Part shown: positions 1-64,000 of the stretch, piece after piece | How the letters are laid out: each line of letters begins with the position of its first letter | Position numbering within the stretch: position 1 is the first letter of the stretch | Source: Eremomyces bilateralis CBS 781.70 | Taxonomy: Eukaryota | Strand: one strand, 5' to 3' | NCBI GenBank assembly: GCA_010015585.1 | Contig: ML975161.1 | Length of the DNA: 64,000 nt | The notes under the pieces: generated by a model | What the model saw: the letters and a program-made list of their open reading frames with translations, nothing else | Database searches by the model: none | What the model was told of the DNA's origin: nothing | Position numbers and translations under genes: made by a program

Positions 1-2278
1 CTTTGCATCGACGGAATTGTAAGTGTCGACACCATTGCGAAGGTTCCTTCAAAAGACACAGTCGATGTGTCCCTGGATTTCTGGTCTGATTAAGAATTAT
101 AAAGTTATTGTTTCTTTCGTTCTGAATTTCGTTCTGAATATCGTCGGAATGTCGACTATCAATGACAATTCTAGAGAATGCTCGGTAGAATATTAGATAA
201 TGCACTGCGAAAAGAGCAAGGCCAAAACGATGCCCCTAAAGAACGGCTGGGTTTGGACACCCTTCAATTAGATAGAGATGAAGAAAAATAAAAAGATATA
301 AATGTCTACACTAATTCTCTGCCTTTAATGAGGGCACAAGGACTCTTAATGAAGGCCCGGTTCCATTTCTCAGGGGGGACGATGCCAGGGATGATACCAC
401 CACTGTGCCTATGCGTCCACTAATAGTTTTGCCGAATATGATAATAGTCAAAGGCTACGAGTATCTTTAAGACTCTGCATGGAGCGCATATAGGTAGTGT
501 TGAGGGTTCAATTCCCCTATCCAATGTCGCACAGGATGAGGCTCCAGACTCGACAACGTCCTCTCATCGACCCTGTCCGACGACCACCATCCTCACCAAT
601 TTGAGAAATGCAAAGTTCGTGTGACATTCATACGGAAACGGGGAATCCCCAAGTCCTGCCGCCGGAAGTAATCAAGTCAACGCGGCTACGTTCCTCACTT
701 CTCCCTTTTCTACCACCGTTCACTAACTAGGAAACAAATGCCCTCAGCCCAAGGATCCGCCTCATCGACATCTCGACACGCTAACCCGGCGAGAGCCTAT
801 CTCGTTTTCGATAGTCGATACGAGGTCGGTGGCGCCTAGGGGGCATTTCTATCATCTCTCCCGCCCTAAGTCGCGAATCGTCCCCGCAAAACCCAATCGG
901 ATCTGCGTCCTATCTTCCGTATTTTCGAGCCGTTGTGTCTGGCGATCGCGGTCAGACGGAACCCCCGGCCGCCTTGTCCAGCTTGTGTCGCGTGGGGTCC
1001 GCAGAAGCTGGATGAGACGCGTCGGGAGGCGGTGGGACGCGATTGGCTGGCTGGATGATTTGAGAATGCGGGTTGCACGGCGGTGGTTTGGAAATGGCGC
1101 GGGACTGCTGATGGGTTCGAGGTTTGGAAAAGGGGTGAAGTTAGGGGAGCGGTTAAGCTTTTAGTAGTGGCGGCTGGCGACCTGCATGCTTGAATGTCTG
1201 ACTAGTCGATGTCGATGACTTTCGACTTTCGAGGCACTGGGGGTTACCACTTATGGCTACACACTCACAATAAGCAACATTGAACCGTGAGGATTGTGTC
1301 CGGGCTTCGAGAGGAGCTATATACGTGTATTCTCGTTTCTGCTACCAATAACAGTAGCATCGCGTGTACATGCCTTATCCTTTTCATTTAGAGATATATT
1401 GAATTCTACGTCTGCTAGAAGTACATCTCTAAATCACCATATGCAAGGTTCCTGCAGCAACCTATTTATTCATATCGCTCCCTGGGCATCATTTGTTTGT
1501 CTTGGATACGTTCGGTTTGTCACATCTCGTAGTTCAGTCGCCAAGTGGTTCTCACAAATCTGTTCCATCTCTCGTTTGTGCTTCCTCTTTAGCTCTTCAT
1601 GTGAGTACCATAAGCCGCTCGTACGGCGCTTGAATACCCAGGATCGCAAAGCGCTGACACGGTAGCAGACGATTTTACACATTCTCCAAGCGCGATGAGG
1701 GAATAGAAAACCGCCAACAGCTTGACAGATTTCCAGCCCGGGGAAATCTATCAACCGTCGGAACACGACCGAACGGTTTGCACTTCACAGCCGCCCCATC
1801 ACTAGATCTCTTCCGCATAAGACGGCACCTTAGGTCCAATACCAGAGCGATGACAGTATTAATTGCCAGTATTCCTCCATATGGAAGCATATCCGCAAGC
1901 TCTTCGACCGCATGATTCCTACACCTGCACGTTGATCAATGTACCGCGAGGTGATGAAATCGATGAGCAGGCGACTTTGACGCACTCCTCCAGCGTACAT
2001 GAGGCTAGAAAAGAATTAAATCTGCCGAGCTACTGGAAGAGTAATAATGGCTCTACCTAGGGCGGTGACGTGGGGTCACTGGATCATCAATTTCTCCATC
2101 CTTAGTGTCAGGGAGCGGGAAGGGGAATTCGTGCTCTGACGTGTAACATCAGGGCCATCTATTTTGTCCACAACGGATGGTGCTTCGTGTTATCCGACGT
2201 GTCAAAGTTCGATGCATGTACAGTTTCCATTCAGTCTGTGGCCATCATAGTGGAAGTATGAATCTGAGATTTTGCCAT

Positions 2279-2838
2279 TCATGACAAGTAAAGTGCATCT
2301 TCATTTGATTTAGAGGCTGACATACTTCCACTGACAAACCCATAGCCGTCGAATTCCCCCTCCTCGTCGGTATTCTCTCCGTCGGGTTCCCTCCCTGGGC
2401 GCCTCTTCCCGCGCCAGCGCCTCCACATCGCCCATTTAGTTTTAGGGGCGAGGGCATCGGCGGCGGCGAGAGAGCTGGCGACCGCGGCGCCCGGCCCAAT
2501 TTCCCCCACTATTCTAGTCACGGCTTCGACCGTGTTCTCTATCGTCGTTTCAGTCACGGTTTCGACGGTCGCATGCGGCAGCATTGCGGCGGTAGTGATG
2601 GTGGTGGTGATTGTTGTTGTCTCTATAATCGTTAGCTGATCCGGTAAGAGTCTTATAAGCAAGGGTGGTGCGTTAGATACGTAGCGGTGGACATACTGTA
2701 TTTGTTTATTGCTGACAGAAAACAGAAATGAGATACCTGGAAGGTATGGCAATATATATCTGGCTGTTTCCGGACGAGGCCTGCGGTGTTGGTGGGTTTC
2801 AGATCCGTGGCGGCGGTGAGCTGTTTGATGGTAAACAT
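2279..2838 (-). CDS. Hypothetical Thr-rich orphan protein (probably spliced; exon structure uncertain)
   Basis: ORF 2838-2737 (MFTIKQ...CHTFQ) ends at a GT donor (2736). A downstream frame encodes TTTITTTITT...TVETVTETT, a basic patch and an acidic tail ending at 2279. No recognisable domain. Confidence 0.3.
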
Positions 2839-4284
2839 GAGAAGGAAATGAAGGATTCTAGGTCTCTAGGGAGCACAGGAGTATACCTTTATATGACTGT
2901 AGAAGCGGGATGTATCTACCGGGCCTTAGGTAGCTATTGTCCCTACCCTCTCTACTCTTCCAGACCTCATCTAACGCGACTACATGTCAAGCGACAGGAA
3001 GTCTGATCATTGAACCAAATAGATGTCCTAAATCAAAGAGAAGGAGGATCGGGTAATCTCGTGGGTATGGGCTGTTTTCAGATATCCCAGGATCAGGAGG
3101 GTCGGACAAGATACTGGAGAAATATCGGTGCTTATTGCTTCGATGACATCTTGGCTAATAAGCTGCATTTTTCCCTCCTCTACAGCTGAGGGTATTTTAG
3201 GATTACCGATAAGCTGCCTTTATCCTAGCTTCTGGTCAATGTTCATGCATCTCGTTCTCCCGCATGAAGTGGGAAGACTCCTGCGCCTTCACCTTGTCAC
3301 AATATATCATTTCAAGGTTTTCCGAGTCGTGAGGCGGATCACAGGGTCGCTATCAAGTTACTTCGTTTTCTGACACCCCTAGAGATGTTCCCAGCATTCA
3401 TGTTTACCGTACCGCTTCATCCTTTGCAGAACTTGAGTCTATATTTGTCGTTCAGTCTTTAGCTGTAGTGTTTACTGCATGGGAAGGGAGAAATTGATGG
3501 CCCTGTCTCCTCAAGCATACCCCCAGAGCGTCGAGATTCGAGAACCCTTAATCGTTACCTACTTTCGCCTCCTATTACTTTTCTTTAAGTTATAGCGTTC
3601 CCCCTTTATATTCTCTTTAATTTAAGGAGCCGATACGAGTCTCTGTTTTAGTCGGCTGGAGGTACACGTCGAAGGCGAAGGGTAATCAATTTCTTCCACC
3701 CGGATGCTGCTTCGCATGGATCGTTGTTCAGTCCAAACAATGAGTCCCGACAATGAAACGCCGCCGTGTCGTTTCACATCGCGAGTTTGATATACAAGAT
3801 CAATTTTGAGACGAGTCATCTACTTTCACCTACGGCTACTACCCTTTCCATGTTAAGCAAATCTCATTTCAGCTACCATGCATAAGGTGATTCAAATGAC
3901 TTTCACGATTCTAGCTCACACCATTTGAGACAGCTTTGGCCGGCTCGCATGTCTGTCTCCTTTCTCCACCAGTTCGCACGGCAGCAGCGTAAGCGAGCGC
4001 TGCATATGTCCGAAGGATTGTCTGCTTTCCCTCCAACTCGACGCACTGCTATCAAACCTAAGGCGGCCTTGGGGGATCCCACGGTCTGATTCCTGGTGTT
4101 TTCCATTCCTTTTTGGCGGGCTCTTTGATTGAAATCTTGTTCATCTTTTCATGCATTCTGGCTGTAATGCCCAGCCGCTCGTAGTACATGTACTCTGGCA
4201 TGACATGGCATCCGTCTTCTTTCCGTTCTCGGTCCCAGCGCCACTGCAGCGCGTGTTTCCCGTCTGTATCTGGTGCGACAGCCC

Positions 4285-4932
4285 TTAGGATGCCATAGTC
4301 ATCCAGTACCCGACGATCCTTCTCTCCTTGTCCGCCATATTCGTCGTCAATATGCAGCCTTCCTCATATTCCGCGCGAACAATCATCGACATAATCCAAT
4401 AATTGATCAGGTATATCACTGTCTGTACGGGTATCCCCATAACATTAGCTGGCCGGAAACATTCCAGGATGAATTTGTGTCGGAAATTCTCACAGTCTTT
4501 CTGATGTAATCTTCCTCTTCCGGGCTTCCCCTTGTAGGAATCTCCAGCGTTCCGCGAATTCTCTGAACACCTGAACTCGGGCTCTAACACTGTTTGGACA
4601 CGGTCCTTTGCCCCATAGACTTGCACGAGGGGCCAGAATAGGAATCGATGAAGGCGCTCCGCGTCCACAGTCAACCACCGATTGAGGGGGGGGTTTGGTA
4701 GTTTTCGTTCCGGAACTCGGTATTTGAAGTATTTTAAAGGAGAACGATGATCCCAGACTTCTTCGGGAGTAGGCGTCACGAGTACATCGTCTAGGGACAA
4801 TGTTGGACGATCACGCTTGAATGTCAACCGAAAATTTCCCAGCTTCATCGTGAAGATGGTAGTGACTTGGGGCCAAGGGAATCCCATAGTGTCCGGCAAT
4901 GTCTCTTTCCTTTGATTCAAATCTGGATCCAT
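4285..4932 (-). CDS. Hypothetical protein, possibly the 5' part of a decayed longer gene
   Basis: 215-aa ATG ORF with protein-like composition. Protein-like sequence appears to continue in shifted frames toward ~4060. No motif recognised. Confidence 0.3.
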   Translation of the reverse strand: MDPDLNQRKETLPDTMGFPWPQVTTIFTMKLGNFRLTFKRDRPTLSLDDVLVTPTPEEVWDHRSPLKYFKYRVPERKLPNPPLNRWLTVDAERLHRFLFWPLVQVYGAKDRVQTVLEPEFRCSENSRNAGDSYKGKPGRGRLHQKDCENFRHKFILECFRPANVMGIPVQTVIYLINYWIMSMIVRAEYEEGCILTTNMADKERRIVGYWMTMAS

Positions 4933-5642
4933 TGGCAGTGTATCAACTGGTTAGCTTCGCGTCCACAGATTAGTTCTGGAATCCTATGGGAGACTTCGTC
5001 CTTCACGACGGAGGGCGGGACTCTTTATACCTACCAAAGGTTTTGCGGGTGATGGCAACCGCTACCGCAACTGGGCCGCCATATTCCACCCAGGAGGTAT
5101 ATATCTGAGGTATTCCGGCCATATACGGTACGGTAACCCTGCAGACAAGGCCAAAGGCCGTTTTATTAGGAAAGAAACCCACAAAACCCATAGGGTCAAA
5201 TGGTCCAAAGGCCAGATCAACCCCTCAACGTTCCGCCAACATAGATGAACTATTTTGTCCGTAGAGGCAGTGCTGTAACCTATGGTACATATGATGGGCG
5301 TTCATACAATGGCCAGCTTGACCGTATCACTGTGCAGTGAGTGCATAATAGTACCTCCGTGCAAAACCACATTAGTTATCTAAGATACTAACTACTCTGG
5401 ATGGCCAGCAGCATGCAGTAAGTATTACGGTAAATACTCTACTCTCATCCCCGAATCACCAAACATTTAGCATCCTGTAGATTGGAATCAGTACCTAAAC
5501 TCTACGATGTTGATGTTTGGGGGGAACTAATGCCAGTCCTAATGCGCTATCATTTGGTTGGTGTATCCATACCAGTGTGTCCCACTCAGTGCTCACGAGC
5601 ACAGCCCACTCCATCTACCTTCAGTTTAGGAGTATTCCTCAT

Positions 5643-5814
5643 TTGAATCATAGATGTCTTAACAAAGAACAGAGACTCCTGTTTTCGTGAAGTAGGTAAC
5701 TAAGTGAAGTTGAGTTAAGATAACTTAGTTACCTAATAGTAAAAGACCTCGTCTCTGAAACTGGAACCAGCGGTACTAGAAGTGGGAATCTGTTTAGAGA
5801 CACCTAAATTTCAA
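5643..5814. repeat. Degenerate foldback / MITE-like inverted repeat immediately upstream of tRNA-Ile
   Basis: Perfect 13-bp IR TAGGTAACTAAGT (5693-5705) / ACTTAGTTACCTA (5723-5735). Concentric CAGAGAC (5670-5676) / GTCTCTG (5751-5757). Degenerate outer arms at 5643-5664 and 5791-5814. Confidence 0.55.
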
Positions 5815-5823
5815 CATAAATCA

Positions 5824-5912
5824 GCTCGCTTAGCTCAGTTGGTTAGAGCGTCGTACTAATATTCCTACAATATGGTATGCGAAGGTCGCCAGTTCGACCC
5901 TGGTAGTGAGCA
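5824..5912 (+). tRNA. tRNA-Ile (anticodon AAT) with 15-nt intron (5862-5876)
   Basis: Acceptor stem GCTCGCT/AGTGAGC+A. D arm TAGCTCAGTTGGTTAGAGC. Anticodon stem TCGTA/TGCGA with loop CT-AAT-A^A. T arm GCCAG-TTCGACC-CTGGT. Intron at the canonical 37/38 position. Confidence 0.95.
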
Positions 5913-5930
5913 TTTCTTTTTTTCTTTTTT
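5913..5930 (+). terminator. RNA polymerase III oligo-T terminator of tRNA-Ile
   Basis: TTTCTTTTTTTCTTTTTT directly after the discriminator base. Confidence 0.85.
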
Positions 5931-6499
5931 TGATCTTTTATCAGAAACCTAAGCTATTTTTTTTGTCATCTTCTCTTGGTTAACTAGGTCCTCACGTGTT
6001 TTCTAACCGCCATTTTGCTTGTTCAAACCTGTCAGGGGCGGACGAAATTGATGGTTCTCAAGTCTTCATGGCTTCGAAACATCTCAATTAATACTTTGCT
6101 TTAACTACCTATCTATACCCCTAGTTGATGTCTCATCACTCATGCTCCTCTTGACTAAAGAGGTCAATACAATTCCCTATCACGTAGGCCGGAGGTGTAC
6201 GTCAAGGATGCACTGTGACCAGCTTCGTTTAGTGGAAGAATTGATGGCACTTCGCCGTTGCCGTTCCCCCAGCCGATGCAAAGCAAAACGATGAGCCATA
6301 CCAACTCTACTAACTTGAAGAAGTATGACTAGAGTAAACAGATGGGACTGTGCCCTTGATGCACTCTCCCGGCCTACGCCAACGGAGAGCCCATGACCGG
6401 ATGGAACTGATAGCACTGCGCCTTTGATACTCTCTTCCGGCCTATTCAAAACGAAGAACCACATCAACTTCGTCAACTTAAACTCGATCAATGTGCACA

Positions 6500-7532
6500 T
6501 CATAAAATCAACACCTTTAATTTACTGGTATTGATTAAGGTAGCTACTTGGGGCGGAGGAGGTAACGGGGACGGCGTCCGCGAAAGTCTGGTAGGCGGCG
6601 TCTCAGGGGGCCGCCAGTGGGCACGGGCTAGGTCTGCGGAGAGGAAGAGACCCGTCGCGTGGTACCGGGGGAGGCCCTCCGTGCAGTTCGAGGGGCCCAT
6701 TCGCTCAGGAGGGATGATGATTTGAGGCTCCACCCCTTTTCGCTTTCTGCCACGCTTCCCACAAGAACATTGTTCCCTTGACGATTGAGACTAGAATCAC
6801 AAATTGCCCCCCGATTATGCCCATGATGTTTGCCATTTGCCCGGGCCGGGGCAGAAGGCCGTGGCTGTAGCGGAGGCCGTAGTTGACAGCGCGGGCATAG
6901 TGATGGTAGCGGTGTTCGTGCTACTGCAGTGGTTCCTGCAACCATAGATGCATGTTAGCTGGTGTAAGATGAATGATAGCAGATGTACATTAGATACAGA
7001 GGGGTGGACTTACCTTTCAAAGTGTGGTTTCTTAACGAAAAGGAAAAGAGCGGTCTGAGGGCGGGCCGAAGGGCGGGAGTGCTATCCAACGAGGGTGGAT
7101 ATTGCCCGGCCTATCTTGGCGGCGCGGGCGTCGGTCACGGAGGCTGGTGCGGCGGCATCGGAAGCGGGCACGTCGTCTAGGGGTAATGTCCCCTCCGGTA
7201 TTCCCCCCTCTACACCCCCCTCTCCCCTTCAACTATCCCTTGCGTTGGAGCCAGCACTTCCCCTTCTTTCTCCCCTTGTAAAGAAGGGTGGTAGCTTAAT
7301 CGCGCCCACAACGGTGACGGTAACCAGCAAGATCCAACCCCAGACGGTGTCCGGAAGGGTCCAGATGGAGGAGGGAGAGAGAGGGAGAGGGGACTATGAT
7401 GATGGGGCTCGGGAGGCCCATGACCGTTTCGGTCACCGTTTTTGTGGCCGTTGTGGTTATCATCCCCATGTCCGGCTACTTCTTCTGCTCGGCCATCTCG
7501 GCGGCAGCGGTGTTGGTGGTGGTGTTGCTTTG
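6500..7532 (-). pseudogene. Decayed spliced gene for a Thr-rich, probably membrane-anchored orphan protein
   Basis: After a CTAAC..TAG acceptor (~7533) the frame reads QSNTTTNTAAAEMAEQKK*PDMGMITTTATKTVTETV. A frameshift in a CT tract precedes the hydrophobic WGWILLVTVTVVGAI. A further GTAAGT..CTAAC..CAG intron lies at ~7013-6936. Confidence 0.25.
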
Positions 7533-9244
7533 CTAATATTGTATTAGTTAGCAAACGTTAGTGGGTGTAAAAAGATGCGTGGAGGTAAGGACTGCGTGGC
7601 GGATACGCAGTGGTAGACTGACTATGTACACATGTTTGCTCATTTGAAAAGGAAAAGTAAGAGGTTCGAAGTAGCATAGGCTACATACAACTATGAAAAC
7701 AAGTATAATCCAAAACATAGAATGAAGCGAGACGTAGGTGAAGGAATTGGAAATGCATCAGGTGCGGCCGGGGCACCGGTAAGTACCTTACCAATGCATC
7801 TGGCATGATTGTTTACGAGCAACTGGCGTACCTGCCGGGCTGTGGATAGAAGCTCTGCTGCTCCCACCATTTGAGCCAGAGAATCTGAAGATGCATTGGT
7901 TCGGTAAGAAGAGGTGGCAGCGGTGCCGGTGAGGGCGGCCGTCACCTATTCCATATCAACGCGAAGGACGAGATATCACAGGAGCAAGGTCTTTTACCGT
8001 GCCCGTGAACTTGCTATTGAAGTACTTCGTAAATGTTGGACCCGGGTTATCGGCGGGGAATACCGGTACCTAGTCCTATGGTTGGAAAAACGCAGACGTA
8101 TCTCCCCAGCCTCCAAATAAGGTACACTCGTTACCAATGGGTCTGAACCAGTGCGTAATCGGATGCCTTGCAAGAACATATAATTCAATCTTCGTCAAAT
8201 ACTTGCATGGCCCCCTAACGTATACTGAGCAATCTGATGGCGACGAAAATGTGGGAATTCGCAATTGAGCAGATAGACCGGGCAGATATCTGCGGCGGAC
8301 AATACAATGGGAATCGCCAGAAAACATCACGGCAATTGCCAGTACGGTGTTTGCCTTCTGTTGAGCTGAATTAACTTTGAATCTGAAGCCATCGTATACC
8401 GCTTCAAGGGAATAGAAGAACCGTAGGTGGATACGATACTTCGTTTGCATGAACCAGAGGAGCATATCGAACAGCGAAGCGCGATCCATTTCACAGAGGA
8501 CGAATGGACTTGGACAATTCAGAGGCGCCAGTAGAGCGTTGCAAGACGAAAAAACGCAAAATTCCCATTTTCGCTAATAAGACCCCATCCCAGAGTTTCG
8601 TAAATGCAGCAAGCAAACGTGGTTTTCCGCGTTTGCGAAAGGAAGAAATGGAGTGTGTTGTGATGTCTGTCTGCGGTTCATCACAGTGATGCATGTCTAC
8701 CCCTGACATACAAGGTCCGTCCCATCATCCTTCCCTGTCCCTTCCGTTTTCCGGCTTTCAGCCCCCCTTTCAGTTCCAGCACCGAGTCCGCCTTGACCCG
8801 CCTGGCTCTGCCCCCCGTTTTAAGTGCTCGCTCGTCGCACCTGAACCGACGCGCTGAACGGACGCGATGGAAGAATACAATGTGTGGAAAAGTAACGAAA
8901 CGAATCGCGGCGCAGCAGAAGACCCCTCGACATCTAGCATGGGCCCCAAGATTCAACGATGTAGAACCCGCGCCGGCAGCAGCAGCACCAATAACTGTTA
9001 TTAAGCTTCATCGGTCTCCTTTCCCCGCCGAACAGCAAACAATGAGCAAAGCCTTGAGAACGCCATACAGCGCAAAAAAAGAAAATCTTGGATCGGTGGT
9101 TGGAAGAAACGCCGTCATTCGCCCGCCATGAGTAAGCTATGCCGGAAAGCACGAACGTGGAAAGTTATGAGTGAGGAGACGTTGAAGGATGGAAAGTGAA
9201 GTGCGTGTGTCAAACAATTGCATGCATATGCGCGCTATCGTGAT

Positions 9245-11664
9245 TCAGAAGAAATGCGTGTGAGGCTTCGAGAGTTCGTGAACTTCCATTTCCTGCGGGC
9301 GGGTTCGAGTCAGTACGATGTACGATGGGACTGGTGAAATCCTGCTTACCATTTTAAATGTATTAAGCTCCTCCTTGATCTGCTGAGCCAGCATGGGAGT
9401 GAGCTTGTTACAGGTCGCAATGTCGCCACGGCGGTCATAGTCGGTAGGAGACCAAACATCGTGGAACTGGATACGGGGGCTGAAGGTGATGTTGCGGATG
9501 CTGCCACCTGGTGTGTTGGGCAAGCTCTTGGAGCTAGCAGTAGCGAAGCGAGAGGCCGCCATGAAGTAGTCGGTCCCGTCAAGCCGAATCCTTTCCTCAA
9601 CCGGAGTGCCGGGGGCGCTGGACGCAGGGGAGTCGCCAACATACGGCACGGGTGGAAGGGCGAAGCCGGCCGTTTTTTGATCGGCGGGACTAACGACAGG
9701 AGAGGAGTTGGTGGAGCCAGGCCCTGGGGATACAGTCAATGGTTGGCAAGGTTAATGAGGGAAGGGGGCGACTTACGCTTTAGGATTCCTTTTTTCGCAA
9801 CCGCAGCGAGAATCTGCTGTCTCTCACGATCCCCTCCAAGGATGGTCTTCCGGGAGTCTCCCCCAGTCACCGACCCGTGAGAGGAACTAGGTGGATCGAT
9901 AGACGAAGAATCCACCGAGCTCGTATCCAACTTCAGGAGGCCAGAGCCGCCAACAGGGTGGTCATAAGAATCGACATGGACATTCACCTGCTCACGTTCT
10001 GCCTCGACCGTGACCATGGAGACTTCAGCGACGCTTGGCCCAGCGGTTCCAGCGGCTCCGGCATCTTCAGTGGGTCCTCCAACCATAGACTTCGGTCGGA
10101 AGATGGCCTTTAGTGACCGAGTAGACTTCTTCATGCCCCTTCCCACTTTCCGAAGCATCATCGATGCGGACGATGCCGTCGAAGATATGGAAAGATTGTC
10201 CGTCGATCCAGTGAACACATTGCCTTGTCCCGAGTAGATCGAAGAACCAATGCCTGCCGCTTCCTGTTGAGCAACGATGGCATCTTCACGCTCTTGTTCA
10301 GCCTCCCTGTTGTCCTTTCGTAACTTGTTCCTGTCTGCAGCCGCAGCCATAGCCGCATTCGTTTCAGCAGCCTTTCGCAATTCCGCAGCACTGCTGAAAG
10401 ACAGTGCTCTCCGCAGTCGAGATTTCATCCCCTTGTTGAGTTCCTTCTCGTTCAACGCGCTGAGCTGTCTCATGGCCGGGGTTTGTGTGGCAATCGACGG
10501 CTCGGGAGTTTTCGGTCGGGATGAGGACGGAGAGGAGGATTCGTCATCTGCCAAAATGGGTTTTGCCAGAGGGGAAGCAGCAAGGCGCTTGCCTCCATCA
10601 GAAGGGACGCGATGACCAGATCTTGGTTGATGCTGTGGAGGTGTGATTGCGAACATGGAAGGTTTAGAAGAGTTGTAAGAGTCATTACGAGCGGATGCTG
10701 GTCGTTGAATCTGAGAGTGAACGGAAGCACGGCTCTCGCTGCTGGCAGTCCTCTCTCGTGACGAGGCTGGACGGAGAGAAACTGTTGCAGTAGTGATATT
10801 CGGGCGCGGGGCGGATGCAGTTGACATAACTTCCGATGTAGGCTTCACTAGTGGTTCTGAGTTCAAGGCCGGTTCAAGGTTTCCCAGGTTTCCCAAGCTT
10901 CGGCGTCTATACCTCTTGGCCAACTCTGATCCCGATTGACGATTATTCTGGGTGGTATCATCAGCACTACCAGACCTAATGTGCTTTGCAGTAGGAGAGT
11001 TCGTAGATCCTAGATTTGGCTTGAACACTGATGGCAGCAAAAGTTGGTCCTTGGATTGAGCGTCGACTGCACTCTGGTCGGTGTGATTGGTCTCACCCAA
11101 GAGAGCAGTTTCAGGACGACGCAGAGTACGACGGTACCTATCCGCAGAAGTCTTGGATTGACTGTCTGTCAATTGAAGAGACAAGTCTGGAACAGACGTC
11201 GAGTGAATGAACGATGACGCTGGCCGACCATCGATTCTCGACATTGCACTTGACCCCACAGGAACCATCGAATCATCCTTTGAGACTTGCCTGCCGGTCA
11301 TCGATGCGCTGGACGACGAAGCCGTCGAGGCCGTCGAGGCCGACGAAGTGGACGCAGGTCCCGAACGGCTTGAGTGGTGACCGGGCTGAAAGTTTTGCTG
11401 GAGACCAGAAGACGGGGCTGGAGCAGATGAGGTCCGGTTGTCCAATCTCAAATGAGGAGTGGTCTGAAACGCGTACGGAGCGACTGGAGAAGCCGACGTT
11501 CCCCGATAAGGGATCCCACCACGTTGTGCATTGTAGATATGGCTCGATGGCATCGGGTGTGGTCGAGAGGATTGATGAGACTGTGAGACGCTCTTGAAAG
11601 CGTCTGGGGAGGAGTGGAGCATCGTCGTGGCAGGTTGAACGATAGGAGCAAGTACTTCAGCCAT
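9245..11664 (-). CDS. BNI4: Bni4-like PP1-targeting / septin-associated protein (3 exons; introns 9776-9724 and 9349-9293)
   Basis: Motifs SRLRRALSFSSAAELRK, STDNLSISSTASSAS, KGILK, RNITFSPRIQFHDVWS and C-terminal CNKLTPMLAQQIKEELNTFKMEMEVHELSKPHTHFF, typical of fungal Bni4 homologues. Canonical GT-AG introns join the ORFs in frame. Confidence 0.8.
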
Positions 11665-12620
11665 CGGAGCAGCGAATGAGATGGAATCGAACACAGGTGG
11701 TGTTTCAAGACCCAGTGATGGGTTTGTTGGGCGTAAACCACTGTCTTGGACGCTTAGGTCCGGGAGAGGAAAGATGAAATGAGACCTGCTCAGAACATAA
11801 TCGTCATTAGAAAACCATTTCTTTCATCTCAACGAGTGGAAGAAAATCGATAGCAGAGCAAAGAGAAGAAGATAACAGGCAATGTCACACTGCCAACAGG
11901 AAAATCGGGCAGAGTTGAGGAGGAGGAACATGGAATGGGAGGGAAACGGGAGATGTGTTGCAGGTCAAAAGAGTGGGTTAAGTCACGTACCCCTTTACCC
12001 TCACGTTGGGAACGATCAGCAATTATGGAACAGAACGGGATGCTGTCAAACACCACACACACGCCGGGAGGGAAAAGCGAAAGCTGATGGTCGTGAATTA
12101 TTACAATGATGGTGAAACGAAGGACAAATACTGCAATGGAACAGTAGTGAGTATCGTCGAAGGGGAATTAACGCAGCCAATGTGGTGGAGCGAAGGCAAG
12201 GCGTGGGTAGGTGGTGAGAGGCTGAGAGCGGGTCGATAGGGTTTCCAGGGTCTGTCCAGCCGGAGGGCGGACGTTGACGAGGCGTGTCAACAAAGCATTG
12301 AGGTCCACGAAATGGAATCGGAGGCAGTGGAATTGCCTCGTCACGATTGAACAAGAGAGATCTTGCTCGCAGAAGTGAAGAGAGAGAACCAGAAGTCCAG
12401 AATGGATGTTGATCAGGAGAAGGGGAGCTGAGATGATGAGACGGGTTGTCGACGTCCGAGCAGGTCGCTACTTGGAGGGGGCGCTGCCACACACAGGGAT
12501 GGCAGGCTAGGGACAAAGGGAAGGAAGCTGACCCCGATGGAGAAGAGGAAGAAGAGGGAGAAGAGGAAGAAGGGGACGGGAGAGAAAGAAAACGAAGAAG
12601 AAAAAAGATACTGTATGGAG

Positions 12621-12648
12621 AGTGTAGTGTAGTGTAGTGTAGTGTAGT
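12621..12648. repeat. (AGTGT)5 microsatellite in the purine-rich region upstream of BNI4
   Basis: agtgt x5 + agt seen directly. Confidence 0.9.
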
Positions 12649-15600
12649 ATAATGTGTATGAGGACTGAAGGGAGAAGCGAATGGAAGATTCGACAATGAG
12701 GATTGAGGAGGTGGAGGAGAGGGAAGGAGCGATGGATGAAGGCGCTGGGCTGGGTACGGGAGCTGCGGATAGTGCAGGGGGGGGATACTTGATAAGAGCT
12801 AGGAAATCAGGCAGTCAGGCACACATATAGTTCAGTTTGACACGGCACAGTGCAGGTGTCTGTTAATCATCGATTGAATTGTCTCAATTCTCAAGGTGTT
12901 CACAGTTCAAGGTCTGATGCTGTGCAGGTTGAAGGGAAACACATATTAGGCGACTGTTCAACTGGTTAACAGACAGCAGTATTTTCAACTCTCGCTGTCC
13001 ACTGAAAACGCTCGAAGAAGACTCAACCCGCCCCGAGATTCGACCAGGATTAAGCCTGCTGCAGCCCTTCTCCTGCAGACGGGGACAGCAGCCAAGTCGA
13101 CTGCCTGCACTGCATGCGGCAAAAAGGTGGCCAGGGGTAGTAGGGGCTTCGGTCATCGGTGTGCCTCCATCCCACACTACAGCACACCACCCTTGATATT
13201 GCATCAATAGTTGCAATCACTCCAGAGTGGTGTATTCATGGTGTTATATCCCTTCCAAGTTCCAACTATTGAACCAGAAGGGAACTCGGAGAGTCACGAT
13301 TCACCATTAACGAAGATGTTGGTATTTCATCCTGTCCTGTCCTGTCTCTTGTCCTGGTTCTCTGCCTGTCCGACCCGATGTCCTAACCCTTGTATTCCCC
13401 CATTAAGTGTTCTTGAACTATTGATTCCAAAAGTCGAAAACAAAGACCATCTGCAGATGATGTACTTCCGTAACAAAGGTTCAATCAGTCAATTAGACAG
13501 ATTTGCGAGCCATCAATATGATAACTAGCCCCACATCGCAACGGAGATCGCACCGTTCCAGCCACTAGATATCTTTTTCCGGCGCGCAAACTGCGGGACG
13601 ACGCATAGAGGCTAACTTGGTATCGTGACTTTTGATCTCCGGGATCTCTGGTCAACTCCATCGCCCGCACCGTGGTATGGTGTGGTCCATTTCCAGGATC
13701 ACCGCACATGAGGCCCATGGAATTCTGGGATTACATGCCTTGCCTGATGCCGATATGTTCAGGGCCATTTTTGTTTTCTTGCCGAGTGGGTTCCTCTTAC
13801 AATTTACGTGCCAGCAGTGAGCCGCCCAGCATGTCCGCCGTCGCCCACGAAACTGCATTCTACTTGGAAAAAATCTAAAGCGGGCGACCCGATGATGACA
13901 ACAGGACAACACCCAACCAATCCCAGATAGAATTTTGTTCATGTTTCAGGCGTCCGAATCGGTGCATCTCACGAGAGTCACGACCATCCGCTTGGGCAGA
14001 TCGATCCATAACTGCCCGCCTTTTAATGGACCTTTTTTTCTGATATCAGAACTCCGAAGGCCAACGAGCGGCCGAAGAATCGTAAGAATAATTCGAACGA
14101 GTTCGACGCTGGAGTGCTAGACCCCTCCCATGAGGATGCCCCTCCAAAATGCGGCTACACCGCAGCGGGAATCGGCCAGAACAAAAGACGCTCATCATTG
14201 GGCGATGCTAGTGTACTACCCACGCCCAAACTCTGGAACACTAGCTGTCCGGCTTGCATGAGTTGCATCGCAGTAGTGAAGGAATACGGATTCCCTAGCA
14301 AGATATCCCGTCCACAGTCCGCCAGTCCCCTTCCTTACCGCTTGCAGCGAACTGACGACGACCGGCGTCCGCGGCGTGGAGACTGTTCTCGGAGAAAAGC
14401 TTCGATATAGAATCCAGCCCAACTTCCTCGGATGTCAGATCATTATCGTTTGATATCAGTGGAGGCCGACGACGGGGCAGGACGATATCGTACGAGCTAC
14501 AAAGCACTGGACACATCCTCAAGTCTAAGCGCCATTTATTTAAAATAAAAAAAGTCGCCTTCTCGAACACGGAAGAATATCTAGCCTCGTAAGCTAACAG
14601 TTGGGATTTTCGACAGGCCATGCGATCTTCGGTAATCCTCCCGAAGCTTACAAGAATTACCATTCAGAACACAGGCAGTATCGAGACTCGAGGAACTCTA
14701 TCATGAACTGCAGAATCACGCAATTGCGAACGCTCGTCCTTTGCTTTATAGTTTATGCACACCACAATTGACAATACCAGCATCATTCACCGCTTACCGC
14801 CCTCTCTCCTCATCCCCTGCCATCCCTCATCACTAACTCCAAAAAAGCCGCACCGATATACGAACAAAGCTTGGCCCTCTACTTTGCAGATTTGCGGCGA
14901 ACCGCACGGTTTACCCCGCAGTCTCCTGACTTGTCAGTTGTCACTGCAACATTTGGAATGGTCGGGTCCCGTAGTTCGATTAATCGAAACACCTGGTCAC
15001 GACCAGACCACCAACTGGCCTGGGAGCAACCCTCCCTCTTGGCCTCTTTATTCATCAATGAACCCAATCCTGGTTCTCCGGGAACGATCTTAATCTGTCG
15101 GTTTAAATTTGGGAAATTCCCTGCGCGGCTGCTTGGGTTTATAGTTCCCACAATTATACTCCGTATCAGATCTGTCGTACAACTTACAAGTAAAAAGAAG
15201 CGAGACGTGGAGAAGATGAGGCGAACTGAGGATTTGAACTTTGTAAGCACCTTGATATCATCATGCTGACACTGGACAGCCATCTCGTGCTCTGATGGCG
15301 TTCAGGACGATAGGAAATAAGGAATCGATGATTAGAAGACGACCTTAATTCCGATTCAGGAGTGTCTAACCTTCCTGTCGGTAGCGAGGGCTTCAACTTG
15401 AAACGCTGGGTTGTTAAATCAACCAGCGAACATGTCGATTCCTCTCCTCATGACTATACTACTGCTTGTTCGGTGTCGAGTGTCGACTTTGTGCTCGGCT
15501 TACTCACGTGCATAACCATACACTTTGTCCTTCGTTGCCGTTCGATGGCACAAAAAGCTGGGTTGTAGATCTCGACATGCCACCAGCTCACGTCGCTCAT

Positions 15601-17669
15601 GCACCGTTCGATCCCAGTCAATTTAATCCGATTCTTTAATCTTCCGCTTGGCAAAATCCTGTGGGGGGAAGACGAGATCGAACTCGACCCCACAGATTCA
15701 TCGCGATGTCATCCGTTCTCAATCCTCTCTACTCCGACCGATTTCTGTACTCAATACCATCGTAGGACATGCTACACGAAGTGCTCCCAACCATTCAGCG
15801 CGTTCCCTCTCGTTCTCGAAACATGTCTTGCATCGGGCTTCTGGGTACTGCGTTGGCGCCTTTCCAGACCGCCCAGGATCGCGAGGATGTCCAATGAACT
15901 CCGATGCTGTGGTTCGTCCTCGGGCATATGCATCATGCTGTGTACCTGACGTACATCCAGATTCCAGACGAATAATGCACTGGCGAAATGCGCATTTCCA
16001 CAGCAGATCTTCATTCGTCCGGCTCGGTAGGCTGCCAAAAAATCTCCTTTTGTGCCCTAAGTAATGAGTTTTATATGCCATCAAATCTCCCCTCATTGGC
16101 CGTTTTAGGGCTCTTCATTTCGCCGGGCGTATCTTCAAGGCCTCAATGGTAATCGTCCGATGCTCTGAGGAAATCCAATCTTTGTCCCTGGCTGATCCAG
16201 GCTTTGTCTCGTCCCTGTCCATGCTGCTTTATTCATTTTACGGGGTTCATCCTAGATGGATATTGTGATGATCATCCTTCGACACATTCAATGTCGAAAT
16301 GTCGAATAGACCACTGCATCACAGATCTATATCACAGAGCCACTATTATAACCACCCCGATCTTAGTCGGTTACTAGTGTACGCCCCGGAGATCTCTGCT
16401 CTCCATTCACAGCTTCGACCTTTGTTGATGTGGACTGACCTTTCTGCTTGGGCACTTCTGCTTGGCGGTCTTTGATTTACGTTTGGAATGAGTTAAGAGC
16501 CGCAATATGATTGAACCGCTCGACAAGAGGGCGGCGTATGCTCGATGGTTGCTCGATGCTCTTCTCCACAGCCTCACTATGCATCGGAAGCTAAGTGACG
16601 ATCTTCCACAATACCTTCACTACATGTTACATCTTCAAAAAAGTTGCCCCGAACGTGCCGATCCGCTTACCAAAGAGATGGCGACACGACAGACGCCGAC
16701 GCTCAGCCGCCCAGACATTCGCATTTACAAAGCTGATATCGTGAAAAATCGGAAACCGCCGAGCCCTGCACAGGCTTCCTCAACAGCATCGCGGTCTCAT
16801 GCAACGGAGCTGTACACGGACACTTGCAGCGCCGGCTTCGTCATGTGGACGTGGCTACCCGGTGGCTGGCCTCCAACGAGTACAGCACGGTATGCTCTGA
16901 CGCGCTGGTTGGCCTTGCCTACATCCGAGTACAAGCGACTTCCATTCGTGATCCGCAACTTTTGCACTGAGTTGACGTAAGCTTGCTCTTCCGCTGGTCT
17001 GGATTCTGAAAATGTCCAGTCGTGCTGCCGCAAGATGCGTTGCATCGCGTGTCGCCTACGCGTCCCGGGACGCAGCCACACACAAGAGCATTATCGTGCT
17101 TTCTCATCGCTGTTCACGCGACGTTTCTAAGGTGAGGTGGTGGATGGACGCGTAGACGTTGCGGTTCCGGCTCCCCATCCCTCCCTACCTTGCCAATGGT
17201 TCTTCGTGCAGGACAACCCAGCTGTTGTGCAACGTTGCGATCTCAGCGGCGGCATCGATCCTGATTCTTAATATCGTTGATATCAGATAGACTGACGGGA
17301 TTCCATTTCTAGAGAGCTTTTCCTGGGATCTTTGCTAATTGGTTCATGATTGATGCATTTGTGTTTCATCTGTCCTTTTTTGGTAGATGATTGTCAAGGA
17401 TGAGTAAAGTCAAGATCCAGCGCCACCGGTAGTTAATTTCAGTAAAAGAGACGTCCGCAGGTCGACCGCCAGAATGGCCGGCTTGCCTCTGGCGGTTGCA
17501 AAATGTGAGAGAACGCTTGCCTTTTTTTCGAGAGAGAGTGTCCCGCCAGAAAACGCGATATCACCCAATTTATGACCAAAACGTGCTAAATTCGGACCTT
17601 CAAGTTGTGAAATTAAAAGGAAACTATTAGATTGAGTTTTATATCAAGATTTTCATTTTTTATTAGGAA

Positions 17670-18540
17670 ATGGCGCCTCAACTACGTGGAATTGGTACGC
17701 GCAGTACGCGAACGCGCGTCCGATTTGAAGACGAGATTGAAAGCACTGCTGAACTTGTGAGAGAACAAACAGCTACGAAGAAAAAGAACACAAAGAAGGC
17801 GGCTCCAAAGACGGCGGGCCAAAAAAAGAAAGCCCAGCCAGCTCCAAATAAGATATTGACGAAGGCATCGTCGACTAGTATACCCAAGACTGCTAGCAAG
17901 ACAACACCTATTCAGCTAGATCTGCAAAAGGACCTTGCAGACGATGAGGAAGAGCTAGGAGAGGAAGAGCAGGAAGAAGATACGGTTACTCCGAAACCGA
18001 GCCGTAAACGGAGTCGATTTCAAACCGATCAGATACCGATACGGACACCACCTACGATGACCGGTTCGAAGACATATGATCCTCTAAGAAGATAGAGTAG
18101 TCTACTCCTAGAGACCAGTCCAGAAACTCTTGCCTCCCAGGAACGACGAGCTGTTAACCGTGACCGTAGATTAGGTAAGATTGACGAATATGGAAGGCTC
18201 ATTAAGAAGGACGTACATGGGAACATCATCTATAAGCCATCTCCTAGAACCAGGAATTCTCTAACGTAGCCAACTACACGGCAACGGCTTTATACAGCCA
18301 TAAACACATTTCAAGCCGAGAAGATTCCCGGTTACAAGATTCACATCCAGCTTTGCGTCCATGATAACGGCAGGCGTCACTTCGATGCCACCCTGGATAC
18401 GGTGAGGCGTAACGATTCTGAGATCACAGACGTAGAGAACGAGGTACTAGCGAACCTAGGTAGCCCTCTAAGGGACGAAAACTAAAGATACGAGAAGATT
18501 GTTGTTACCGTTCGCGTACCAATTATCCGGATGACCTACC
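17670..18540 (+). pseudogene. Second ORF of the Tc1-like element (Lys-rich/acidic N-terminus, unknown function)
   Basis: ATG lies just inside the left TIR. One frame reads as protein for ~290 codons, broken only by TAG/TAG/TAA stops (~18093, ~18267, ~18483). Convergent with the transposase. Confidence 0.55.
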
Positions 18541-19580
18541 CTCACATTTTCAAACCCACAGAGTTGTACACGAAGCTCATAATACTGCTGATCAGAGACA
18601 TAGATTCTGTGAGCTGCGCTTGCAAAATGCTCGAGCCCAAAACGGTCACATTGACTGCGCGTAATGGCAAAGTCGAGGAACTCGCCGAAGTTGCCATTTA
18701 GATGGCGCGTATAGACGTGATTACGTCTGGTTGAAGCTTTAAGGACTAACCAGACCATCTAGATGGGGCTATAGTCTAGAGAGTACGGCGGCGTAAAACG
18801 TACAAGATGTCCTGCTCCCTCGAGAAGCCTTATAACATCCTCTGAAACATGCGTCGAATAGTTATCAAGTACGATAACGCGTGGACCAGAGTTTCTAGCC
18901 AAAGAAGGAAGTAGGACGTCCCGTAGCCACTCAATCAAATGCTCTCGACTACAGTAGCCTTGGTGTATACCTTAGGCAACTAAGCCTCTGATCGTATACG
19001 CCCGGATAGCAGCCCAAAGTCTTGCCCCGATGCAATGTTCCTGAAACCGCGGGATTCATGCCCAATGGGCGAATAACAACGGTATCTCCAGTCCGTCTTC
19101 TCATTGAAGATCGACTCGTCAAGAAAGACCATATCATCGGCGTCAAACTAACGAAGCTCTACTTAATACGCTTCCCGCATCTCTTGGGGCCGATTCCGCG
19201 AGATCCACCTGATTCTTTTTCGTGACCAATGTCTCCGCTTAACCACGCGGCATACCATAGACTCGCTAACGTGTACGCCCCTTTCTATATCTAACCAGAA
19301 TACAATTTTATCAAGATATAGCCACCCTTCCTGAAGTAGCTTCTCGAAGAGCGCTTCTTCGTCTGCTTGCGACAACGAACAAGGACGGCCCCGTTTCCGG
19401 CGGTATGGGGTACGAAAAGAGCTATATCGAACAAGATGTGCACGATAGCGGTAGTCTGCCGGTAGATAGTAGAAACTCCTCGGCCGGTTGCCGCTGCAAT
19501 GGCTGGTGGTGACCAACCTAGGAGGAAGTATCTTATGCATTATTGAGCGCGTTTCGTGTCTTCTACGCCATGGTAGTCAT
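18468..19580 (-). pseudogene. DD34E transposase (DDE_3 / Tc1-IS630), inactivated
   Basis: HTH-like GWSPPAIAAATGRGVSTIYR, GRPCSLS, second HTH GVHVSESMVCRVVK, VFLDES, and VIVLDNYSTH + 34 aa ...PPYSLDYSPI* where the catalytic Glu codon is now TAG. Several stops and frameshifts. Confidence 0.9.
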
Positions 19581-20353
19581 ATTGAAGCACCAAAGGCTAA
19601 CTCAAATCGCGTCAGTAATTTAAACTATATTACTTCTCTAGGAATATATACATTTTAGACAATTGAGGCCCGATTTCAGCGCGTTTTGGTCATAAAATGG
19701 GTGATATCGCGTTTTCTGGAGGAGTTGCCAGCGGGACACACACACTCAAGAAACGCCAAGCGTTCTGCTCTCACATTTTGCAACCGCCAGCTACCCGTGC
19801 ACGCTCATTGGTCGATGTCAGGATGTCTGCTCTGCTCGGTCCGCCTACTTCGACCTCACATATAAAATGGGCATCCCACCATCCCTTCTTCTACCGTTTT
19901 ATTTCATCGCTCCGCCTTCCCCTCTCCTTCACGAACCCCCTTAACTACTGCGGCGACTGAGAGATCACGACCACTCATCATCCTTCGCTCACCTTAGCTC
20001 CACCCTGTTTCTCTGCTTTCGCTGCATTCCCCTGCAGCCCCACACCTCCTTGTCGCCGTTCCAAGTGTTGTATATTTAAGAGCCTTTTTGAATTCGGGAC
20101 GCAATCGCTTCGTGGAGATATTCCGTTTTGGGGGTCATGTAAGGTAGTCCACGGGACTTTGTAGGCTTTATGGTTTCTCGAATTGTTTGAATTTAGTCTT
20201 GTTCGATAGCCAGGATAGCTAAGTTGATTCTAGCTTCATTTGAAGGTGATTGAGGGTACTATTGTTGAGACATTGCGAGAAAACGATGATAATCGCTGTT
20301 ATGGGGATGAGATGAGCGAGTCGGTGGTATGGGCGACTCGCGGGTGGATTACG

Positions 20354-21509
20354 TTAAGCCAAATCCTTGACATTTTCAGCAACTGTTTCCTCAAGGCTGG
20401 TCCAACCTTCACGTCCAAAAGTTTCCTGTAGCAGTTGCTCTCCTCGTTTAGTCGGGAATGTTAAAATACTGAGTTTCGCACCCTCGATATCATCGGCGAA
20501 CTTCTTGGATGGATATAGCATCCGCAGGGCAGCTAGGATTTGATTCCATGTATAAGGGCCGGCAGACGCAAAGACCCGCTCGTTTTTCACCGACTCGGAG
20601 AGCAGCGCAGCCACGTGGAGACGCCCGACGTCTTTGACGTTCACGTACCACTCTGTAGTCGTATTAGTTCGGTTAACATATGCCGGATATTGTTTCGGAA
20701 TAGAAAGACTTACGCGGAGGTAACTGCTTGACAAAATCAACCCCGTTCTTATAAACCATCGTGATCCAACCGCCCGTGCTCAAACTCCCCTGCGTACTTA
20801 ACACCTCGCCAATGGTCGCGTCAGGCAGGATGGCGTTGGCTCGGAAGTGAGGCTTCTCTTCCTTCACGTACTTCCAAAAGGCCTTCTCACCCTCTGCTTT
20901 GCTGGCGCCGTATACGGCATTCGCGTGCGCAGCAGGGAACGGCGCCGATGTGACACTCCATGCCTCCTTGATTTGGGCATCGTTCCAGGTTGACGTGTCG
21001 ATGATCACAGGCAGATTGGAACCAGAGGCGGCCACGCTGCTAGACGTGTACACGAAGCTCTTGACTGATGGCTCTTCGGCTGCTGACTGGAGTAGAGTCG
21101 TCACACCGGCTACAGTCGGTAAAATTACTTCATTGGGGTCCGGGCTGAAGGACACGTTTGAAGCGTTATGGATGACTCCTTGGACGCCTAGGTGGTAGAA
21201 GTAGAAGTTAGAAATAGTTAAGCTCAAGGTACAAGGGAGTTTCCAATTACCCTTTACCGCCTCGTCAAACGCCCCGATGGCCGACATCTCTGGTACAATA
21301 ATAGCGGAGAATTTGCCAGCGCCATATCGGGCTGAAAAGAATTCTGTAGTCCATGCTGCTTTTTTCTCGTCGCGAACTGTACCCCTGACGTGGTAACCAG
21401 CAAGGAGCAGTTGGTCAACAATGTGGGTTGCCATGTAGCCACTAGCGCCGGTCACAAGGACAAGCGAGCCAGCGGGGAAAGCAGTGTCACTAGGGGAGAG
21501 GTTTAACAT
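20354..21509 (-). CDS. NAD(P)-dependent aldehyde reductase / extended SDR (aldehyde reductase II, GRE2-like); introns 21250-21188 and 20713-20653
   Basis: VLVTGASGYMATHIVDQLL Rossmann motif, VIHNAS, FVYTSSSVA, catalytic YGASK, YVNVKDVGRLHV. Splicing gives an uninterrupted frame. Confidence 0.92.
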
Positions 21510-21546
21510 GATGAGATAGAAGTGTGGGTGTATATGTGAAGGTGAC

Positions 21547-21684
21547 GAGTGAAGATGCTAAGAGTGATATTGAGTGAAGATGCTAAGAGCGATATTGAGT
21601 GAGATGCTAAGAGCGATATTGAGTGAGATGCTAAGAGAGGTATTGAGTGAGATGCTAAGAGAGGTATTGAGTGAATATGATAAG
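21547..21684. repeat. 24-25 bp minisatellite (~5.5 copies of GAGTGA(A)GATGCTAAGAGNGRTATT) between the TATA box and ATG of the reductase
   Basis: Tandem copies seen directly. TATATAA on the minus strand at ~21709-21715. Confidence 0.9.
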
Positions 21685-21778
21685 TGAGGATAATGATTCC
21701 ATTCCTAATTATATATCGCTACTTATATTATCAATTCCATCGCTGCTGCCCAGGTTCATAATGTTTGATCAGTTATCG

Positions 21779-21862
21779 TATGGTTGCTAAGCAGCAATGG
21801 TTGCTCAGCAGAAGTCTCGTATGGTCGCTAAGCAGCAGTCATGGTATGGTTCCGAAGCAGAA
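21779..21862. repeat. Four spaced copies of a TATGGTTGCTAAGCAG-like motif
   Basis: tatggttgctaagcagca (21779), atggttgctcagcagaa (21797), tatggtcgctaagcagca (21820), tatggttccgaagcagaa (21845). Confidence 0.85.
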
Positions 21863-22320
21863 TATCTATATGCTTGGAGATCAACCCACGGACAGTCTAG
21901 CATCAACTCCACAGTGACATCCTTAATTAGTGAAGATGTCTTTTTTATCTTAGCTGGGGCTCACCCGTCAATGGTACCCCCTGGCCAGCCTTCCACTATA
22001 CCCAATGAAGCCTAGCCTCATCTTTAGCATTTGCTACTAAATATTGACTACTACGTAGTAATCATGCCATAAAGACAGGAGGCACAACTGCTGTCTGAGT
22101 GACAGGTGCCTTGTTGCGTTATGGACTTAAGTTAGGAAAGGGGGTTCACGTGGTCCTAGGGAATACCACGCCTGTGTATCTTATACCTCTCCTTCCGCCG
22201 TTCCTGTTTTTATTTTCCTTTTTCTTTACCTTTCGTTTCGTCAGAAACTAGCTAGTAAACCTTTGAGACCCATCCAAGGTCCCTCCTTATTAGCACAGTG
22301 ATAAAAGATGAGCTTTGGAA

Positions 22321-22550
22321 TGTTACGAGCTGCAATGGTACGGGGATCTCTCCCGAAACGTTCCAAAGCTCACCTCTCCCGTAACGGTCCAAAAGCTCTT
22401 TCTCGCAATGCTTTCGTTCTTCCTCAGCCCTTATAAACGAGCAGCAGCCACATAATAGAACTCGACAGTCTATTACGGATGAGCAACAGCGATATAATCA
22501 AACACAGCAAGCCCCGATAAATGCGCAACAAACTTTTACGAGCGAGCAAC
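22321..22550. mobile_element. Possible solo LTR abutting the 3' end of the DUF3435 pseudogene
   Basis: 230-bp segment starting TGTTAC and ending GCAACA with an internal TATAAA. The DUF3435 C2H2 reading frame loses protein-like sequence exactly at 22550. No target-site duplication found. Confidence 0.3.
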
Positions 22551-24560
22551 AGCAGCAAGTGCATCTTACTGTTGAGTGACATCTTGCAAACCTTGCAGTG
22601 GACCCTCTCGCTGTCCCTAATATTGGACAGGTGTTTCCGCCGAAAGTGCTTGCTAAGGTTAGAGGGTGTGCTGAAGGAATAGACTCGTGTAGCAAGCGGC
22701 AAAGTGACGTTACCACGACAAAGAAAACATATCGTCGGTCGCTTTTCCTTAAAGACCGGCAACAAAGCGGCCTCTATTTCCTTTTATATTGGCTTAACGG
22801 AAGCTGCTGATCAGTCGTTATCCTCCTTTTTGATCGACAGGTGCTTCGTCTGACCTCGAGAGCGCGTTCGGCTTTTGGGTATGTCGCCTTCTTCGATTTT
22901 GCAATACTCTGTGACGGCGATGATGGCCTCGTTCCGCTGCCGGAACTCCTCTGCGAGAGTGTTCCCTGGTGGGACAAGTATGAGCGCCTCGATCAATCGC
23001 TTCTGTTCCGGACAAGTCTCGTCCGCGAGGTAAGACGCAACTATTGGCTTTTGGCTGACCTTCACACCGGACAGCTGTCGTTCAATCGCTCGTACCGGGT
23101 CTTCCTTCCCCTATTTCTCTTAAATCTCCACAAGACGTGATGTCCGAAGGCGTTGCTTCTTACTTATTATCGTCTTGTTGTGTTCAATATACTTGATATG
23201 CTTCGGACTGTAGCGGCGTTTTAGTCAGTCCCGATCCTGCAGAAGAGAACGAATAAGAGGGCTTTGGTTCACCGAATCTCCTGCTCTGCGGTAAGGCCTA
23301 GGGTCGATTCGGGACTATTCATCGGATCATGTTACAAGCAGCTTGCATGACTGAGTCTTGGGGCTGGGGTCACCGCAAAATTGCGGCAGCATCTACTGTC
23401 ACTCGTCGATGGAGGTAGTGTTTAAGAACGTCCGTGGATAATCGTATTGCATCATCAGGTTCTGGAGCGCCTCGCTGACGTTGCCTACAGAAGAACACCA
23501 CTCGCATCACCCAAATATAGCATTAAGGGTAGGCCACATACAGATTTCATGGAAAGCCTTTCCAACACCATATCGGAGTGCGTATGGGCGCAGAAGCAGC
23601 TTAAACCTAGTGAGCTCGCCGACCTTCCATCGCATACTGGATGGTTGAGTACTCTAGAGGCTCTTCCTTAGATATCTCCCATCCCTCTGGCGTTTTAATA
23701 GCTTTTCGGAAAATCGGAGCATCGTCTAGGTCAGATCGTAGCGGAAGTGGTAGTTGTTGATGATCTGGCTCGATATCCAGCCTGCTGAACAGCGTTGGAG
23801 AGGTAAGACTTGGTGCTACGAAAGCTTGATCATCGAAAATCAGACCCAGCAGGAGCACGTGCGGGCTGTAAATCAAAGACGGATCATATATGATCTCTGG
23901 GGTTGGAAGCGTGTTTCTGTGCACTAGTAAGTAGGTTATATAAAAGGAAGAGTAGCTGTAAGGGAGCAAGTGTAAGGAAACGCAACGTAAAACTCAACGT
24001 ACATGAAACGCTGTACCTCGATCCGGATTCTCTTATGCGAATATCTACTTTTGACTGCGTACAAATTTGTCCGCAGCGCTTCTTTCAGATCCTCGACATA
24101 CATGCACGGCTTTTCCCTGGCTTCCTTTTTTAATCCGTCTCTTCGATAGCTTGCTCAGCACCCGAAAGAGTGTTAAAATGGACCGTTGATCTTGTCGCCA
24201 GTGGCTCGCTTGTACACAAGCCGATAGATTTTCCAGTATGTGCCCCAAGAACTGGCCAGTTTGGTCCCTCGAAGTCGCCGTCCTTCCTTCCCGCGGCGCT
24301 GGCTGAGCAGCCAGTGGAAAAAGTTGTGCAATACTTTGATTGATATGGCCTGGTACATCTTCTTAGGGTCTTTTCCGGTATAGGTACAGTATCTATCCAG
24401 CGTCAGAGAAATGCAGCAATATGGAAGAGAAGGCCATGCTACGAACTGGTGCCACTGCGCTTCGCTCCGATCGAGGACGAGAGTAGTGCCATCTCTAGAA
24501 TAACTTTTTAGGAGAAAAAGGAAAGTGGAGGGGCGGTATAGATTCGATTACTCGTCGCTC
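22551..24560 (-). pseudogene. DUF3435 tyrosine recombinase (Starship captain-type) with C-terminal C2H2 fingers, pseudogenised
   Basis: Segments in order: TTLVLDRSEAQWHQ^YCTYTGKDP; LHNFFHWLLSQRRGKEGRRLRGTKLASSWGTYWKIYRLVY; EKPCMYVEDL; NTLPTPEIIYDPSLIYSPHVLLLGLIFDDQAF; RPYALRYGVGKAF; NLMMQY..LKHYLHRRV; EEFRQRNEAIIAVTEYCKIEEG; RPTICFLC..NLSKHFRRKH..CKVC. Many frameshifts and stops. Confidence 0.85.
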
Positions 24561-25207
24561 TCAGTTTATGTTTTATTTATCTGCCAGTCTTCTCATTGAA
24601 GAGCTCGCGCACACGTTAGTTGCGCATCTCCTAGAGGACATTGCTCCAATGGTTAGGCACTTCGACAGGTATATTACTGAAGTTGAATACGGTCATAGAA
24701 TGGCCTAGGTAGAGTAACAACGGATAATTTGAAGTCCCCGCATTTGATGCACTTCGCTGTTCTCCTCAGACTCGGACTATGACAAACCTAATCTGCATTT
24801 GTTGTCTCGAGCATCCTTCCACCCATTCCATATCACTTGCGACTTCAGGTACAATGTTGTCTCACTCGTCATCATTTATAAGAGAGAAGAGCAGACTGTT
24901 CGCTGCGTCACGGGTAGGAATACGCCCTGTGTACGATGCTGAGACAAGATATGCTTTGAGTCCTACTTTCTAGGAACTCCATCGATCGAAATCAATTGGT
25001 GTATCTGCACTGTCCACAGTGAAAACTGTAGTAGAGGGTGGGAGGACGTTGGATACACCCAGAGACTCCTTGGCCAAGGGTTGCCTCGACAGTCAAGTCA
25101 GTGGTGGCAGCTCCTACAGCAGTCTTGGGCTATATATCAAGTGCATTCTTCCATCGATCAATTACCTCAAACTGGCCTGTCATTGATATCTTAGTTATGA
25201 CTGCGAA

Positions 25208-25912
25208 CTAACGCATCAAGGACGCCACAACCAGTAGAGCGAAACTAAGGACAGGCATTGTCATGTTAAGGAAGCGTACCCAAAATGGGCGTTCTACCAG
25301 GTTCAGTTCGAGTACATGGGTCACCGCGATGTCAAATTGCCGGTCCGTCTCCTTCAGCCATTCCAGCGCCTCTTCGGATGAGCGATGCTCCTCAAACACC
25401 ATCTTGTAATGCTCGCGCTCCAGTATCTTGCCCATATCGTTCACGGCCCTCAAAAACCTCTCCGTCTTCGCAACCCCGTTGGCCAGGCCTTTTTAGAGCT
25501 CCTTCAGTAGCAATCGCTGTCGATGGTTATGAGGTGCCCATCCTAAGGCTTGAGCCTTATTTACAGTGATCCGCTTGGTCATGACGGTTTGTTCCCATAA
25601 TCCAAGCCCCCCATCCTGCTGTTCCAGGCCATGAAACAACTTTTCGGCTACCTCCTTCAGGAAGCGGTGCTCACTGTCCGGCTCCTCCGCATATGCCTTG
25701 GTGGCACAGTAAAGTGTTTCTTCAGCGTGGAACGTCCTATCAAGCTCATCACCGCCGGATATGTGAATCATGTGGCATACGGTAAGCTGTATAGACGTCA
25801 GATCGTGGTGTTGGATGAGATTGCAGGAGAGTTCGCGGGCCTCGCGATCTTCGCCAGTGATCCATTTTTGTACGGCGATGTCAAAGATGACATCTGCGGG
25901 TAATTGGAGGTC
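25208..25912 (-). pseudogene. Orphan helical protein with C-terminal hydrophobic anchor; one in-frame TAA
   Basis: A single frame runs from a CAG acceptor (~25913) DLQLPADVIFDIAVQKW... through KEL*KGLANG (TAA at 25493-25495) to ...VLSFALLVVASLMR. First exon not identified. Confidence 0.4.
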
Positions 25913-26422
25913 CTGCCGAGCAAACCAGAAATAGTTTTAAGACAGCTAAAATGATGTATTAAAGGCTTTGTTCATAAAATCTTAATGATGAAGGAAACTT
26001 ACACACCTTAACGATTGATTGGCATCCCCGGCTTGATGAGTTAAGAAATCGAATCGAGACAGTGAGAGCCCGGTTACGGTTGGAGCAATGCCGTGATATT
26101 TCTGGGAGAGGGCCAGGGAGTAACGTCAACGATGGAAAACTAGTGGGAATTTGGAGTGAATTGAAAGCTCGAGGCCATGCGAACTCCACAAGCAAGTGCT
26201 ATCACATCGGACGATGATAAGTTCGTGCTCCAGGGGCTGAGTCATGACTTCATGTAGACTCTCTACAACACGCGGTAGTCTAGTACAACACGGAATTATG
26301 ATTCGAAGTGCTGTGTTAAGGGAATGCAATGCTCCCATCCCTTAGTATGTGCTATGCTCCGACCTTTCTCCGTTCCAGCTCCATCCCGTCTTCTTCCACC
26401 AACCTTTTCTGGTATCCAACCC

Positions 26423-27154
26423 TTAAACCTTCATCTCAGTGAGCCCATGCTTCCAAACGGTAATGAATGGGGTGACGCCGTCCTCGCGGTAGTTGAGCAG
26501 AATAACCCTTGAAGATGTCAGCGCGCTTGATATGGCATGATGAGGGAAGACAAGACTCACATTCCATCGGGGTCCATGGATTCGCCGATTAAGAATTCGT
26601 AATCCTTGAAGTTGGACACGATCTTCTTTGCGAAGCCAGAGGCTTTGGTCTCGAAGTCTTTGACTTCCTCATCACTGGCATCCTTCTCCTTCAAAGCCTC
26701 CTTGACCTTCTTCATATAGCCTGTTCGACGCATCCTGTCAGTCTTCCTGTTCCAAATGAACAGGCCGAAGTTGCTTACCCTTGAGGTGTGAGAGGTATGA
26801 CTTCTTGTCGAATTGCGTCTCGTTCAGACGGAAAGAGTGGACGACATCGATGACCGTTTGGGCGGCGTCCTCGGTGCCCTCATCAGCCTCCTCAGCCGAC
26901 GGGTTGGCGCCAATGTCGACGTTGTCGTTGCCGACCGAGATCCTCGTGCAGTCGGCCTCATACGCGACACCGTCGATCTCCTTCAGGTTATATGAGTCGG
27001 AGATGATCTCGTCACCGGTGATGAGGTCCTGAACAGAGTGTGTCAGCTATACAGCGCATTGGAGTGAGGGAAGACGCAAGATTGGGATTGAGGCTCGAGG
27101 ACCACAGTGCGTCGGTTGCGGGCAATTTCAAGGACGTACCTTGTAGATGATCAT
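26423..27154 (-). CDS. TMA19: Translationally controlled tumour protein (TCTP); 4 exons 27154-27140, 27028-26779, 26720-26561, 26507-26423
   Basis: Spliced translation [18 protein letters not shown]...[14 protein letters not shown]...[18 protein letters not shown]...[41 protein letters not shown]. Missed by the ORF track. Confidence 0.97.
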
Positions 27155-29484
27155 GTTGACGGATTGACTTGCGGCGGTTTGAGTGCTTAGGTATAAACAC
27201 GACAGTCAAAGATCGGTGGAGGGGTTGAAGGGCGGAAGGAGAGAAGTGATAAACAGGAAATCGTCGGAACCTACAAAAGTCGGAGTGGGATGTAAAATTG
27301 GAGTGTCTGTCTCCAGTTGCGGGGCGAGGCAGGAATTTGATCGCCAAGCAATGGTGGCGGAAGGCCGCAAGGCACCAAGGCATATTTTGCACTCCAGAAA
27401 TTGAACCGAATTGAAATCTGACCCTTGGGCAGGGGTGGAAAAACGAAAGACCATGTCAGGTACTATATCAGGGGCTATCAGGGGTTCAAGAAATCCATAT
27501 CCTGTATGATTGACGACTGACGTCCTTCAGGGTTCAGCCTATGGAAAATGAGTCCCTATAACTATTTTCTAGAAATTCAATATGAGGGGAAAGCAGGCAA
27601 CGATCGAGAGCTTTCGATGCTCTAGGGCTACCTCTCTAGCCTCCAGGTCATATGGCAAGATTTCTCCTTTCCGATGATCATATCGACCTGACGAGTTTTA
27701 AATTGATTCGACCCTGTTCCTATAGGGATCGGCAATGATGACCAGTATTGACACTCTTTTGGCTGAATCAAAATCTGTCATCCGCAGGATTAACCACTTT
27801 GCTTCGTAGAGGTTAAGAAACACATCCTCCGACTAGTGTGCGAAATCCTCATTCAACCCATTTTCGATGATCGTCTTTCAGAGCTCGGTTGAGAGCAAAC
27901 TAGTTTGCTTGCAGTCAACATGCTTCGCGAGGGTATATCTGGTAAGGAGCCGAAGGCAGTGAGGAATTTGAACAAAACCACCGGCTCAGGCTCAGGCTCG
28001 AGCTTCTCATACTACACGTGGAAATATTGCATTTCCGTGATAACATAGAGGCACTGGAATGGACGAATCAGCAGGTATGTGCCAGCTAAATTGAATCTAG
28101 GACTCACTATGGGTGCAAAAGAGAATATTTGGAAGGTTTACCTACGCCCCTAAGTTGTCCTTTCGGAGTACGTCACAATGGCATTCCCGATCCTGTGATT
28201 TAGGAACCTTTCACCATTTAATTTCAAGGCGTAGTCCATATTGCCCAAGACCACTTTTTTCAGATGAAATTCATCCTTTAAGTCCACGTGCCAGTTGACG
28301 AAGACATTGTTAGGCTTCAGGTCTGGAGAAGAATAGGTTCAACAAGTATCCAAGTAGAGCAAACGCGAAAGTATCTTCCCCAGCTGTATCCAATTCTTCG
28401 TATGAATTTCGTTCAATGCTAGCCTAACCTCATTTAGGATTGTCTTCTCTGCTGTAATCGGAAGAACTAGATAGTTCTCTACCAATGAAAGCAAATCAGA
28501 CTTGAAATATTCATAAACGATTTATAACGACGAGGTTTCCTTTTTCAATTTTGTCTGTGTGGATGCGCAGAGAAGAACTATTTTCTAACTCATCCTTGAC
28601 CTAATACAAATGCTCGAAGATTGGCGGAGAGACAGGCTTTAAAACGAAGGGTTTATTTCACAGCTAGAGTAATATTAAACTCAAGCAGCTACAATTTTTA
28701 TGCCAAGTTATCAGATCGGAATCGCTTTTAAGACTCACGCAGCAAGGCGGACAGTAAATTCAGGCTTGGGTGTCGCTTTAGTACCGATATAGGCTTGTAC
28801 TCGCGCCCTGACAATCCACTCGCACTCCTGTGAATCAATCTTACACAAATCCGGAGGAATGGAGTTTGGGCAGTATGGCCGAGATCATGATGGTCCTAGT
28901 ATGATGCCAGGAATTGAGGGAACAATGCTTGAATACCGGAACTAATGCGATATGGTCTTATTACTGCCGGTTATCCAAGACATCGGATCTCACAATCCCA
29001 GATTGTTGGTCAGATTGTTTGTCAGGCTGGCTGGGATAAGATTGAACTGAGGTTGATGGTCACCTGACATCCACCTGTGGGTCTCCCTAGCGTCAGCACA
29101 CATGTAGGAACTGGCCTGGATCACGTGCAACCAATCAAACCGAATGAAACGACCAGGGGGTTTTCAACTCGAAGACGTCGTTTTGCCTCCCATACGGTAA
29201 TTATTCATCCATCCGATTGTCCAATCTCTCAACTACTTCTTCTTCCGGTCTCCCTTGCGAATTCATTCCCGCTTGTGTCGTAGTATAGCGCTGGTACTGC
29301 CAGCCTCGATTTTCCAATCTTCCACCTCAGTCGCTCCTTCAGAAATCAATTGCTTGTCGTTCCAGCCTGGTCCCATCTCTGTATCGAGTCCATCGGAGTG
29401 GAAGAGACCGACTCGACCAAACTTCGTCCGAACATTGCTGCTTCTTATAGATTGGAGGTCTCAGGACCGGCTCATCCGATAATC

Positions 29485-30899
29485 ATGGCTACGGCCAACA
29501 TCTCGTCGAATCCCCTCGCTTCCGAGCTCCCGCCGCTTCCATCATATACCATAAACCCGCTTCCACCTCTAATTCCTGGAGTTCCCGACGCATACATAGC
29601 GCTCGCCTTACCCGTGATCGGCTACTGGGTCGTCTCGGGAATCTTCCATTTCATCGACATCTACGACCTCTTTCCCCAATACCGACTCCATACCCCCGCC
29701 GAAATCACCTCCCGAAACAAAGTTGGACGATGGGAGGTTTTCCGCGCCGTCATTATTCAGCAGGTCATCCAGACCGTTGTGGGGCTTATGTTTTCCTGGA
29801 CCGACCCCCCGGCTATGTACGGCAAGGAAGATTACGATGTCGCGGTGTGGGCGCAACGCATCCGACTCGCCCAACGAGCCGTGCCGGCAGTGCTCGGAAT
29901 CGTTGGGTTGAACGCGAACGGTCTCGCGAGCAAGTACCTGAAGACGCAGCCCATGCTCTCGGGGGTTCTTGCGGGTGGAAAATATCCCTGGGTCACGCAA
30001 TTGATCGAGAGCGACGGCATTTCTCAGATTGTGCCGGCTTTCACGGGCTGGGAGATGGGCCTAGCCAAGGCGATTTATTGGGCCATCATTCCTTCTATTC
30101 AGTTCGTTGCTGCGCTCCTCATCATGGATGCGTGGGAGTACTTCTGGCATCGTGCCATGCATCTGAACAAATGGCTGTATGGTAAGTATTTCGGGCACGT
30201 AGCGCATCGACAATTCTGACGACCTTTCCAGCAACCTTCCATTCCCACCACCATCGTCTATACGTCCCCTATGCATACGGTGCGCTCTACAACCACTGGT
30301 TTGAAGGCTTTCTGCTGGATACCTGTGGCGCCGGTGTCGGGTATCTCCTCACCGGGATGACGACCCGACAGACTTTCTGGTTCTTCACCTTCAGCACGAT
30401 CAAGACGGTCGACGACCACTGCGGCTACGCACTGCCGTGGGATCCTCTCCAGCACATCACCTCGAACAACGCCGCCTACCACGACATCCATCACCAGAGC
30501 TGGGGCATCAAAACCAACTTCAGCCAACCATTCTTCATCTTCTGGGACCGGTGGATGGGAACCCGGTGGAACGGAGACGTGAAGCTGCGATATGAGCGAG
30601 ACCGTGCGGTAGCGGAGAAGAAGATCGCGGAGTGGAAACGGAAGGCAGAATCTGGGGAATCTTCCGACAGTAGCATTCCGATCGTGCTTGTCGAGCAGGA
30701 TTCTGATTTCAATGCTTCCGAAGAGGTTACGGACGATTCTAGGGCCCTATCGGAAGGGAAAGAAAATCAACCGGTCGGTCGACGAAGTCCTCGGAAACGC
30801 CAGACGGCCGATGCGGGGCTTAAAGGGCTTCGGGAGCGGGTCGGAGGCGGAATACACGGGAGGGGTAGTGGTTTGCTGGATATGGAGGGGTCGAGATAA
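29485..30899 (+). CDS. SUR2: Sphinganine C4-hydroxylase (fatty acid hydroxylase family); intron 30182-30231
   Basis: PPLPSYTINPLPPLIP N-terminus, YRLHTPAEI, His boxes WHRAMH, FHSHHHRLYVPYAYGALYNH, VDDHCGYALPWDP and YHDIHHQSWGIKTNFSQPFF. Confidence 0.95.
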
Positions 30900-33648
30900 G
30901 GTTGGCTTATTGGCTCTCCTGCAGACGGATCCATGATGGTGGCTTATTTGCTATCCACTATTCCACTATGAATGATGAGCGAAACATTTGGATGCTCTCA
31001 TTCCCTCCGCCTTCCTTTCTTATCATGTCTGCTATATTTACAGAGCGAGGGACAGCGTCATCTCCCTGTCCCACTCCCCAGCAGAAGTACCAGTTCTTCC
31101 ATTCTCATCGGCTATACCGGCCGACTTTTTGGGGGCACCCTTGCAGCATCGGCATATCATTTGTTTGTTTAATTTTATTTTGCATTCCACCAGAGTCGCG
31201 AATCGCGCTCCGACTCTTCGGTGTCTTGGAAGGTTTGAAAGAACACGGCGTCATCACAGGAAATCAGCATTGACGGAAACACGGGGAGGCGTCGGCAGGG
31301 GGCGTAATATTCTGTACAACACGGGCTTTTCCGTCTCGCCCGCTCAGCCCGTGGCATAATCGTGGAGGAAAGGACATGGCCGCATGCAGTGCCGGTCCGG
31401 AAGGAGTCGAACGGACCGAGGGATCCCGAATCGCAGTATTGATCTTGATGTTCGATGTAATGAGGATGTTTCGGGAGCAGGCTCCATAGTCCATAGTCCA
31501 TAATCTCGGGTCTACACTCAACCCATTCATTATCATTTATCATGATACGGATGTCCGGTGTGACGGCTGTGCGCTCGGGGTGTTTTTGTCCACTGGGAAT
31601 TGGAAGGGGTGTGGAATGTTGTACTTTGTGATGCGACCCCGTCATCCATTCATCTTTGCAAGGCGGATTTCTGGGAACCGTGATTCAGGATCTGAAACCT
31701 CCAAGTTCTCCTGTCGTCACGTTGTCCCGTTTGTCGGAGGTTTGTCCTCTGTTTCTAGACCAACTCGGGACCAACTCGGGAACACGTTGTGATTTGTGAC
31801 TAAATTACGAGAGGCGGCTCTTGGATGATTGGATGGCTGCATGTCGCCGATACTCCGACCTTGCGCGGATCGGCGCTAATTCGGCGCTTAAGGGGCCCTT
31901 GGATTTCACCAATATGGTCAATGTTGAGCTGAGGATCCTTTCTGCCTTTTCCTTGAGGTTTCGGTATTTCTATTAGCAATCGGTGTCTCCTGTCAACTGG
32001 AACCAACAATCAATGTCCGCCTTGCCTCCGTCACCCATGACAATCAGTATGCAGTGCAAAATCATTCAGGTCTAACAATCGTCTCTTATTGATCCAATGC
32101 TCATTGCATACGTAGTTGGTAACCCAGCAGCCTGGATTGGGAACTAGGAAATGGGGGAGGGCATTTTCCAGCCCGCAGTCACCTCGTGTCGAGTGTCGAT
32201 GTTCGTCGTGGCTCCATCCCTCCAGTTTCACCCACTTCGTCCAGCCCCGCCCTATGAATCCATCCAATATAGTGGCGTCCACTTTTCGGGCCCGCCGCAA
32301 TTTCATCGTTGAAACCATCACATTCCCAACTCCTAACTCCGGGGCCCGTCAGGCGTCAACTCACCACTGCTAGGCCGTCACCCGTCAGCCACCGAAGGTA
32401 GAAAGTCGGCGAATGGCGTCAGCCGTAGGGGGTAGCTTCGCTTGTTCCAGTGGTCGCGATGTTGGTTCGATTAGCGGCGGGATCGTCCTCGAATCATGTC
32501 ACGAAACCATCGCCTCATTTGGGGTTTACGGTTTACCTTTTCACTCTGTGACCACTGACCATGCTAGCCATAAGCCAACCAATAATCTATTCTTTCCCCA
32601 GTGTGTTTGTTTTCTCGTTCGTCGTCAGGTTCTGTGGAATACTTGGATCGCATATCGATTCTTTCATTCGCTCCTTAACCCTCACTGCCCTTCATTACCC
32701 TCCTTCATCTCCCCACTTCATGCGATCCTCTCCCGACTTCACCTTGGACTAGGTAGATTGACTCCCATCCACTGTCAGGCCTGAATTCTGCATATTCGCT
32801 CCTTCCGCCACTCGTGCACCAGCAGCCGCTCGCCTGCCGCCCCTCCTATCTTCCTCCTCTCCTTCAATCTACTCTAACCGTGCCCATCCGCCTCTCGTCT
32901 GCAGGCGTTCTTCCTTCGCCTCATCATCCGGCGCTTGCTGTGACAGCCTTCGTGACCTGCTTCCTGCTGCCATTGGCCCCCATCCTTCACGGACCGCTCA
33001 CTGTGCTGGCCCGTCACCTGCTTGAGAGCCTTACCAGCGAGTCTGGAGACGTTGTTAGACATATATCCAACGCGCACGGTGGACTCGTGGAGCGACTTTG
33101 CTACAGGTACGCCGCCGCACGGCATTGCGTGGGTCCTGAATTGCTTCAGTTGGTCTCTATCGAACCGGACGAGTTAGATTGAGGTTCCTGCTACGTTGTT
33201 CCACTGCGTTGGTAGCTTGTTATGGCCTGTTAGGGGTCTGGATCATCGTCTATGTTCGGTGGTTACGCCGCACGCTGGAGATTTTGATACACTCACTTTG
33301 TTGTTGTGGATCAGGCCGAGGGCCTCAAATATACCCCTTTGTCTGAGCGTCCTTTCATTTGATACACGTATTTATTCAGTCAAGAGGACTCGGATTCCGT
33401 GGTGCCATTGAAGGTTCTGTGGTCAATTGTCTTTCCTACTTTTCCTTCCTGTTTTTCGTTGGTTTTCTGTAAGTTGGAACAATACTACGCTATATCAACC
33501 ATTGATACTGACCTCAATCCAGGCATACTATTGTGCCCTTGACTTTATTCAAATTCAATTCAGCTGGTCCTGGAGACTTTAGACTTCAAACTTCAAACTT
33601 TCATCTGTCAGTCAGGTAATTATAATTGTCACGAAGATTACGGTCATT

Positions 33649-35800
33649 ATGGATTCTACGACTCTCTTTACTTTCCTCTTGTAAGTCAGACGCAGCCTAA
33701 GACTTGGAGCTTCGCTGATGGATACAGACATCACCCTTATGCAACTTCAGTTGAGTTGCTCGGATCCTGGGACAATTTTTCCAGATCATACCGCATGCAA
33801 AGAGACCGGCGCCGAGGTCATGGCCATTGGACCGGTTGCTGGAGTTTCGAGAACATCATTTGCGACGGAGATCTCTCACAGCCATATCAGAAGCGTAACG
33901 GTGCCTTTAAGCAGGGCGGCACGTACTGGTACTATGTAAGTCATGGTGGATTTCGCCTAGTAGACAAGTGCTGATTGAGTAGTATCGGGTGGATGGAGAC
34001 TCCGAATATTACGATCCAACCATCCCCGCTACGTCGGCTTGTCCACTTCTTCCTGGTCAACGAATGAACGTACTAGATGTGCCACATGAGCATACCCATG
34101 AGTTTCGGAAAGGGCACATGAATCCGTCGACCTCGCATACATGGAACCCTGATGACCGCTACCTGGAGCCACGACCCGCACCGAAGCCCGCTCTTCCTCA
34201 CCTCATCACCGACCCTTCCGGGCTTTCCAAGTCCAAAATCGCTCGAGGACCATCAGAGAACATCCGGTACCCGATGTCGGCAGATTCATACCTGTATCAG
34301 CAGAAATCTTCCGTCGATGGGCGGGAAGTCAAATCAGACGTGTCGCCTGCACCATCCCTGCTCAAATCGGCCCTGTCGACACTGAAGAGTCCGCCGAGTG
34401 CGATGACTCCTAGCCAAGGTGGTCGCGGGCGGAGCAGGACTTTACCTCCGAGCCATGAGCGAGCGACTCGTACTCATTCGCCAAGTCAGCGGGAGTTGAA
34501 GATAAGCTCTCCAATCCTGATCGTTGGGCCCGATCAGGAGCGACTTAAATGTCTTCCCATCGTCCAAGCGCTCAAAGACTCGACTACCTTACTCCCGGTC
34601 AAGCATAACTCGGGGTCCCCTCCCCTGTCGCCTCTCGGCTCACATCCAGTCATGGCTGAGGAGCTATCTCAGTTCCGTGTTCCCAAGCAACGGAGGGTGC
34701 AGTTGGCTAGCCACTCGAGGCAGAACTCGGAGGGACAAGATAGTGAGGGGCGCTCGTCGTGTTCTTCGCGAGATGGATCTGGGTCATGCGCCAAGACATG
34801 TCCGATCTGCAGGAGTGCCGAAAGTATCGCTCGTAGACGGTCGATATCGACGGGGCGGATGAGAGAGCCCTCTCCGCTACGCAAATCGATGTCGATTGAC
34901 GTGAACAGCGATGCAAGCGTGGTCCATGTTCCCGAGGACATTCAGGAGGTGGATGATGAGAGTCTCCGAACTCCAATGGTTCTACCACCGGACACAATGG
35001 CGAGCAGTTTGCAGGTTCCGATCCCTGAAGACCCTCTTCTGCGTCCACATACTTCCGACTGCATCCCTACTCAATTCCCATCCTCCCCTCTCGACAAAGA
35101 CCTCCCCGCCCTTCCGTCCTACCTCTACCCCTCCCCCCTTCGCATCAACCAATCTTTCAGCTCCCTCCCTACCGATCTCGCAGACCTCCCCCTCGATTCT
35201 CTCGGCCCTACCAGTCGCTTCTCCGCCTGGACCGTCTCCACCTCCTCCTTCCCCCCATCCCCTTCCTCCCCCCTTCCGTCTCTCCCCTCCTCCCCCACCT
35301 CCTCCCACGCCTACCACGAATCCCCCTCCTCCGCCCCTCACACCCCCCAGAGCCTCTCCTCCCCCACCTTCAGCTCCATACACGGCTTCTCCACCGACGG
35401 CCGCAACACCCCCCGCCGCCTCTCCGACGCCGTCTCGCTCGAGGAATTCAACGCCAGCGACAATCGCTTCCCCTCGCCACTTTCCGAGGATACCCAACGC
35501 AGCGCTGAAGATCAAGCGCACCGCGAAATGGCATACCGGCAGCTCACCGACTACCCGCACCCCACGGCGAATAGCTCGCTCGTGGACCTGCTCCGCGCGT
35601 ATGACGAACGGGCCGTGGAAGCGCGGTCGGGGACACCCACGACAGTTGGGGGGTTGGGGCCGCCGCAGCCGTTTGTGGGTGTGGGGAAGGAGGGAGGTTT
35701 GAAGGGGGAAAATGGATTGGGGGGGATGGAGAGGCGCGCGATGACGGCGATGGAGGAGCTGATGAGCGAGTTTGAGTATTTGGGAGGGGCGCTGCTGTAG
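33649..35800 (+). CDS. Conserved fungal protein with N-terminal AMPK-beta/CBM48-like domain and long Ser/Pro-rich tail; introns 33681-33727 and 33936-33982
   Basis: Spliced N-terminus MDSTTLFTFLL..SVELLGSWDNFSRSYRMQRD..GGTYWYYYRVDGDSEYYDP..PGQRMNVLDVP joins the 603-aa ORF, ending MEELMSEFEYLGGALL. Confidence 0.8.
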
Positions 35801-36926
35801 GGTTGGTATGTTTAGGCCGAGTGGATGATGCTGTATTTTGTGTAAATATACGGAGTTACTGGTTGATGGTAATATGGGGGATTCTGGGATGGAGGCTGGG
35901 GATCGATATCCATTGGAAAAATGAGCTGGTCTATGATGAAACCCGACGAGTCAAGAGGTAGGATAGGGGATCAGACACCAGATTTCTACCCATGCTAGGT
36001 TATGGAATGCGACCATCTGGGATAGAAGAAATTGAGGGTTCTTCATCATTGACGTGCTCCCTCGGTCTACGTACGGTGCGAGTGACCATGGTATTTAGCG
36101 AAACCTTTTGACGCGCCTCGTGAGATTTTCGGAAACCGTGGAGTACGTCAGTGGTAGGCTATTGAGGTATCCGCTTCATGTTTTTCTGAACTCTCCGCTC
36201 CTCACGAGTTCATGTTAAAGTGTAGGGTGGATCTGCCGGAAAGGGTACGCAAGACCTAGGTAGTTAGGTATGTCCGTTGTCTGGAAACAAAGCAGCCGAG
36301 ATAATACATGTCAGATAATGTATAACTACGGAGTAATCTGTGTGCAACCAAAGTTGCCTCCCAAAATGGCGGTTTCTGACGCCGTTTTTGGCGGGTTTTC
36401 CGCTTAGTCGAATAGCTCTCATTTCGTTACCGGCGGTGCCCCAAACTCCCTGCCGTAGTGCCAAGGCCTCGCACCCACTTACAGCGCGGGATCCTTGCTC
36501 CATACAGTCCTCCTCAAACACTTAGGGGGTGAACGATTTTGGACTTCCAACTCTCGGTTTTTTCGACCTTCACAACTTCCATGCCTCCACGCTAATTTTG
36601 GATACATGATGGTGTCAAACACTATGGCTCCGCTGCGAAGTCTCCCTCTGTTTTCTCACATATATAAACAATGTCGAGGCCCGTCGCTCGATGGATCGCT
36701 CCGTCATTCCCGTTTCTCTATTCTCCTCTCGAACGCTCGCAGTATTTCGTACGTCGAGATCGCTCTCTATTATCCGGCAGCATTTGGTAAATTCCCCTTT
36801 ACTCTCCTACGGGGCCGCTCCCTACATCGATCGCCGAGACCATCGTAATGGGAAGGGGGAACAAGTCGCGCCGGGTGTTATGGTTCCAGGCCCCTGAAGT
36901 AGTAGTCACGTGACTGTGTTGACTGT

Positions 36927-37403
36927 AAGAACCATCAAAATAACTTGCCTACGCCAATCAATGAGGCTCTTGATCAATTCGTTAAGGGCGCCCAGGCGAT
37001 GATCCATTCCCTAACGATTCTAAAGGGTGAAAATGAGAGCCTTCGAAAGGCAAACAAGCTCGCAATACAACGAAGATAACGTAAAAAAAAGCGAATTTAG
37101 GAGTGAGCGTCTTGAACTATTGAGGAGGGGCAGGATTTAATTAATCATTCTGCCGTTAAATCCCAAATTTCTCAAGAAATACGTCAAAGTCGTACCTTGC
37201 AGGATGGGGCTGCGCTGCGTCGAAGGCGATATGGACGCTGCCGTGAGGTAGGACATCGCATTGAAACATGTCCTCTAGATCGGCAAGATACTGTAGAATA
37301 GACTGGATATTAGAAATAATTGATTTTATTTGGCGTTGTAGAGATATCTGCTTGTGAAGTGGTTTGCTTTGGTTGCGGTGCGCCGCTCGCTTGTGGAATA
37401 CGT
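36927..37403 (+). mobile_element. 3' fragment of a pogo/Fot1-type DNA transposon with its right TIR
   Basis: Frame HQNNLPTPINEALDQFVKGAQAMIHSLTILKGENESLRKAN...RR*RKKKRI*...EEGQDLI...RRYGRCREVGHRIETCP (degenerate CCHC knuckle), stop at 37301. TIR-like end GGTGCGCCGCTCGCTTGTGGAATACGT at 37403. Confidence 0.8.
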
Positions 37404-37496
37404 TGGCGATAATTTCAGCTTTAACTTTCTAAAAGCTTCCTGATTGCGGTTTGTGAGACACCGCTCTTGTTGCAAAATAGTTTCCTTTATGAAGAC

Positions 37497-38828
37497 TCAG
37501 TTCCATTCTTCGGCGCTGGTTCCATCATCGCTGTCACTACTGAATTCGAAATTTGCAACCCATCCCATCATATCTGCAGATACTTCCGCATGAATATCCC
37601 AAGTTTGATGACTGAGCGTGTGAATTATGTCTTTTGCCACAAACACGACCGCAGGGTCCGCAATAAAGTTGACAAGATCCCAGAACACTGCAGTGCTCAT
37701 ACTCTGGTCATCAGTTAACTGAACGCCGGTTACAGCAAGCGAACTGAGCCTGAACGCCCAGTCTTCTGTTTCGTGTATGCTTCTCGTGATGAGCGTTAGG
37801 AGGATGTGCAAGTAGAGGAAACGTCTCGCAGGACGATTGTCGTTCTGGAATTTAAGTTCCTTTCCGTCAATATCAGCCCACCGGTATGTGCCAGAGCCAT
37901 ATGTACGCTCGTCGTTAGTGCCCTCCAGCTTTTTGGGGTCCAGAACGCAAGCTCTGAAGATTGTTGGCTGGCAACCCTGATACAGCGGTACGATTACCAA
38001 CTCTTTCCGATCAAATGCCTGTTCAACGTCCCTGTGTAGGAACAGCCCATTGGTGACGTCCATGAGACTCATTTTTGTGGCCTTGCCAAAGACCGCTTTG
38101 AAATTTTTTTCTCCAAACGAATAAGGAACAATATGTGCTGCCGTCACGCTCTTGCGTGGTAGCCAGTGCTGAGTTACTGGGCACCAATATTTATCTTCAT
38201 TGCGGCAAGCATAGAATTGTGAAACGTCTATGCTGAATGTTGCTTGTCCTGGTCTGGTTTTCCGTCCTGACTTCTTAGTCACCCCGTGATCCAGTGTGTT
38301 GCTCGCAGTCGGATATGAGTATGCTGTTAGGAGAGCATTACCCATTCGTCCTTCGGTCCTATTCTTATTCGCTAAGGCCCTTCGATGACAATGTAAACGC
38401 CACAAATTCCGGAGAATGCGATTCCGGCACTTAATAAATGTATGTCTGTCGAGAAGGCTGCGGCTATGTTGATCACGAAGCACACTTTGCGCAAGCAACC
38501 ATAGTTTTTGTTGGACTCTTATCCGTTCATCTTTCCAATCTTGGATTTCTTGTGGAGATCCGCTTGCGAACTTGTGGTCTTCTACCAGCGCATTCATCAG
38601 ATTCGCCCGAGACGGTCCGATACTATTGATGTCGTCACATAGAAATTTGCAAATTTTGAGCTCATCCTTCCAGGCAGCTGAATCAAATTGAATGAGTTCT
38701 AAAACGCCTACTGGGTCTTGGGGAAGAGCATTAAGGACGCCTTCGAGTATATCCGGTAATGTCGATTGGACCTAGCTTCGTCAGCTGTCTCAATTATTTA
38801 GCGGATATAGATGACTGATTCGTACCAT
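37497..38828 (-). CDS. HNH endonuclease (HNH_2-like), ~425 aa; probable ATG-only first exon, intron 38825-38772
   Basis: WCPVT..VTAAHIVPYS..NGLFLHRDVEQAFDR..VIVP..DIDGKELKFQNDNRPARRFLYLH. The frame is open 58 codons upstream of the listed ATG, up to a CTGAC..TAG acceptor. Confidence 0.85.
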
Positions 38829-40834
38829 TTTTGTTCATTGATGGATTCAGAAATACTTTTCGGTTTAATGAGATGGCAAAAGGCATTAGGCAATGAAGAA
38901 ATAGAATTAATATGCTCACATGTCGAGTTAATATGCGTCCGCTCTCAGCATTGGCAGCACGCCAATGGAGAATTCAGGCAGCAGAGACATGCATAATGTC
39001 AGTGTGGCCCACAAGGCTGTGAGGCATAATTATGTGCAAAATGAGGTTAGGGCTCTGGCCGTTCGCGCAGAGTGACGGTTGGGTTATTCCTTCTGTACTG
39101 GGTAGGTAATTATGTGGGTGAGAGATTTCCTACTCCCTCTGGCCAATCACTCCGCTCGCTGTAGCGCTGACAGTATCCATGGTGCATCCGTGCATGGGAG
39201 CGAAGACTGTTTTCGTACGTGCTCAAAGAACCTAGCGTGAGTGATTAAGAGGTGCTAAGCTCTAAGTGAAGAAGACTCTAAATGTAACGGATCAATTGAG
39301 GAAAAGGATTGATTCCTTAGAACTTTGTCGAATTGCTTGGAGAACGAGAAAAAGAGAAGAGAAGCTTCTTCCGAAGTCAGAATTATCTACATGCCGTGGG
39401 CGAACAGGATGGGAAGGCCCATGAGGCAGCAAGGCACCTTCCCAAGGCCACTAGGCCAACAACCATCAGTCTGGGCAACAAGCCCAAGACTGTTAAGTTA
39501 CAGAGAAATGGAAAAGATTAAAGTTCTTCCTTACCTCCCACAATTCATAAGGCTCTCCCAGCCTTGTGCTGTTGCATACGAGGATGCACCACTAGTACAA
39601 GATGTGGAAGAACTCCTCACTGTACAAGTATACGTAGTAGGTATATATGTACCCTGCTAGTGACCAGGGCGATGAATGAAACTTGAGGGGTTTGAACTCC
39701 AACGTCTTCTCTACTTTATCTCAGCCTTGTCCGCAATCGTGTTGACCTTGATCGACTTCCAGCTTCAGAGTTGCGTATGGGTATGTACCTAATCACTACC
39801 TATCGTCTCAGACAAAAAAGGCCGGGGTTTGGAGTTTAGACAAACCTCGCTTATCTAGGCTAGAGATTTCAATGAATATGGGCAGTGACAAACCTTTCGT
39901 CAATAAATTGATGGCCTTGCCTTATATTTAACTAGTAATCTTAGCAAACATGCCTTTTTAGGTATTATACCGAAATTGTTACACAAAAAAACACACCTGT
40001 TTTCGCAGGGTTCTAGTACCAGTCCATGTAACAGAAGAAAAGCGATCTAGAATTTGGACACGGAGAGAGGATTATATATAGAGATTTGGCGACCCACCCG
40101 TTAGATAACAGGGGTGGCCGAGTGGGAATCTGAACCACCTGAAATACTGGATTTTAGGAAAGCTCAATTAAGTTTTAACAGAACTTAAACCGATTACTTG
40201 GCAACCGGACGAAGTCTGCACTCATTCTATGCTCTCCGAAGCACTACTGTAGTCTGATTTCGATGAATGTTGAATCTGCCCCTCAAGTTTCCTTTCAGCC
40301 ATCATCATTTTCCTGTACCTGAATATTTGGTGCATATTCCGATCGATGCGGACATGGGATTCAAGGTCAGAAAGACTTCCTCGCTGCACCGGCGATCACT
40401 ATGATTGTTCACCCGCAGTCTAAATCAACCTATATTAGTCCGGCTTCCCCATAACCGCTCGAACCGATACACCCAAAACATGCACCAGAGCTGGTAGGAT
40501 TGTGGACATGTGTATCTCTAGACAGCCATAATTAATCACCACTCCAGGTAATGTTAAAGTGCGCCTGTGAGGATGGACCAAACGTGGTTGCTATTTCGTG
40601 CTCGTCTTGCGGGCATCTTAGATGTGGCAGTTGCCCTGTTACCTATGCCCCAAAATGACAGGAATCTGATGGGAGAGAACGTCATCGAGCGCTTGTGAAT
40701 CCGGTTGGAATCCGACGAGTTAAACAAAAGCTCCATGTCATCCTTAGATCCACTTTTTACTACTCGCAGCATATACGCATTTCCACCGACGATACGGGAG
40801 CGGTCTACATATTTCTAAAAGTATCAATTCGGGT

Positions 40835-40953
40835 ACATACGGCCACATCAACTTGAATATAGGGCATCCCGTCCGCTCTGCCGTACTCAAGCAGGTTAGA
40901 GATAGAATAGTACTACGGTGGGTGACCACGTGGGAACTCCTATTGCTGTATGT
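40835..40953 (+). rRNA. 5S rRNA gene, copy 1 (119 nt) followed by oligo-T terminator
   Basis: ACATACGGCCA...AGGGCATCCCGTCCGCTCTGCCGTACTCAAGC...TAGTACTACGGTGGGTGACCACGTGGGAACTCC...TGTATGT+TTTT. Terminal helix ACATAC/GTATGT. Confidence 0.93.
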
Positions 40954-41040
40954 TTTTTTTTAATGACCATTATGTCAAGTTTTTCAGTGGGCGGAATGGA
41001 TTTATGGTCGTTTATGATGCGAAAAGCTTCAACTTATAGT

Positions 41041-41159
41041 ACATACGGCCACATCAACCTGAATATAGGGCATCCCGTCCGCTCTGCCGTACTCAAGCAG
41101 GTTAGAGATGGAATAGTACTACGGTGGGTGACCACGTGGGAACTCCCATTGCTGTATGT
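41041..41159 (+). rRNA. 5S rRNA gene, copy 2 (119 nt) followed by oligo-T terminator
   Basis: Identical to copy 1 except at three positions. Same terminal helix and T tract. Confidence 0.93.
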
Positions 41160-41234
41160 TTTTGTTTTTGTTTTTGTTGACACGGTCTGGATGCGCAAGG
41201 TCTGCGATTACCAAGTTCCATTAATCTAAACTGA

Positions 41235-41253
41235 AGAGAGAGAGAGAGAGAGA
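41235..41253. repeat. (AG)n microsatellite
   Basis: agagagagagagagagaga seen directly. Confidence 0.9.
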
Positions 41254-41469
41254 AGAAATCTCCCGGCACCTTTGTGCGCGAGATAGCGACTCTCCTCTCC
41301 AATGCCCTAATGCTGTGTTACCATGTTTGTTTGCTTCTCTGATATAATCCACCAGCCACGTCTTCAGCCACAACCAAGGGAACAGGCCGCAGGCCTGGGA
41401 CCATAACAATTGTTTTGTTTATATTTGCAGATTGCTAGGCTTATGTAGTGAAAGGCTTCACTTCCTAAT

Positions 41470-41492
41470 ACATACGGCCATATCAACCTGAA
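41470..41492 (+). pseudogene. 5' fragment (nt 1-23) of a disrupted third 5S rRNA gene
   Basis: ACATACGGCCATATCAACCTGAA matches copy 2 at 22/23. It carries the same upstream motif as the intact copies. Similarity ends abruptly at 41492. Confidence 0.88.
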
Positions 41493-41675
41493 CAAAACGA
41501 GGACGACGGAGCAAATCCATCCATTTCGTGAGGGCAAGACCCTACGAAAACTGCTTTGCCCCTGCAAAATTAGCCGCTTCTACTCTCAAACGATAGGGAC
41601 GGGAAGGAGTGTGAATAGGGTGTAGGGGTGAGTAGATAGACGGGACCTGTATGGACATTAGGCTCCTAGCGTTTA

Positions 41676-42157
41676 TCTCAGTTGGGACTCAGACAGGATC
41701 TGCAAGATGCTTGTGGCGGTGCAGGCATCTTTCAGATGCCGTCTGAGGGCCTTTTGCAAGCATTTTGGTGGGCGCGTAGGTCAAAGAGCGAATTTGGCCC
41801 CTACAGTGCACTAAACCCCACCAAAATTCACGACCAGAGTCTCTCCAAAAGTTCAACTACGCGTGCCCTTCGAAACCGCCGATGCTAATCCTTTATTGTA
41901 GGCTTATTTCGATATATTTTTTAACATACTATAAAAGAGTGGGTTCTTTTACCCTTTACCTAGCCTCGCGTAAACTTTCGAGTACTGAAAGTTAAAATGG
42001 TTGACTGAAACGGCTGGGAACTCTGAAAACTTCAACTACGCGTCCACACAAATCTTACAAATGGACCTCAGACGGCATCTAAAGATGCCTTGCCTGCACC
42101 GCCACACTATAGTCACTTGCAGCGTCTGAAGATACCGTCTGAGCTTGCTTGCTGAGA
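41676..42157. mobile_element. MITE-like element (~480 bp) with ~110-bp imperfect inverted arms
   Basis: Left TGTGGCGGTGCAGGCATCTTTCAGATGCCGTCTGAGG (~41712-41748) versus right CCTCAGACGGCATCTAAAGATGCCTTGCCTGCACCGCCACA (~42066-42106). Similarity extends both ways to the termini TCTCAG/CTGAGA. No ORF. Confidence 0.75.
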
Positions 42158-42818
42158 AGTTGTGGTCGGGTCAATCTGGTCGTCGTCCCAAATAGGCCTC
42201 TGGCCTAAATGGGCTCCGCTCCCCATGCTGACCGAGCCCAATCCGGCTCCTTAACCCAACTAGCCTTCCATCCTAGTCTAGAACTAGCCTCACGAAATAG
42301 ACCCAGGCTCCCAGGCAATATGTAGCAAGGTGCCCCTGTTGATTTCAATGCCATGGAACAATCCTATGCCCATAACAATGGTGGACAAATCTCAAATGCT
42401 GATCCCCATGCTTAGAATATGCCTACTTTGCACTTACGAATTCTTTCCTACTATCTCCATCCTTGAATGATATCATCTATTGCCGACCTCTGGTTATCCT
42501 GGTCTATCGAATGGGAAAGACCGTCTTAGGTTGCCTAGTGCACTTGCCTAGTGCACTTGCCTAGCAGTATTAGGCTCCGCGGTCGTTCTCCCCAAACATT
42601 CCCACGCACCGCAGCAATAGAGCATTCCAGCAGCAACTCTCCAGTCCACGTTTCTCCAGCATTTAAATCGTGGAGTATGGCATTCCAGCGTCGAAGTCCC
42701 AACGTTAGCAACAACCCTCTGGCATATTCGACCTCTTGTGGCGTCATATCCCCGCCGAAAACCTAAGAGCATCCTATCGTCATTCAAGTTTCCGTCGAAA
42801 ACCGTCACAACCTCTCTT

Positions 42819-44094
42819 ATGCCCGCTATCAAAGCTCGCCTTACCCCACCGCTTGGTCACGGAGGCCGCGTTCCAAAGCTTATCGTGCGCCATCCTCACT
42901 ACCCGGACTGCAACACGCTTGTTAAGCTACCCGCCCTAGATGACGGCGACACAGTCGACTACGATGTAGCCCTCATTATCTGCGGCATCATCTCCGACAA
43001 TAGCTGGAGCACCGGCTGGTTCGCTCGCTCTGCCGATGGCAGCAAGGTGTGCAAGCCAGGTGTGCCGTTAGTTGCCTCCGATGGTGACGTCTTCTACTTT
43101 GTCAGCGATTGGAACTGTAAGTCACAGCGATGATTCATTTGCCATGGCCAGGCGCCTCTAACAATAGCTTTCTGCAGACAAATACCCCGTATATGTTTCG
43201 TGGGATCACTGGCGTCTCCCTGGTACCGACGCGGACCTCCCCTCCGCTTTCTCCACCCTCGCGATTGATCCCTCACCGCCCTCACTCCGCAACAGCGGCT
43301 ACGTGGAGGACCTCAAGGGCCGCGACCAGTCGTGCCGGGTGTCGGGCATCATTGACTTCTGTGAACAAGCGCACCTGGTTCCGGCGGGTGAGAGGGAGTG
43401 GTGGGACTCCAATATGGGCGAGAGCAGCGACCTGGAGATTCAATCGGCGCTGAACGGAATACTATTGCGAGCCGACCTCCACCGGTCGTTTGACGCCGGC
43501 ACATGGGTACCGATGGTAAGGGAGGGGGGCCGGCTAGTTGTATACGTGGTGCGAACAGTCGACGTGTCGAACCAGTTCGCCGCGCTGTGGCATAACATCG
43601 AGATGCAAAACCTGGTGGGTGTCGACCGGCGTTGCCTGTTCGCACGTGTCGCGTGGGCGGTACTGTCACTGCATCAAGAGTTTCTCGCCATCCGGCGACT
43701 AGCGAGCGACAACCTGTTGGTGCGGATGAAAGATGGGGAGCTGAAGGAGATGGCGCCTGAAGTGTTCAAGCAGTTTTCGCGCTCGTGATCGAAGAACCCG
43801 AGCCCAACGAAGCGGCCGCGATTGCAGGCGCTTGAAGAGGATGGCGGCGTTATCGTCGATGTGGAGCTGGGTTGGAGTTATGAGGCCGGTGACGAGGACG
43901 CTGACGAAACAAGAAACGACTTGAAGGAGGACAAAGAGCACCAACTCTACGACGCTGACGAATCGGTTCCGTACCACCGCGGCCGCAAACGCTTACGGAG
44001 CCCGGTGCCAGTTCCACCATGCGACCTCGACCTCGACCATCGCTGCATGCCGATAACCCCATCGAAATTGCAGAAGCCCACAGCTGTGCGATAG
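42819..44094 (+). pseudogene. Fungal HNH endonuclease gene (intron 43117-43177) with one in-frame TGA at 43786-43788; may still yield a truncated protein
   Basis: RHPHYP..LPALD..ALIICGIISDNSW; KYPVYVSWDHWRLP; RDQSCRVSG..EQAHLVP..EWWDSN..NGILLRADLHRSFD; LFARVAWAV. Then SRS*SKNPSPTKR continues in frame to 44094. Confidence 0.85.
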
Positions 44095-44204
44095 GGTATG
44101 CTCTCTCATCCGCTTGTCCTCTAGCAGAGCTCTTTTATCTGGTTTAACAAAAACGGTGCGCTTCCCATTCAGGACTGTCATATCGTGTTACGTGAGGCTG
44201 CGCT

Positions 44205-45045
44205 AGGGTCCCCTGCCTCTTGGAAGGTCATCTATTCCATCGTTGAGGGCTGCCCAACTAACTACTGGTGGAATCTTGACACCGCTAAGAGGTGCGTCCC
44301 GGGTTCCGGCGACATCAAGTGCGTCAACGCATTCAACTTTACGATTCCCCCAGGGGTCAAGAATGGCGATGCGATTTTCGCCTGGACCAAGTTCAAGAAC
44401 CTCGGTGAGCGCGAAATGTATATGAACTGTGCTGCCGTGACAATCACCGGTGGTCAAGACAAGCTCAATGAGCTTCCGCTTCTGTTCGTCGCGAACATCG
44501 GCGAGATTTCCGGATCTTGCGGGACCACTCAATCCGTGAACGTCGACTTCCCCAACCCAGGCAAGTACGTCACTACAAAGAAGCCCGCTGGTCCCGCTCA
44601 ATCCAGTTCCCAATCACGGTCCCATCGAACTGCGGCGCTGCTAAGGCTCCCGCTGGTAACAATCCCCCTGGTGGCGTCTTCGCTCCCGGTGCCTCTTCCG
44701 CCGCACCCTCGGCCTCTCCCTCTTAACGCTGCCCCCGAGCAGCAACCCGCAGTCCCCACTACTGCGCCGGTCTCTTCAAAACCTTCGCCCGCGGCAGCCC
44801 AACCGCCACTTGCTCCGGCCAAGCCTGTTCCTGCCGCCCCTGTCGCTAATCCGCAATGTTCGTGCGCAGCCGGCCAGGTCCCATGCTCGGAGACCGGATT
44901 TTACTGCATCGATGGTACGACCTTTGGGCAGTGTGCCTGGGGATTCGCGACGCCGATGACTATGGCGGAGGGTACGAAGTGTGAGGCGAATACTGTGACC
45001 TGGTCTATGCGACCATTAATGAGGAAACATACACTCCTCTTATAG
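44205..45045 (+). pseudogene. 5'-truncated AA11 lytic polysaccharide monooxygenase with C-terminal Cys-rich module
   Basis: WKVIYSIVEGCP, FTIPPGVKNGDAIFAWT..NLGEREMYMNCAAVTITGG, LFVANI, DFPNPG. Linker GGVFAPGA is in a shifted frame. C-terminal CSETGFYCIDGTTFGQC..MAEGTKC. No signal peptide or N-terminal His. Confidence 0.8.
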
Positions 45046-45141
45046 AGCTACCGTCTGTGTGCCCGACGGGCCATCACGGAAGACAACGTCTGAGCATATG
45101 TGTAGGCTACACCTAGCAGTGCTGGGGAATCAGCTTGAGCC

Positions 45142-46650
45142 TCACACTTCATCGTCATTGGGTCCATCCAGGTTAATCGGCCCCAGCGTAACGCTAGGGC
45201 TGTGAGTCGATGAAGCGACAAGAGTGAGCTTGTCTCGTTGATATCCTCGAGTGTCCCACGGAGGCGGCGAAGAGGAAACGGACGGATACAAGGCACCAGG
45301 ATGAGTCGGGATAGAGGTCGTGCGCTTGCCCTGGTTGTCGACCAAGGGAAAAGTTTGGGTGGGAGAATCTCGGCTCTCATAGTCCCGCTTGTAGCCCGTC
45401 GGCGATTCCCAATTCTCGTTGTTGAGGAGCAGCCTTGCAACGTCGAGCCGATTATCCATAGACAGGGCTAAGCGAGGCATGGCCAGCTGTTGAGACCAGG
45501 CGTCCCCAAGATAGTGAAGAATGCCGCCAATCTCACGGTCCCCAATTCCCTTGACCCACCAGAGGTCATCTATCGTCTTCATGAATATCAGGTAGTGGGC
45601 GAGGATGATGAGGGCGCGGGGCTGACGTTGGCGGCCAAGTTCGACAAAGGCCTCGGGGATGAAAGTGGACCAGGTGAGGATGCGGAGGGTCACGATGGGG
45701 CTAAGACCTTCTGAAAGCGCAGAATAGAGGGATCCGAGATACTTAAGAGTGGTGTAGTATGTGCCAATGTCGGAATACTCTGGATCGTCCATCTTAATGG
45801 AGGAAATGACGGAGAGCAAGTCGCTGGGGATATGGAAGGCGGCTTCATTCAGGTCGATGGAGGGTCTGAGGAACAGTTCGGCCATGCCCAACTCCCAGAG
45901 TCTCCGAGGACTCACCATGTCTATCATGAGACTGATACCTCTCCAGACGACCATCCAGTCCACGATGTGCAGTTCGCTGGTGCTCTCTTCGCGAAACATT
46001 TGGGATGACAGATTTGTGATAAGCAAGGAGCACGCTATGAGAGCCGGGAATGTCTCGGGCCTGGCCTTGTTGATGGCCATCCGGTAACCCTCGAGGGCAC
46101 GGACACGATAGCGGACAGCGCGGGAGGGCTGGATGTCCTGATTCAGTAACTGGAGTTGTAGTGCCGAGGTGGCCAGCAGGCAATCCATCAAGAAAGGAAA
46201 TTCAAAGGCATGGCGAGGTATCTTGACTTTCAAGATGTCGTCGATCCGCTTTGCCCTCCCATCTTGGATGGCAAAACAGTACCTATAGGTGGTAGTGGTG
46301 TAGAACCACAGCAGCTTCATGTCAACGGCATCCCTCTCAGACGAAGGCATGAAAAGTGGTTCGTAAGTTAGGGTGGTAAGAATTTCATGGTCGCTGATTC
46401 CTGGTGAGCTGGATGCGGCCGAAGAAGACCAAGACGTTGATTCTTGCTGAGATGGTGAGGAACCGTGGTAGACACAGGCAGTGTTGCGCAAGATGCATCT
46501 GCGACAAGTCGGACGAGACTCATCGCACTTGACCTTGCGGGATTTGCAGGCTTTGCATCCCGTCCGTGACTTTCTATGAGGCCTTTTGGGGTAGAAGGGC
46601 TTCTCATCGGGGAGTGTGGTCTGCTCGGTAGCTTCCACGAGAGTTATCAT
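45142..46650 (-). CDS. Zn2Cys6 transcription factor (Upc2-like), ~502 aa, intronless
   Basis: KRPHRKSRTGCKACKSRKVKCDESRPTCRRCILRNTACVY; DMKLLWFYTT; AFEFPFLMDCLLATSALQL; QPRALIILAHY. Uninterrupted ORF. Confidence 0.93.
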   Translation of the reverse strand: MITLVEATEQTTLPDEKPFYPKRPHRKSRTGCKACKSRKVKCDESRPTCRRCILRNTACVYHGSSPSQQESTSWSSSAASSSPGISDHEILTTLTYEPLFMPSSERDAVDMKLLWFYTTTTYRYCFAIQDGRAKRIDDILKVKIPRHAFEFPFLMDCLLATSALQLQLLNQDIQPSRAVRYRVRALEGYRMAINKARPETFPALIACSLLITNLSSQMFREESTSELHIVDWMVVWRGISLMIDMVSPRRLWELGMAELFLRPSIDLNEAAFHIPSDLLSVISSIKMDDPEYSDIGTYYTTLKYLGSLYSALSEGLSPIVTLRILTWSTFIPEAFVELGRQRQPRALIILAHYLIFMKTIDDLWWVKGIGDREIGGILHYLGDAWSQQLAMPRLALSMDNRLDVARLLLNNENWESPTGYKRDYESRDSPTQTFPLVDNQGKRTTSIPTHPGALYPSVSSSPPPWDTRGYQRDKLTLVASSTHSPSVTLGPINLDGPNDDEV

Positions 46651-47487
46651 CCTGTATCCGTATACGTCGTTGCGATCATCTGTTAACAATTTCGTTGGAC
46701 GGCATAATAAGACACATGTTTTGCTTTAGCATGCGGCCTGTAATTATCAAGTATCTGAAGTCTCCTGTCTCCCGCATTCGCAACGCCCGGTCCCTGTCCA
46801 GATCGCATACAGGGGCCCTTCGCACTCGCTTAACCGCAGATGCGAAGCTTGGGGCCAATCGGAACAAGTACCAGCGATGCCTGCGCAGTTCGGACGAGTA
46901 CCCTGAGGCCTGAACTAGGTAGTCTCCACTAATGACTATTTCAACTTCTATGCCCAACGATACTGCCACAATGCGCATCAAATGCGAGAGTTAATACGAG
47001 CGAGTTTCGCAACCCTACAGTCACCGGCTCTTTTGTGCGTGACACATACTAGGGTTGTCGTGTCGAATGTCGGAACACTCTTGTAAGTGGTAGGCGAGTG
47101 AGAAAGGGCTACAAGTTGCGCTCCAGTCAGAGATTGGAAAGTGAGTGCGAAGTCGTAGGCGAGGACCTTGGAGTCTGTGGTTGCTGTCTATCGACAACAT
47201 GGCGCTCAGATCATTGCTTGGTCTTGTTCCGATCTGACCATTGATATATAAGAGATACGGTATGCTTCGTTCCCATGATCTTGGTTATGCTTAATTACGA
47301 AGCGTATCTCCTCATCTTGGTGCCAACATCTCTGCGGCGTTGGCGTTTCTACCTTGTTGCTACATGTCCAAGGATTTGGTGTTGTCGAAGGGTATACAAT
47401 AGAGACGAGGAGATATACGAATCTCTTAACATCGACACTAGTTCACTACTCAGTTGATCCAACTCGACGAATTGGTTCCAGCTCACC

Positions 47488-48622
47488 ATGGACGCTGAAA
47501 CGGCAACATCATCTGGCATACCTCCGGAAAATCTTCACCAACTTCCCAACGGGACCTACGTTCACCGCGGCATGTTCAACTCCTTCGGTCCTGGCGCGAA
47601 CTGTACCCTTGATCTCTGCCCCATTGAATGGACCGTCTACCAGTATCGCCCGAACTTGCCCGTCAGCATTGTCTTCATGGCTCTCTATGCCATTGCCCTG
47701 ATCATCCATATCTACCTCGGCCTCCGCTGGCGCAGCTGGGGTTTCATGACCTTCATGGTCATTGGCTGCCTATACGCCATCATCGGCTATGGCGGTCGAG
47801 TCATTCTTTGGACAAACCCATGGTCGTTTGCCGGTTTCATGATCCAGATGGTCTGCATCACTGGGACACCGGTATTTTTTACGGCTACCATCTACGTGAC
47901 ACTATCCAGAGCGTACGCCTCGTTCTCTCTACTACTCTCTTCAGAGACACCATACTTCCACTTATGAGATTGAAACTAACAATACACCAGCATTCGCTTC
48001 TTTGCCCTCGAAATCTCCCGTCTCCCGCCGCGGCTCTTCTACTGGCTGTTCATCTCTGCCGATATATTGTGTCTGGCCCTTCAAGCCATCGGAGGCGCCC
48101 TCACATCGACCTCCAGCGGTTCCTCCCAAATAGGGGTCGACATCGCCATGGCCGGCCTCATCCTGCAGGTCATTATCCTGGTCATCTTCTGCGGCTTCTT
48201 CGTCGACTACATGATTCGCTACGTCAAATTGCAGAGGTCCCGCATGAGAAGTAAGAAGAACACCATCGCCACGCGCCAGCGCCTTTTCTTTGGAGGGCTT
48301 GCGTCGGCCATTATCCTGATTCTAGCGAGGTGCGCCTATCGTGTTGATGAGCTCAGTCAGGGGTACAGCGACTCTACCAAAATCACGGATGAGCAATTGT
48401 TTATCGGATTGGAGGGGGTGTAAGTTCCATCTCAGTTTTATTGAACTGCATGAAAAGACGCGCTGATTGTGATATAGCTTAATTTATGTTTCCGTCATTT
48501 CTCTCTTCATCGGACACCCTGGATTTGGGTTCGAAGGAACTGGCCCTGAGCATGACTGCCCAAGCGTCGAGAGCGGCGAGGAAATGATGAGACCTAAGGA
48601 ACATGATGGAAGTGACGCATAA
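47488..48622 (+). CDS. RTA1/RSB1-family lipid-translocating exporter; introns 47913-47990 and 48420-48477
   Basis: CTLDLCPIEWTVYQYRPNL, IGYGGRV, FMIQMVCITGTPVFFTATIYVTL, DILCLALQAIGGAL, IAMAGLILQV, RCAYRVDELSQGY, LEGV..HPG. Intact after splicing. Confidence 0.93.
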
Positions 48623-49189
48623 AGACACTCGAGGGGTCTGCTAATTGCCGCGTCTTGGTGACGAGAGAGAAAACTGAAAGGTCCCTCTGTTAGAATTGAC
48701 AATTGCAGGTCGTCTGGTTTCCCTTGCCTCACTACCACGCACTTCTCCATCGGCCTCTCGTACCCACCGTGATCGAGCCAGGATTCCACCCTCTGCAGGA
48801 TATCGAATGCTTAGACTCTTCGCCTATGCGTTAGCCGAAAACGAAATGGCGCTCTAGCGAACGCAACCCGTCACATGCAATTCGGGTTCGGACGTTTCTT
48901 AGGGCACGTGCTTAGCAACCATACGCATTGCTTCGCAGCCAAAGATGGCCGGCACAGCTTTCTCCACACTCTTCTTTGCGTGTTTTTCTTACCACACGGT
49001 ATTTGATGGCAGGCACTTAGCCACACGCATACTCTCGCACGCTTCCAGCCCCACATCCCCTTACTCCGCACGACCGTAAGCTGCGTCAACTTAAGGGGGT
49101 CACGAGATCATCGGTCGCATGACTAACAAGGAAGCACGCCTGGATTTATTGATCTTCCCCGCTAGAATCAACGTTAACCCCTTCGGCTT

Positions 49190-50160
49190 AGATATAGATA
49201 GCATTGATAGATATTTCGGTGTCAACTGGGTAAAAGATGATATATCCGACCGCTTAATGTATGTCTGACCTCTATTAGCTAGGCCACTCCTACGCCATGA
49301 ACCTCCTTTATCCGCTTCTCCGTAAAACCTCGCAGTTCCCTGATATACCTCCGCCGCCCATTGTCTTCGAAGCGTCCGAAATGCACCGTATGGCACCGTC
49401 CAACGTGCATTTCGCTTCATTTGAAGAGACCAATAATAAGTCATGGATGGGACCCATCTCTATGGCCGATCCAAGCTGGCATTGATCCTTGGTGCCAAAG
49501 GTATAGTTCCTAAAGTTATTGAACCGATTGGAGACAAAGACCTCACATTGTCTGTGTATCCAGGAACTGTAAGTATGGTTTATCATTTGCAAAACCATTA
49601 TTGACATGTCTTAGGTCAACACATAAGTAACGGATACCGTGTTCAAGATGCTACTACTGACATCCTTCATGCGATATGCAAAAACCATGGCAGAATGAGT
49701 CGTCTTTACATGAAACGTTCTCCGGTAGAGTTGCTAACACACCTTAGATATATATACTGGTCTCACTGGGAAGCTTGTCATAGCTGCCATGCAATTCTTA
49801 GGGCGCGATCCAAAGTAGGGCGCATATAGTGCATAATAAGTCAAGTATACCTGTACTTCTACCAGTCGCAACTGGTAATTAATACATAGTCATAGATATA
49901 TAGCTACCAGCCCTGAAATCGAGGAGAAGAACATGAACGGATTCTACTTTAATGACCCGGTAAGTCTGAGATCAACGGAATCGCGTGCGGAAGATTGTCA
50001 TTAGACCGTAGCTAATATATCGAACAGGGTAAACCCAGGAAGGAGACCTCCCAGCCATCAGACTCGAATTTGGAGGCTTCGCTGTGGACTTGAGCACCCG
50101 GATAATTGAGGACAAGCTAGGCAAGGGAACATGTTCTGAAGCCATGGAACAAGGCATAAG
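49190..50160 (+). pseudogene. 5'-truncated short-chain dehydrogenase (retinol-dehydrogenase-like) pseudogene
   Basis: IDRYFGVNW^LGHSYAMNLLYPLLRKTS..IVFEASEMHRMAP, frameshift, LYGRSKLALIL (YxxxK), SVYPGT^VNT, ATSPEIEEKNMNGFYFNDP. Rossmann N-terminus absent; stops and frameshifts present. Confidence 0.8.
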
Positions 50161-50248
50161 AGGTCGAGATGATATAAAAGGAATTTGTTCGTGAGGGAAG
50201 GCTGAAGGGCTTCTAAGCCTCTTGCTGCAGACGCACGAAACAGTCCTC

Positions 50249-50589
50249 CTAATCCACTTTTTCAAGTGTTCCAGGGTTGTGTGCGACCAACTTCCCCTTC
50301 TGATCTGTAAACAACACCTAGAAGCAAGTAAAATCAGCATCGATGTTGGATAGACCAAATTTGGCCCTGGGCTCTCGCCTACCTTGGGCGGATTCTTCAC
50401 GCCCTCTTTCTTTGCCTCTTCCTCGGTGGTCACGACTTTCTCAACCTGGGCAACAACATTAGACCTAGTGGATTGTTAAAGTGAACTTAATTGACTTACA
50501 TCGCCCTCATGTCGACCGCCTCTGATCTTTGTGTAAACATGATCACCTTTATGGATCGGCTCGCCCTGCTTGGATTTGATTTCAGGCAT
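50249..50589 (-). CDS. 73-aa HVA1-Tudor (hypervirulence-associated / DUF2945-like) protein; exons 50589-50500, 50445-50383, 50317-50249
   Basis: Spliced translation MPEIKSKQGEPIHKGDHVYTKIRGGRHEGDVEKVVTTEEEAKKEGVKNPPKVLFTDQKGKLVAHNPGTLEKVD*. Two clean phase-0 GT-AG introns. Confidence 0.8.
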
Positions 50590-50749
50590 GTTGAAGTGAG
50601 GTGTCGACGAACTTGGTTTCTTTGGGACAGTATTTCAGCGTACTTTGTTTTTACGCAATCGGTGCTAGGTAGGGAACAATACAGAATTGGTATCTTAAAA
50701 TGTAGTCGCAACTACTAAGTACTGATTGTGAAGGCAACCTTTGTTGAGT

Positions 50750-51435
50750 ACTGTGTGTATGACGTCATGGTAATCCAACATATGCTTTTGCGTCATACCC
50801 GTACGGAAATACTTCACGTCAACAATCTAAGAATGAGTTAACTTTTAAAACAACTTGGGCAAAACTAAGGAATACCAGAGGAACTAAGTAATCGCAGGAA
50901 TGATCTGTCACTGGAGCTCTGAATTACGATGCTCAAAGGTCTGCTATCACTCTCCCGCCAGGTGCACGGCATAGAAAGTGTTGGATCGAAACGTGTCTTA
51001 TTAAGAAACTTAACAAATGAGAGTATTATATACAGAGTATCAATCACGTGCCTCATAACCTCCGATGTTCTCCCGGCTTTGGTCTAACAAAAGGGCTGAA
51101 AGATCAGCACGTGACAGCGAGGCGTTATGTCCTGGTGCTGCAGAGCAAACCAAACGGGCCACAAGGCCACAAGGCATCCAGGTCTACGAGACACATGCAT
51201 CAAGGTCTACGAGACATCGCGAACTTATCTAGTGGATGTGAGTGTAGGTCATAGGCATGATAAGTCCAGGTGTTTCGTACTCCTTGAAGAGCCACATGGC
51301 GTAGCCGCGCTTGTAGGTAGTTCTGTCCGACACTGGGACCGTATCGTCGACTGGCTTGCTCTGGAAGCCAGCTAGAAGCTCCTTTGCCTCATGTTCTCCG
51401 GCTTCGCCCTTTCGAATAGTGCGTCGTGGCGCCAT
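50750..51435 (-). pseudogene. Truncated N-terminal remnant of a putative captain-like (DUF3435) tyrosine recombinase
   Basis: MAPRRTIRKG...VSDRTTYKRGYAMWLFKE followed by a phase-2 intron, comparable in position and phase to ..QWHQ^ of the 24-kb DUF3435. Later exon KYFRTGMTQKHMLDYHDV aligns with EKPCMYVEDL. Catalytic half absent. Confidence 0.5.
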
Positions 51436-51548
51436 AGTCAAAGACATATCTTGGAATAGACGCCGAGAATTTTGGCTGCGTGGAGCGTTGATAGCGTCGA
51501 CTACCTCCGAACCCGATGGAACTGGAACTGAAGAAGAGTACTGTAGAG

Positions 51549-51629
51549 CTGCGAACGGAGCTCCGGACTGAGGGCGAGACTGTAAAAACTGCGAACAGGA
51601 CACCTGACTGAGAGCGAGACTGGAAAACT
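51549..51629. repeat. Degenerate 40-bp tandem duplication upstream of the captain-like remnant
   Basis: ctgcgaacggagctccggactgagggcgagactgtaaaaa / ctgcgaacaggacacctgactgagagcgagactggaaaa. Confidence 0.75.
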
Positions 51630-51731
51630 AGGGAGAAAGGGCATCTTTACTATCCTTACCAGAGTGTATTTTCGACGGGCCCTCGTCTTTCGGCGGTATT
51701 TACCCTCTGTTTTCGACCTCGTTTATACCGC

Positions 51732-51766
51732 TGGGAGACCATAGGGGAACTCCCATTGCTGTATGT
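51732..51766 (+). pseudogene. 3' fragment (nt 85-119) of a disrupted 5S rRNA gene, with oligo-T terminator
   Basis: TGGGAGACCATAGGGGAACTCCCATTGCTGTATGT+TTTTTT. The last 22 nt are identical to copy 2, and the TGG-GNRA-CCA hairpin is retained. Confidence 0.88.
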
Positions 51767-53217
51767 TTTTTTGTTTTTGGTGCTCTTGGCCATATCTTTT
51801 TGCACAAGGCACATACCGCGACTGTGGGCCAGAACCTTACTGCCGGAACGCTATCATGGGGAGGACTCAGAGGACATTTCATTAGGCATGATGAGGAAGG
51901 GGACCAGGCATGGCTCATACCCTACATATATCAAGTCGGCCGGCATATGCAAGGCTGGTCCTTTGATACAATAACCGGAGACTGAAACCTCCCCCAAATC
52001 ACGAGTCTCTTAATTCCCATCGGCTCGCCTGGCCTCGGGATGGGCCTTATGTAACATAGAATTCAATATTCCTCTTGAAGTGGAGGACTAGTCTCAATTA
52101 GTTCAAGGCTCGGACAGAACTGGAATAGAAAATATACCGCAGCAGCTGACGTTTGGCAGTCACGAAATGGCGGACGAGTGCGCCACCAGCACCAGCATCC
52201 TATATATGACGGTCGTATTTGCCGTCCTTATCATGTTGACCTAGCTGGCCACCGCGTGACGGGCGGAGGAGAGAGCGGAGAGAGAGGAGTGGATGAGGGG
52301 GAGGAAGCGGGAACGGGAGGAGAAGCAGCAGCAAAAGCACTAAATGCGTAATTATCTCTTCCAATTATACCACAATAACCACATCCCCATCTGGCCTCCA
52401 GTTCACTAGACAATCCCGCATTCGTTTACCTAGCGACAAATGAAACACACCTATCACCATTCGCAAAACCTGCCCATCCACGCGTCAGGAGACGACTACC
52501 AGCGCGGACAGTAGACGTGACTAGGTATTGACGTACACTATTTAGCGAATAGGGAGACAAGAAGGGAGAGAGGGGGTTGCGCAACAGGTGAGGCAGTGCA
52601 TTGATGATGTCCTGGTTCATCTTGCAAGAGGCTCTTCATTCTTGGCTGTGGGATAAGCGAAATGCGTTGACGCGGCGAGCCAGATATTCAGAGAGTGGAG
52701 AGTGTAAAGTGCTAAGGAGGAAGGGTTTCTGTCTTCTGAATATCGCAATCTCCGCTTCACTTTCCACCATTGATAATTTGATATATTCCCCCACCCCGCA
52801 TATCACTTGGATTGTGGATTCAGCATACCGGTAACTTAATCCGTGCGCCTACAACTGTACAGCATCGTCGCTCATATTTACGCTTTGCTCCTCGTGCACA
52901 AATACACATCCCATCTCTGAACCGTGGACTCTGCTACACAGGCAAGTTTCAACCATCCCCAACCATAGCATTGGACCCCTGCGAGCTGGATTCGAGCCTA
53001 GAAGAGGGGAGGTTCCCTGAGATTAATTTCCCCGGGACGGGGGTACACATCTAGGCTCCACAGACAACAGGGCTTCCGGTCAAGCGTCTCATCACCACTC
53101 CCTTATACCTACGACCATGAAACGAACATACTGTACTGACTACTGACCTTTTCAGCATCCTGCCTCGGAAGCGCCTTGCGAGTCTTTCACTTCGAATATA
53201 CCCAAAAATCCGTCAAA

Positions 53218-54836
53218 ATGGTTCTGAAACGGTTTACGAGTATAATACAGAGGAAGACCCAATCCAGTACGATTCCCTCGCGCTTGACCAACTATCTGTT
53301 CTGACGATGCGCTTTAATAGATCACGACGATGAGCCTCTACCGGAAGGCGACACGCCAGAGGCGAACGCCGCGCGGGGAGTGGTATGAATTATCCTTTGG
53401 TCGGTTAATACGCATACTGAACGTGTCTATAGAAGCTCTTCTGTGAGTCCGGCGGACCAAACACGGCGGTAAGTAAAGTTCACCACCACCACCAAAGCAG
53501 ATAATTTAACAGTCCATACCAGGGCGAAGAAGTCCTCCACCTTCCCACTATCGTCGAAGCCGCCGAATCCAGCCCTGCAGCAGCCGGTGTCGCCGCAGCC
53601 CAGATCCGCAAGTTTCTCAGCAAAGACTACTCCTCACGACCACATGTCCAATACAACGCCATCATGCTCATCCGGATCCTCGTCGACAACCCTGGTCCGA
53701 CCTTCACAAAGTATCTGGACAGCAAGTTTACGGGCGCGGTGAAAGACCTGCTACGAAACGGGAAGGATCCCAGCGTCCGCCAAATCCTCCACGAGACTCT
53801 CAACGCCTTCTACTACGAGAAAGCATACGACACCAACCTCTCCCTCCTCAACTCCATGTGGACCAAAGAACTCGGCCCCTACGTCCCCCCACCGAACGGC
53901 GCTACATCCGTCAGCCCGTTCGGTGCCCCCCAAATGACCGCCTGGCCACAACAAGAGGCTTACTCCCGTGGTTCCCCCCGTTACCACCACTCTTCCCGCG
54001 CCCTCCCCCCACCCCCCGAGCTTGCCGCGCGCATCGAAGAAGCTCGCACGTCTGCGAAGCTTCTTCTGCAGCTCTGCCAGTCCTCCACGCCAGACGAGAT
54101 GCAAGCCAACGACCTGATCAAGGAGTTCGCCGATCGCTGCCAGACTGCCCAACGCAGCCTGCAGGGCTACATGAACTGCGACGACCCAGTTCCGGACGAC
54201 GCCACCATGCAGACGATGATCGAGACGAGCGAGCAGCTGAGCTTGGCTGCGAGCAAACATCACCGCGCACTGCTGGCTGCCCGGCGCGCGGCAGCACCGA
54301 CAGCCTCGCCTCCGCCGAGTCTGCCGCCACGAGACAACGCCCCTCCAGCGCCGTCATCCACAACGACGCCGTCGCCCCTCTCACCACTCGAGAGCCCTCT
54401 TCCCCCGATCCCAACGACCCTGCAGGCAGGCATCCCGCGACGGAACCCCCAAACCACCTCACCGACCGCACCCCCGAACCCCTACGACCCGACCACCAGC
54501 CCATACGCACCACCTGGCGCACCCGCCGCGCACGGCAACCTCGACCTCTCGCCGCAGCCGACCGACAACCCGTTCAGCGACGAGCACGCGGCGGAGCATC
54601 AGCCGCCGACGCGACCGGGGTTCGCGGCGACACCGTCGAGCTATACTCGGCGGCAAGAGAACGCGATGGGCGGTGAGCAGATGCGGGGGGCGGTGCCGTC
54701 GGTGCCGGAGGAGGATGAGGGGGAGGAGGAGCGGCGCACGGAGAAAGAGAGGGGGACGAATGGGGGGGGTGGTGCGGTCAGGGAGAGTCGGGAGAAGGTG
54801 AGCCCTGTGGAGGAGCGGGTGACGTATCGGTATTAG
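53218..54836 (+). CDS. VHS/GAT-domain membrane-trafficking adaptor (TOM1/Lsb5-like), 4 exons
   Basis: Three short introns join MVLKRFT..., LFCESGG, EEVLHLPTIVEAAESSP..IRKFL..HVQYNAIMLIRILVDNPG (VHS) to ELAARIEEARTSAKLLLQ..NDLIKEFADRCQ..MIETSEQL (GAT). Pro-rich tail with NPF. Confidence 0.85.
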
Positions 54837-55345
54837 GGGTTGATGGGGAGTTTTGTGCAGATATCGATGTTGGGGGTATATCGTCTGGTACATCTGGTTC
54901 GGGGGAATACTCCGGTTTAGTGGGCAAAGTTTTGCGTGCGTTGAACAAAGGATGTCACGGCGAGCGAGCACCATAATGGAGCTTCAATTCCGGTAGCTTG
55001 GTGCTAGCGAGTTCTACAGGGAGTCTTTTCTCAGATGATAGCGCTTCGATGGATTCGGTTCACTTTCATGCAATGCCTCCATTGTAAATGATACAGCATA
55101 GTGTACCTTAGCGACCATCGCCCAAGCAGGCCGATGCGACATGCCCTACAAATGCAAAACGTGGGACACTCAAACGTCCCAGCGAGATCCCCTACCGAAC
55201 GCCATCTCCATCCGCTGCCGGGCCCTCGCAGACGTGCGGAGAACCGGCGACGGCCGGCCGCATGCGGTATCACCCCAACCCAATGAAAAACTAATGCCAT
55301 CCCGACAATTCCCTCGTACAGCATTCATACATAAACCCTCCTCTG

Positions 55346-57086
55346 TTACTTATCCCCCGGATGTCTCGCCCTCCCACTTCCACTCAACCGCGTCGGCGTC
55401 CCCGTCCGTACCACCGTATGCGCTCCATCCTCCCCCTTCAGCACCTCCTGCCCTTCTTTCCGCACGTTCGTCTCCGCCACCCGCTCCTCCTCGCTGTCCT
55501 CCGTCAGGTCATCCAGCCCGAAGGTGTTCTGCGACGGACTCTGCGCAGCATGGCCATTCACCCGGTCGGGGTGTAATTCGCCCTCGTAATCCCGCATCAG
55601 CAGCCCTTCACGGTCGCCCAAGCCGATCCCCAAGCTCCCCGAGCTGCTGCGACGGCGGTGATGGCCGCTACCGAGGCGGCGATGGCCGTGGCGTTGGTTC
55701 TCGAGGTCGATGCTGCGGCGGAGCTGCATGGACCGGCGGGTGGTGAAGCCGGCGATGGCGTCGGTGGGGATGGCGTCGGCGGTGGGTTCCCCGCGGAGGA
55801 TAGTGAGACCGTCGGGGTCGGAGCGGGAGAGGTTGAGGAGGTAGACGCCGGAGAAGATGACGAGGAAGCCGCAGAGGAGGGAGACGGTGTTGATGGCGTC
55901 GGTGGTGTTGAAGCCGCGGAAGAGGATGAAGGAGGCGCAGAGGGTGGCGGTGGTGAAGGTGACGTAGTAGAGGGGGTTAACTCTGGGGGGGGTGATTAGA
56001 GAGAGCAGATAGAAGGGTTGGAGGCTTACATTGAAGTGGAGAATTGGCTCAACGCTTTGTTGAAGTAGTTCATTTGGGTCAGGATGCAGACCACCACCAC
56101 TATCGCAAACACGTATGTCGAGGGGTATCCGAATTGATTGTGCCCGCTTAAGGTGAGCTTGAGCGCGATGCCGAAGGCTTTGACAGCCATGATGGAAACC
56201 GAACCGACGGCCGAGCAAATGGAAATATAAATCATCGGATTACTGCGGCCGTATCTCGGCGCAATCCTGTAAATCATCACAACGGAAAACGTCAGGACAA
56301 TCGCGCAATAGAACATGAATCCTGATCATCGGTCAGCGTGGCTCACAACGCATCTCTCGCTCCCTTACCTGGCCGCAAAGCGTATTGGAGAAGCACATCT
56401 ATACGGTCAATCTCTTCATCCGGGGGCGCATGTAAAACGATGATGACCGAGCCGATGAGACATTCAGCGCATCCGATCTTTCCCAACGTGCCTAATCTCT
56501 CATCCAGAAAGTATGATCCCAATACGGCGCTGCACAAGATTAGCCTATGTCGTCGCCATTCGTCAATGGAACGTACCCGATGAGCACACTCAGCGCTCCC
56601 AGCGGAGTGACCAATATGGCCGGCGCGAACGCATATGCAGCGAAATTCGCGACTTCTCCGACAACCACTAGATGTTGTCAGCATGTCGCTCCTCGAGTGT
56701 ATCTGTTCCATACTTGTTATGATCCCACCCCACCACATCGGGCTCTTGAAATATGAGAACCCCTCGCCTGCGAACCCATGGCGTTCGCTGGCCTCATTTA
56801 GGCCCTGGGGTCTAGTCAGTAACGTATATCGATCAGGTATGCGCGCCGCGGATGTTCGAGGCGCAGCTATCGACGGACCTTCTTTGTGATAACGAAACTC
56901 GAGCCTACAAGAAGCAGCGTCAGCCTTCCATTCCATCCCGAGGGTATCAATGTAGATCGGACTCACCGATGGCTAACGTCGACAAGACCGCCAATGTAAG
57001 GCCGATGTATCTAATCGCGCATCAGCAACCGTCGGGGTAGCACCATGGCGCGACTAAATGCGTAGCACATACTTGTCCTCAACCAT
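55346..57086 (-). CDS. NIPA/DUF803 magnesium transporter family protein, multi-exon
   Basis: MVEDK^[17 protein letters not shown]^[80 protein letters not shown]. Confidence 0.93.
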
Positions 57087-58754
57087 TTTTCATCGCCCGA
57101 TCGAGGCCGACCCCAGACCGCCGTGTGAAATTCGTTTGATCGGTATCTCCGGGGGCGGATCTGTTCCGGCGCAGAAAACCGTAGGAATCGAAGGAAGTAA
57201 CGAGTGAAGTGGTGGTATGTAGGTATTAACGAGAGGACGTGGACGAGGGAAACCGGTAGGAACTGATCCTCAAGGTTCCGCTAGGTGGTAGTTAGGCTAG
57301 CCCCACGGCGGGAAATGGAATGGTCTTGAGTCTTGGCTCTTGAGGTCGTGAACTCGGTTTGGAGTGGTGCCGCGAATGTCGCGATGTCGAAACTCCAAGG
57401 ATGAGGCTGGACTGGAGGCGGCGATGGAATTACATGTGGACTTACACGTTTCAAGTACCGTGGATACGATCCTTGATAGACCCTGGGGGAGGAGATCAAT
57501 GGTGGTTGGTTCGCAGGACGGACAGGGTACGTACTGAGGCGTTAGGGTTTCGGACGTTCGACGAAGGCGAGGACAGAGGAGGGATTCAGGGTTCAAGGCC
57601 CTACCTATTTTTGGGAGATTGAGGAGGGCAGAGGTATTCTTCATGTGCTAACAAGTGTTTCGTTGTAATCGCAGCTTTGGTTAAAGGATCCTCCAAATTA
57701 TGTGTATGGGATTTGGAGGTAAGGACGCGTGGTTAAGGAGTCGGTTCCACACCGGGTTCCCCATCGGTTCTTTAGAGAATCTTGATTAATAGGCATCTGG
57801 AACTCCACTTCCTTTATCTTACATTGCACGTGCGATGGTTGTTTTGATTCTGTTGATCCGTTCGGCGGAGTGGCCTATGGCGTGGCCGATCTCCTTGTCG
57901 CACCAACAGGAATCGGGAATATTCTCCGCCTCGGTTGACACTAATTCCGCTAAGTCGAGAATCCCTTTGATGTTTGCCCGGGGATACGAATCATACCATG
58001 GATATTTGTTATTTACGAAGGTGTGTAGATATAATAGAGTTATTGAAGTTTTGAATTGTTTTGAATTGCGGGTAGCTACTTGTACACGACATCTGCGGTG
58101 ATACAGTATCGGTACGGTAGAGTATCCTTCGACTGTCCGACACCTATTCGCGTGAAGACACTTGATATCGTCGAAAACAAACGATAATGCAAGCCACTGC
58201 CTATTCCATCTTCCAACCGGCGCATCTCTCGTTGGAGACGCCCAAATCGATCCTGCCAGTACCGAAAACGAGGACGTGCAAGTCCCTACCACCGTTTAAA
58301 ACCCTATGCCCCTATTTATACTCCGACAATGCCATCCCAATCACCCCATACACCGTACAGGATGCGAATACAAAACAGGGATGAAACGGGGATGAAAACA
58401 ATAACCATTCGCCTGTGGAAAACCGTGGGTACAGACTTACCTGTAATGCACCCAACCGCGCGGGTGCTTCCGAACGCTTCCTGCGCGAAGCCCGGATGCT
58501 ATCGGGGGTATCTCTGCTGCTGTGGATCAGTACCGTGTCAGTTGTGCGGGTGACTGTGAAGGGGCGAAAGGATCAGAAGGCAGGAAAAGCGCTTGCGGAG
58601 AAACGAAAAAGGAATGGAGAAGGTTAAGAGGTCGCTCGTCGGGGAACGTTGGCCGTGCGAAAACCGAGGATGTAGGGAACAGTGTCCAGGCTCCGGTTCA
58701 CGCTCGTGTTGGATATGGTGCGATGGTCGACAAGAAAGCGCATGACCAAGTCGA

Positions 58755-61490
58755 TTAGGACGGGCGAGCCCGTTTCATATCTGTTCGGCGGTTAGACACG
58801 TATACGCCTCGATTTACACGACGAAACATACCTTGATCATCGACTTGGCCAGCTGCACCCTCATTGTGCTCCGACCACGACCTCTTCCCAAGTGGTGAGT
58901 CGTGTCCATGCTTCGGGTCTTGTTCCGCTACCTCCAAGTCTACAGCGTCGTCCTCTTCATCGCCATCGAGATCATCGACGAAATCGAACTCGTCGTCCCC
59001 CGTGGATCCCTCGGGCACTGTGAACGGCTGTCCCACAGTTGCCTCGACCGCCTCGCTCTCGTCACCATCGTCGAAAACATTATTCCAAGCTTGGCCGTTC
59101 TCGTCATTGCCGGCGTCAAAGTGGGTGTCGTCCGCTTCGCCAGTGGCGAAATCGAAATCCTCAACACCGGTTCGATCGAGGTTCTCGACGGTGCTGGGAC
59201 CCTCTCCCTCATTTTGCTCATTGCTCTGTGCCCCTTCTCCAGGTTCCAAGATGGTGTCCTGGGTAGCATCGGCTTTGGGGACATCTAAACGAGTATCCGC
59301 AGGCTGGTCTTCTTCCTTCGTCTCTTCGGGCTCCTCGAGGAAATCGTCATACTCATCGGCCGTATTGTCTTCATCATTTGGACCGGGTTCTTCAGGTGCA
59401 GGCTCCGCTCCTTCAATTTGACTAGCCTGGGCAGGCTGTCCATTCTTCAAGGCACATTCTGGTTCCTGAGCCTCAGCGATATCCCCTTGGACAGTCAAAG
59501 ATCCAGATGAGCCTTCATCGTGGCCTTCCTCATCATCGAAGTAATCAATCAAGTCATCAGCAAATTCGGGGTGCTCGATTTCCACTGTCTCGCCTTGTTC
59601 TTCGTTGTCTTGTACAGCGGGCTCATTCGGATGTTCCGGTTTACCTTCATCGGTTATACTAGTGCTCCCTTTGGGCTCGGCCACACTCGTTTCAGCGACT
59701 TCCTCGGTCGGTTCGTACTCGTCAGCAGGTAGAGTCTCCTCCTGCTTCTTGGCAGGTTGGTCGTCTTCTGCGATTTCCTCGGCCGGTTCGTAATCATCAG
59801 CAGGTAGAGTCTCCTGCTCCTCAACAGGCTCGTCTTCCGCACCCGCTTCCTCATCAAAATCATTATCATGATATTCTATATCTCCCGACTCGAATTCCTG
59901 GCCGACTTCTTCAAGCGGCGCTTCGGCGTGCTCTTCAGGTTGTTGAACTTGAGGTTGAGTGGGCTCATCCTGACTGTTGGCAACCTCAAGTTGATGGGAG
60001 TCATCCAATTCAGTTTGGCCAGTTTCCTCGCCCTCATGTTCATCGTGCTCACTTTGGCCTGCATCATACTCTTCATGAGGCTCTTCCGCAGGGGTATGCT
60101 GAACACATTGAGACAATCCTTTCCCTTGCGCAGCGGCATCTTTAAGTGAAGCAAGTTGTGATGAGAATCTAAGGTGTGAGGTTAATGTCATGTAAAGCGG
60201 ATAAGGGCTCGCGGCTCCATCATGTCGTTGTAATTGGAGGTACACAGTAAGAACCTCTGCAAGGGTCACGTTTGCACAGTGGATTGAATCCTAGTTCTTG
60301 GTTAGCATGATACCAGACATAGGGTGTAGGATGCTTACCTCATTGAGTCGCAAGCCAAGTTCCTCAACCTCGATTTCCAACTCTTCCTCGTTACCAATGG
60401 TTTCACCTAATACATGCCTGCACTCTTGGAGAAGGTCACGGATACAAGCATTCATAAGGCTCTCGTCATGAAGGAAGTAAGTCTCTGATGACTCGCCTTC
60501 TGCGGGAGGGAACAAGGATATTTCACTGTGGTCATATATCACAATGACAGGATGATGAGTGAGAGTAGACCTGAGGACACTGTTCAGATCCTCAGCCAAT
60601 GCTGTCTCAGCAGACTTCTCGCCGGATTCTATCCGCGAATCAAAAGTCTCGGATTCCGGTGCGGGGTGGGAAACGTCGTTGACAGTGTCAGTGGCACTCG
60701 GTTGTCCAACTGCAGGATCCAATGATTCCGACTGCGAATGAGTCGAAACTTGCGGCTCGCCGGACGTTGGTGCTAGAATCTGAGAGGTGCCAGCTGGCTC
60801 TTCATGTTGCGGAGAATTACCCTGCCTGGGATGAGTATCCACAGTCTGGTCATCGGCGTGAGGCTGGCCTGTATGCACAGTACTCCCATCATTCGCAAGC
60901 GCCAAAATATTTTGAGCACTATCGGTAGTGTCGACTTCTTGCTGAGGATCTCCAGTGCCTTCGGTATCCACATGTATCTCATCGTTCGTTGTGTCATGGA
61001 TTTGTTCGTCATCTAAGTTGTCATCGAATTCAAGATCATCATGAGCCAACTGAGTATCAGTTCCATGGGTTATATGGTCGACTTCGTTGGGTGTTGAGGC
61101 TTCTTGGATATCAACATCTTGCTCCTGTACTCCAGATGTGAGACTGGTCGAGCCCATGGGGTCTACACCATAGTCCCCAACATCGAAAAGGTGTTCGTCG
61201 GGCCCATCTGTGATCTCGATATCGGTCGTGTTACCACGCTCGGCTCCAGAGTACGACTCATCTACCATGACATCGTCCTTGCTTGGGGATGGCGGGGGTT
61301 GATCCCTGGTATTTCCAGTTTCTGAGAATGTGTCTTCGAGCATATAGTCAAAGTCATGGTCGCCACCAACATCGATGTCGATATCAATATCATCATTATC
61401 GGCGCGACCAACATCGGATGAGATTTCCATATCATCGTCCACGTCAGTTATTTCCAGCTTAGGCACTGGGTGGGATATCGACGCAGCCAT
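58755..61490 (-). CDS. Acidic DUF2420 (UPF0646/Rmr1-like) protein; introns 60338-60291 and probably 58831-58781
   Basis: DDDMEISSD..DDIDIDID N-terminus; central HPVIVIYDHSEISLFPP..TYFLHD..LGLRLNE^DS..TLAEVLTVYLQL..PLYMTL..GKGL; C-terminal GKRS and KRARP. Confidence 0.8.
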
Positions 61491-62126
61491 GATGGGTTGG
61501 ATGCCGTGTCGGCGAAGGGGTCGCGTATTTTCGCGCGTATTTTCGCGCTTTCTGGTTAACTTCTTATCACGCCGTTCAAGGTTCACACGGATGGTTTGAG
61601 TCTTGTGAGGTTCTGTCGTAGAGTCTGAGGGACATTGGGTTCGGAGGTGGCAAGAATCGGGGTGACACGAAGGAATGTCAGACGTGATTTTGGGGAGTCG
61701 GTCGCATCAACTCTCGGGTTTGATAGGGAGGAGGATGAACTTCACGCAATGAGAACGGTGAGTACAGGTATTAAAGGATGAAAGGATTCTGGATGTTGAC
61801 AGTCGAGCGAGTGAGAATAATTTGGAGAACGTTGTCGTTGATGGATGATCTATTCACATTCCCGTCGGAGGGAGGAGATGGATGCGCTATCCGGATGCAG
61901 TTTAGCTCTCTATCATGTGACCAACTCCTTCTCTACAAGGCACCAAGGCACCAAGGCCACAACTCCCAGACGATAGCTCGAATTGTGGGAGATGAGAGTT
62001 GATGCCAGAGTGTAAATACCATTATTCCCTTCGATCACCACCACGAGGTCTTTTCTCTCTTAGCTAGGAGGACGCCATCCCTATTGTATGCGCTGAGGAA
62101 CTATCAGTCCCTGATACAAAATCGCA

Positions 62127-63756
62127 ATGGTATGCTTCCTCATCTCAGCACCTCCTTGCGCTAATATTGGTGTAGGTTGTCCTTGCGGCTTCAATATGCA
62201 CCCGAGGGGGGAAGGCTGTCATCTCGAGACAGTTTCGGGAAATGCAAAGATCTCGAATTGAGGGTTTGCTTGCCTCGTTCCCCAAACTCGCCGATTCCGG
62301 AACCCAACATACAACCGTCGAGCAGGACAATGTCCGTTTCGTATATCAGCCATTGGACGAGCTCTATATGGTCTTGATCACCAACCGACAATCGAACATC
62401 CTTCAAGATATCGACTCGTTACATCTCTTTGCTCAAGTGGTCAGCAGTATATGCAAGAGTCTTGATGAGAAGGAGATCCTGCGCAACGCCTTTGAGTTGC
62501 TAGGCGCTTTCGATGAGCTAGTGACCCTGGGATACCGAGAGAATCTCACTATGGCCCAGATCAAGACGTTCCTCGATATGGAGAGTCATGAGGAGCGTAT
62601 CCAAGAAATCATTGCCCGCAACAAAGAAATGGAGGCGAGCGAAGAGCGCAAGAAGAAGGCGAAGCAACTGGATATGCAGCGAAAGGAGATGACCCGGAAC
62701 GCTCGTCAAGGCATGCCCCCTCGAGTTCCGTCATATCCAACATATACCCCGCCTGTTCAAGCATCGGTACCGGACACATACGATAGCTACAATTCGGAAA
62801 GGAACAAGCCCACCAAGTCCATGCCTCTCCGTAGCAAAGGCTTGCAGTTGGGCAAGAAGTCCAAAACCAGCAATATGTACGATCAAGTTCGCGAGGAACT
62901 CGGTCCGGAAGAATCCGCACCATTGGTGTCTCCAGCCTATACCCCCCAAGCTGCAGCTACACCAGCACGAACTTCGCTATCAGGGGAAGACCCAGTTCAT
63001 ATCACCCTTGCCGAATCCATCAACGCCAAAGTCAGCCGAGAGGGCACGTTGGAATCACTCGATGTAAAGGGTACTCTGCAACTCAGAATAACCGATCCGT
63101 CATTCACATCTGTGAAGTTGGACTTGGCTGTGGGCAACAGTCGAGGTGCTCAACTCTTCTCCCATCCGAAAGTGGACAAGAACCTCTTCCGAACCTCCAA
63201 GGTCATTCAACTCGCCGACCCTTCCAAGGGAGGCTTCCCGGTCAGACAATCTATCGGAGTGATGCGATGGACTCTTTCACCAAAAGTAGCCGACATCGAT
63301 GATCCTCCCATCACTTTTACAGTCTGGGTCAACGATGCTGGGCCAGATACCTGGAATGTCACGGTGGAATACGAATGGACGGGAAGTGATCCACTCAAAG
63401 ATGTTATCGTGTCCATTCCATACAGCACGAGCGAGCCATCGATCTCCAGTTTCGATTCCATCTATGAAGTTTCAGGGGATAGCATTGACTGGACCATTGG
63501 AGGTATTGACAATGCCAACCCCAACGGTTCCTTCGAGTTCGAGGCACAAGCCGAGAGTGATTCGGAGTTCTTCCCAATGAGTGTTAGCTTTACGAAGACA
63601 AAACCCTTCGTGGAGGTCGATGTAAGTTTATTGTTGATATTCTACAAGCACAGCTAACACCAACAGGTCTCATCCGTCACACTGTTGGGTATGAACGAAG
63701 AAGTTCCTTTCACGAAAGAGGTGAAGTCGGTCGCGGACAAGTATCTGATTGGGTGA
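62127..63756 (+). CDS. RET2: Coatomer subunit delta (delta-COP); introns 62130-62175 and 63622-63666
   Basis: M^VVLAASICTRGGKAVISRQFREMQRSRIEGLLASFPKL..VRFVYQPLDELY..SNILQDIDSL..MESHEERIQ; mu-homology C-terminus HPKVDK..FFPMSVSF. Confidence 0.97.
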
Positions 63757-64000
63757 TATGGTCCTACCTATAATGACAATGGCCAAGTTCAAGGCGTTTG
63801 GGTAGTATTACTTGATAGAATGAGAGGTGGCGGTTATGGAGGCCTATGCGCTGTAGTCCTACCTTTAAAATGAGCACTCGATAGGTCATTTCCTCCATGT
63901 TACCCGACTTCATTACGTGACTTCTGATATAATATCAAATGCTATGCAGGGGATAACTTACGAATGAGTGCAACGCTGTGTCTCTCGTGTGTAATATCAG

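What the first reader, a model, noticed from the sequence alone, without database searches (positions are those of the whole stretch)
41470..51766. A 5S rRNA gene split by a ~10-kb gene-carrying insertion: candidate miniature 5S-targeting Starship
Seen: 5S nt 1-23 (41470-41492) and nt 85-119 plus terminator (51732-51766) lie in the same orientation 10.2 kb apart. Only accessory genes and pseudogenes sit between them, and housekeeping genes resume after 53 kb. Established: some Starship giant transposons, mobilised by DUF3435 tyrosine recombinases, integrate into 5S rDNA and carry the recombinase as the first gene. Inference: this is an unusually small, captain-truncated element oriented on the minus strand, possibly mobilisable in trans.
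Basis: partly seen in the sequence, partly recalled or inferred. Interest (0 to 1): 0.88.

Follow-up and report, generated by a model that had tools for sequence, protein, structure and literature searches.

The report
Dead Starship relic splitting 5S gene
A fungal 5S ribosomal RNA gene is broken in two by about 10 kb of accessory DNA that ends in the 53-codon stump of a Starship transposon recombinase gene, so it is a decayed example of a known kind of giant fungal transposon rather than a working miniature one.

Summary
Beside two intact tandem 5S genes lies a third copy. Its nt 1-23 sit at 41470-41492. Its nt 98-120 (exact) plus terminator sit at 51745-51774, with weaker 5S likeness back to 51729.

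The right end of the insert is Starship-derived. Codons 1-53 of a DUF3435 "captain" lie on the minus strand about 300 bp inside the 5S piece. They are 92% identical to a full-length Eremomyces bilateralis protein that a published table places in family 9, Arwing. The DUF3435 domain itself is gone.

Contigs of public DNA runs show that both ends of the insert are repeated. Each end also recurs beside 5S pieces with different outer flanks.

It is not a clean single insertion. 5S nt 24 to 81-97 are missing, no direct repeat is seen, and the two junctions fall at two different 5S positions. No empty site could be tested.

The interior is single-copy accessory DNA: an HNH gene with an in-frame stop, a truncated AA11 fragment, a Zn2Cys6 factor, RTA1 and an expressed Hva1 gene.

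Verdict: a decayed, probably composite Starship relic, and a new member of a known kind. This scan has already noted similar relics on other pieces of the same genome. Mobilisation in trans is unsupported.

The parts
40835..40954 (+). intact 5S rRNA gene, copy 1 of the local cluster
   Evidence: RF00001, 83.4 bits, full model 1-120
41041..41160 (+). intact 5S rRNA gene, copy 2
   Evidence: RF00001, 85.1 bits
41441..41469 (+). upstream flank of 5S copy 3, similar to the upstream flank of copy 2
   Evidence: Repeat family D3: the 52-nt unit, of which the last 23 nt are the 5S piece, is 81% identical to 41012-41063
41470..41492 (+). 5S copy 3, nt 1-23 (left junction after nt 23)
   Evidence: 22/23 to copy 2, E 2e-5. 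Four contigs of run X1 begin to fit exactly at 41470 and have unlike upstream sequence (table 7)
41493..42600 (.). left-end repeated DNA, no recognisable coding capacity
   Evidence: Summed word depth is 4 to about 50 times the single-copy level in X1/X2 (table 2). No Pfam hit for 29 ORF pieces of 35 aa or more at E<=1 beyond noise. Homology to the HNH unit of L001 begins at 42600
41712..42106 (.). nested MITE-like element with about 70-nt inverted ends
   Evidence: Inverted repeats I2 and I20; self-blast arms 41712-41779 and 42036-42106, 82%. Depth 2500-7800 in X1 against 220-260 for single-copy DNA (tables 3-4)
42819..44121 (+). HNH_2 domain gene: one GT..AG intron of about 63 nt near 43115-43177, and an in-frame TGA at 43786-43788 where relatives read on
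   Evidence: PF13391, E 6.5e-10. tblastn of P0015, P0011, P0013 and P0025. Sequence read
44211..45042 (+). 5'-truncated fragment of an AA11 lytic polysaccharide monooxygenase gene
   Evidence: PDB 9exj_A and 4mah_A, E 5.6e-19 and 2.9e-18, covering only chain residues 77/78 to 200/203. The listed paralogous DNA pieces and RNA pieces of X1-X3 start to fit at 44211; the X4 piece starts at 44221 (tables 7-8)
45145..46650 (-). Zn2Cys6 transcription factor gene, open frame of 502 aa, covered by an RNA-like contig
   Evidence: PF00172, E 3e-9. Own protein P0066, 100%, 502 aa. X3 contig covers 44886-46694 without differences (table 8)
47458..48420 (+). RTA1-like membrane protein gene with one intron (start not fixed)
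   Evidence: PF04479: profile positions 1-55 and 54-187 on two same-frame ORFs. GTACGC...ACTAAC...CAG intron read
50249..50589 (-). small Hva1_TUDOR gene (73 codons, two introns in the coding part, one in the leader), expressed
   Evidence: Spliced joints CT..AC in X3 at 50315/50381, 50443/50498 and 50826/50876 (table 5). Spliced frame computed. Partial PF11160 hit, E 8e-4, below the family cut-off
50990..51268 (.). repeated, non-captain DNA that replaces the body of the captain gene
   Evidence: Single-copy contigs of X1/X2 end at 50990-51007. Depth is about 15-22 times single-copy. Several different homology break points at 51089-51213 (tables 2, 4, 7, 8)
51277..51435 (-). captain (Starship tyrosine recombinase) stub, codons 1-53 only
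   Evidence: tblastn with P0006, aa 1-53, 92.5%, E 3e-26. BLASTP 49/53. P0006 and P0005 carry PF11917
51549..51627 (.). 40-bp subterminal tandem repeat, 2 copies, between the captain start and the element end
   Evidence: TRF score 114. Paralogous contigs skip 57-196 nt here, which suggests a variable copy number (table 5)
51729..51744 (+). 16 nt resembling 5S nt 82-97 (11/16): either the element's target-like end or decayed 5S
   Evidence: 5 mismatches in 16 nt against 0 in the next 23 nt, Fisher p=0.0076. TGGGAG (51732-51737) and CTCCCA (51750-51755) are inverted arms around 12 nt (read)
51745..51774 (+). 5S copy 3, nt 98-120 (exact) and T-run terminator
   Evidence: 23/23, E 9e-8. Three X1 contigs fit up to 51779 and then run on unlike (table 7)

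Best explanation
This is the wreck of Starship-type mobile DNA lodged in the third gene of a small 5S rDNA cluster. It is not an intact miniature element.

Shown:
- The right end (51268-51744) is the captain-proximal end of an Arwing-type (family 9-like) Starship. It reads leftwards and abuts 5S nt 98-120.
- Only codons 1-53 of the recombinase remain.
- Both ends of the 10.2-kb insert are repeated in the genome.
- Each end recurs next to 5S pieces that have different outer flanks.

Inferred:
- A DUF3435 tyrosine recombinase integrated the element site-specifically near the CCACGTGG palindrome of the 5S gene (nt 92-99).
- The left junction, after nt 23, is a second site-specific junction at the position used by Voyager-type elements.
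- A later deletion or recombination between neighbouring or nested elements removed 5S nt 24 to about 97 and the captain body.

What remains is a single-copy patchwork of accessory genes, some broken and some expressed, between two non-matching ends. Without a recombinase gene and without a matched pair of junctions it is most likely immobile.
For: - The 5S pieces are real and correctly ordered.
- Captain stub: 49/53 identical to P0006, E 1e-32; tblastn places it at 51435-51277 on the minus strand. P0006 and P0005 carry PF11917. P0006 is gene erebil1_347678, listed as fam09 in Table S4 of PMC11162782.
- No other part of a captain is in the window. None of 34 ORFs of 70 aa or more and none of 87 ORF pieces of 35 aa or more at the two ends hits PF11917. 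tblastn finds nothing further.
- Ends are repeated: summed word depth in X1 is about 5000 at 50708-51641 and 940-12000 at 41368-42768, against 220-260 in the interior and flanks (table 2).
- Ends recur at other 5S genes. Four X1 contigs start to fit at 41470 with unlike upstream sequence that still carries the 5S upstream motif. Three stop fitting at 51779. One 352-nt contig joins a diverged right end plus 5S 3' piece to a spacer and the next 5S gene (tables 5, 7, 8).
- Published habit: 23% of curated Starship insertion sites lie in 5S rDNA, mostly Enterprise, Arwing and Voyager families (PMC11162782 passages). Voyager inserts 20 bp from the 5S start (PMC9156397 passage). 5S clusters act as multi-insertion hotspots in A. 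fumigatus (PMC12153272 passage).
- The interior looks accessory: in-frame stop in the HNH gene, a 5'-truncated AA11 fragment, and a Zn2Cys6 factor whose named relatives among the 120 listed hits are Sordariomycetes at 41-62% identity.
Against: - No empty site was seen. The only other organism with the same species label (run X4) is too diverged and does not cover the flanks.
- No direct repeat longer than a possible GAAC is present. The terminal inverted match is only 11/12, equalled by 12 of 500 shuffles.
- The left-end repeat has no feature that ties it to Starships other than its 5S junction. It shares no 9-mer with the right end.
- None of the usual Starship accessory families (DUF3723, ferric reductase, patatin, NLR) was found in the insert.
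- RTA1 and Hva1 have roughly 80-83% nucleotide relatives in organism B, so they may be resident genes (table 8).
- Word depth of contigs is not a copy number; the tool says so itself.
- The order of events (two insertions plus one deletion) is inference only.
Confidence: 0.65

Rival explanations
1. This is a true two-ended, non-autonomous mini-Starship. The left-end and right-end repeats are the two ends of one element family that keeps only a captain stub, carries varying cargo, and is moved by full-length family-9 captains encoded elsewhere. The fixed pair of junctions (5S nt 23 and about nt 98) would then be a property of the family's integration.
For: - Both junctions recur at other 5S genes (table 7).
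- A full-length 92%-identical relative of the stub exists.
- Earlier unchecked notes of this scan describe other small captain-stub elements between 5S pieces in the same genome, one of them 'not clean'.
Against: - Conservative tyrosine-recombinase integration at one site does not delete 58-74 nt of target.
- Summed word depth differs between the two ends (left about 1000-2500 at 41554-41637, right about 5000-5800; single-copy 220-260, tables 3-4).
- The ends share no 9-mer, and the inverted match is weak (12 of 500 shuffles).
- The DNA that replaces the captain body is itself a mosaic of repeats with several break points (table 7). That looks like decay, not a conserved design.
- Pairing of the two ends at other loci was not seen.
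Confidence: 0.13
2. These are two unrelated relics in two different 5S genes of the cluster, with resident chromosomal DNA between them. The 5' piece belongs to one 5S gene hit at nt 23. The 3' piece belongs to a neighbouring 5S gene hit near nt 98. Most of both elements has been lost, and the 8 kb between them never travelled on a Starship.
For: - The locus is a 5S cluster with spacings of 206 and 429 bp.
- Such clusters collect several insertions (PMC12153272 passage).
- The interior is single-copy (table 2).
- RTA1 and Hva1 have relatives in organism B, and Hva1 keeps about 1 kb of collinearity there (table 8).
- No Starship accessory gene families lie inside.
Against: - It needs two separate deletions that each spare exactly the outward-facing 5S piece.
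- In organism B the matches to the AA11 fragment, to RTA1 and to the Hva1 region lie on three different contigs, far from contig ends. The window's gene order is therefore not conserved there (table 8).
- The interior holds a truncated gene fragment, a gene with an in-frame stop and a factor with only Sordariomycete-like named relatives. This fits imported or shuffled DNA better.
Confidence: 0.18
3. The two short 5S matches are chance matches or ordinary truncated 5S pseudogenes with no link to a mobile element.
For: Truncated 5S pseudogenes are known in filamentous fungi. This is recalled knowledge and rests on no call.
Against: - E-values are 2e-5 and 9e-8 in this window.
- Both pieces keep the gene's own upstream or terminator flank.
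- A captain stub lies about 300 bp inside one of them.
- Both junction sequences recur at other 5S genes.
Confidence: 0.02

Closest known systems
Arwing-family (family 9, clade 3) Starships and other 5S rDNA-targeting Starships (Gluck-Thaler and Vogan 2024, PMC11162782; passages and supplementary Tables S1, S2, S3, S4, S8 seen)
   Same: The captain start is 92% identical to a protein that Table S4 lists as fam09. The captain is the first gene at one end, reads inward, and abuts a broken 5S gene. The family is one of three reported to sit mostly in 5S rDNA.
   Different: Only 53 codons of the captain remain. The insert is 10.2 kb, against 15,020 bp for the smallest element of that paper. No direct repeat is seen. 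The reported Arwing core motif CCCG/GGGC lies at 5S nt 28-37, inside the missing part, not at either junction. That paper found 15 recombinase genes but 0 elements in the one E. bilateralis genome (Table S8).
Starship Voyager of Macrophomina phaseolina (family 10; Gluck-Thaler et al. 2022, PMC9156397; passages seen)
   Same: Voyager always inserts 20 bp from the 5S start. The left junction here is after nt 23, within the stretch that matches Voyager's direct repeat (nt 20-31 by my alignment of the repeat in Table S1 to this 5S gene). The captain is antisense to the 5S gene and lies on the side of the 5S 3' part.
   Different: The captain relatives here are family 9, not 10. The captain-side junction is near nt 82-98, not nt 20-31. 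The 11-12 bp direct repeat is absent.
Degraded or 'Derelict' Starships; truncated and fragmented Starship-like elements (PMC9156397 passages; bioRxiv 10.1101/2025.01.08.631984, figure legend passage)
   Same: The captain is lost or broken while cargo persists and stays partly expressed. Nesting and fragmentation are described.
   Different: The 2022 working definition asks for at least three hits to DUF3723, FRE, PLP or NLR genes. None is present here.
5S-rich Starship hotspot on chromosome 3 of Aspergillus fumigatus (Osiris, Enterprise family; PMC12153272, passages seen)
   Same: A local cluster of 5S genes in which individual copies are fragmented by Starship insertions, alongside a degraded element.
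   Different: Different family and host. Those elements are 38-138 kb with identifiable direct repeats and segregating empty sites.

Membership tests
Starship superfamily | DUF3435 tyrosine recombinase (captain) as first gene at the 5' end, reading inward | tested here: not met
   Position and direction fit, but only codons 1-53 remain. The DUF3435 domain, at aa 195-492 of relative P0006, is absent. No PF11917 hit in 34 + 87 ORF pieces.
Starship superfamily | defined ends with a direct repeat that matches the target site, often with short terminal inverted repeats | tested here: inconclusive
   No repeat beyond a possible GAAC at both junctions (read). An 11/12 inverted match lies near the termini, and 12 of 500 shuffles reach it. 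5S nt 24 to 81/97 are missing.
Starship superfamily | presence/absence polymorphism: an empty site in another genome | not testable with these tools
   No genome is held for the window. Of the 5 runs listed, X1 and X2 (one sample) and X3 hold the locus. X4 (same species label) shows no depth over the flanks except a trace in the bin that holds the 5S 3' piece, at 80% likeness.
Starship superfamily | other copies of the element ends at other sites of the same kind | tested here: met
   Both ends have many similar contigs in X1/X2. Four contigs begin at 5S nt 1 (41470) with unlike upstream sequence. Three end after the 5S terminator (51779) with unlike downstream sequence. One joins a diverged right end to another 5S unit. 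Pairing of the two ends was not seen.
Starship superfamily | cargo genes not needed for transposition between the ends | tested here: met
   HNH_2, AA11 fragment, Zn2Cys6 factor, RTA1 and Hva1_TUDOR. Whether they arrived on the element is not shown.
Arwing family (fam09) | captain falls in the family-9 clade of the recombinase tree | tested here: inconclusive
   By proxy only. The nearest full-length relative P0006 is erebil1_347678, listed as fam09. The stub has 53 codons, and no tree was built.
Arwing family (fam09) | insertion in 5S rDNA at a core motif CCCG/GGGC, in either direction | tested here: not met
   It is in 5S rDNA. However, GGGC and CCCG lie at nt 28-31 and 34-37 of this 5S gene (read), inside the missing stretch. 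The junctions are after nt 23 and near nt 82-98. Table S13, which holds the curated repeats, was not in the stored text.
Voyager family (fam10) | insertion 20 bp from the 5S start with an 11-12 bp direct repeat | tested here: inconclusive
   The left junction after nt 23 is within 3 nt of that site. No direct repeat is present, and the captain-side junction lies elsewhere.
Voyager family (fam10) | captain of family 10 | tested here: not met
   The relative of the stub is listed as fam09.
Degraded Starship ('Derelict' sense, PMC9156397) | at least three hits to DUF3723, FRE, PLP or NLR genes without a DUF3435 gene | tested here: not met
   None of these families appears among the Pfam hits of the insert.

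The most novel reading that the evidence does not exclude
The left-end and right-end repeats may be the two ends of one family of captain-stub mini-Starships. Every copy would then sit between 5S nt 1-23 and nt 98-120. Integration would replace the 74-nt interior of the 5S gene by using two different sites in the target, like a natural recombinase-mediated cassette exchange. Alternatively, the recombinase would delete between a pseudo-site at nt 23 and the junction. Full-length family-9 captains would act in trans.
Probability: 0.1. Interest if true: 0.75.

Novelty: new member of a known kind. Interest (0 to 1): 0.33.

Why it matters
Starships that target 5S rDNA, and their decay into cargo-bearing wrecks, are already described, so the main result is ordinary. 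Three things give it some value.

1. The published survey found recombinase genes but no element boundaries in the one genome of the likely host species. Here one boundary is fixed to the base, at a 5S gene.

2. The reads show two recurrent junction positions in 5S genes of one genome (after nt 23 and near nt 98). With the full assembly this would show whether two families share the 5S niche or one family uses two sites.

3. The locus shows how imported or shuffled genes stay behind and stay expressed after the element dies. Examples are a transcription factor whose named relatives are all Sordariomycetes, and a spliced, well-covered Hva1 gene.

Tried and rejected
- Whole genome of the window: none is held. 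Laying public contigs was the substitute.
- Earlier notes by sequence or place around the finding returned nothing.
- Empty site: run X4 (same species label, other organism code) holds next to none of the words. At 80% likeness it covers only 5S genes and a few coding pieces, so no verdict is possible.
- RNA: no listed holder is on record as RNA. X3 is only guessed to be RNA. I treat it as RNA-like because its contigs lack GT..AG introns.
- Rfam at E<=10 does not report the 5S fragments.
- Search for a hidden captain at the left end: no PF11917 hit. A tblastn hit of P0006 aa 267-331 at 41491-41712 has E 7.9 and was dismissed.
- Idea that the HNH_2 gene is the conserved far-end gene of the element: rejected. 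In 6 of 6 metagenome loci no 5S was found. In the three loci searched for neighbours (L001, L003, L004) the neighbours are unrelated, and L001's homology to the window begins only at 42600.
- Idea that the RNA contig ending at 44211 marks a splice to an upstream AA11 exon: rejected. The bases before 44211 are not AG, and its 30-letter continuation is not in the window.
- Shared words between the two ends: none of 9 nt or more.
- The second HNH_2 gene at 37500-38771 is only distantly related to the one in the insert: 13/44 identical in the best segment.
- Papers on non-autonomous or trans-mobilised Starships: searches. The passages read gave nothing on this point. PMC12506042 holds the term 'non-autonomous' twice but was not read.
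- Eremomyces bilateralis together with Starship: 0 papers in main text.

Full report
**Observation.** An Rfam scan of the window finds two intact 5S rRNA genes on the + strand, at 40835-40954 and 41041-41160, and a tRNA gene far away. A permissive Rfam scan of 39-54 kb adds no 5S fragment.

A short-word BLAST with 5S copy 2 finds exactly two further significant matches in the 64 kb:
- nt 1-23 at 41470-41492 (22/23, E 2e-5);
- nt 98-120 at 51745-51767 (23/23, E 9e-8).

Both are on the + strand and in gene order. All other hits are 9-13 nt with E of 0.3 or more.

Ungapped extension takes the 3' piece back to 51729, which is nt 82. The first 16 nt carry 5 mismatches and the last 23 carry none (Fisher p=0.0076). 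The 29 nt before the 5' piece resemble the upstream flank of copy 2, and a T-run terminator follows the 3' piece (families D2 and D3).

A third 5S gene of a local cluster is split by 10,239-10,252 bp. In addition, nt 24 to 81/97 of that gene are nowhere in the window.

**The right end is the front of a Starship.** The open frame at 51232-51627 (minus strand) was searched against longer proteins. It hit two proteins, both named by their source as Eremomyces bilateralis CBS 781.70 hypothetical proteins and both carrying PF11917 (DUF3435): P0005 at 87% identity and P0006 at 92%.
- BLASTP aligns 49 of 53 residues to residues 1-53 of the 793-aa P0006.
- tblastn puts this at 51435-51277 on the minus strand and finds no other part of either protein in the window.
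- In P0006 the DUF3435 domain lies at residues 195-492, so the stub has no catalytic part.
- No PF11917 hit came from 34 ORFs of 70 aa or more across the insert. None came from 87 ORF pieces of 35 aa or more covering 48.3-51.7 kb and 41.5-43.4 kb at E up to 1.
- The supplementary tables of Gluck-Thaler and Vogan 2024 (PMC11162782) list erebil1_347678, the gene behind P0006, as a predicted tyrosine recombinase of fam09, the Arwing family (Table 1 passage).

The captain start lies about 300 bp inside the 5S 3' piece, antisense to the 5S gene. Between them lies a 40-bp tandem repeat.

**Both ends are repeated and recur at other 5S genes.** No genome is held for the window. I therefore laid contigs of four public runs on 39500-53500 at 80% likeness. 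X1 and X2 are DNA runs from one sample and hold 96% and 94% of the sampled words, so they may be the source genome.

Summed word depth in X1 (table 2):

| Region | Depth |
|---|---|
| Flanks and 42.8-50.7 kb (single-copy level) | 220-260 |
| 41368-42768 | falls from about 12,000 to 940 |
| 50708-51641 | about 5,000 |

The tool warns that this figure is not a copy number. I read it only as "many similar contigs".

Contig-level evidence:
- Four X1 contigs begin to fit exactly at 41470 (5S nt 1). Their upstream parts are unlike the window, yet their consensus still holds the AAAGCTTCAA-type motif seen upstream of the window's own 5S genes.
- Three X1 contigs fit up to 51779 and then diverge.
- One 352-nt single-depth contig joins a diverged copy of 51587-51771 to a spacer and the start of another 5S gene.
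- Another contig skips 51662-51744 and resumes at 51745.

The end sequences do recur next to other 5S fragments. The contigs did not show whether the two ends occur as a pair elsewhere.

**Why it is not a clean, single, movable element.** Conservative integration by a tyrosine recombinase leaves the target whole, with a short direct repeat.
- Here 58-74 nt of the 5S gene are gone.
- The only shared word at the two junctions is GAAC.
- The ends share no 9-mer.
- They share only an 11/12 inverted match near the termini, which 12 of 500 shuffles equal.
[quoted passage not shown] By my alignment, its direct repeat in Table S1 maps to nt 20-31 of this 5S gene.
- The right junction lies at the CCACGTGG palindrome (nt 92-99). 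There the 16 target-like bases form, together with the 5S DNA, 6-nt inverted arms around 12 nt (read). An earlier unchecked note of this scan reports a similar layout for another element of this genome.
- The reported Arwing core motif CCCG/GGGC would lie at nt 28-37, inside the missing stretch.
- The captain body is replaced at 50990-51268 by other repeated DNA with several different homology break points (table 7).
- The left-end repeat holds a nested 395-bp MITE-like element.

The simplest account is two site-specific events in one 5S gene, or in neighbouring genes of the cluster. A later deletion or recombination then removed the 5S interior and the captain body. Nesting, fragmentation and multiple insertions at 5S clusters are all described. 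The order of events is inference.

**The interior**:
1. An HNH_2 gene at 42819-44121. It has one intron and an in-frame TGA where relatives read on.
2. A fragment of an AA11 lytic polysaccharide monooxygenase at 44211-45042. It lacks the first roughly 77 residues of the catalytic domain.
3. An open Zn2Cys6 factor gene of 502 aa, covered without differences by an RNA-like contig. Its named relatives among the 120 listed hits are all Sordariomycetes at 41-62% identity. None is a Dothideomycete, the class to which source names assign the captain and HNH paralogues.
4. An RTA1-like gene with one intron.
5. A 73-codon Hva1_TUDOR gene on the minus strand with three GT..AG introns that are removed in X3 contigs.

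None of the usual Starship accessory families appears.

The left flank is itself not plainly core. It holds a second, distant HNH_2 gene, and 39.5-40.75 kb has a diverged second copy in the reads (tables 3 and 5).

In organism B (run X4) the matches to 44.2 kb, 47.5-48.6 kb and 49.4-50.6 kb lie on three different contigs. Each match is far from its contig's ends, so the window's gene order is not kept there. These matches may, however, be paralogues (table 8).

**Comparison and novelty.** Starships in 5S rDNA are well documented:
- 23% of curated insertion sites lie there, with at least five separate target positions.
- Voyager is one such element.
- Osiris sits in a 5S-rich hotspot.
- Decayed and truncated elements are also documented.

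The survey that included the one E. bilateralis genome lists 15 recombinase genes and 0 elements for it, and no main text pairs that species with Starships. This is therefore a new member of a known kind. At 10.2 kb it is below the smallest published element of that survey (15,020 bp), but it is a wreck, not an autonomous element.

This scan has already noted several similar captain-stub and captain-less small elements on other pieces of the same genome. Those notes are unchecked leads. They pointed me to PMC11162782, to the break after 23 bases and to the inverted-arm layout.

**Limits.**
- Contigs, not reads, were laid, and many rows were not shown.
- Tables S11-S15 and Figure 5C of PMC11162782 were not available.
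- No tree of captains was built.
- The family assignment rests on 53 residues and a published table.

Noticed in passing
window 42600-44121; loci L001-L006: The HNH_2 gene unit is unusually conserved. It is 82-93% identical at protein level to many metagenome and fungal proteins from several orders. It is 87.7% identical at DNA level to L001 over 42600-44021. Its neighbours differ in each of the three loci examined: RdRP and a DDE_3 transposase, N-myristoyltransferase, and DUF7924/ankyrin/CorA. It behaves like a wandering gene of its own.
   Followed up: partly
window 45145-46650 (-): The named relatives of the Zn2Cys6 factor among the 120 listed hits are all Sordariomycetes (Colletotrichum, Dactylonectria, Fusarium, Xylariales, Sporothrix) at 41-62% identity. 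None is from the class suggested by the other genes. It is a candidate for old horizontal transfer. No tree was built.
   Followed up: no
window 41712-42106: A 395-bp element with about 70-nt inverted ends (82% alike) is nested in the left-end repeat. Many similar contigs occur in the DNA runs, at depth 2500-7800 against 220-260. It is probably a MITE. No target duplication was recognised.
   Followed up: partly
window 39500-41145: The left flank has a diverged second copy in the DNA and RNA-like runs. In that copy the stretch 40752-41021, which includes 5S copy 1, is replaced by 71 other letters (tables 3, 5, 8). The 5S cluster therefore lies in duplicated DNA.
   Followed up: no
window 44211-44656: An AA11 paralogue elsewhere in the genome is very highly covered in the RNA-like run X3 (contig depth 5828). 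An X3 contig identical to 44211-44820 runs on unlike the window to the left of 44211, which suggests a near-identical full gene elsewhere (tables 7, 8).
   Followed up: partly
window 51549-51627: The 40-bp subterminal tandem repeat between the captain start and the element end seems to vary in copy number among paralogous ends, with skips of 57-196 nt in other contigs. It could hold recombinase arm-binding sites. This was not tested.
   Followed up: no
window 37500-38771 (-): A second, only distantly related HNH_2 domain ORF (424 aa) lies in the left flank, outside the insert.
   Followed up: partly
window 5824-5912 (+): A tRNA gene whose anticodon loop is followed by 18 extra bases not in the model, presumably an intron.
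   Followed up: no

Follow-up and report, generated by a model that had tools for sequence, protein, structure and literature searches.

Organization of the Locus

The window, by which we mean the whole 64,000-nucleotide stretch of Eremomyces bilateralis CBS 781.70 DNA analyzed here, contains a tandem of 5S rRNA genes on the plus strand, the third of which is split. The upstream flank of this target cassette (39930..40834) aligns with the paralogous flank of a canonical insertion at G000:C1:484045-484880 bounded by the end classes T2 and H2 described below (79% over 966 nt), and it is directly adjoined by an intact gene, 5S-1 (40835..40954; Rfam RF00001, 83.4 bits). Spacer A (40955..41040), which is common to 5S tandems or fragments at C6, C5, C19, and C1, is followed by a second intact gene, 5S-2 (41041..41160; Rfam, 85.1 bits), and by a diverged spacer B, identified by spacer alignment (41161..41469). 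Spacer B is broken by a 231-bp TG...CA repeat (41178-41408), 99% identical to a copy on C2 and 97% to another, that we infer to be solo-LTR-like. A fragment comprising 5S nt 1-23 then occupies 41470..41492. The 5S sequence resumes at 51745..51767 with nt 98-120, followed by a T-run terminator, and the downstream flank (51768..52124) is paralogous to that beyond C1:532011; this downstream match to C1 amounts to 75% over 906 nt including H2, and is patchy in its first ~130 nt. All of these features lie on the plus strand. The intervening 74 nt of the gene (5S nt 24-97) are absent from the element.

The first-pass annotation correctly placed the left junction at 41493, after 5S nt 23, but set the right junction at 51731, which is too far to the left: 5S identity begins only at 51745 (nt 98), and the stretch 51729-51741 belongs to the element and resembles 5S nt 82-94 (11/13). 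The motif said to lie 7 nt inside the right junction is actually 20 nt inside it. A CTG proposed as a direct-repeat candidate is indeed present at 41488-41490 and 51731-51733, but it does not qualify as a target repeat, the left copy being 5S nt 19-21 and the right one facing nt 84-86, where 5S has GTG. No direct target repeat exists at 41493/51744, where the ends meet 5S nt 23 on one side and nt 98 on the other. A 26-bp exact direct repeat does link the 3' end of 5S-2 (41138-41163) to 51745-51770, and serves as a target repeat only if the left boundary is shifted to 5S-2.

The inserted DNA begins with end class T1 (41493..41671, plus strand), the "tail" of a type that inserts at 5S nt ~18-23, with the motif AAACGAGGACGA at 41495..41506 (plus strand), 2 nt inside the left junction. 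Directly inside T1 is a high-copy MITE-like repeat (41672..42149, strand not assigned; 94.8% identical to a copy on C1) with inverted arms at 41712-41779 and 42036-42106, a candidate deletion breakpoint. Cargo genes of the kind expected in a Starship lie between the ends: an HNH_2 endonuclease-domain gene, represented by an exon (43168..43788, plus strand; PF13391, E=6.5e-10); an AA11 lytic polysaccharide monooxygenase-like open reading frame (44125..45045, plus strand; PDB 9exj and 4mah, E ~1e-18) with a Pro/Ala-rich tail, 93-97% identical to copies in captain-bearing H2 elements on C9 and C1; a Zn2Cys6 transcription factor (45142..46725, minus strand; PF00172, E=3.1e-9); and a two-exon RTA1-like membrane protein (47458..48423, plus strand; PF04479). 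Within the element, RIP indices differ little from background.

The right end belongs to class H2 (51213..51744, minus strand), the captain end of a type that inserts at 5S nt ~95-105. It contains a captain stub (51277..51435, minus strand) that matches aa 1-53 of the DUF3435 recombinase P0001 at 92% identity, in the expected place and pointing inward; the remainder of the gene is lost, and neither an intact captain nor a PF11917 match was found between the ends. A high-copy repeat lies just inside H2. The sequence TTTTCGAC occurs in this end at 51669 and 51710, and the right motif, the reverse complement of which is AAACGAGGTCGA, occupies 51713..51724 (minus strand), 20 nt inside the 5S nt-98 boundary. 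The likely recombination core (51729..51752, plus strand) would consist of the 5S look-alike arm at 51729-51741, a 6-bp overlap, TAGGGG, at 51742-51747 facing 5S nt 95-100, and then AACTC; at C2:1676599, the left junction has the overlap in its element form. The proposal that these are Starship ends in 5S rDNA is supported, and it is about an even call that 41493-51744, ~10 kb in length, represents a hybrid Starship remnant, lodged in a 5S rRNA gene and lacking its captain.

Two 5S-Targeting Element Types

Two element types insert antisense into the 5S genes of this genome. The first, with ends T1 and H1, targets 5S nt ~18-23 with a target repeat spanning nt ~13-23; the second, with ends T2 and H2, targets nt ~95-105 and has an Arwing-family captain adjoining H2. 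We aligned 11 T1, 22 H2, 9 T2, and 4 H1-type ends. Every T1 copy (11/11) follows 5S nt 23, and 20 of the 22 H2 copies precede 5S(98-...), the other two being fused to T2 directly at the same core. Two loci, on C19 (470 bp) and C5 (9.2 kb), have T1...H1 pairs with a target repeat of the TCAACCTGAA type, and in both the element is followed by 5S(mid) and then T2, which constitutes a doubly hit intermediate. T2...H2 pairs with the repeat GGGAACTC, 5S nt 98-105, are found at four loci: C20, C2, C1 (a 47-kb pair, of which 12 kb of interior was left out), and C1:1600258-1607282.

Inverted 5S arms are present in H1 (nt 33-44; 6/2000 shuffles) and T2 (nt 71-86; 3/2000 shuffles), and target specificity most likely comes from such 5S look-alike arms around a 6-bp overlap. 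P0001 matches PF11917, and its gene number is listed under fam09, that is, Arwing, in Table S4 of PMC11162782; judging from the 92% match of the stub, the H2 end of the window belongs to this family. Beside H1-type ends are a strong PF11917 gene on C5, 23% identical to P0001, and on C1 the remnant of a different recombinase, 27-30% identical to P0001, for which no homolog was found among 571 candidates.

The Shared 12-Base Motif

An earlier reading of this locus, which we consider improbable, takes T1 and H2 as the two ends of one family, with AAACGAGGWCGA as an asymmetric terminal inverted repeat (TIR) bound by the captain. The motif itself is as described: AAACGAGGACGA at 41495-41506 matches the reverse complement of 51713-51724, AAACGAGGTCGA, at 11/12 positions, and the sub-motifs TTTTCGACGGGCCCTCGT recur at 51669-51686. 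An inverted match of at least 11/12 within 50 nt inside each junction arose in 5 of 3000 random window pairs and 11 of 3000 shuffles, but with 100 nt per side an equal score was reached by 102-105 of 2000 shuffles (p ~0.05), so that p ranges from 0.002 to 0.05 with window size. The match, which was chosen post hoc, is unusual and not decisive. Also in keeping with one family, six loci pair T1 with H2, TIRs are reported in 18 of 20 curated A. fumigatus Starships (10.1101/2024.06.28.601215), and the proposed check for enrichment beside other 5S fragments came out positive, 16 of 27 exact genomic matches lying at fixed offsets beside 5S fragments (control, 12). The motif is exact in 7/11 T1 and 9/22 H2 ends.

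The motif nevertheless does not demonstrate a single family: common descent within T1 and within H2 separately accounts for its enrichment. Each of these ends has another partner with which it forms a proper target repeat, and the existence of T1...H1 and T2...H2 pairs has already largely refuted the one-family view. As a TIR of these canonical pairs the motif can be rejected: it is missing from both partner ends, where the best matches are at background level (at least 4 mismatches in 9/9 T2 ends and at least 3 in 4/4 H1 or H1-like ends). Its central G is retained in only 11/22 H2 ends, and a doubled TTTCGAC word, present in two copies in 15/22 H2 ends, is so in only 1/11 T1 ends. T1 and H2 share no common target repeat, and the 74 nt of missing target is not the product of one recombinase crossover (compare the footprint-free excision of Hephaestus; PMC10104507). 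A second block of inverted T1/H2 similarity was seen by eye, but local alignment did not extend the match to it. More likely, the 12-mer is a word conserved near the termini of both end classes and matches in inverted orientation by coincidence, without acting as a TIR, although the recurrence of T1...H2 pairs means that it may have a functional role.

Origin of the Hybrid Ends

Six of the 11 T1 ends are paired with H2 with nothing between, and BLAST and nhmmer searches of 641 kb detected no H1, T2, or 5S middle hidden in these six hybrids, of which the one on C2 has two N gaps. We regard it as an evenly balanced proposition that a 5S gene was hit by both element types and then locked by internal deletion. 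The third 5S of the tandem would have been hit to give 5S(1-23)-T1...H1-5S(mid)-T2...H2-5S(98-120), and the middle would then have been lost through deletions, which probably took place at small repeats (the MITE next to T1 being one candidate), leaving the window without H1, T2, 5S nt 24-97, or the greater part of the captain. We infer that the recombination sites of such a product do not form a matching pair, that it cannot excise for this reason, and that hybrids therefore accumulate.

Several observations favor this history. All T1 ends are at nt 23, 20/22 H2 ends precede 5S(98-...), proper T1...H1 and T2...H2 pairs exist, and both T1...H1 elements represent the doubly hit intermediate. 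The motif is absent from T2 and H1, which carry inverted 5S arms, and hybrid heads are scattered among T2-type heads on the H2 tree (3 of its 19 inner branches are well supported; the T1 tree has no supported branch). Relative to the hybrid at C1:2371906-2386246, the window is 96% identical in H2 and 91% in T1. A MITE adjoins T1, and the high-copy repeat is just inside H2.

Other observations weigh against it. Six of 11 T1 ends in hybrids versus two true pairs would entail many independent deletions; an 11/12 word is common to T1 and H2 and missing from their usual partners; spacer B and a 5S gene lie on one side of 4/6 hybrids; and, in comparison with the C1 paralog, the inserted DNA starts in 5S-1, not at 41493. 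T1 and H2 also appear age-matched at hybrid loci by some measures (Mantel p=21/720; rho of 0.9, 0.62, 0.9, and 0.06 for four metrics at six loci, the last being the null nearest-neighbor test); this comparison left out C1:1007443-1039191, whose T1 is lost.

Short-read misassembly, or recombination joining elements from separate loci, is an unlikely source of the pairing. In the probable source sample, public contigs are interrupted at these repeats, with none spanning the element, and the C2 hybrid contains N gaps of 155 and 865 nt; however, the window element contains no N, and the same layout recurs at six loci, five of them gap-free. Moreover, a single paralogous 5S cassette matches the window on its left as well as its right flank, making translocation or misjoining less likely. 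Only the probable source sample contains the flank, and comparison with an unfilled locus therefore relied on the paralog within this genome; run X3 covers only 5S and parts of conserved genes and revealed no empty site, and the left-junction pattern has no match in metagenome contigs.

A further reading, tentative but more plausible than an artefact or a single family, is that T1...H2 is or was a mobile composite, whose circle would join H2-5S(98-120)-spacer-5S(1-23)-T1. Crossing at target 5S nt 95-105 would then yield intact 5S, spacer, 5S(1-23), T1...H2, and 5S(98-120), the layout of the window, with 41138-41163 / 51745-51770 as the true target repeat; crossing at nt 18-23 would place spacer and intact 5S on the right side. 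Whichever site was crossed, a working 5S gene would be restored, and the 12-mer, inverted on the two sides of the junction, could act as an accessory site for the captain. The window (left type) and the hybrids at C1:2371906-2386246 and C46 (right type) fit the two predicted products; the exact 26-bp repeat and the paralogous flanks that put the start of the insertion in 5S-1 also favor this reading. After H2, the 5S 3' end, spacer B, and a 5S gene follow at 6/22 heads and spacer A at 2/22; all three spacer-B heads with a known left end have an nt-23 left junction, and spacer B follows H2 in none of the four T2...H2 pairs. Sister elements on C9 and C1, 97% identical over 3.5 kb, carry the same spacer-B subtype but differ in their outer flanks, and, of the 13 intact main-type 5S genes, 12 adjoin spacer A or B. 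The age matching in two of four metrics and the Mantel test, together with circular intermediates reported for Hephaestus (10.64898/2026.09.21.753150), are in the same direction.

Mobility of the composite is opposed by the hybrids on C34 and at C1:1607275-1626404, which have no adjacent spacer or intact 5S, by the near absence of cargo common to the hybrids, by heads that do not form one clade, and by the null nearest-neighbor age test (rho 0.06). An element-free spacer-B tandem at C9:16779-17085 indicates that the arrays may predate insertion. Neither a circle nor an empty site was seen: a backward joint from 51771 to 40956, considered as a possible circle, is at single-copy depth, and chromosomal copies at C6 or C5 account for it. 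It is a possibility we hold with some doubt that a composite of the ends of two 5S-targeting families carries a 5S piece and spacer at its circle junction and leaves an intact 5S at each insertion, that repeated visits build shared-spacer tandem arrays at scattered loci, and that AAACGAGGWCGA is a captain site acquired on a foreign end.

Implications and Comparison with Known Systems

That Starships occur in 5S rDNA and that dead remnants are common is already known. In the portions of the literature searched, we found no genome that combines occupation of most 5S sites, recurrent fusion between ends with different target sites at the cost of the 5S middle, and attachment of 12/13 intact main-type 5S genes to two recurring spacers. 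The locus is a caution against defining a single element from an insertion-"split" 5S gene and a short motif in common, and the aligned ends supply a testable model of a captain's recombination core. Should the composite prove mobile, it would provide a concrete mechanism for the multiplication of dispersed fungal 5S genes and a way for a selfish element to avoid exhausting an essential target; Starships would then both destroy and disperse fungal 5S genes.

At the 5S-targeting hotspot of A. fumigatus (Osiris), Starships fragment 5S copies and intact copies are enriched ~10-fold (10.1101/2024.06.28.601215). That enrichment is read there as the cause of the hotspot, and the relevant passage does not mention hybrid ends, loss of the 5S middle, or spacers travelling with ends. 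A Pyricularia preprint (10.64898/2026.01.28.702382) has no passage on rDNA or target sites. Voyager (family 10) of Macrophomina phaseolina inserts 20 bp from the 5S start (10.1101/2021.12.13.472469); its repeat, GCCCTGTATTCT, matches nt 20-31 of the present 5S in antisense at 10/12 positions when compared by hand, at a site that adjoins the T1 junction at nt 23 (11/11 T1) in the same orientation. Unlike this, the T1/H1 repeat covers nt ~13-23, and Voyager copies are 74-124 kb with matching ends (10.1101/2021.12.13.472469).

Arwing (family 9) Starships are strongly associated with 5S rDNA, and their repeat core is given as CCCG/GGGC (Gluck-Thaler and Vogan 2024; PMC11162782). The H2 stub of the window element resembles them in its 92% identity to the fam09 captain P0001, but the H2/T2 repeat here is GGGAACTC (nt 98-105) rather than CCCG/GGGC; neither GGGAACTC nor CAACCTGAA has a match in the supplement of PMC11162782, in the tables up to within S10. 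The window element differs further from Arwing in its lack of an intact captain and in its other end, which is of another type.

Tyrosine-recombinase ICEs and prophages at tRNA genes integrate at att sites, accrete in tandem, and leave locked remnants, and the present elements resemble them in all three respects, the conserved RNA gene here being 5S. ICEs and prophages carry the 3' end of the target gene and thereby restore it. Starship insertions, unlike these target-restoring elements, likely disrupt 5S (PMC11162782).

Junctions and Terminal Motif

The window corresponds to G000:C13:186001-250000 in our coordinates for this filamentous fungus (genome G000, contig C13). Two intact 5S genes, 5S-1 and 5S-2, start at 40835 and 41041, and the element itself lies between a 5S fragment of nt 1-23, ending at 41492, and a fragment of nt 98-120, starting at 51745; nt 24-97 are missing. 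The right junction, initially placed at 51731, is therefore near 51744. Because these fragments flank the element and the intervening nucleotides are absent, the CTG triplets (41488-41490 and 51731-51733) do not constitute the target repeat suggested for them. The triplets, both 12-nt motifs (41495-41506 and, inverted, 51713-51724), and the sub-motifs (51669-51686) were themselves reconfirmed in the sequence. With 50 nt taken per side, 5 of 3000 random pairs and 11 of 3000 shuffles reached an 11/12 inverted match; with 100 nt, about 105 of 2000 shuffles did so.

The pattern AAACGAGGWCGA has 27 exact genomic matches, versus 12 for a reversed control, with 16 at 5S junctions and 11 elsewhere. 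All 16 belong to two classes of homologous ends: T1, which directly follows 5S nt 23 and has the exact motif in seven of its 11 copies, and H2, which directly precedes nt 98 and has it in nine of 22. Here T and H denote tails and heads, numbered 1 for the element type inserting at 5S nt ~18-23 and 2 for that inserting at nt ~95-105. The expected recurrence beside 5S fragments is thus borne out, but as copies of two ends rather than independent occurrences. The motif's central G is retained in 11 of the 22 H2 ends, and a doubled TTTCGAC characterizes H2, not T1. The first-pass annotation took the motif to show that both ends belong to one family; it is real and Starship-related, yet no proof of this, the 12-mer being found in none of nine T2 or four H1-type ends.

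End Classes and Likely Recombination Core

H1 ends are followed by 5S from nt 9-13 onward (C5:504827 and C19:7433), and T2 ends are preceded by 5S nt 105, two of the nine being fused head to tail with H2. Canonical T1...H1 pairs lie at C19 (470 bp) and C5 (9.2 kb), both with a TCAACCTGAA-type repeat; at C5, H1 has a DUF3435 gene close by. T2...H2 pairs carry the GGGAACTC repeat at four loci, the 47-kb pair being covered except for 12 kb of its interior. Both types are antisense to 5S. DUF3435 captains adjoin H2 and point inward on C9, C1, C2, C6, and C34. The C9 captain, P0001, is assigned to fam09, Arwing, in a Table S4 row and Table 1 of PMC11162782, and its first 53 residues are retained in the window at 92% identity.

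In many H2 ends the sequence runs GAGAGTT-ATGGGG-AACTC, and T2 goes on TCTC; judged from these sequences, the H2/T2 inverted pair around 6 bp, opposite 5S nt 95-100, is the likely recombination core. At left junction C2:1676599 the element-type 6-mer is present, as expected from staggered cuts with a mismatched overlap. 5S nt 71-86 are present in inverted form in T2 (3/2000 shuffles), and nt 33-44 likewise in the C5 H1 end (6/2000 shuffles), a copy that the C19 H1 end does not show.

Several related loci were observed. The C19 element (C19:7410-7911), which has only T1 and H1 ends inside a 5S gene, is a candidate minimal non-autonomous Starship. The head-to-tail H2|T2 joints at C1:1607275 and C2:778739 are tandem accretions at the GGGAACTC core and correspond to the junction that a circle is predicted to have. 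At C1:2386224-2387700 and C2:1625940-1626350, H1-like subterminal sequence leads into the 5S upstream region, nt 1-23, and T1, possibly a head variant restoring the 5' part of 5S; on C1 a divergent recombinase remnant follows. A degenerate DUF3435 captain with internal stops (window 22559-24442, minus strand) is 84% identical in DNA to that beside the C5 H1 end, but has neither an H1 end nor a 5S piece nearby.

Hybrid Elements and Their Origin

Six of the 11 T1 ends are paired with H2, two with H1, and three have no assigned partner. The T1...H2 hybrids (C13, C34, two on C1, C2, and C46) span 8-19 kb; a seventh locus, C1:1007443-1039191, has the nt-23 left junction and lacks T1. The window element, a dead hybrid joining two 5S-targeting types, does not belong among autonomous Starships. 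Insertion of both types into one 5S gene, with later deletion, would leave such a locked remnant, and we give this origin an even chance. It is favoured by the lack of any H1, T2, or 5S middle inside the six hybrids (one contains N gaps), by their having little cargo in common, by the dispersal of hybrid heads among T2-type heads in a tree with weak branch support, by the 5S middle and T2 that come after both intact T1...H1 elements, as predicted for a doubly hit intermediate, and by the MITE directly inside T1 in the window. The window's AA11-like ORF is common to the captain-bearing C9 and C1 elements.

Against double insertion, both window flanks match those of a canonical T2...H2 insertion (C1:484881-532011) at 75-79%. 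The upstream flank adjoins 5S-1; relative to this paralog, the inserted DNA takes in spacer A (after 5S-1), 5S-2, and spacer B (after 5S-2), and 26 bases are identical between the 5S-2 3' end and the right junction. A circle of the form H2-5S(98-120)-spacer-5S(1-23)-T1 would yield both the window layout and that at C1/C46. Spacer A or B is touched by 12 of 13 intact main-type 5S genes, eight of which have an element end no more than 700 bp away; at six of 22 heads, H2 leads into the 3' end of a 5S, then spacer B and a further 5S; the sister elements on C9 and C1 (97% identical) have a spacer subtype in common and different outer flanks; and T1 and H2 look age-matched by some measures only. Neither circle nor empty site was seen in public sequencing data and metagenome contigs, and we consider this mobile composite rather doubtful. 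The census of 5S pieces gave 34 5' pieces, 23 middles, 34 3' pieces, and 13 intact main-type genes, with two divergent-type genes counted separately and N gaps that may conceal more.

The 5S gene sits in a ~1.3-kb cassette duplicated on another contig (window 39930-40834 and 51768-52124 versus C1:484045-532352, 75-79%). A 231-bp TG...CA repeat (window 41178-41408 and C2:788266-788492, 99% alike) lies in spacer B upstream of the 5S start at both loci, at differing points. Copies of 5S(1-105) at C1:484881-484996 and C20:162457-162585 have short insertions near nt 71-81, which may be footprints of another element; they adjoin the T2 ends of two elements that agree at 97% over 1.2 kb. Just left of the cassette, a second HNH_2-domain gene (37497-38771, minus strand) hints at a larger accessory region, and the window also contains an intron-bearing tRNA gene (5824-5912, plus strand).

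Comparison with Known Systems

At least five 5S target sites, with insertions likely to disrupt 5S, are given in the portions available of PMC11162782, which name no element for E. bilateralis. Other sources locate the Voyager insertion at 20 bp from the start of 5S (10.1101/2021.12.13.472469), report 5S enrichment at a hotspot (10.1101/2024.06.28.601215), describe excision without a footprint (PMC10104507), and show circular intermediates (10.64898/2026.09.21.753150); the accessible part of 10.64898/2026.01.28.702382 does not cover rDNA. A second, divergent 5S type (C5:444425 and C1:1125158; 81% to the main type, differing at nt 98-105 and nt 17-28) has no adjoining element end, and resembles the untargeted 5S variant reported for Macrophomina (10.1101/2021.12.13.472469). 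In the literature searched, comprising few subscription papers and no curated repeat tables, we came across neither hybrid ends nor 5S-restoring Starships.

The window element would gain in significance if the T1...H2 composite proves mobile. By analogy with ICEs at tRNA genes, the element behaves like a locked tandem-accretion remnant.
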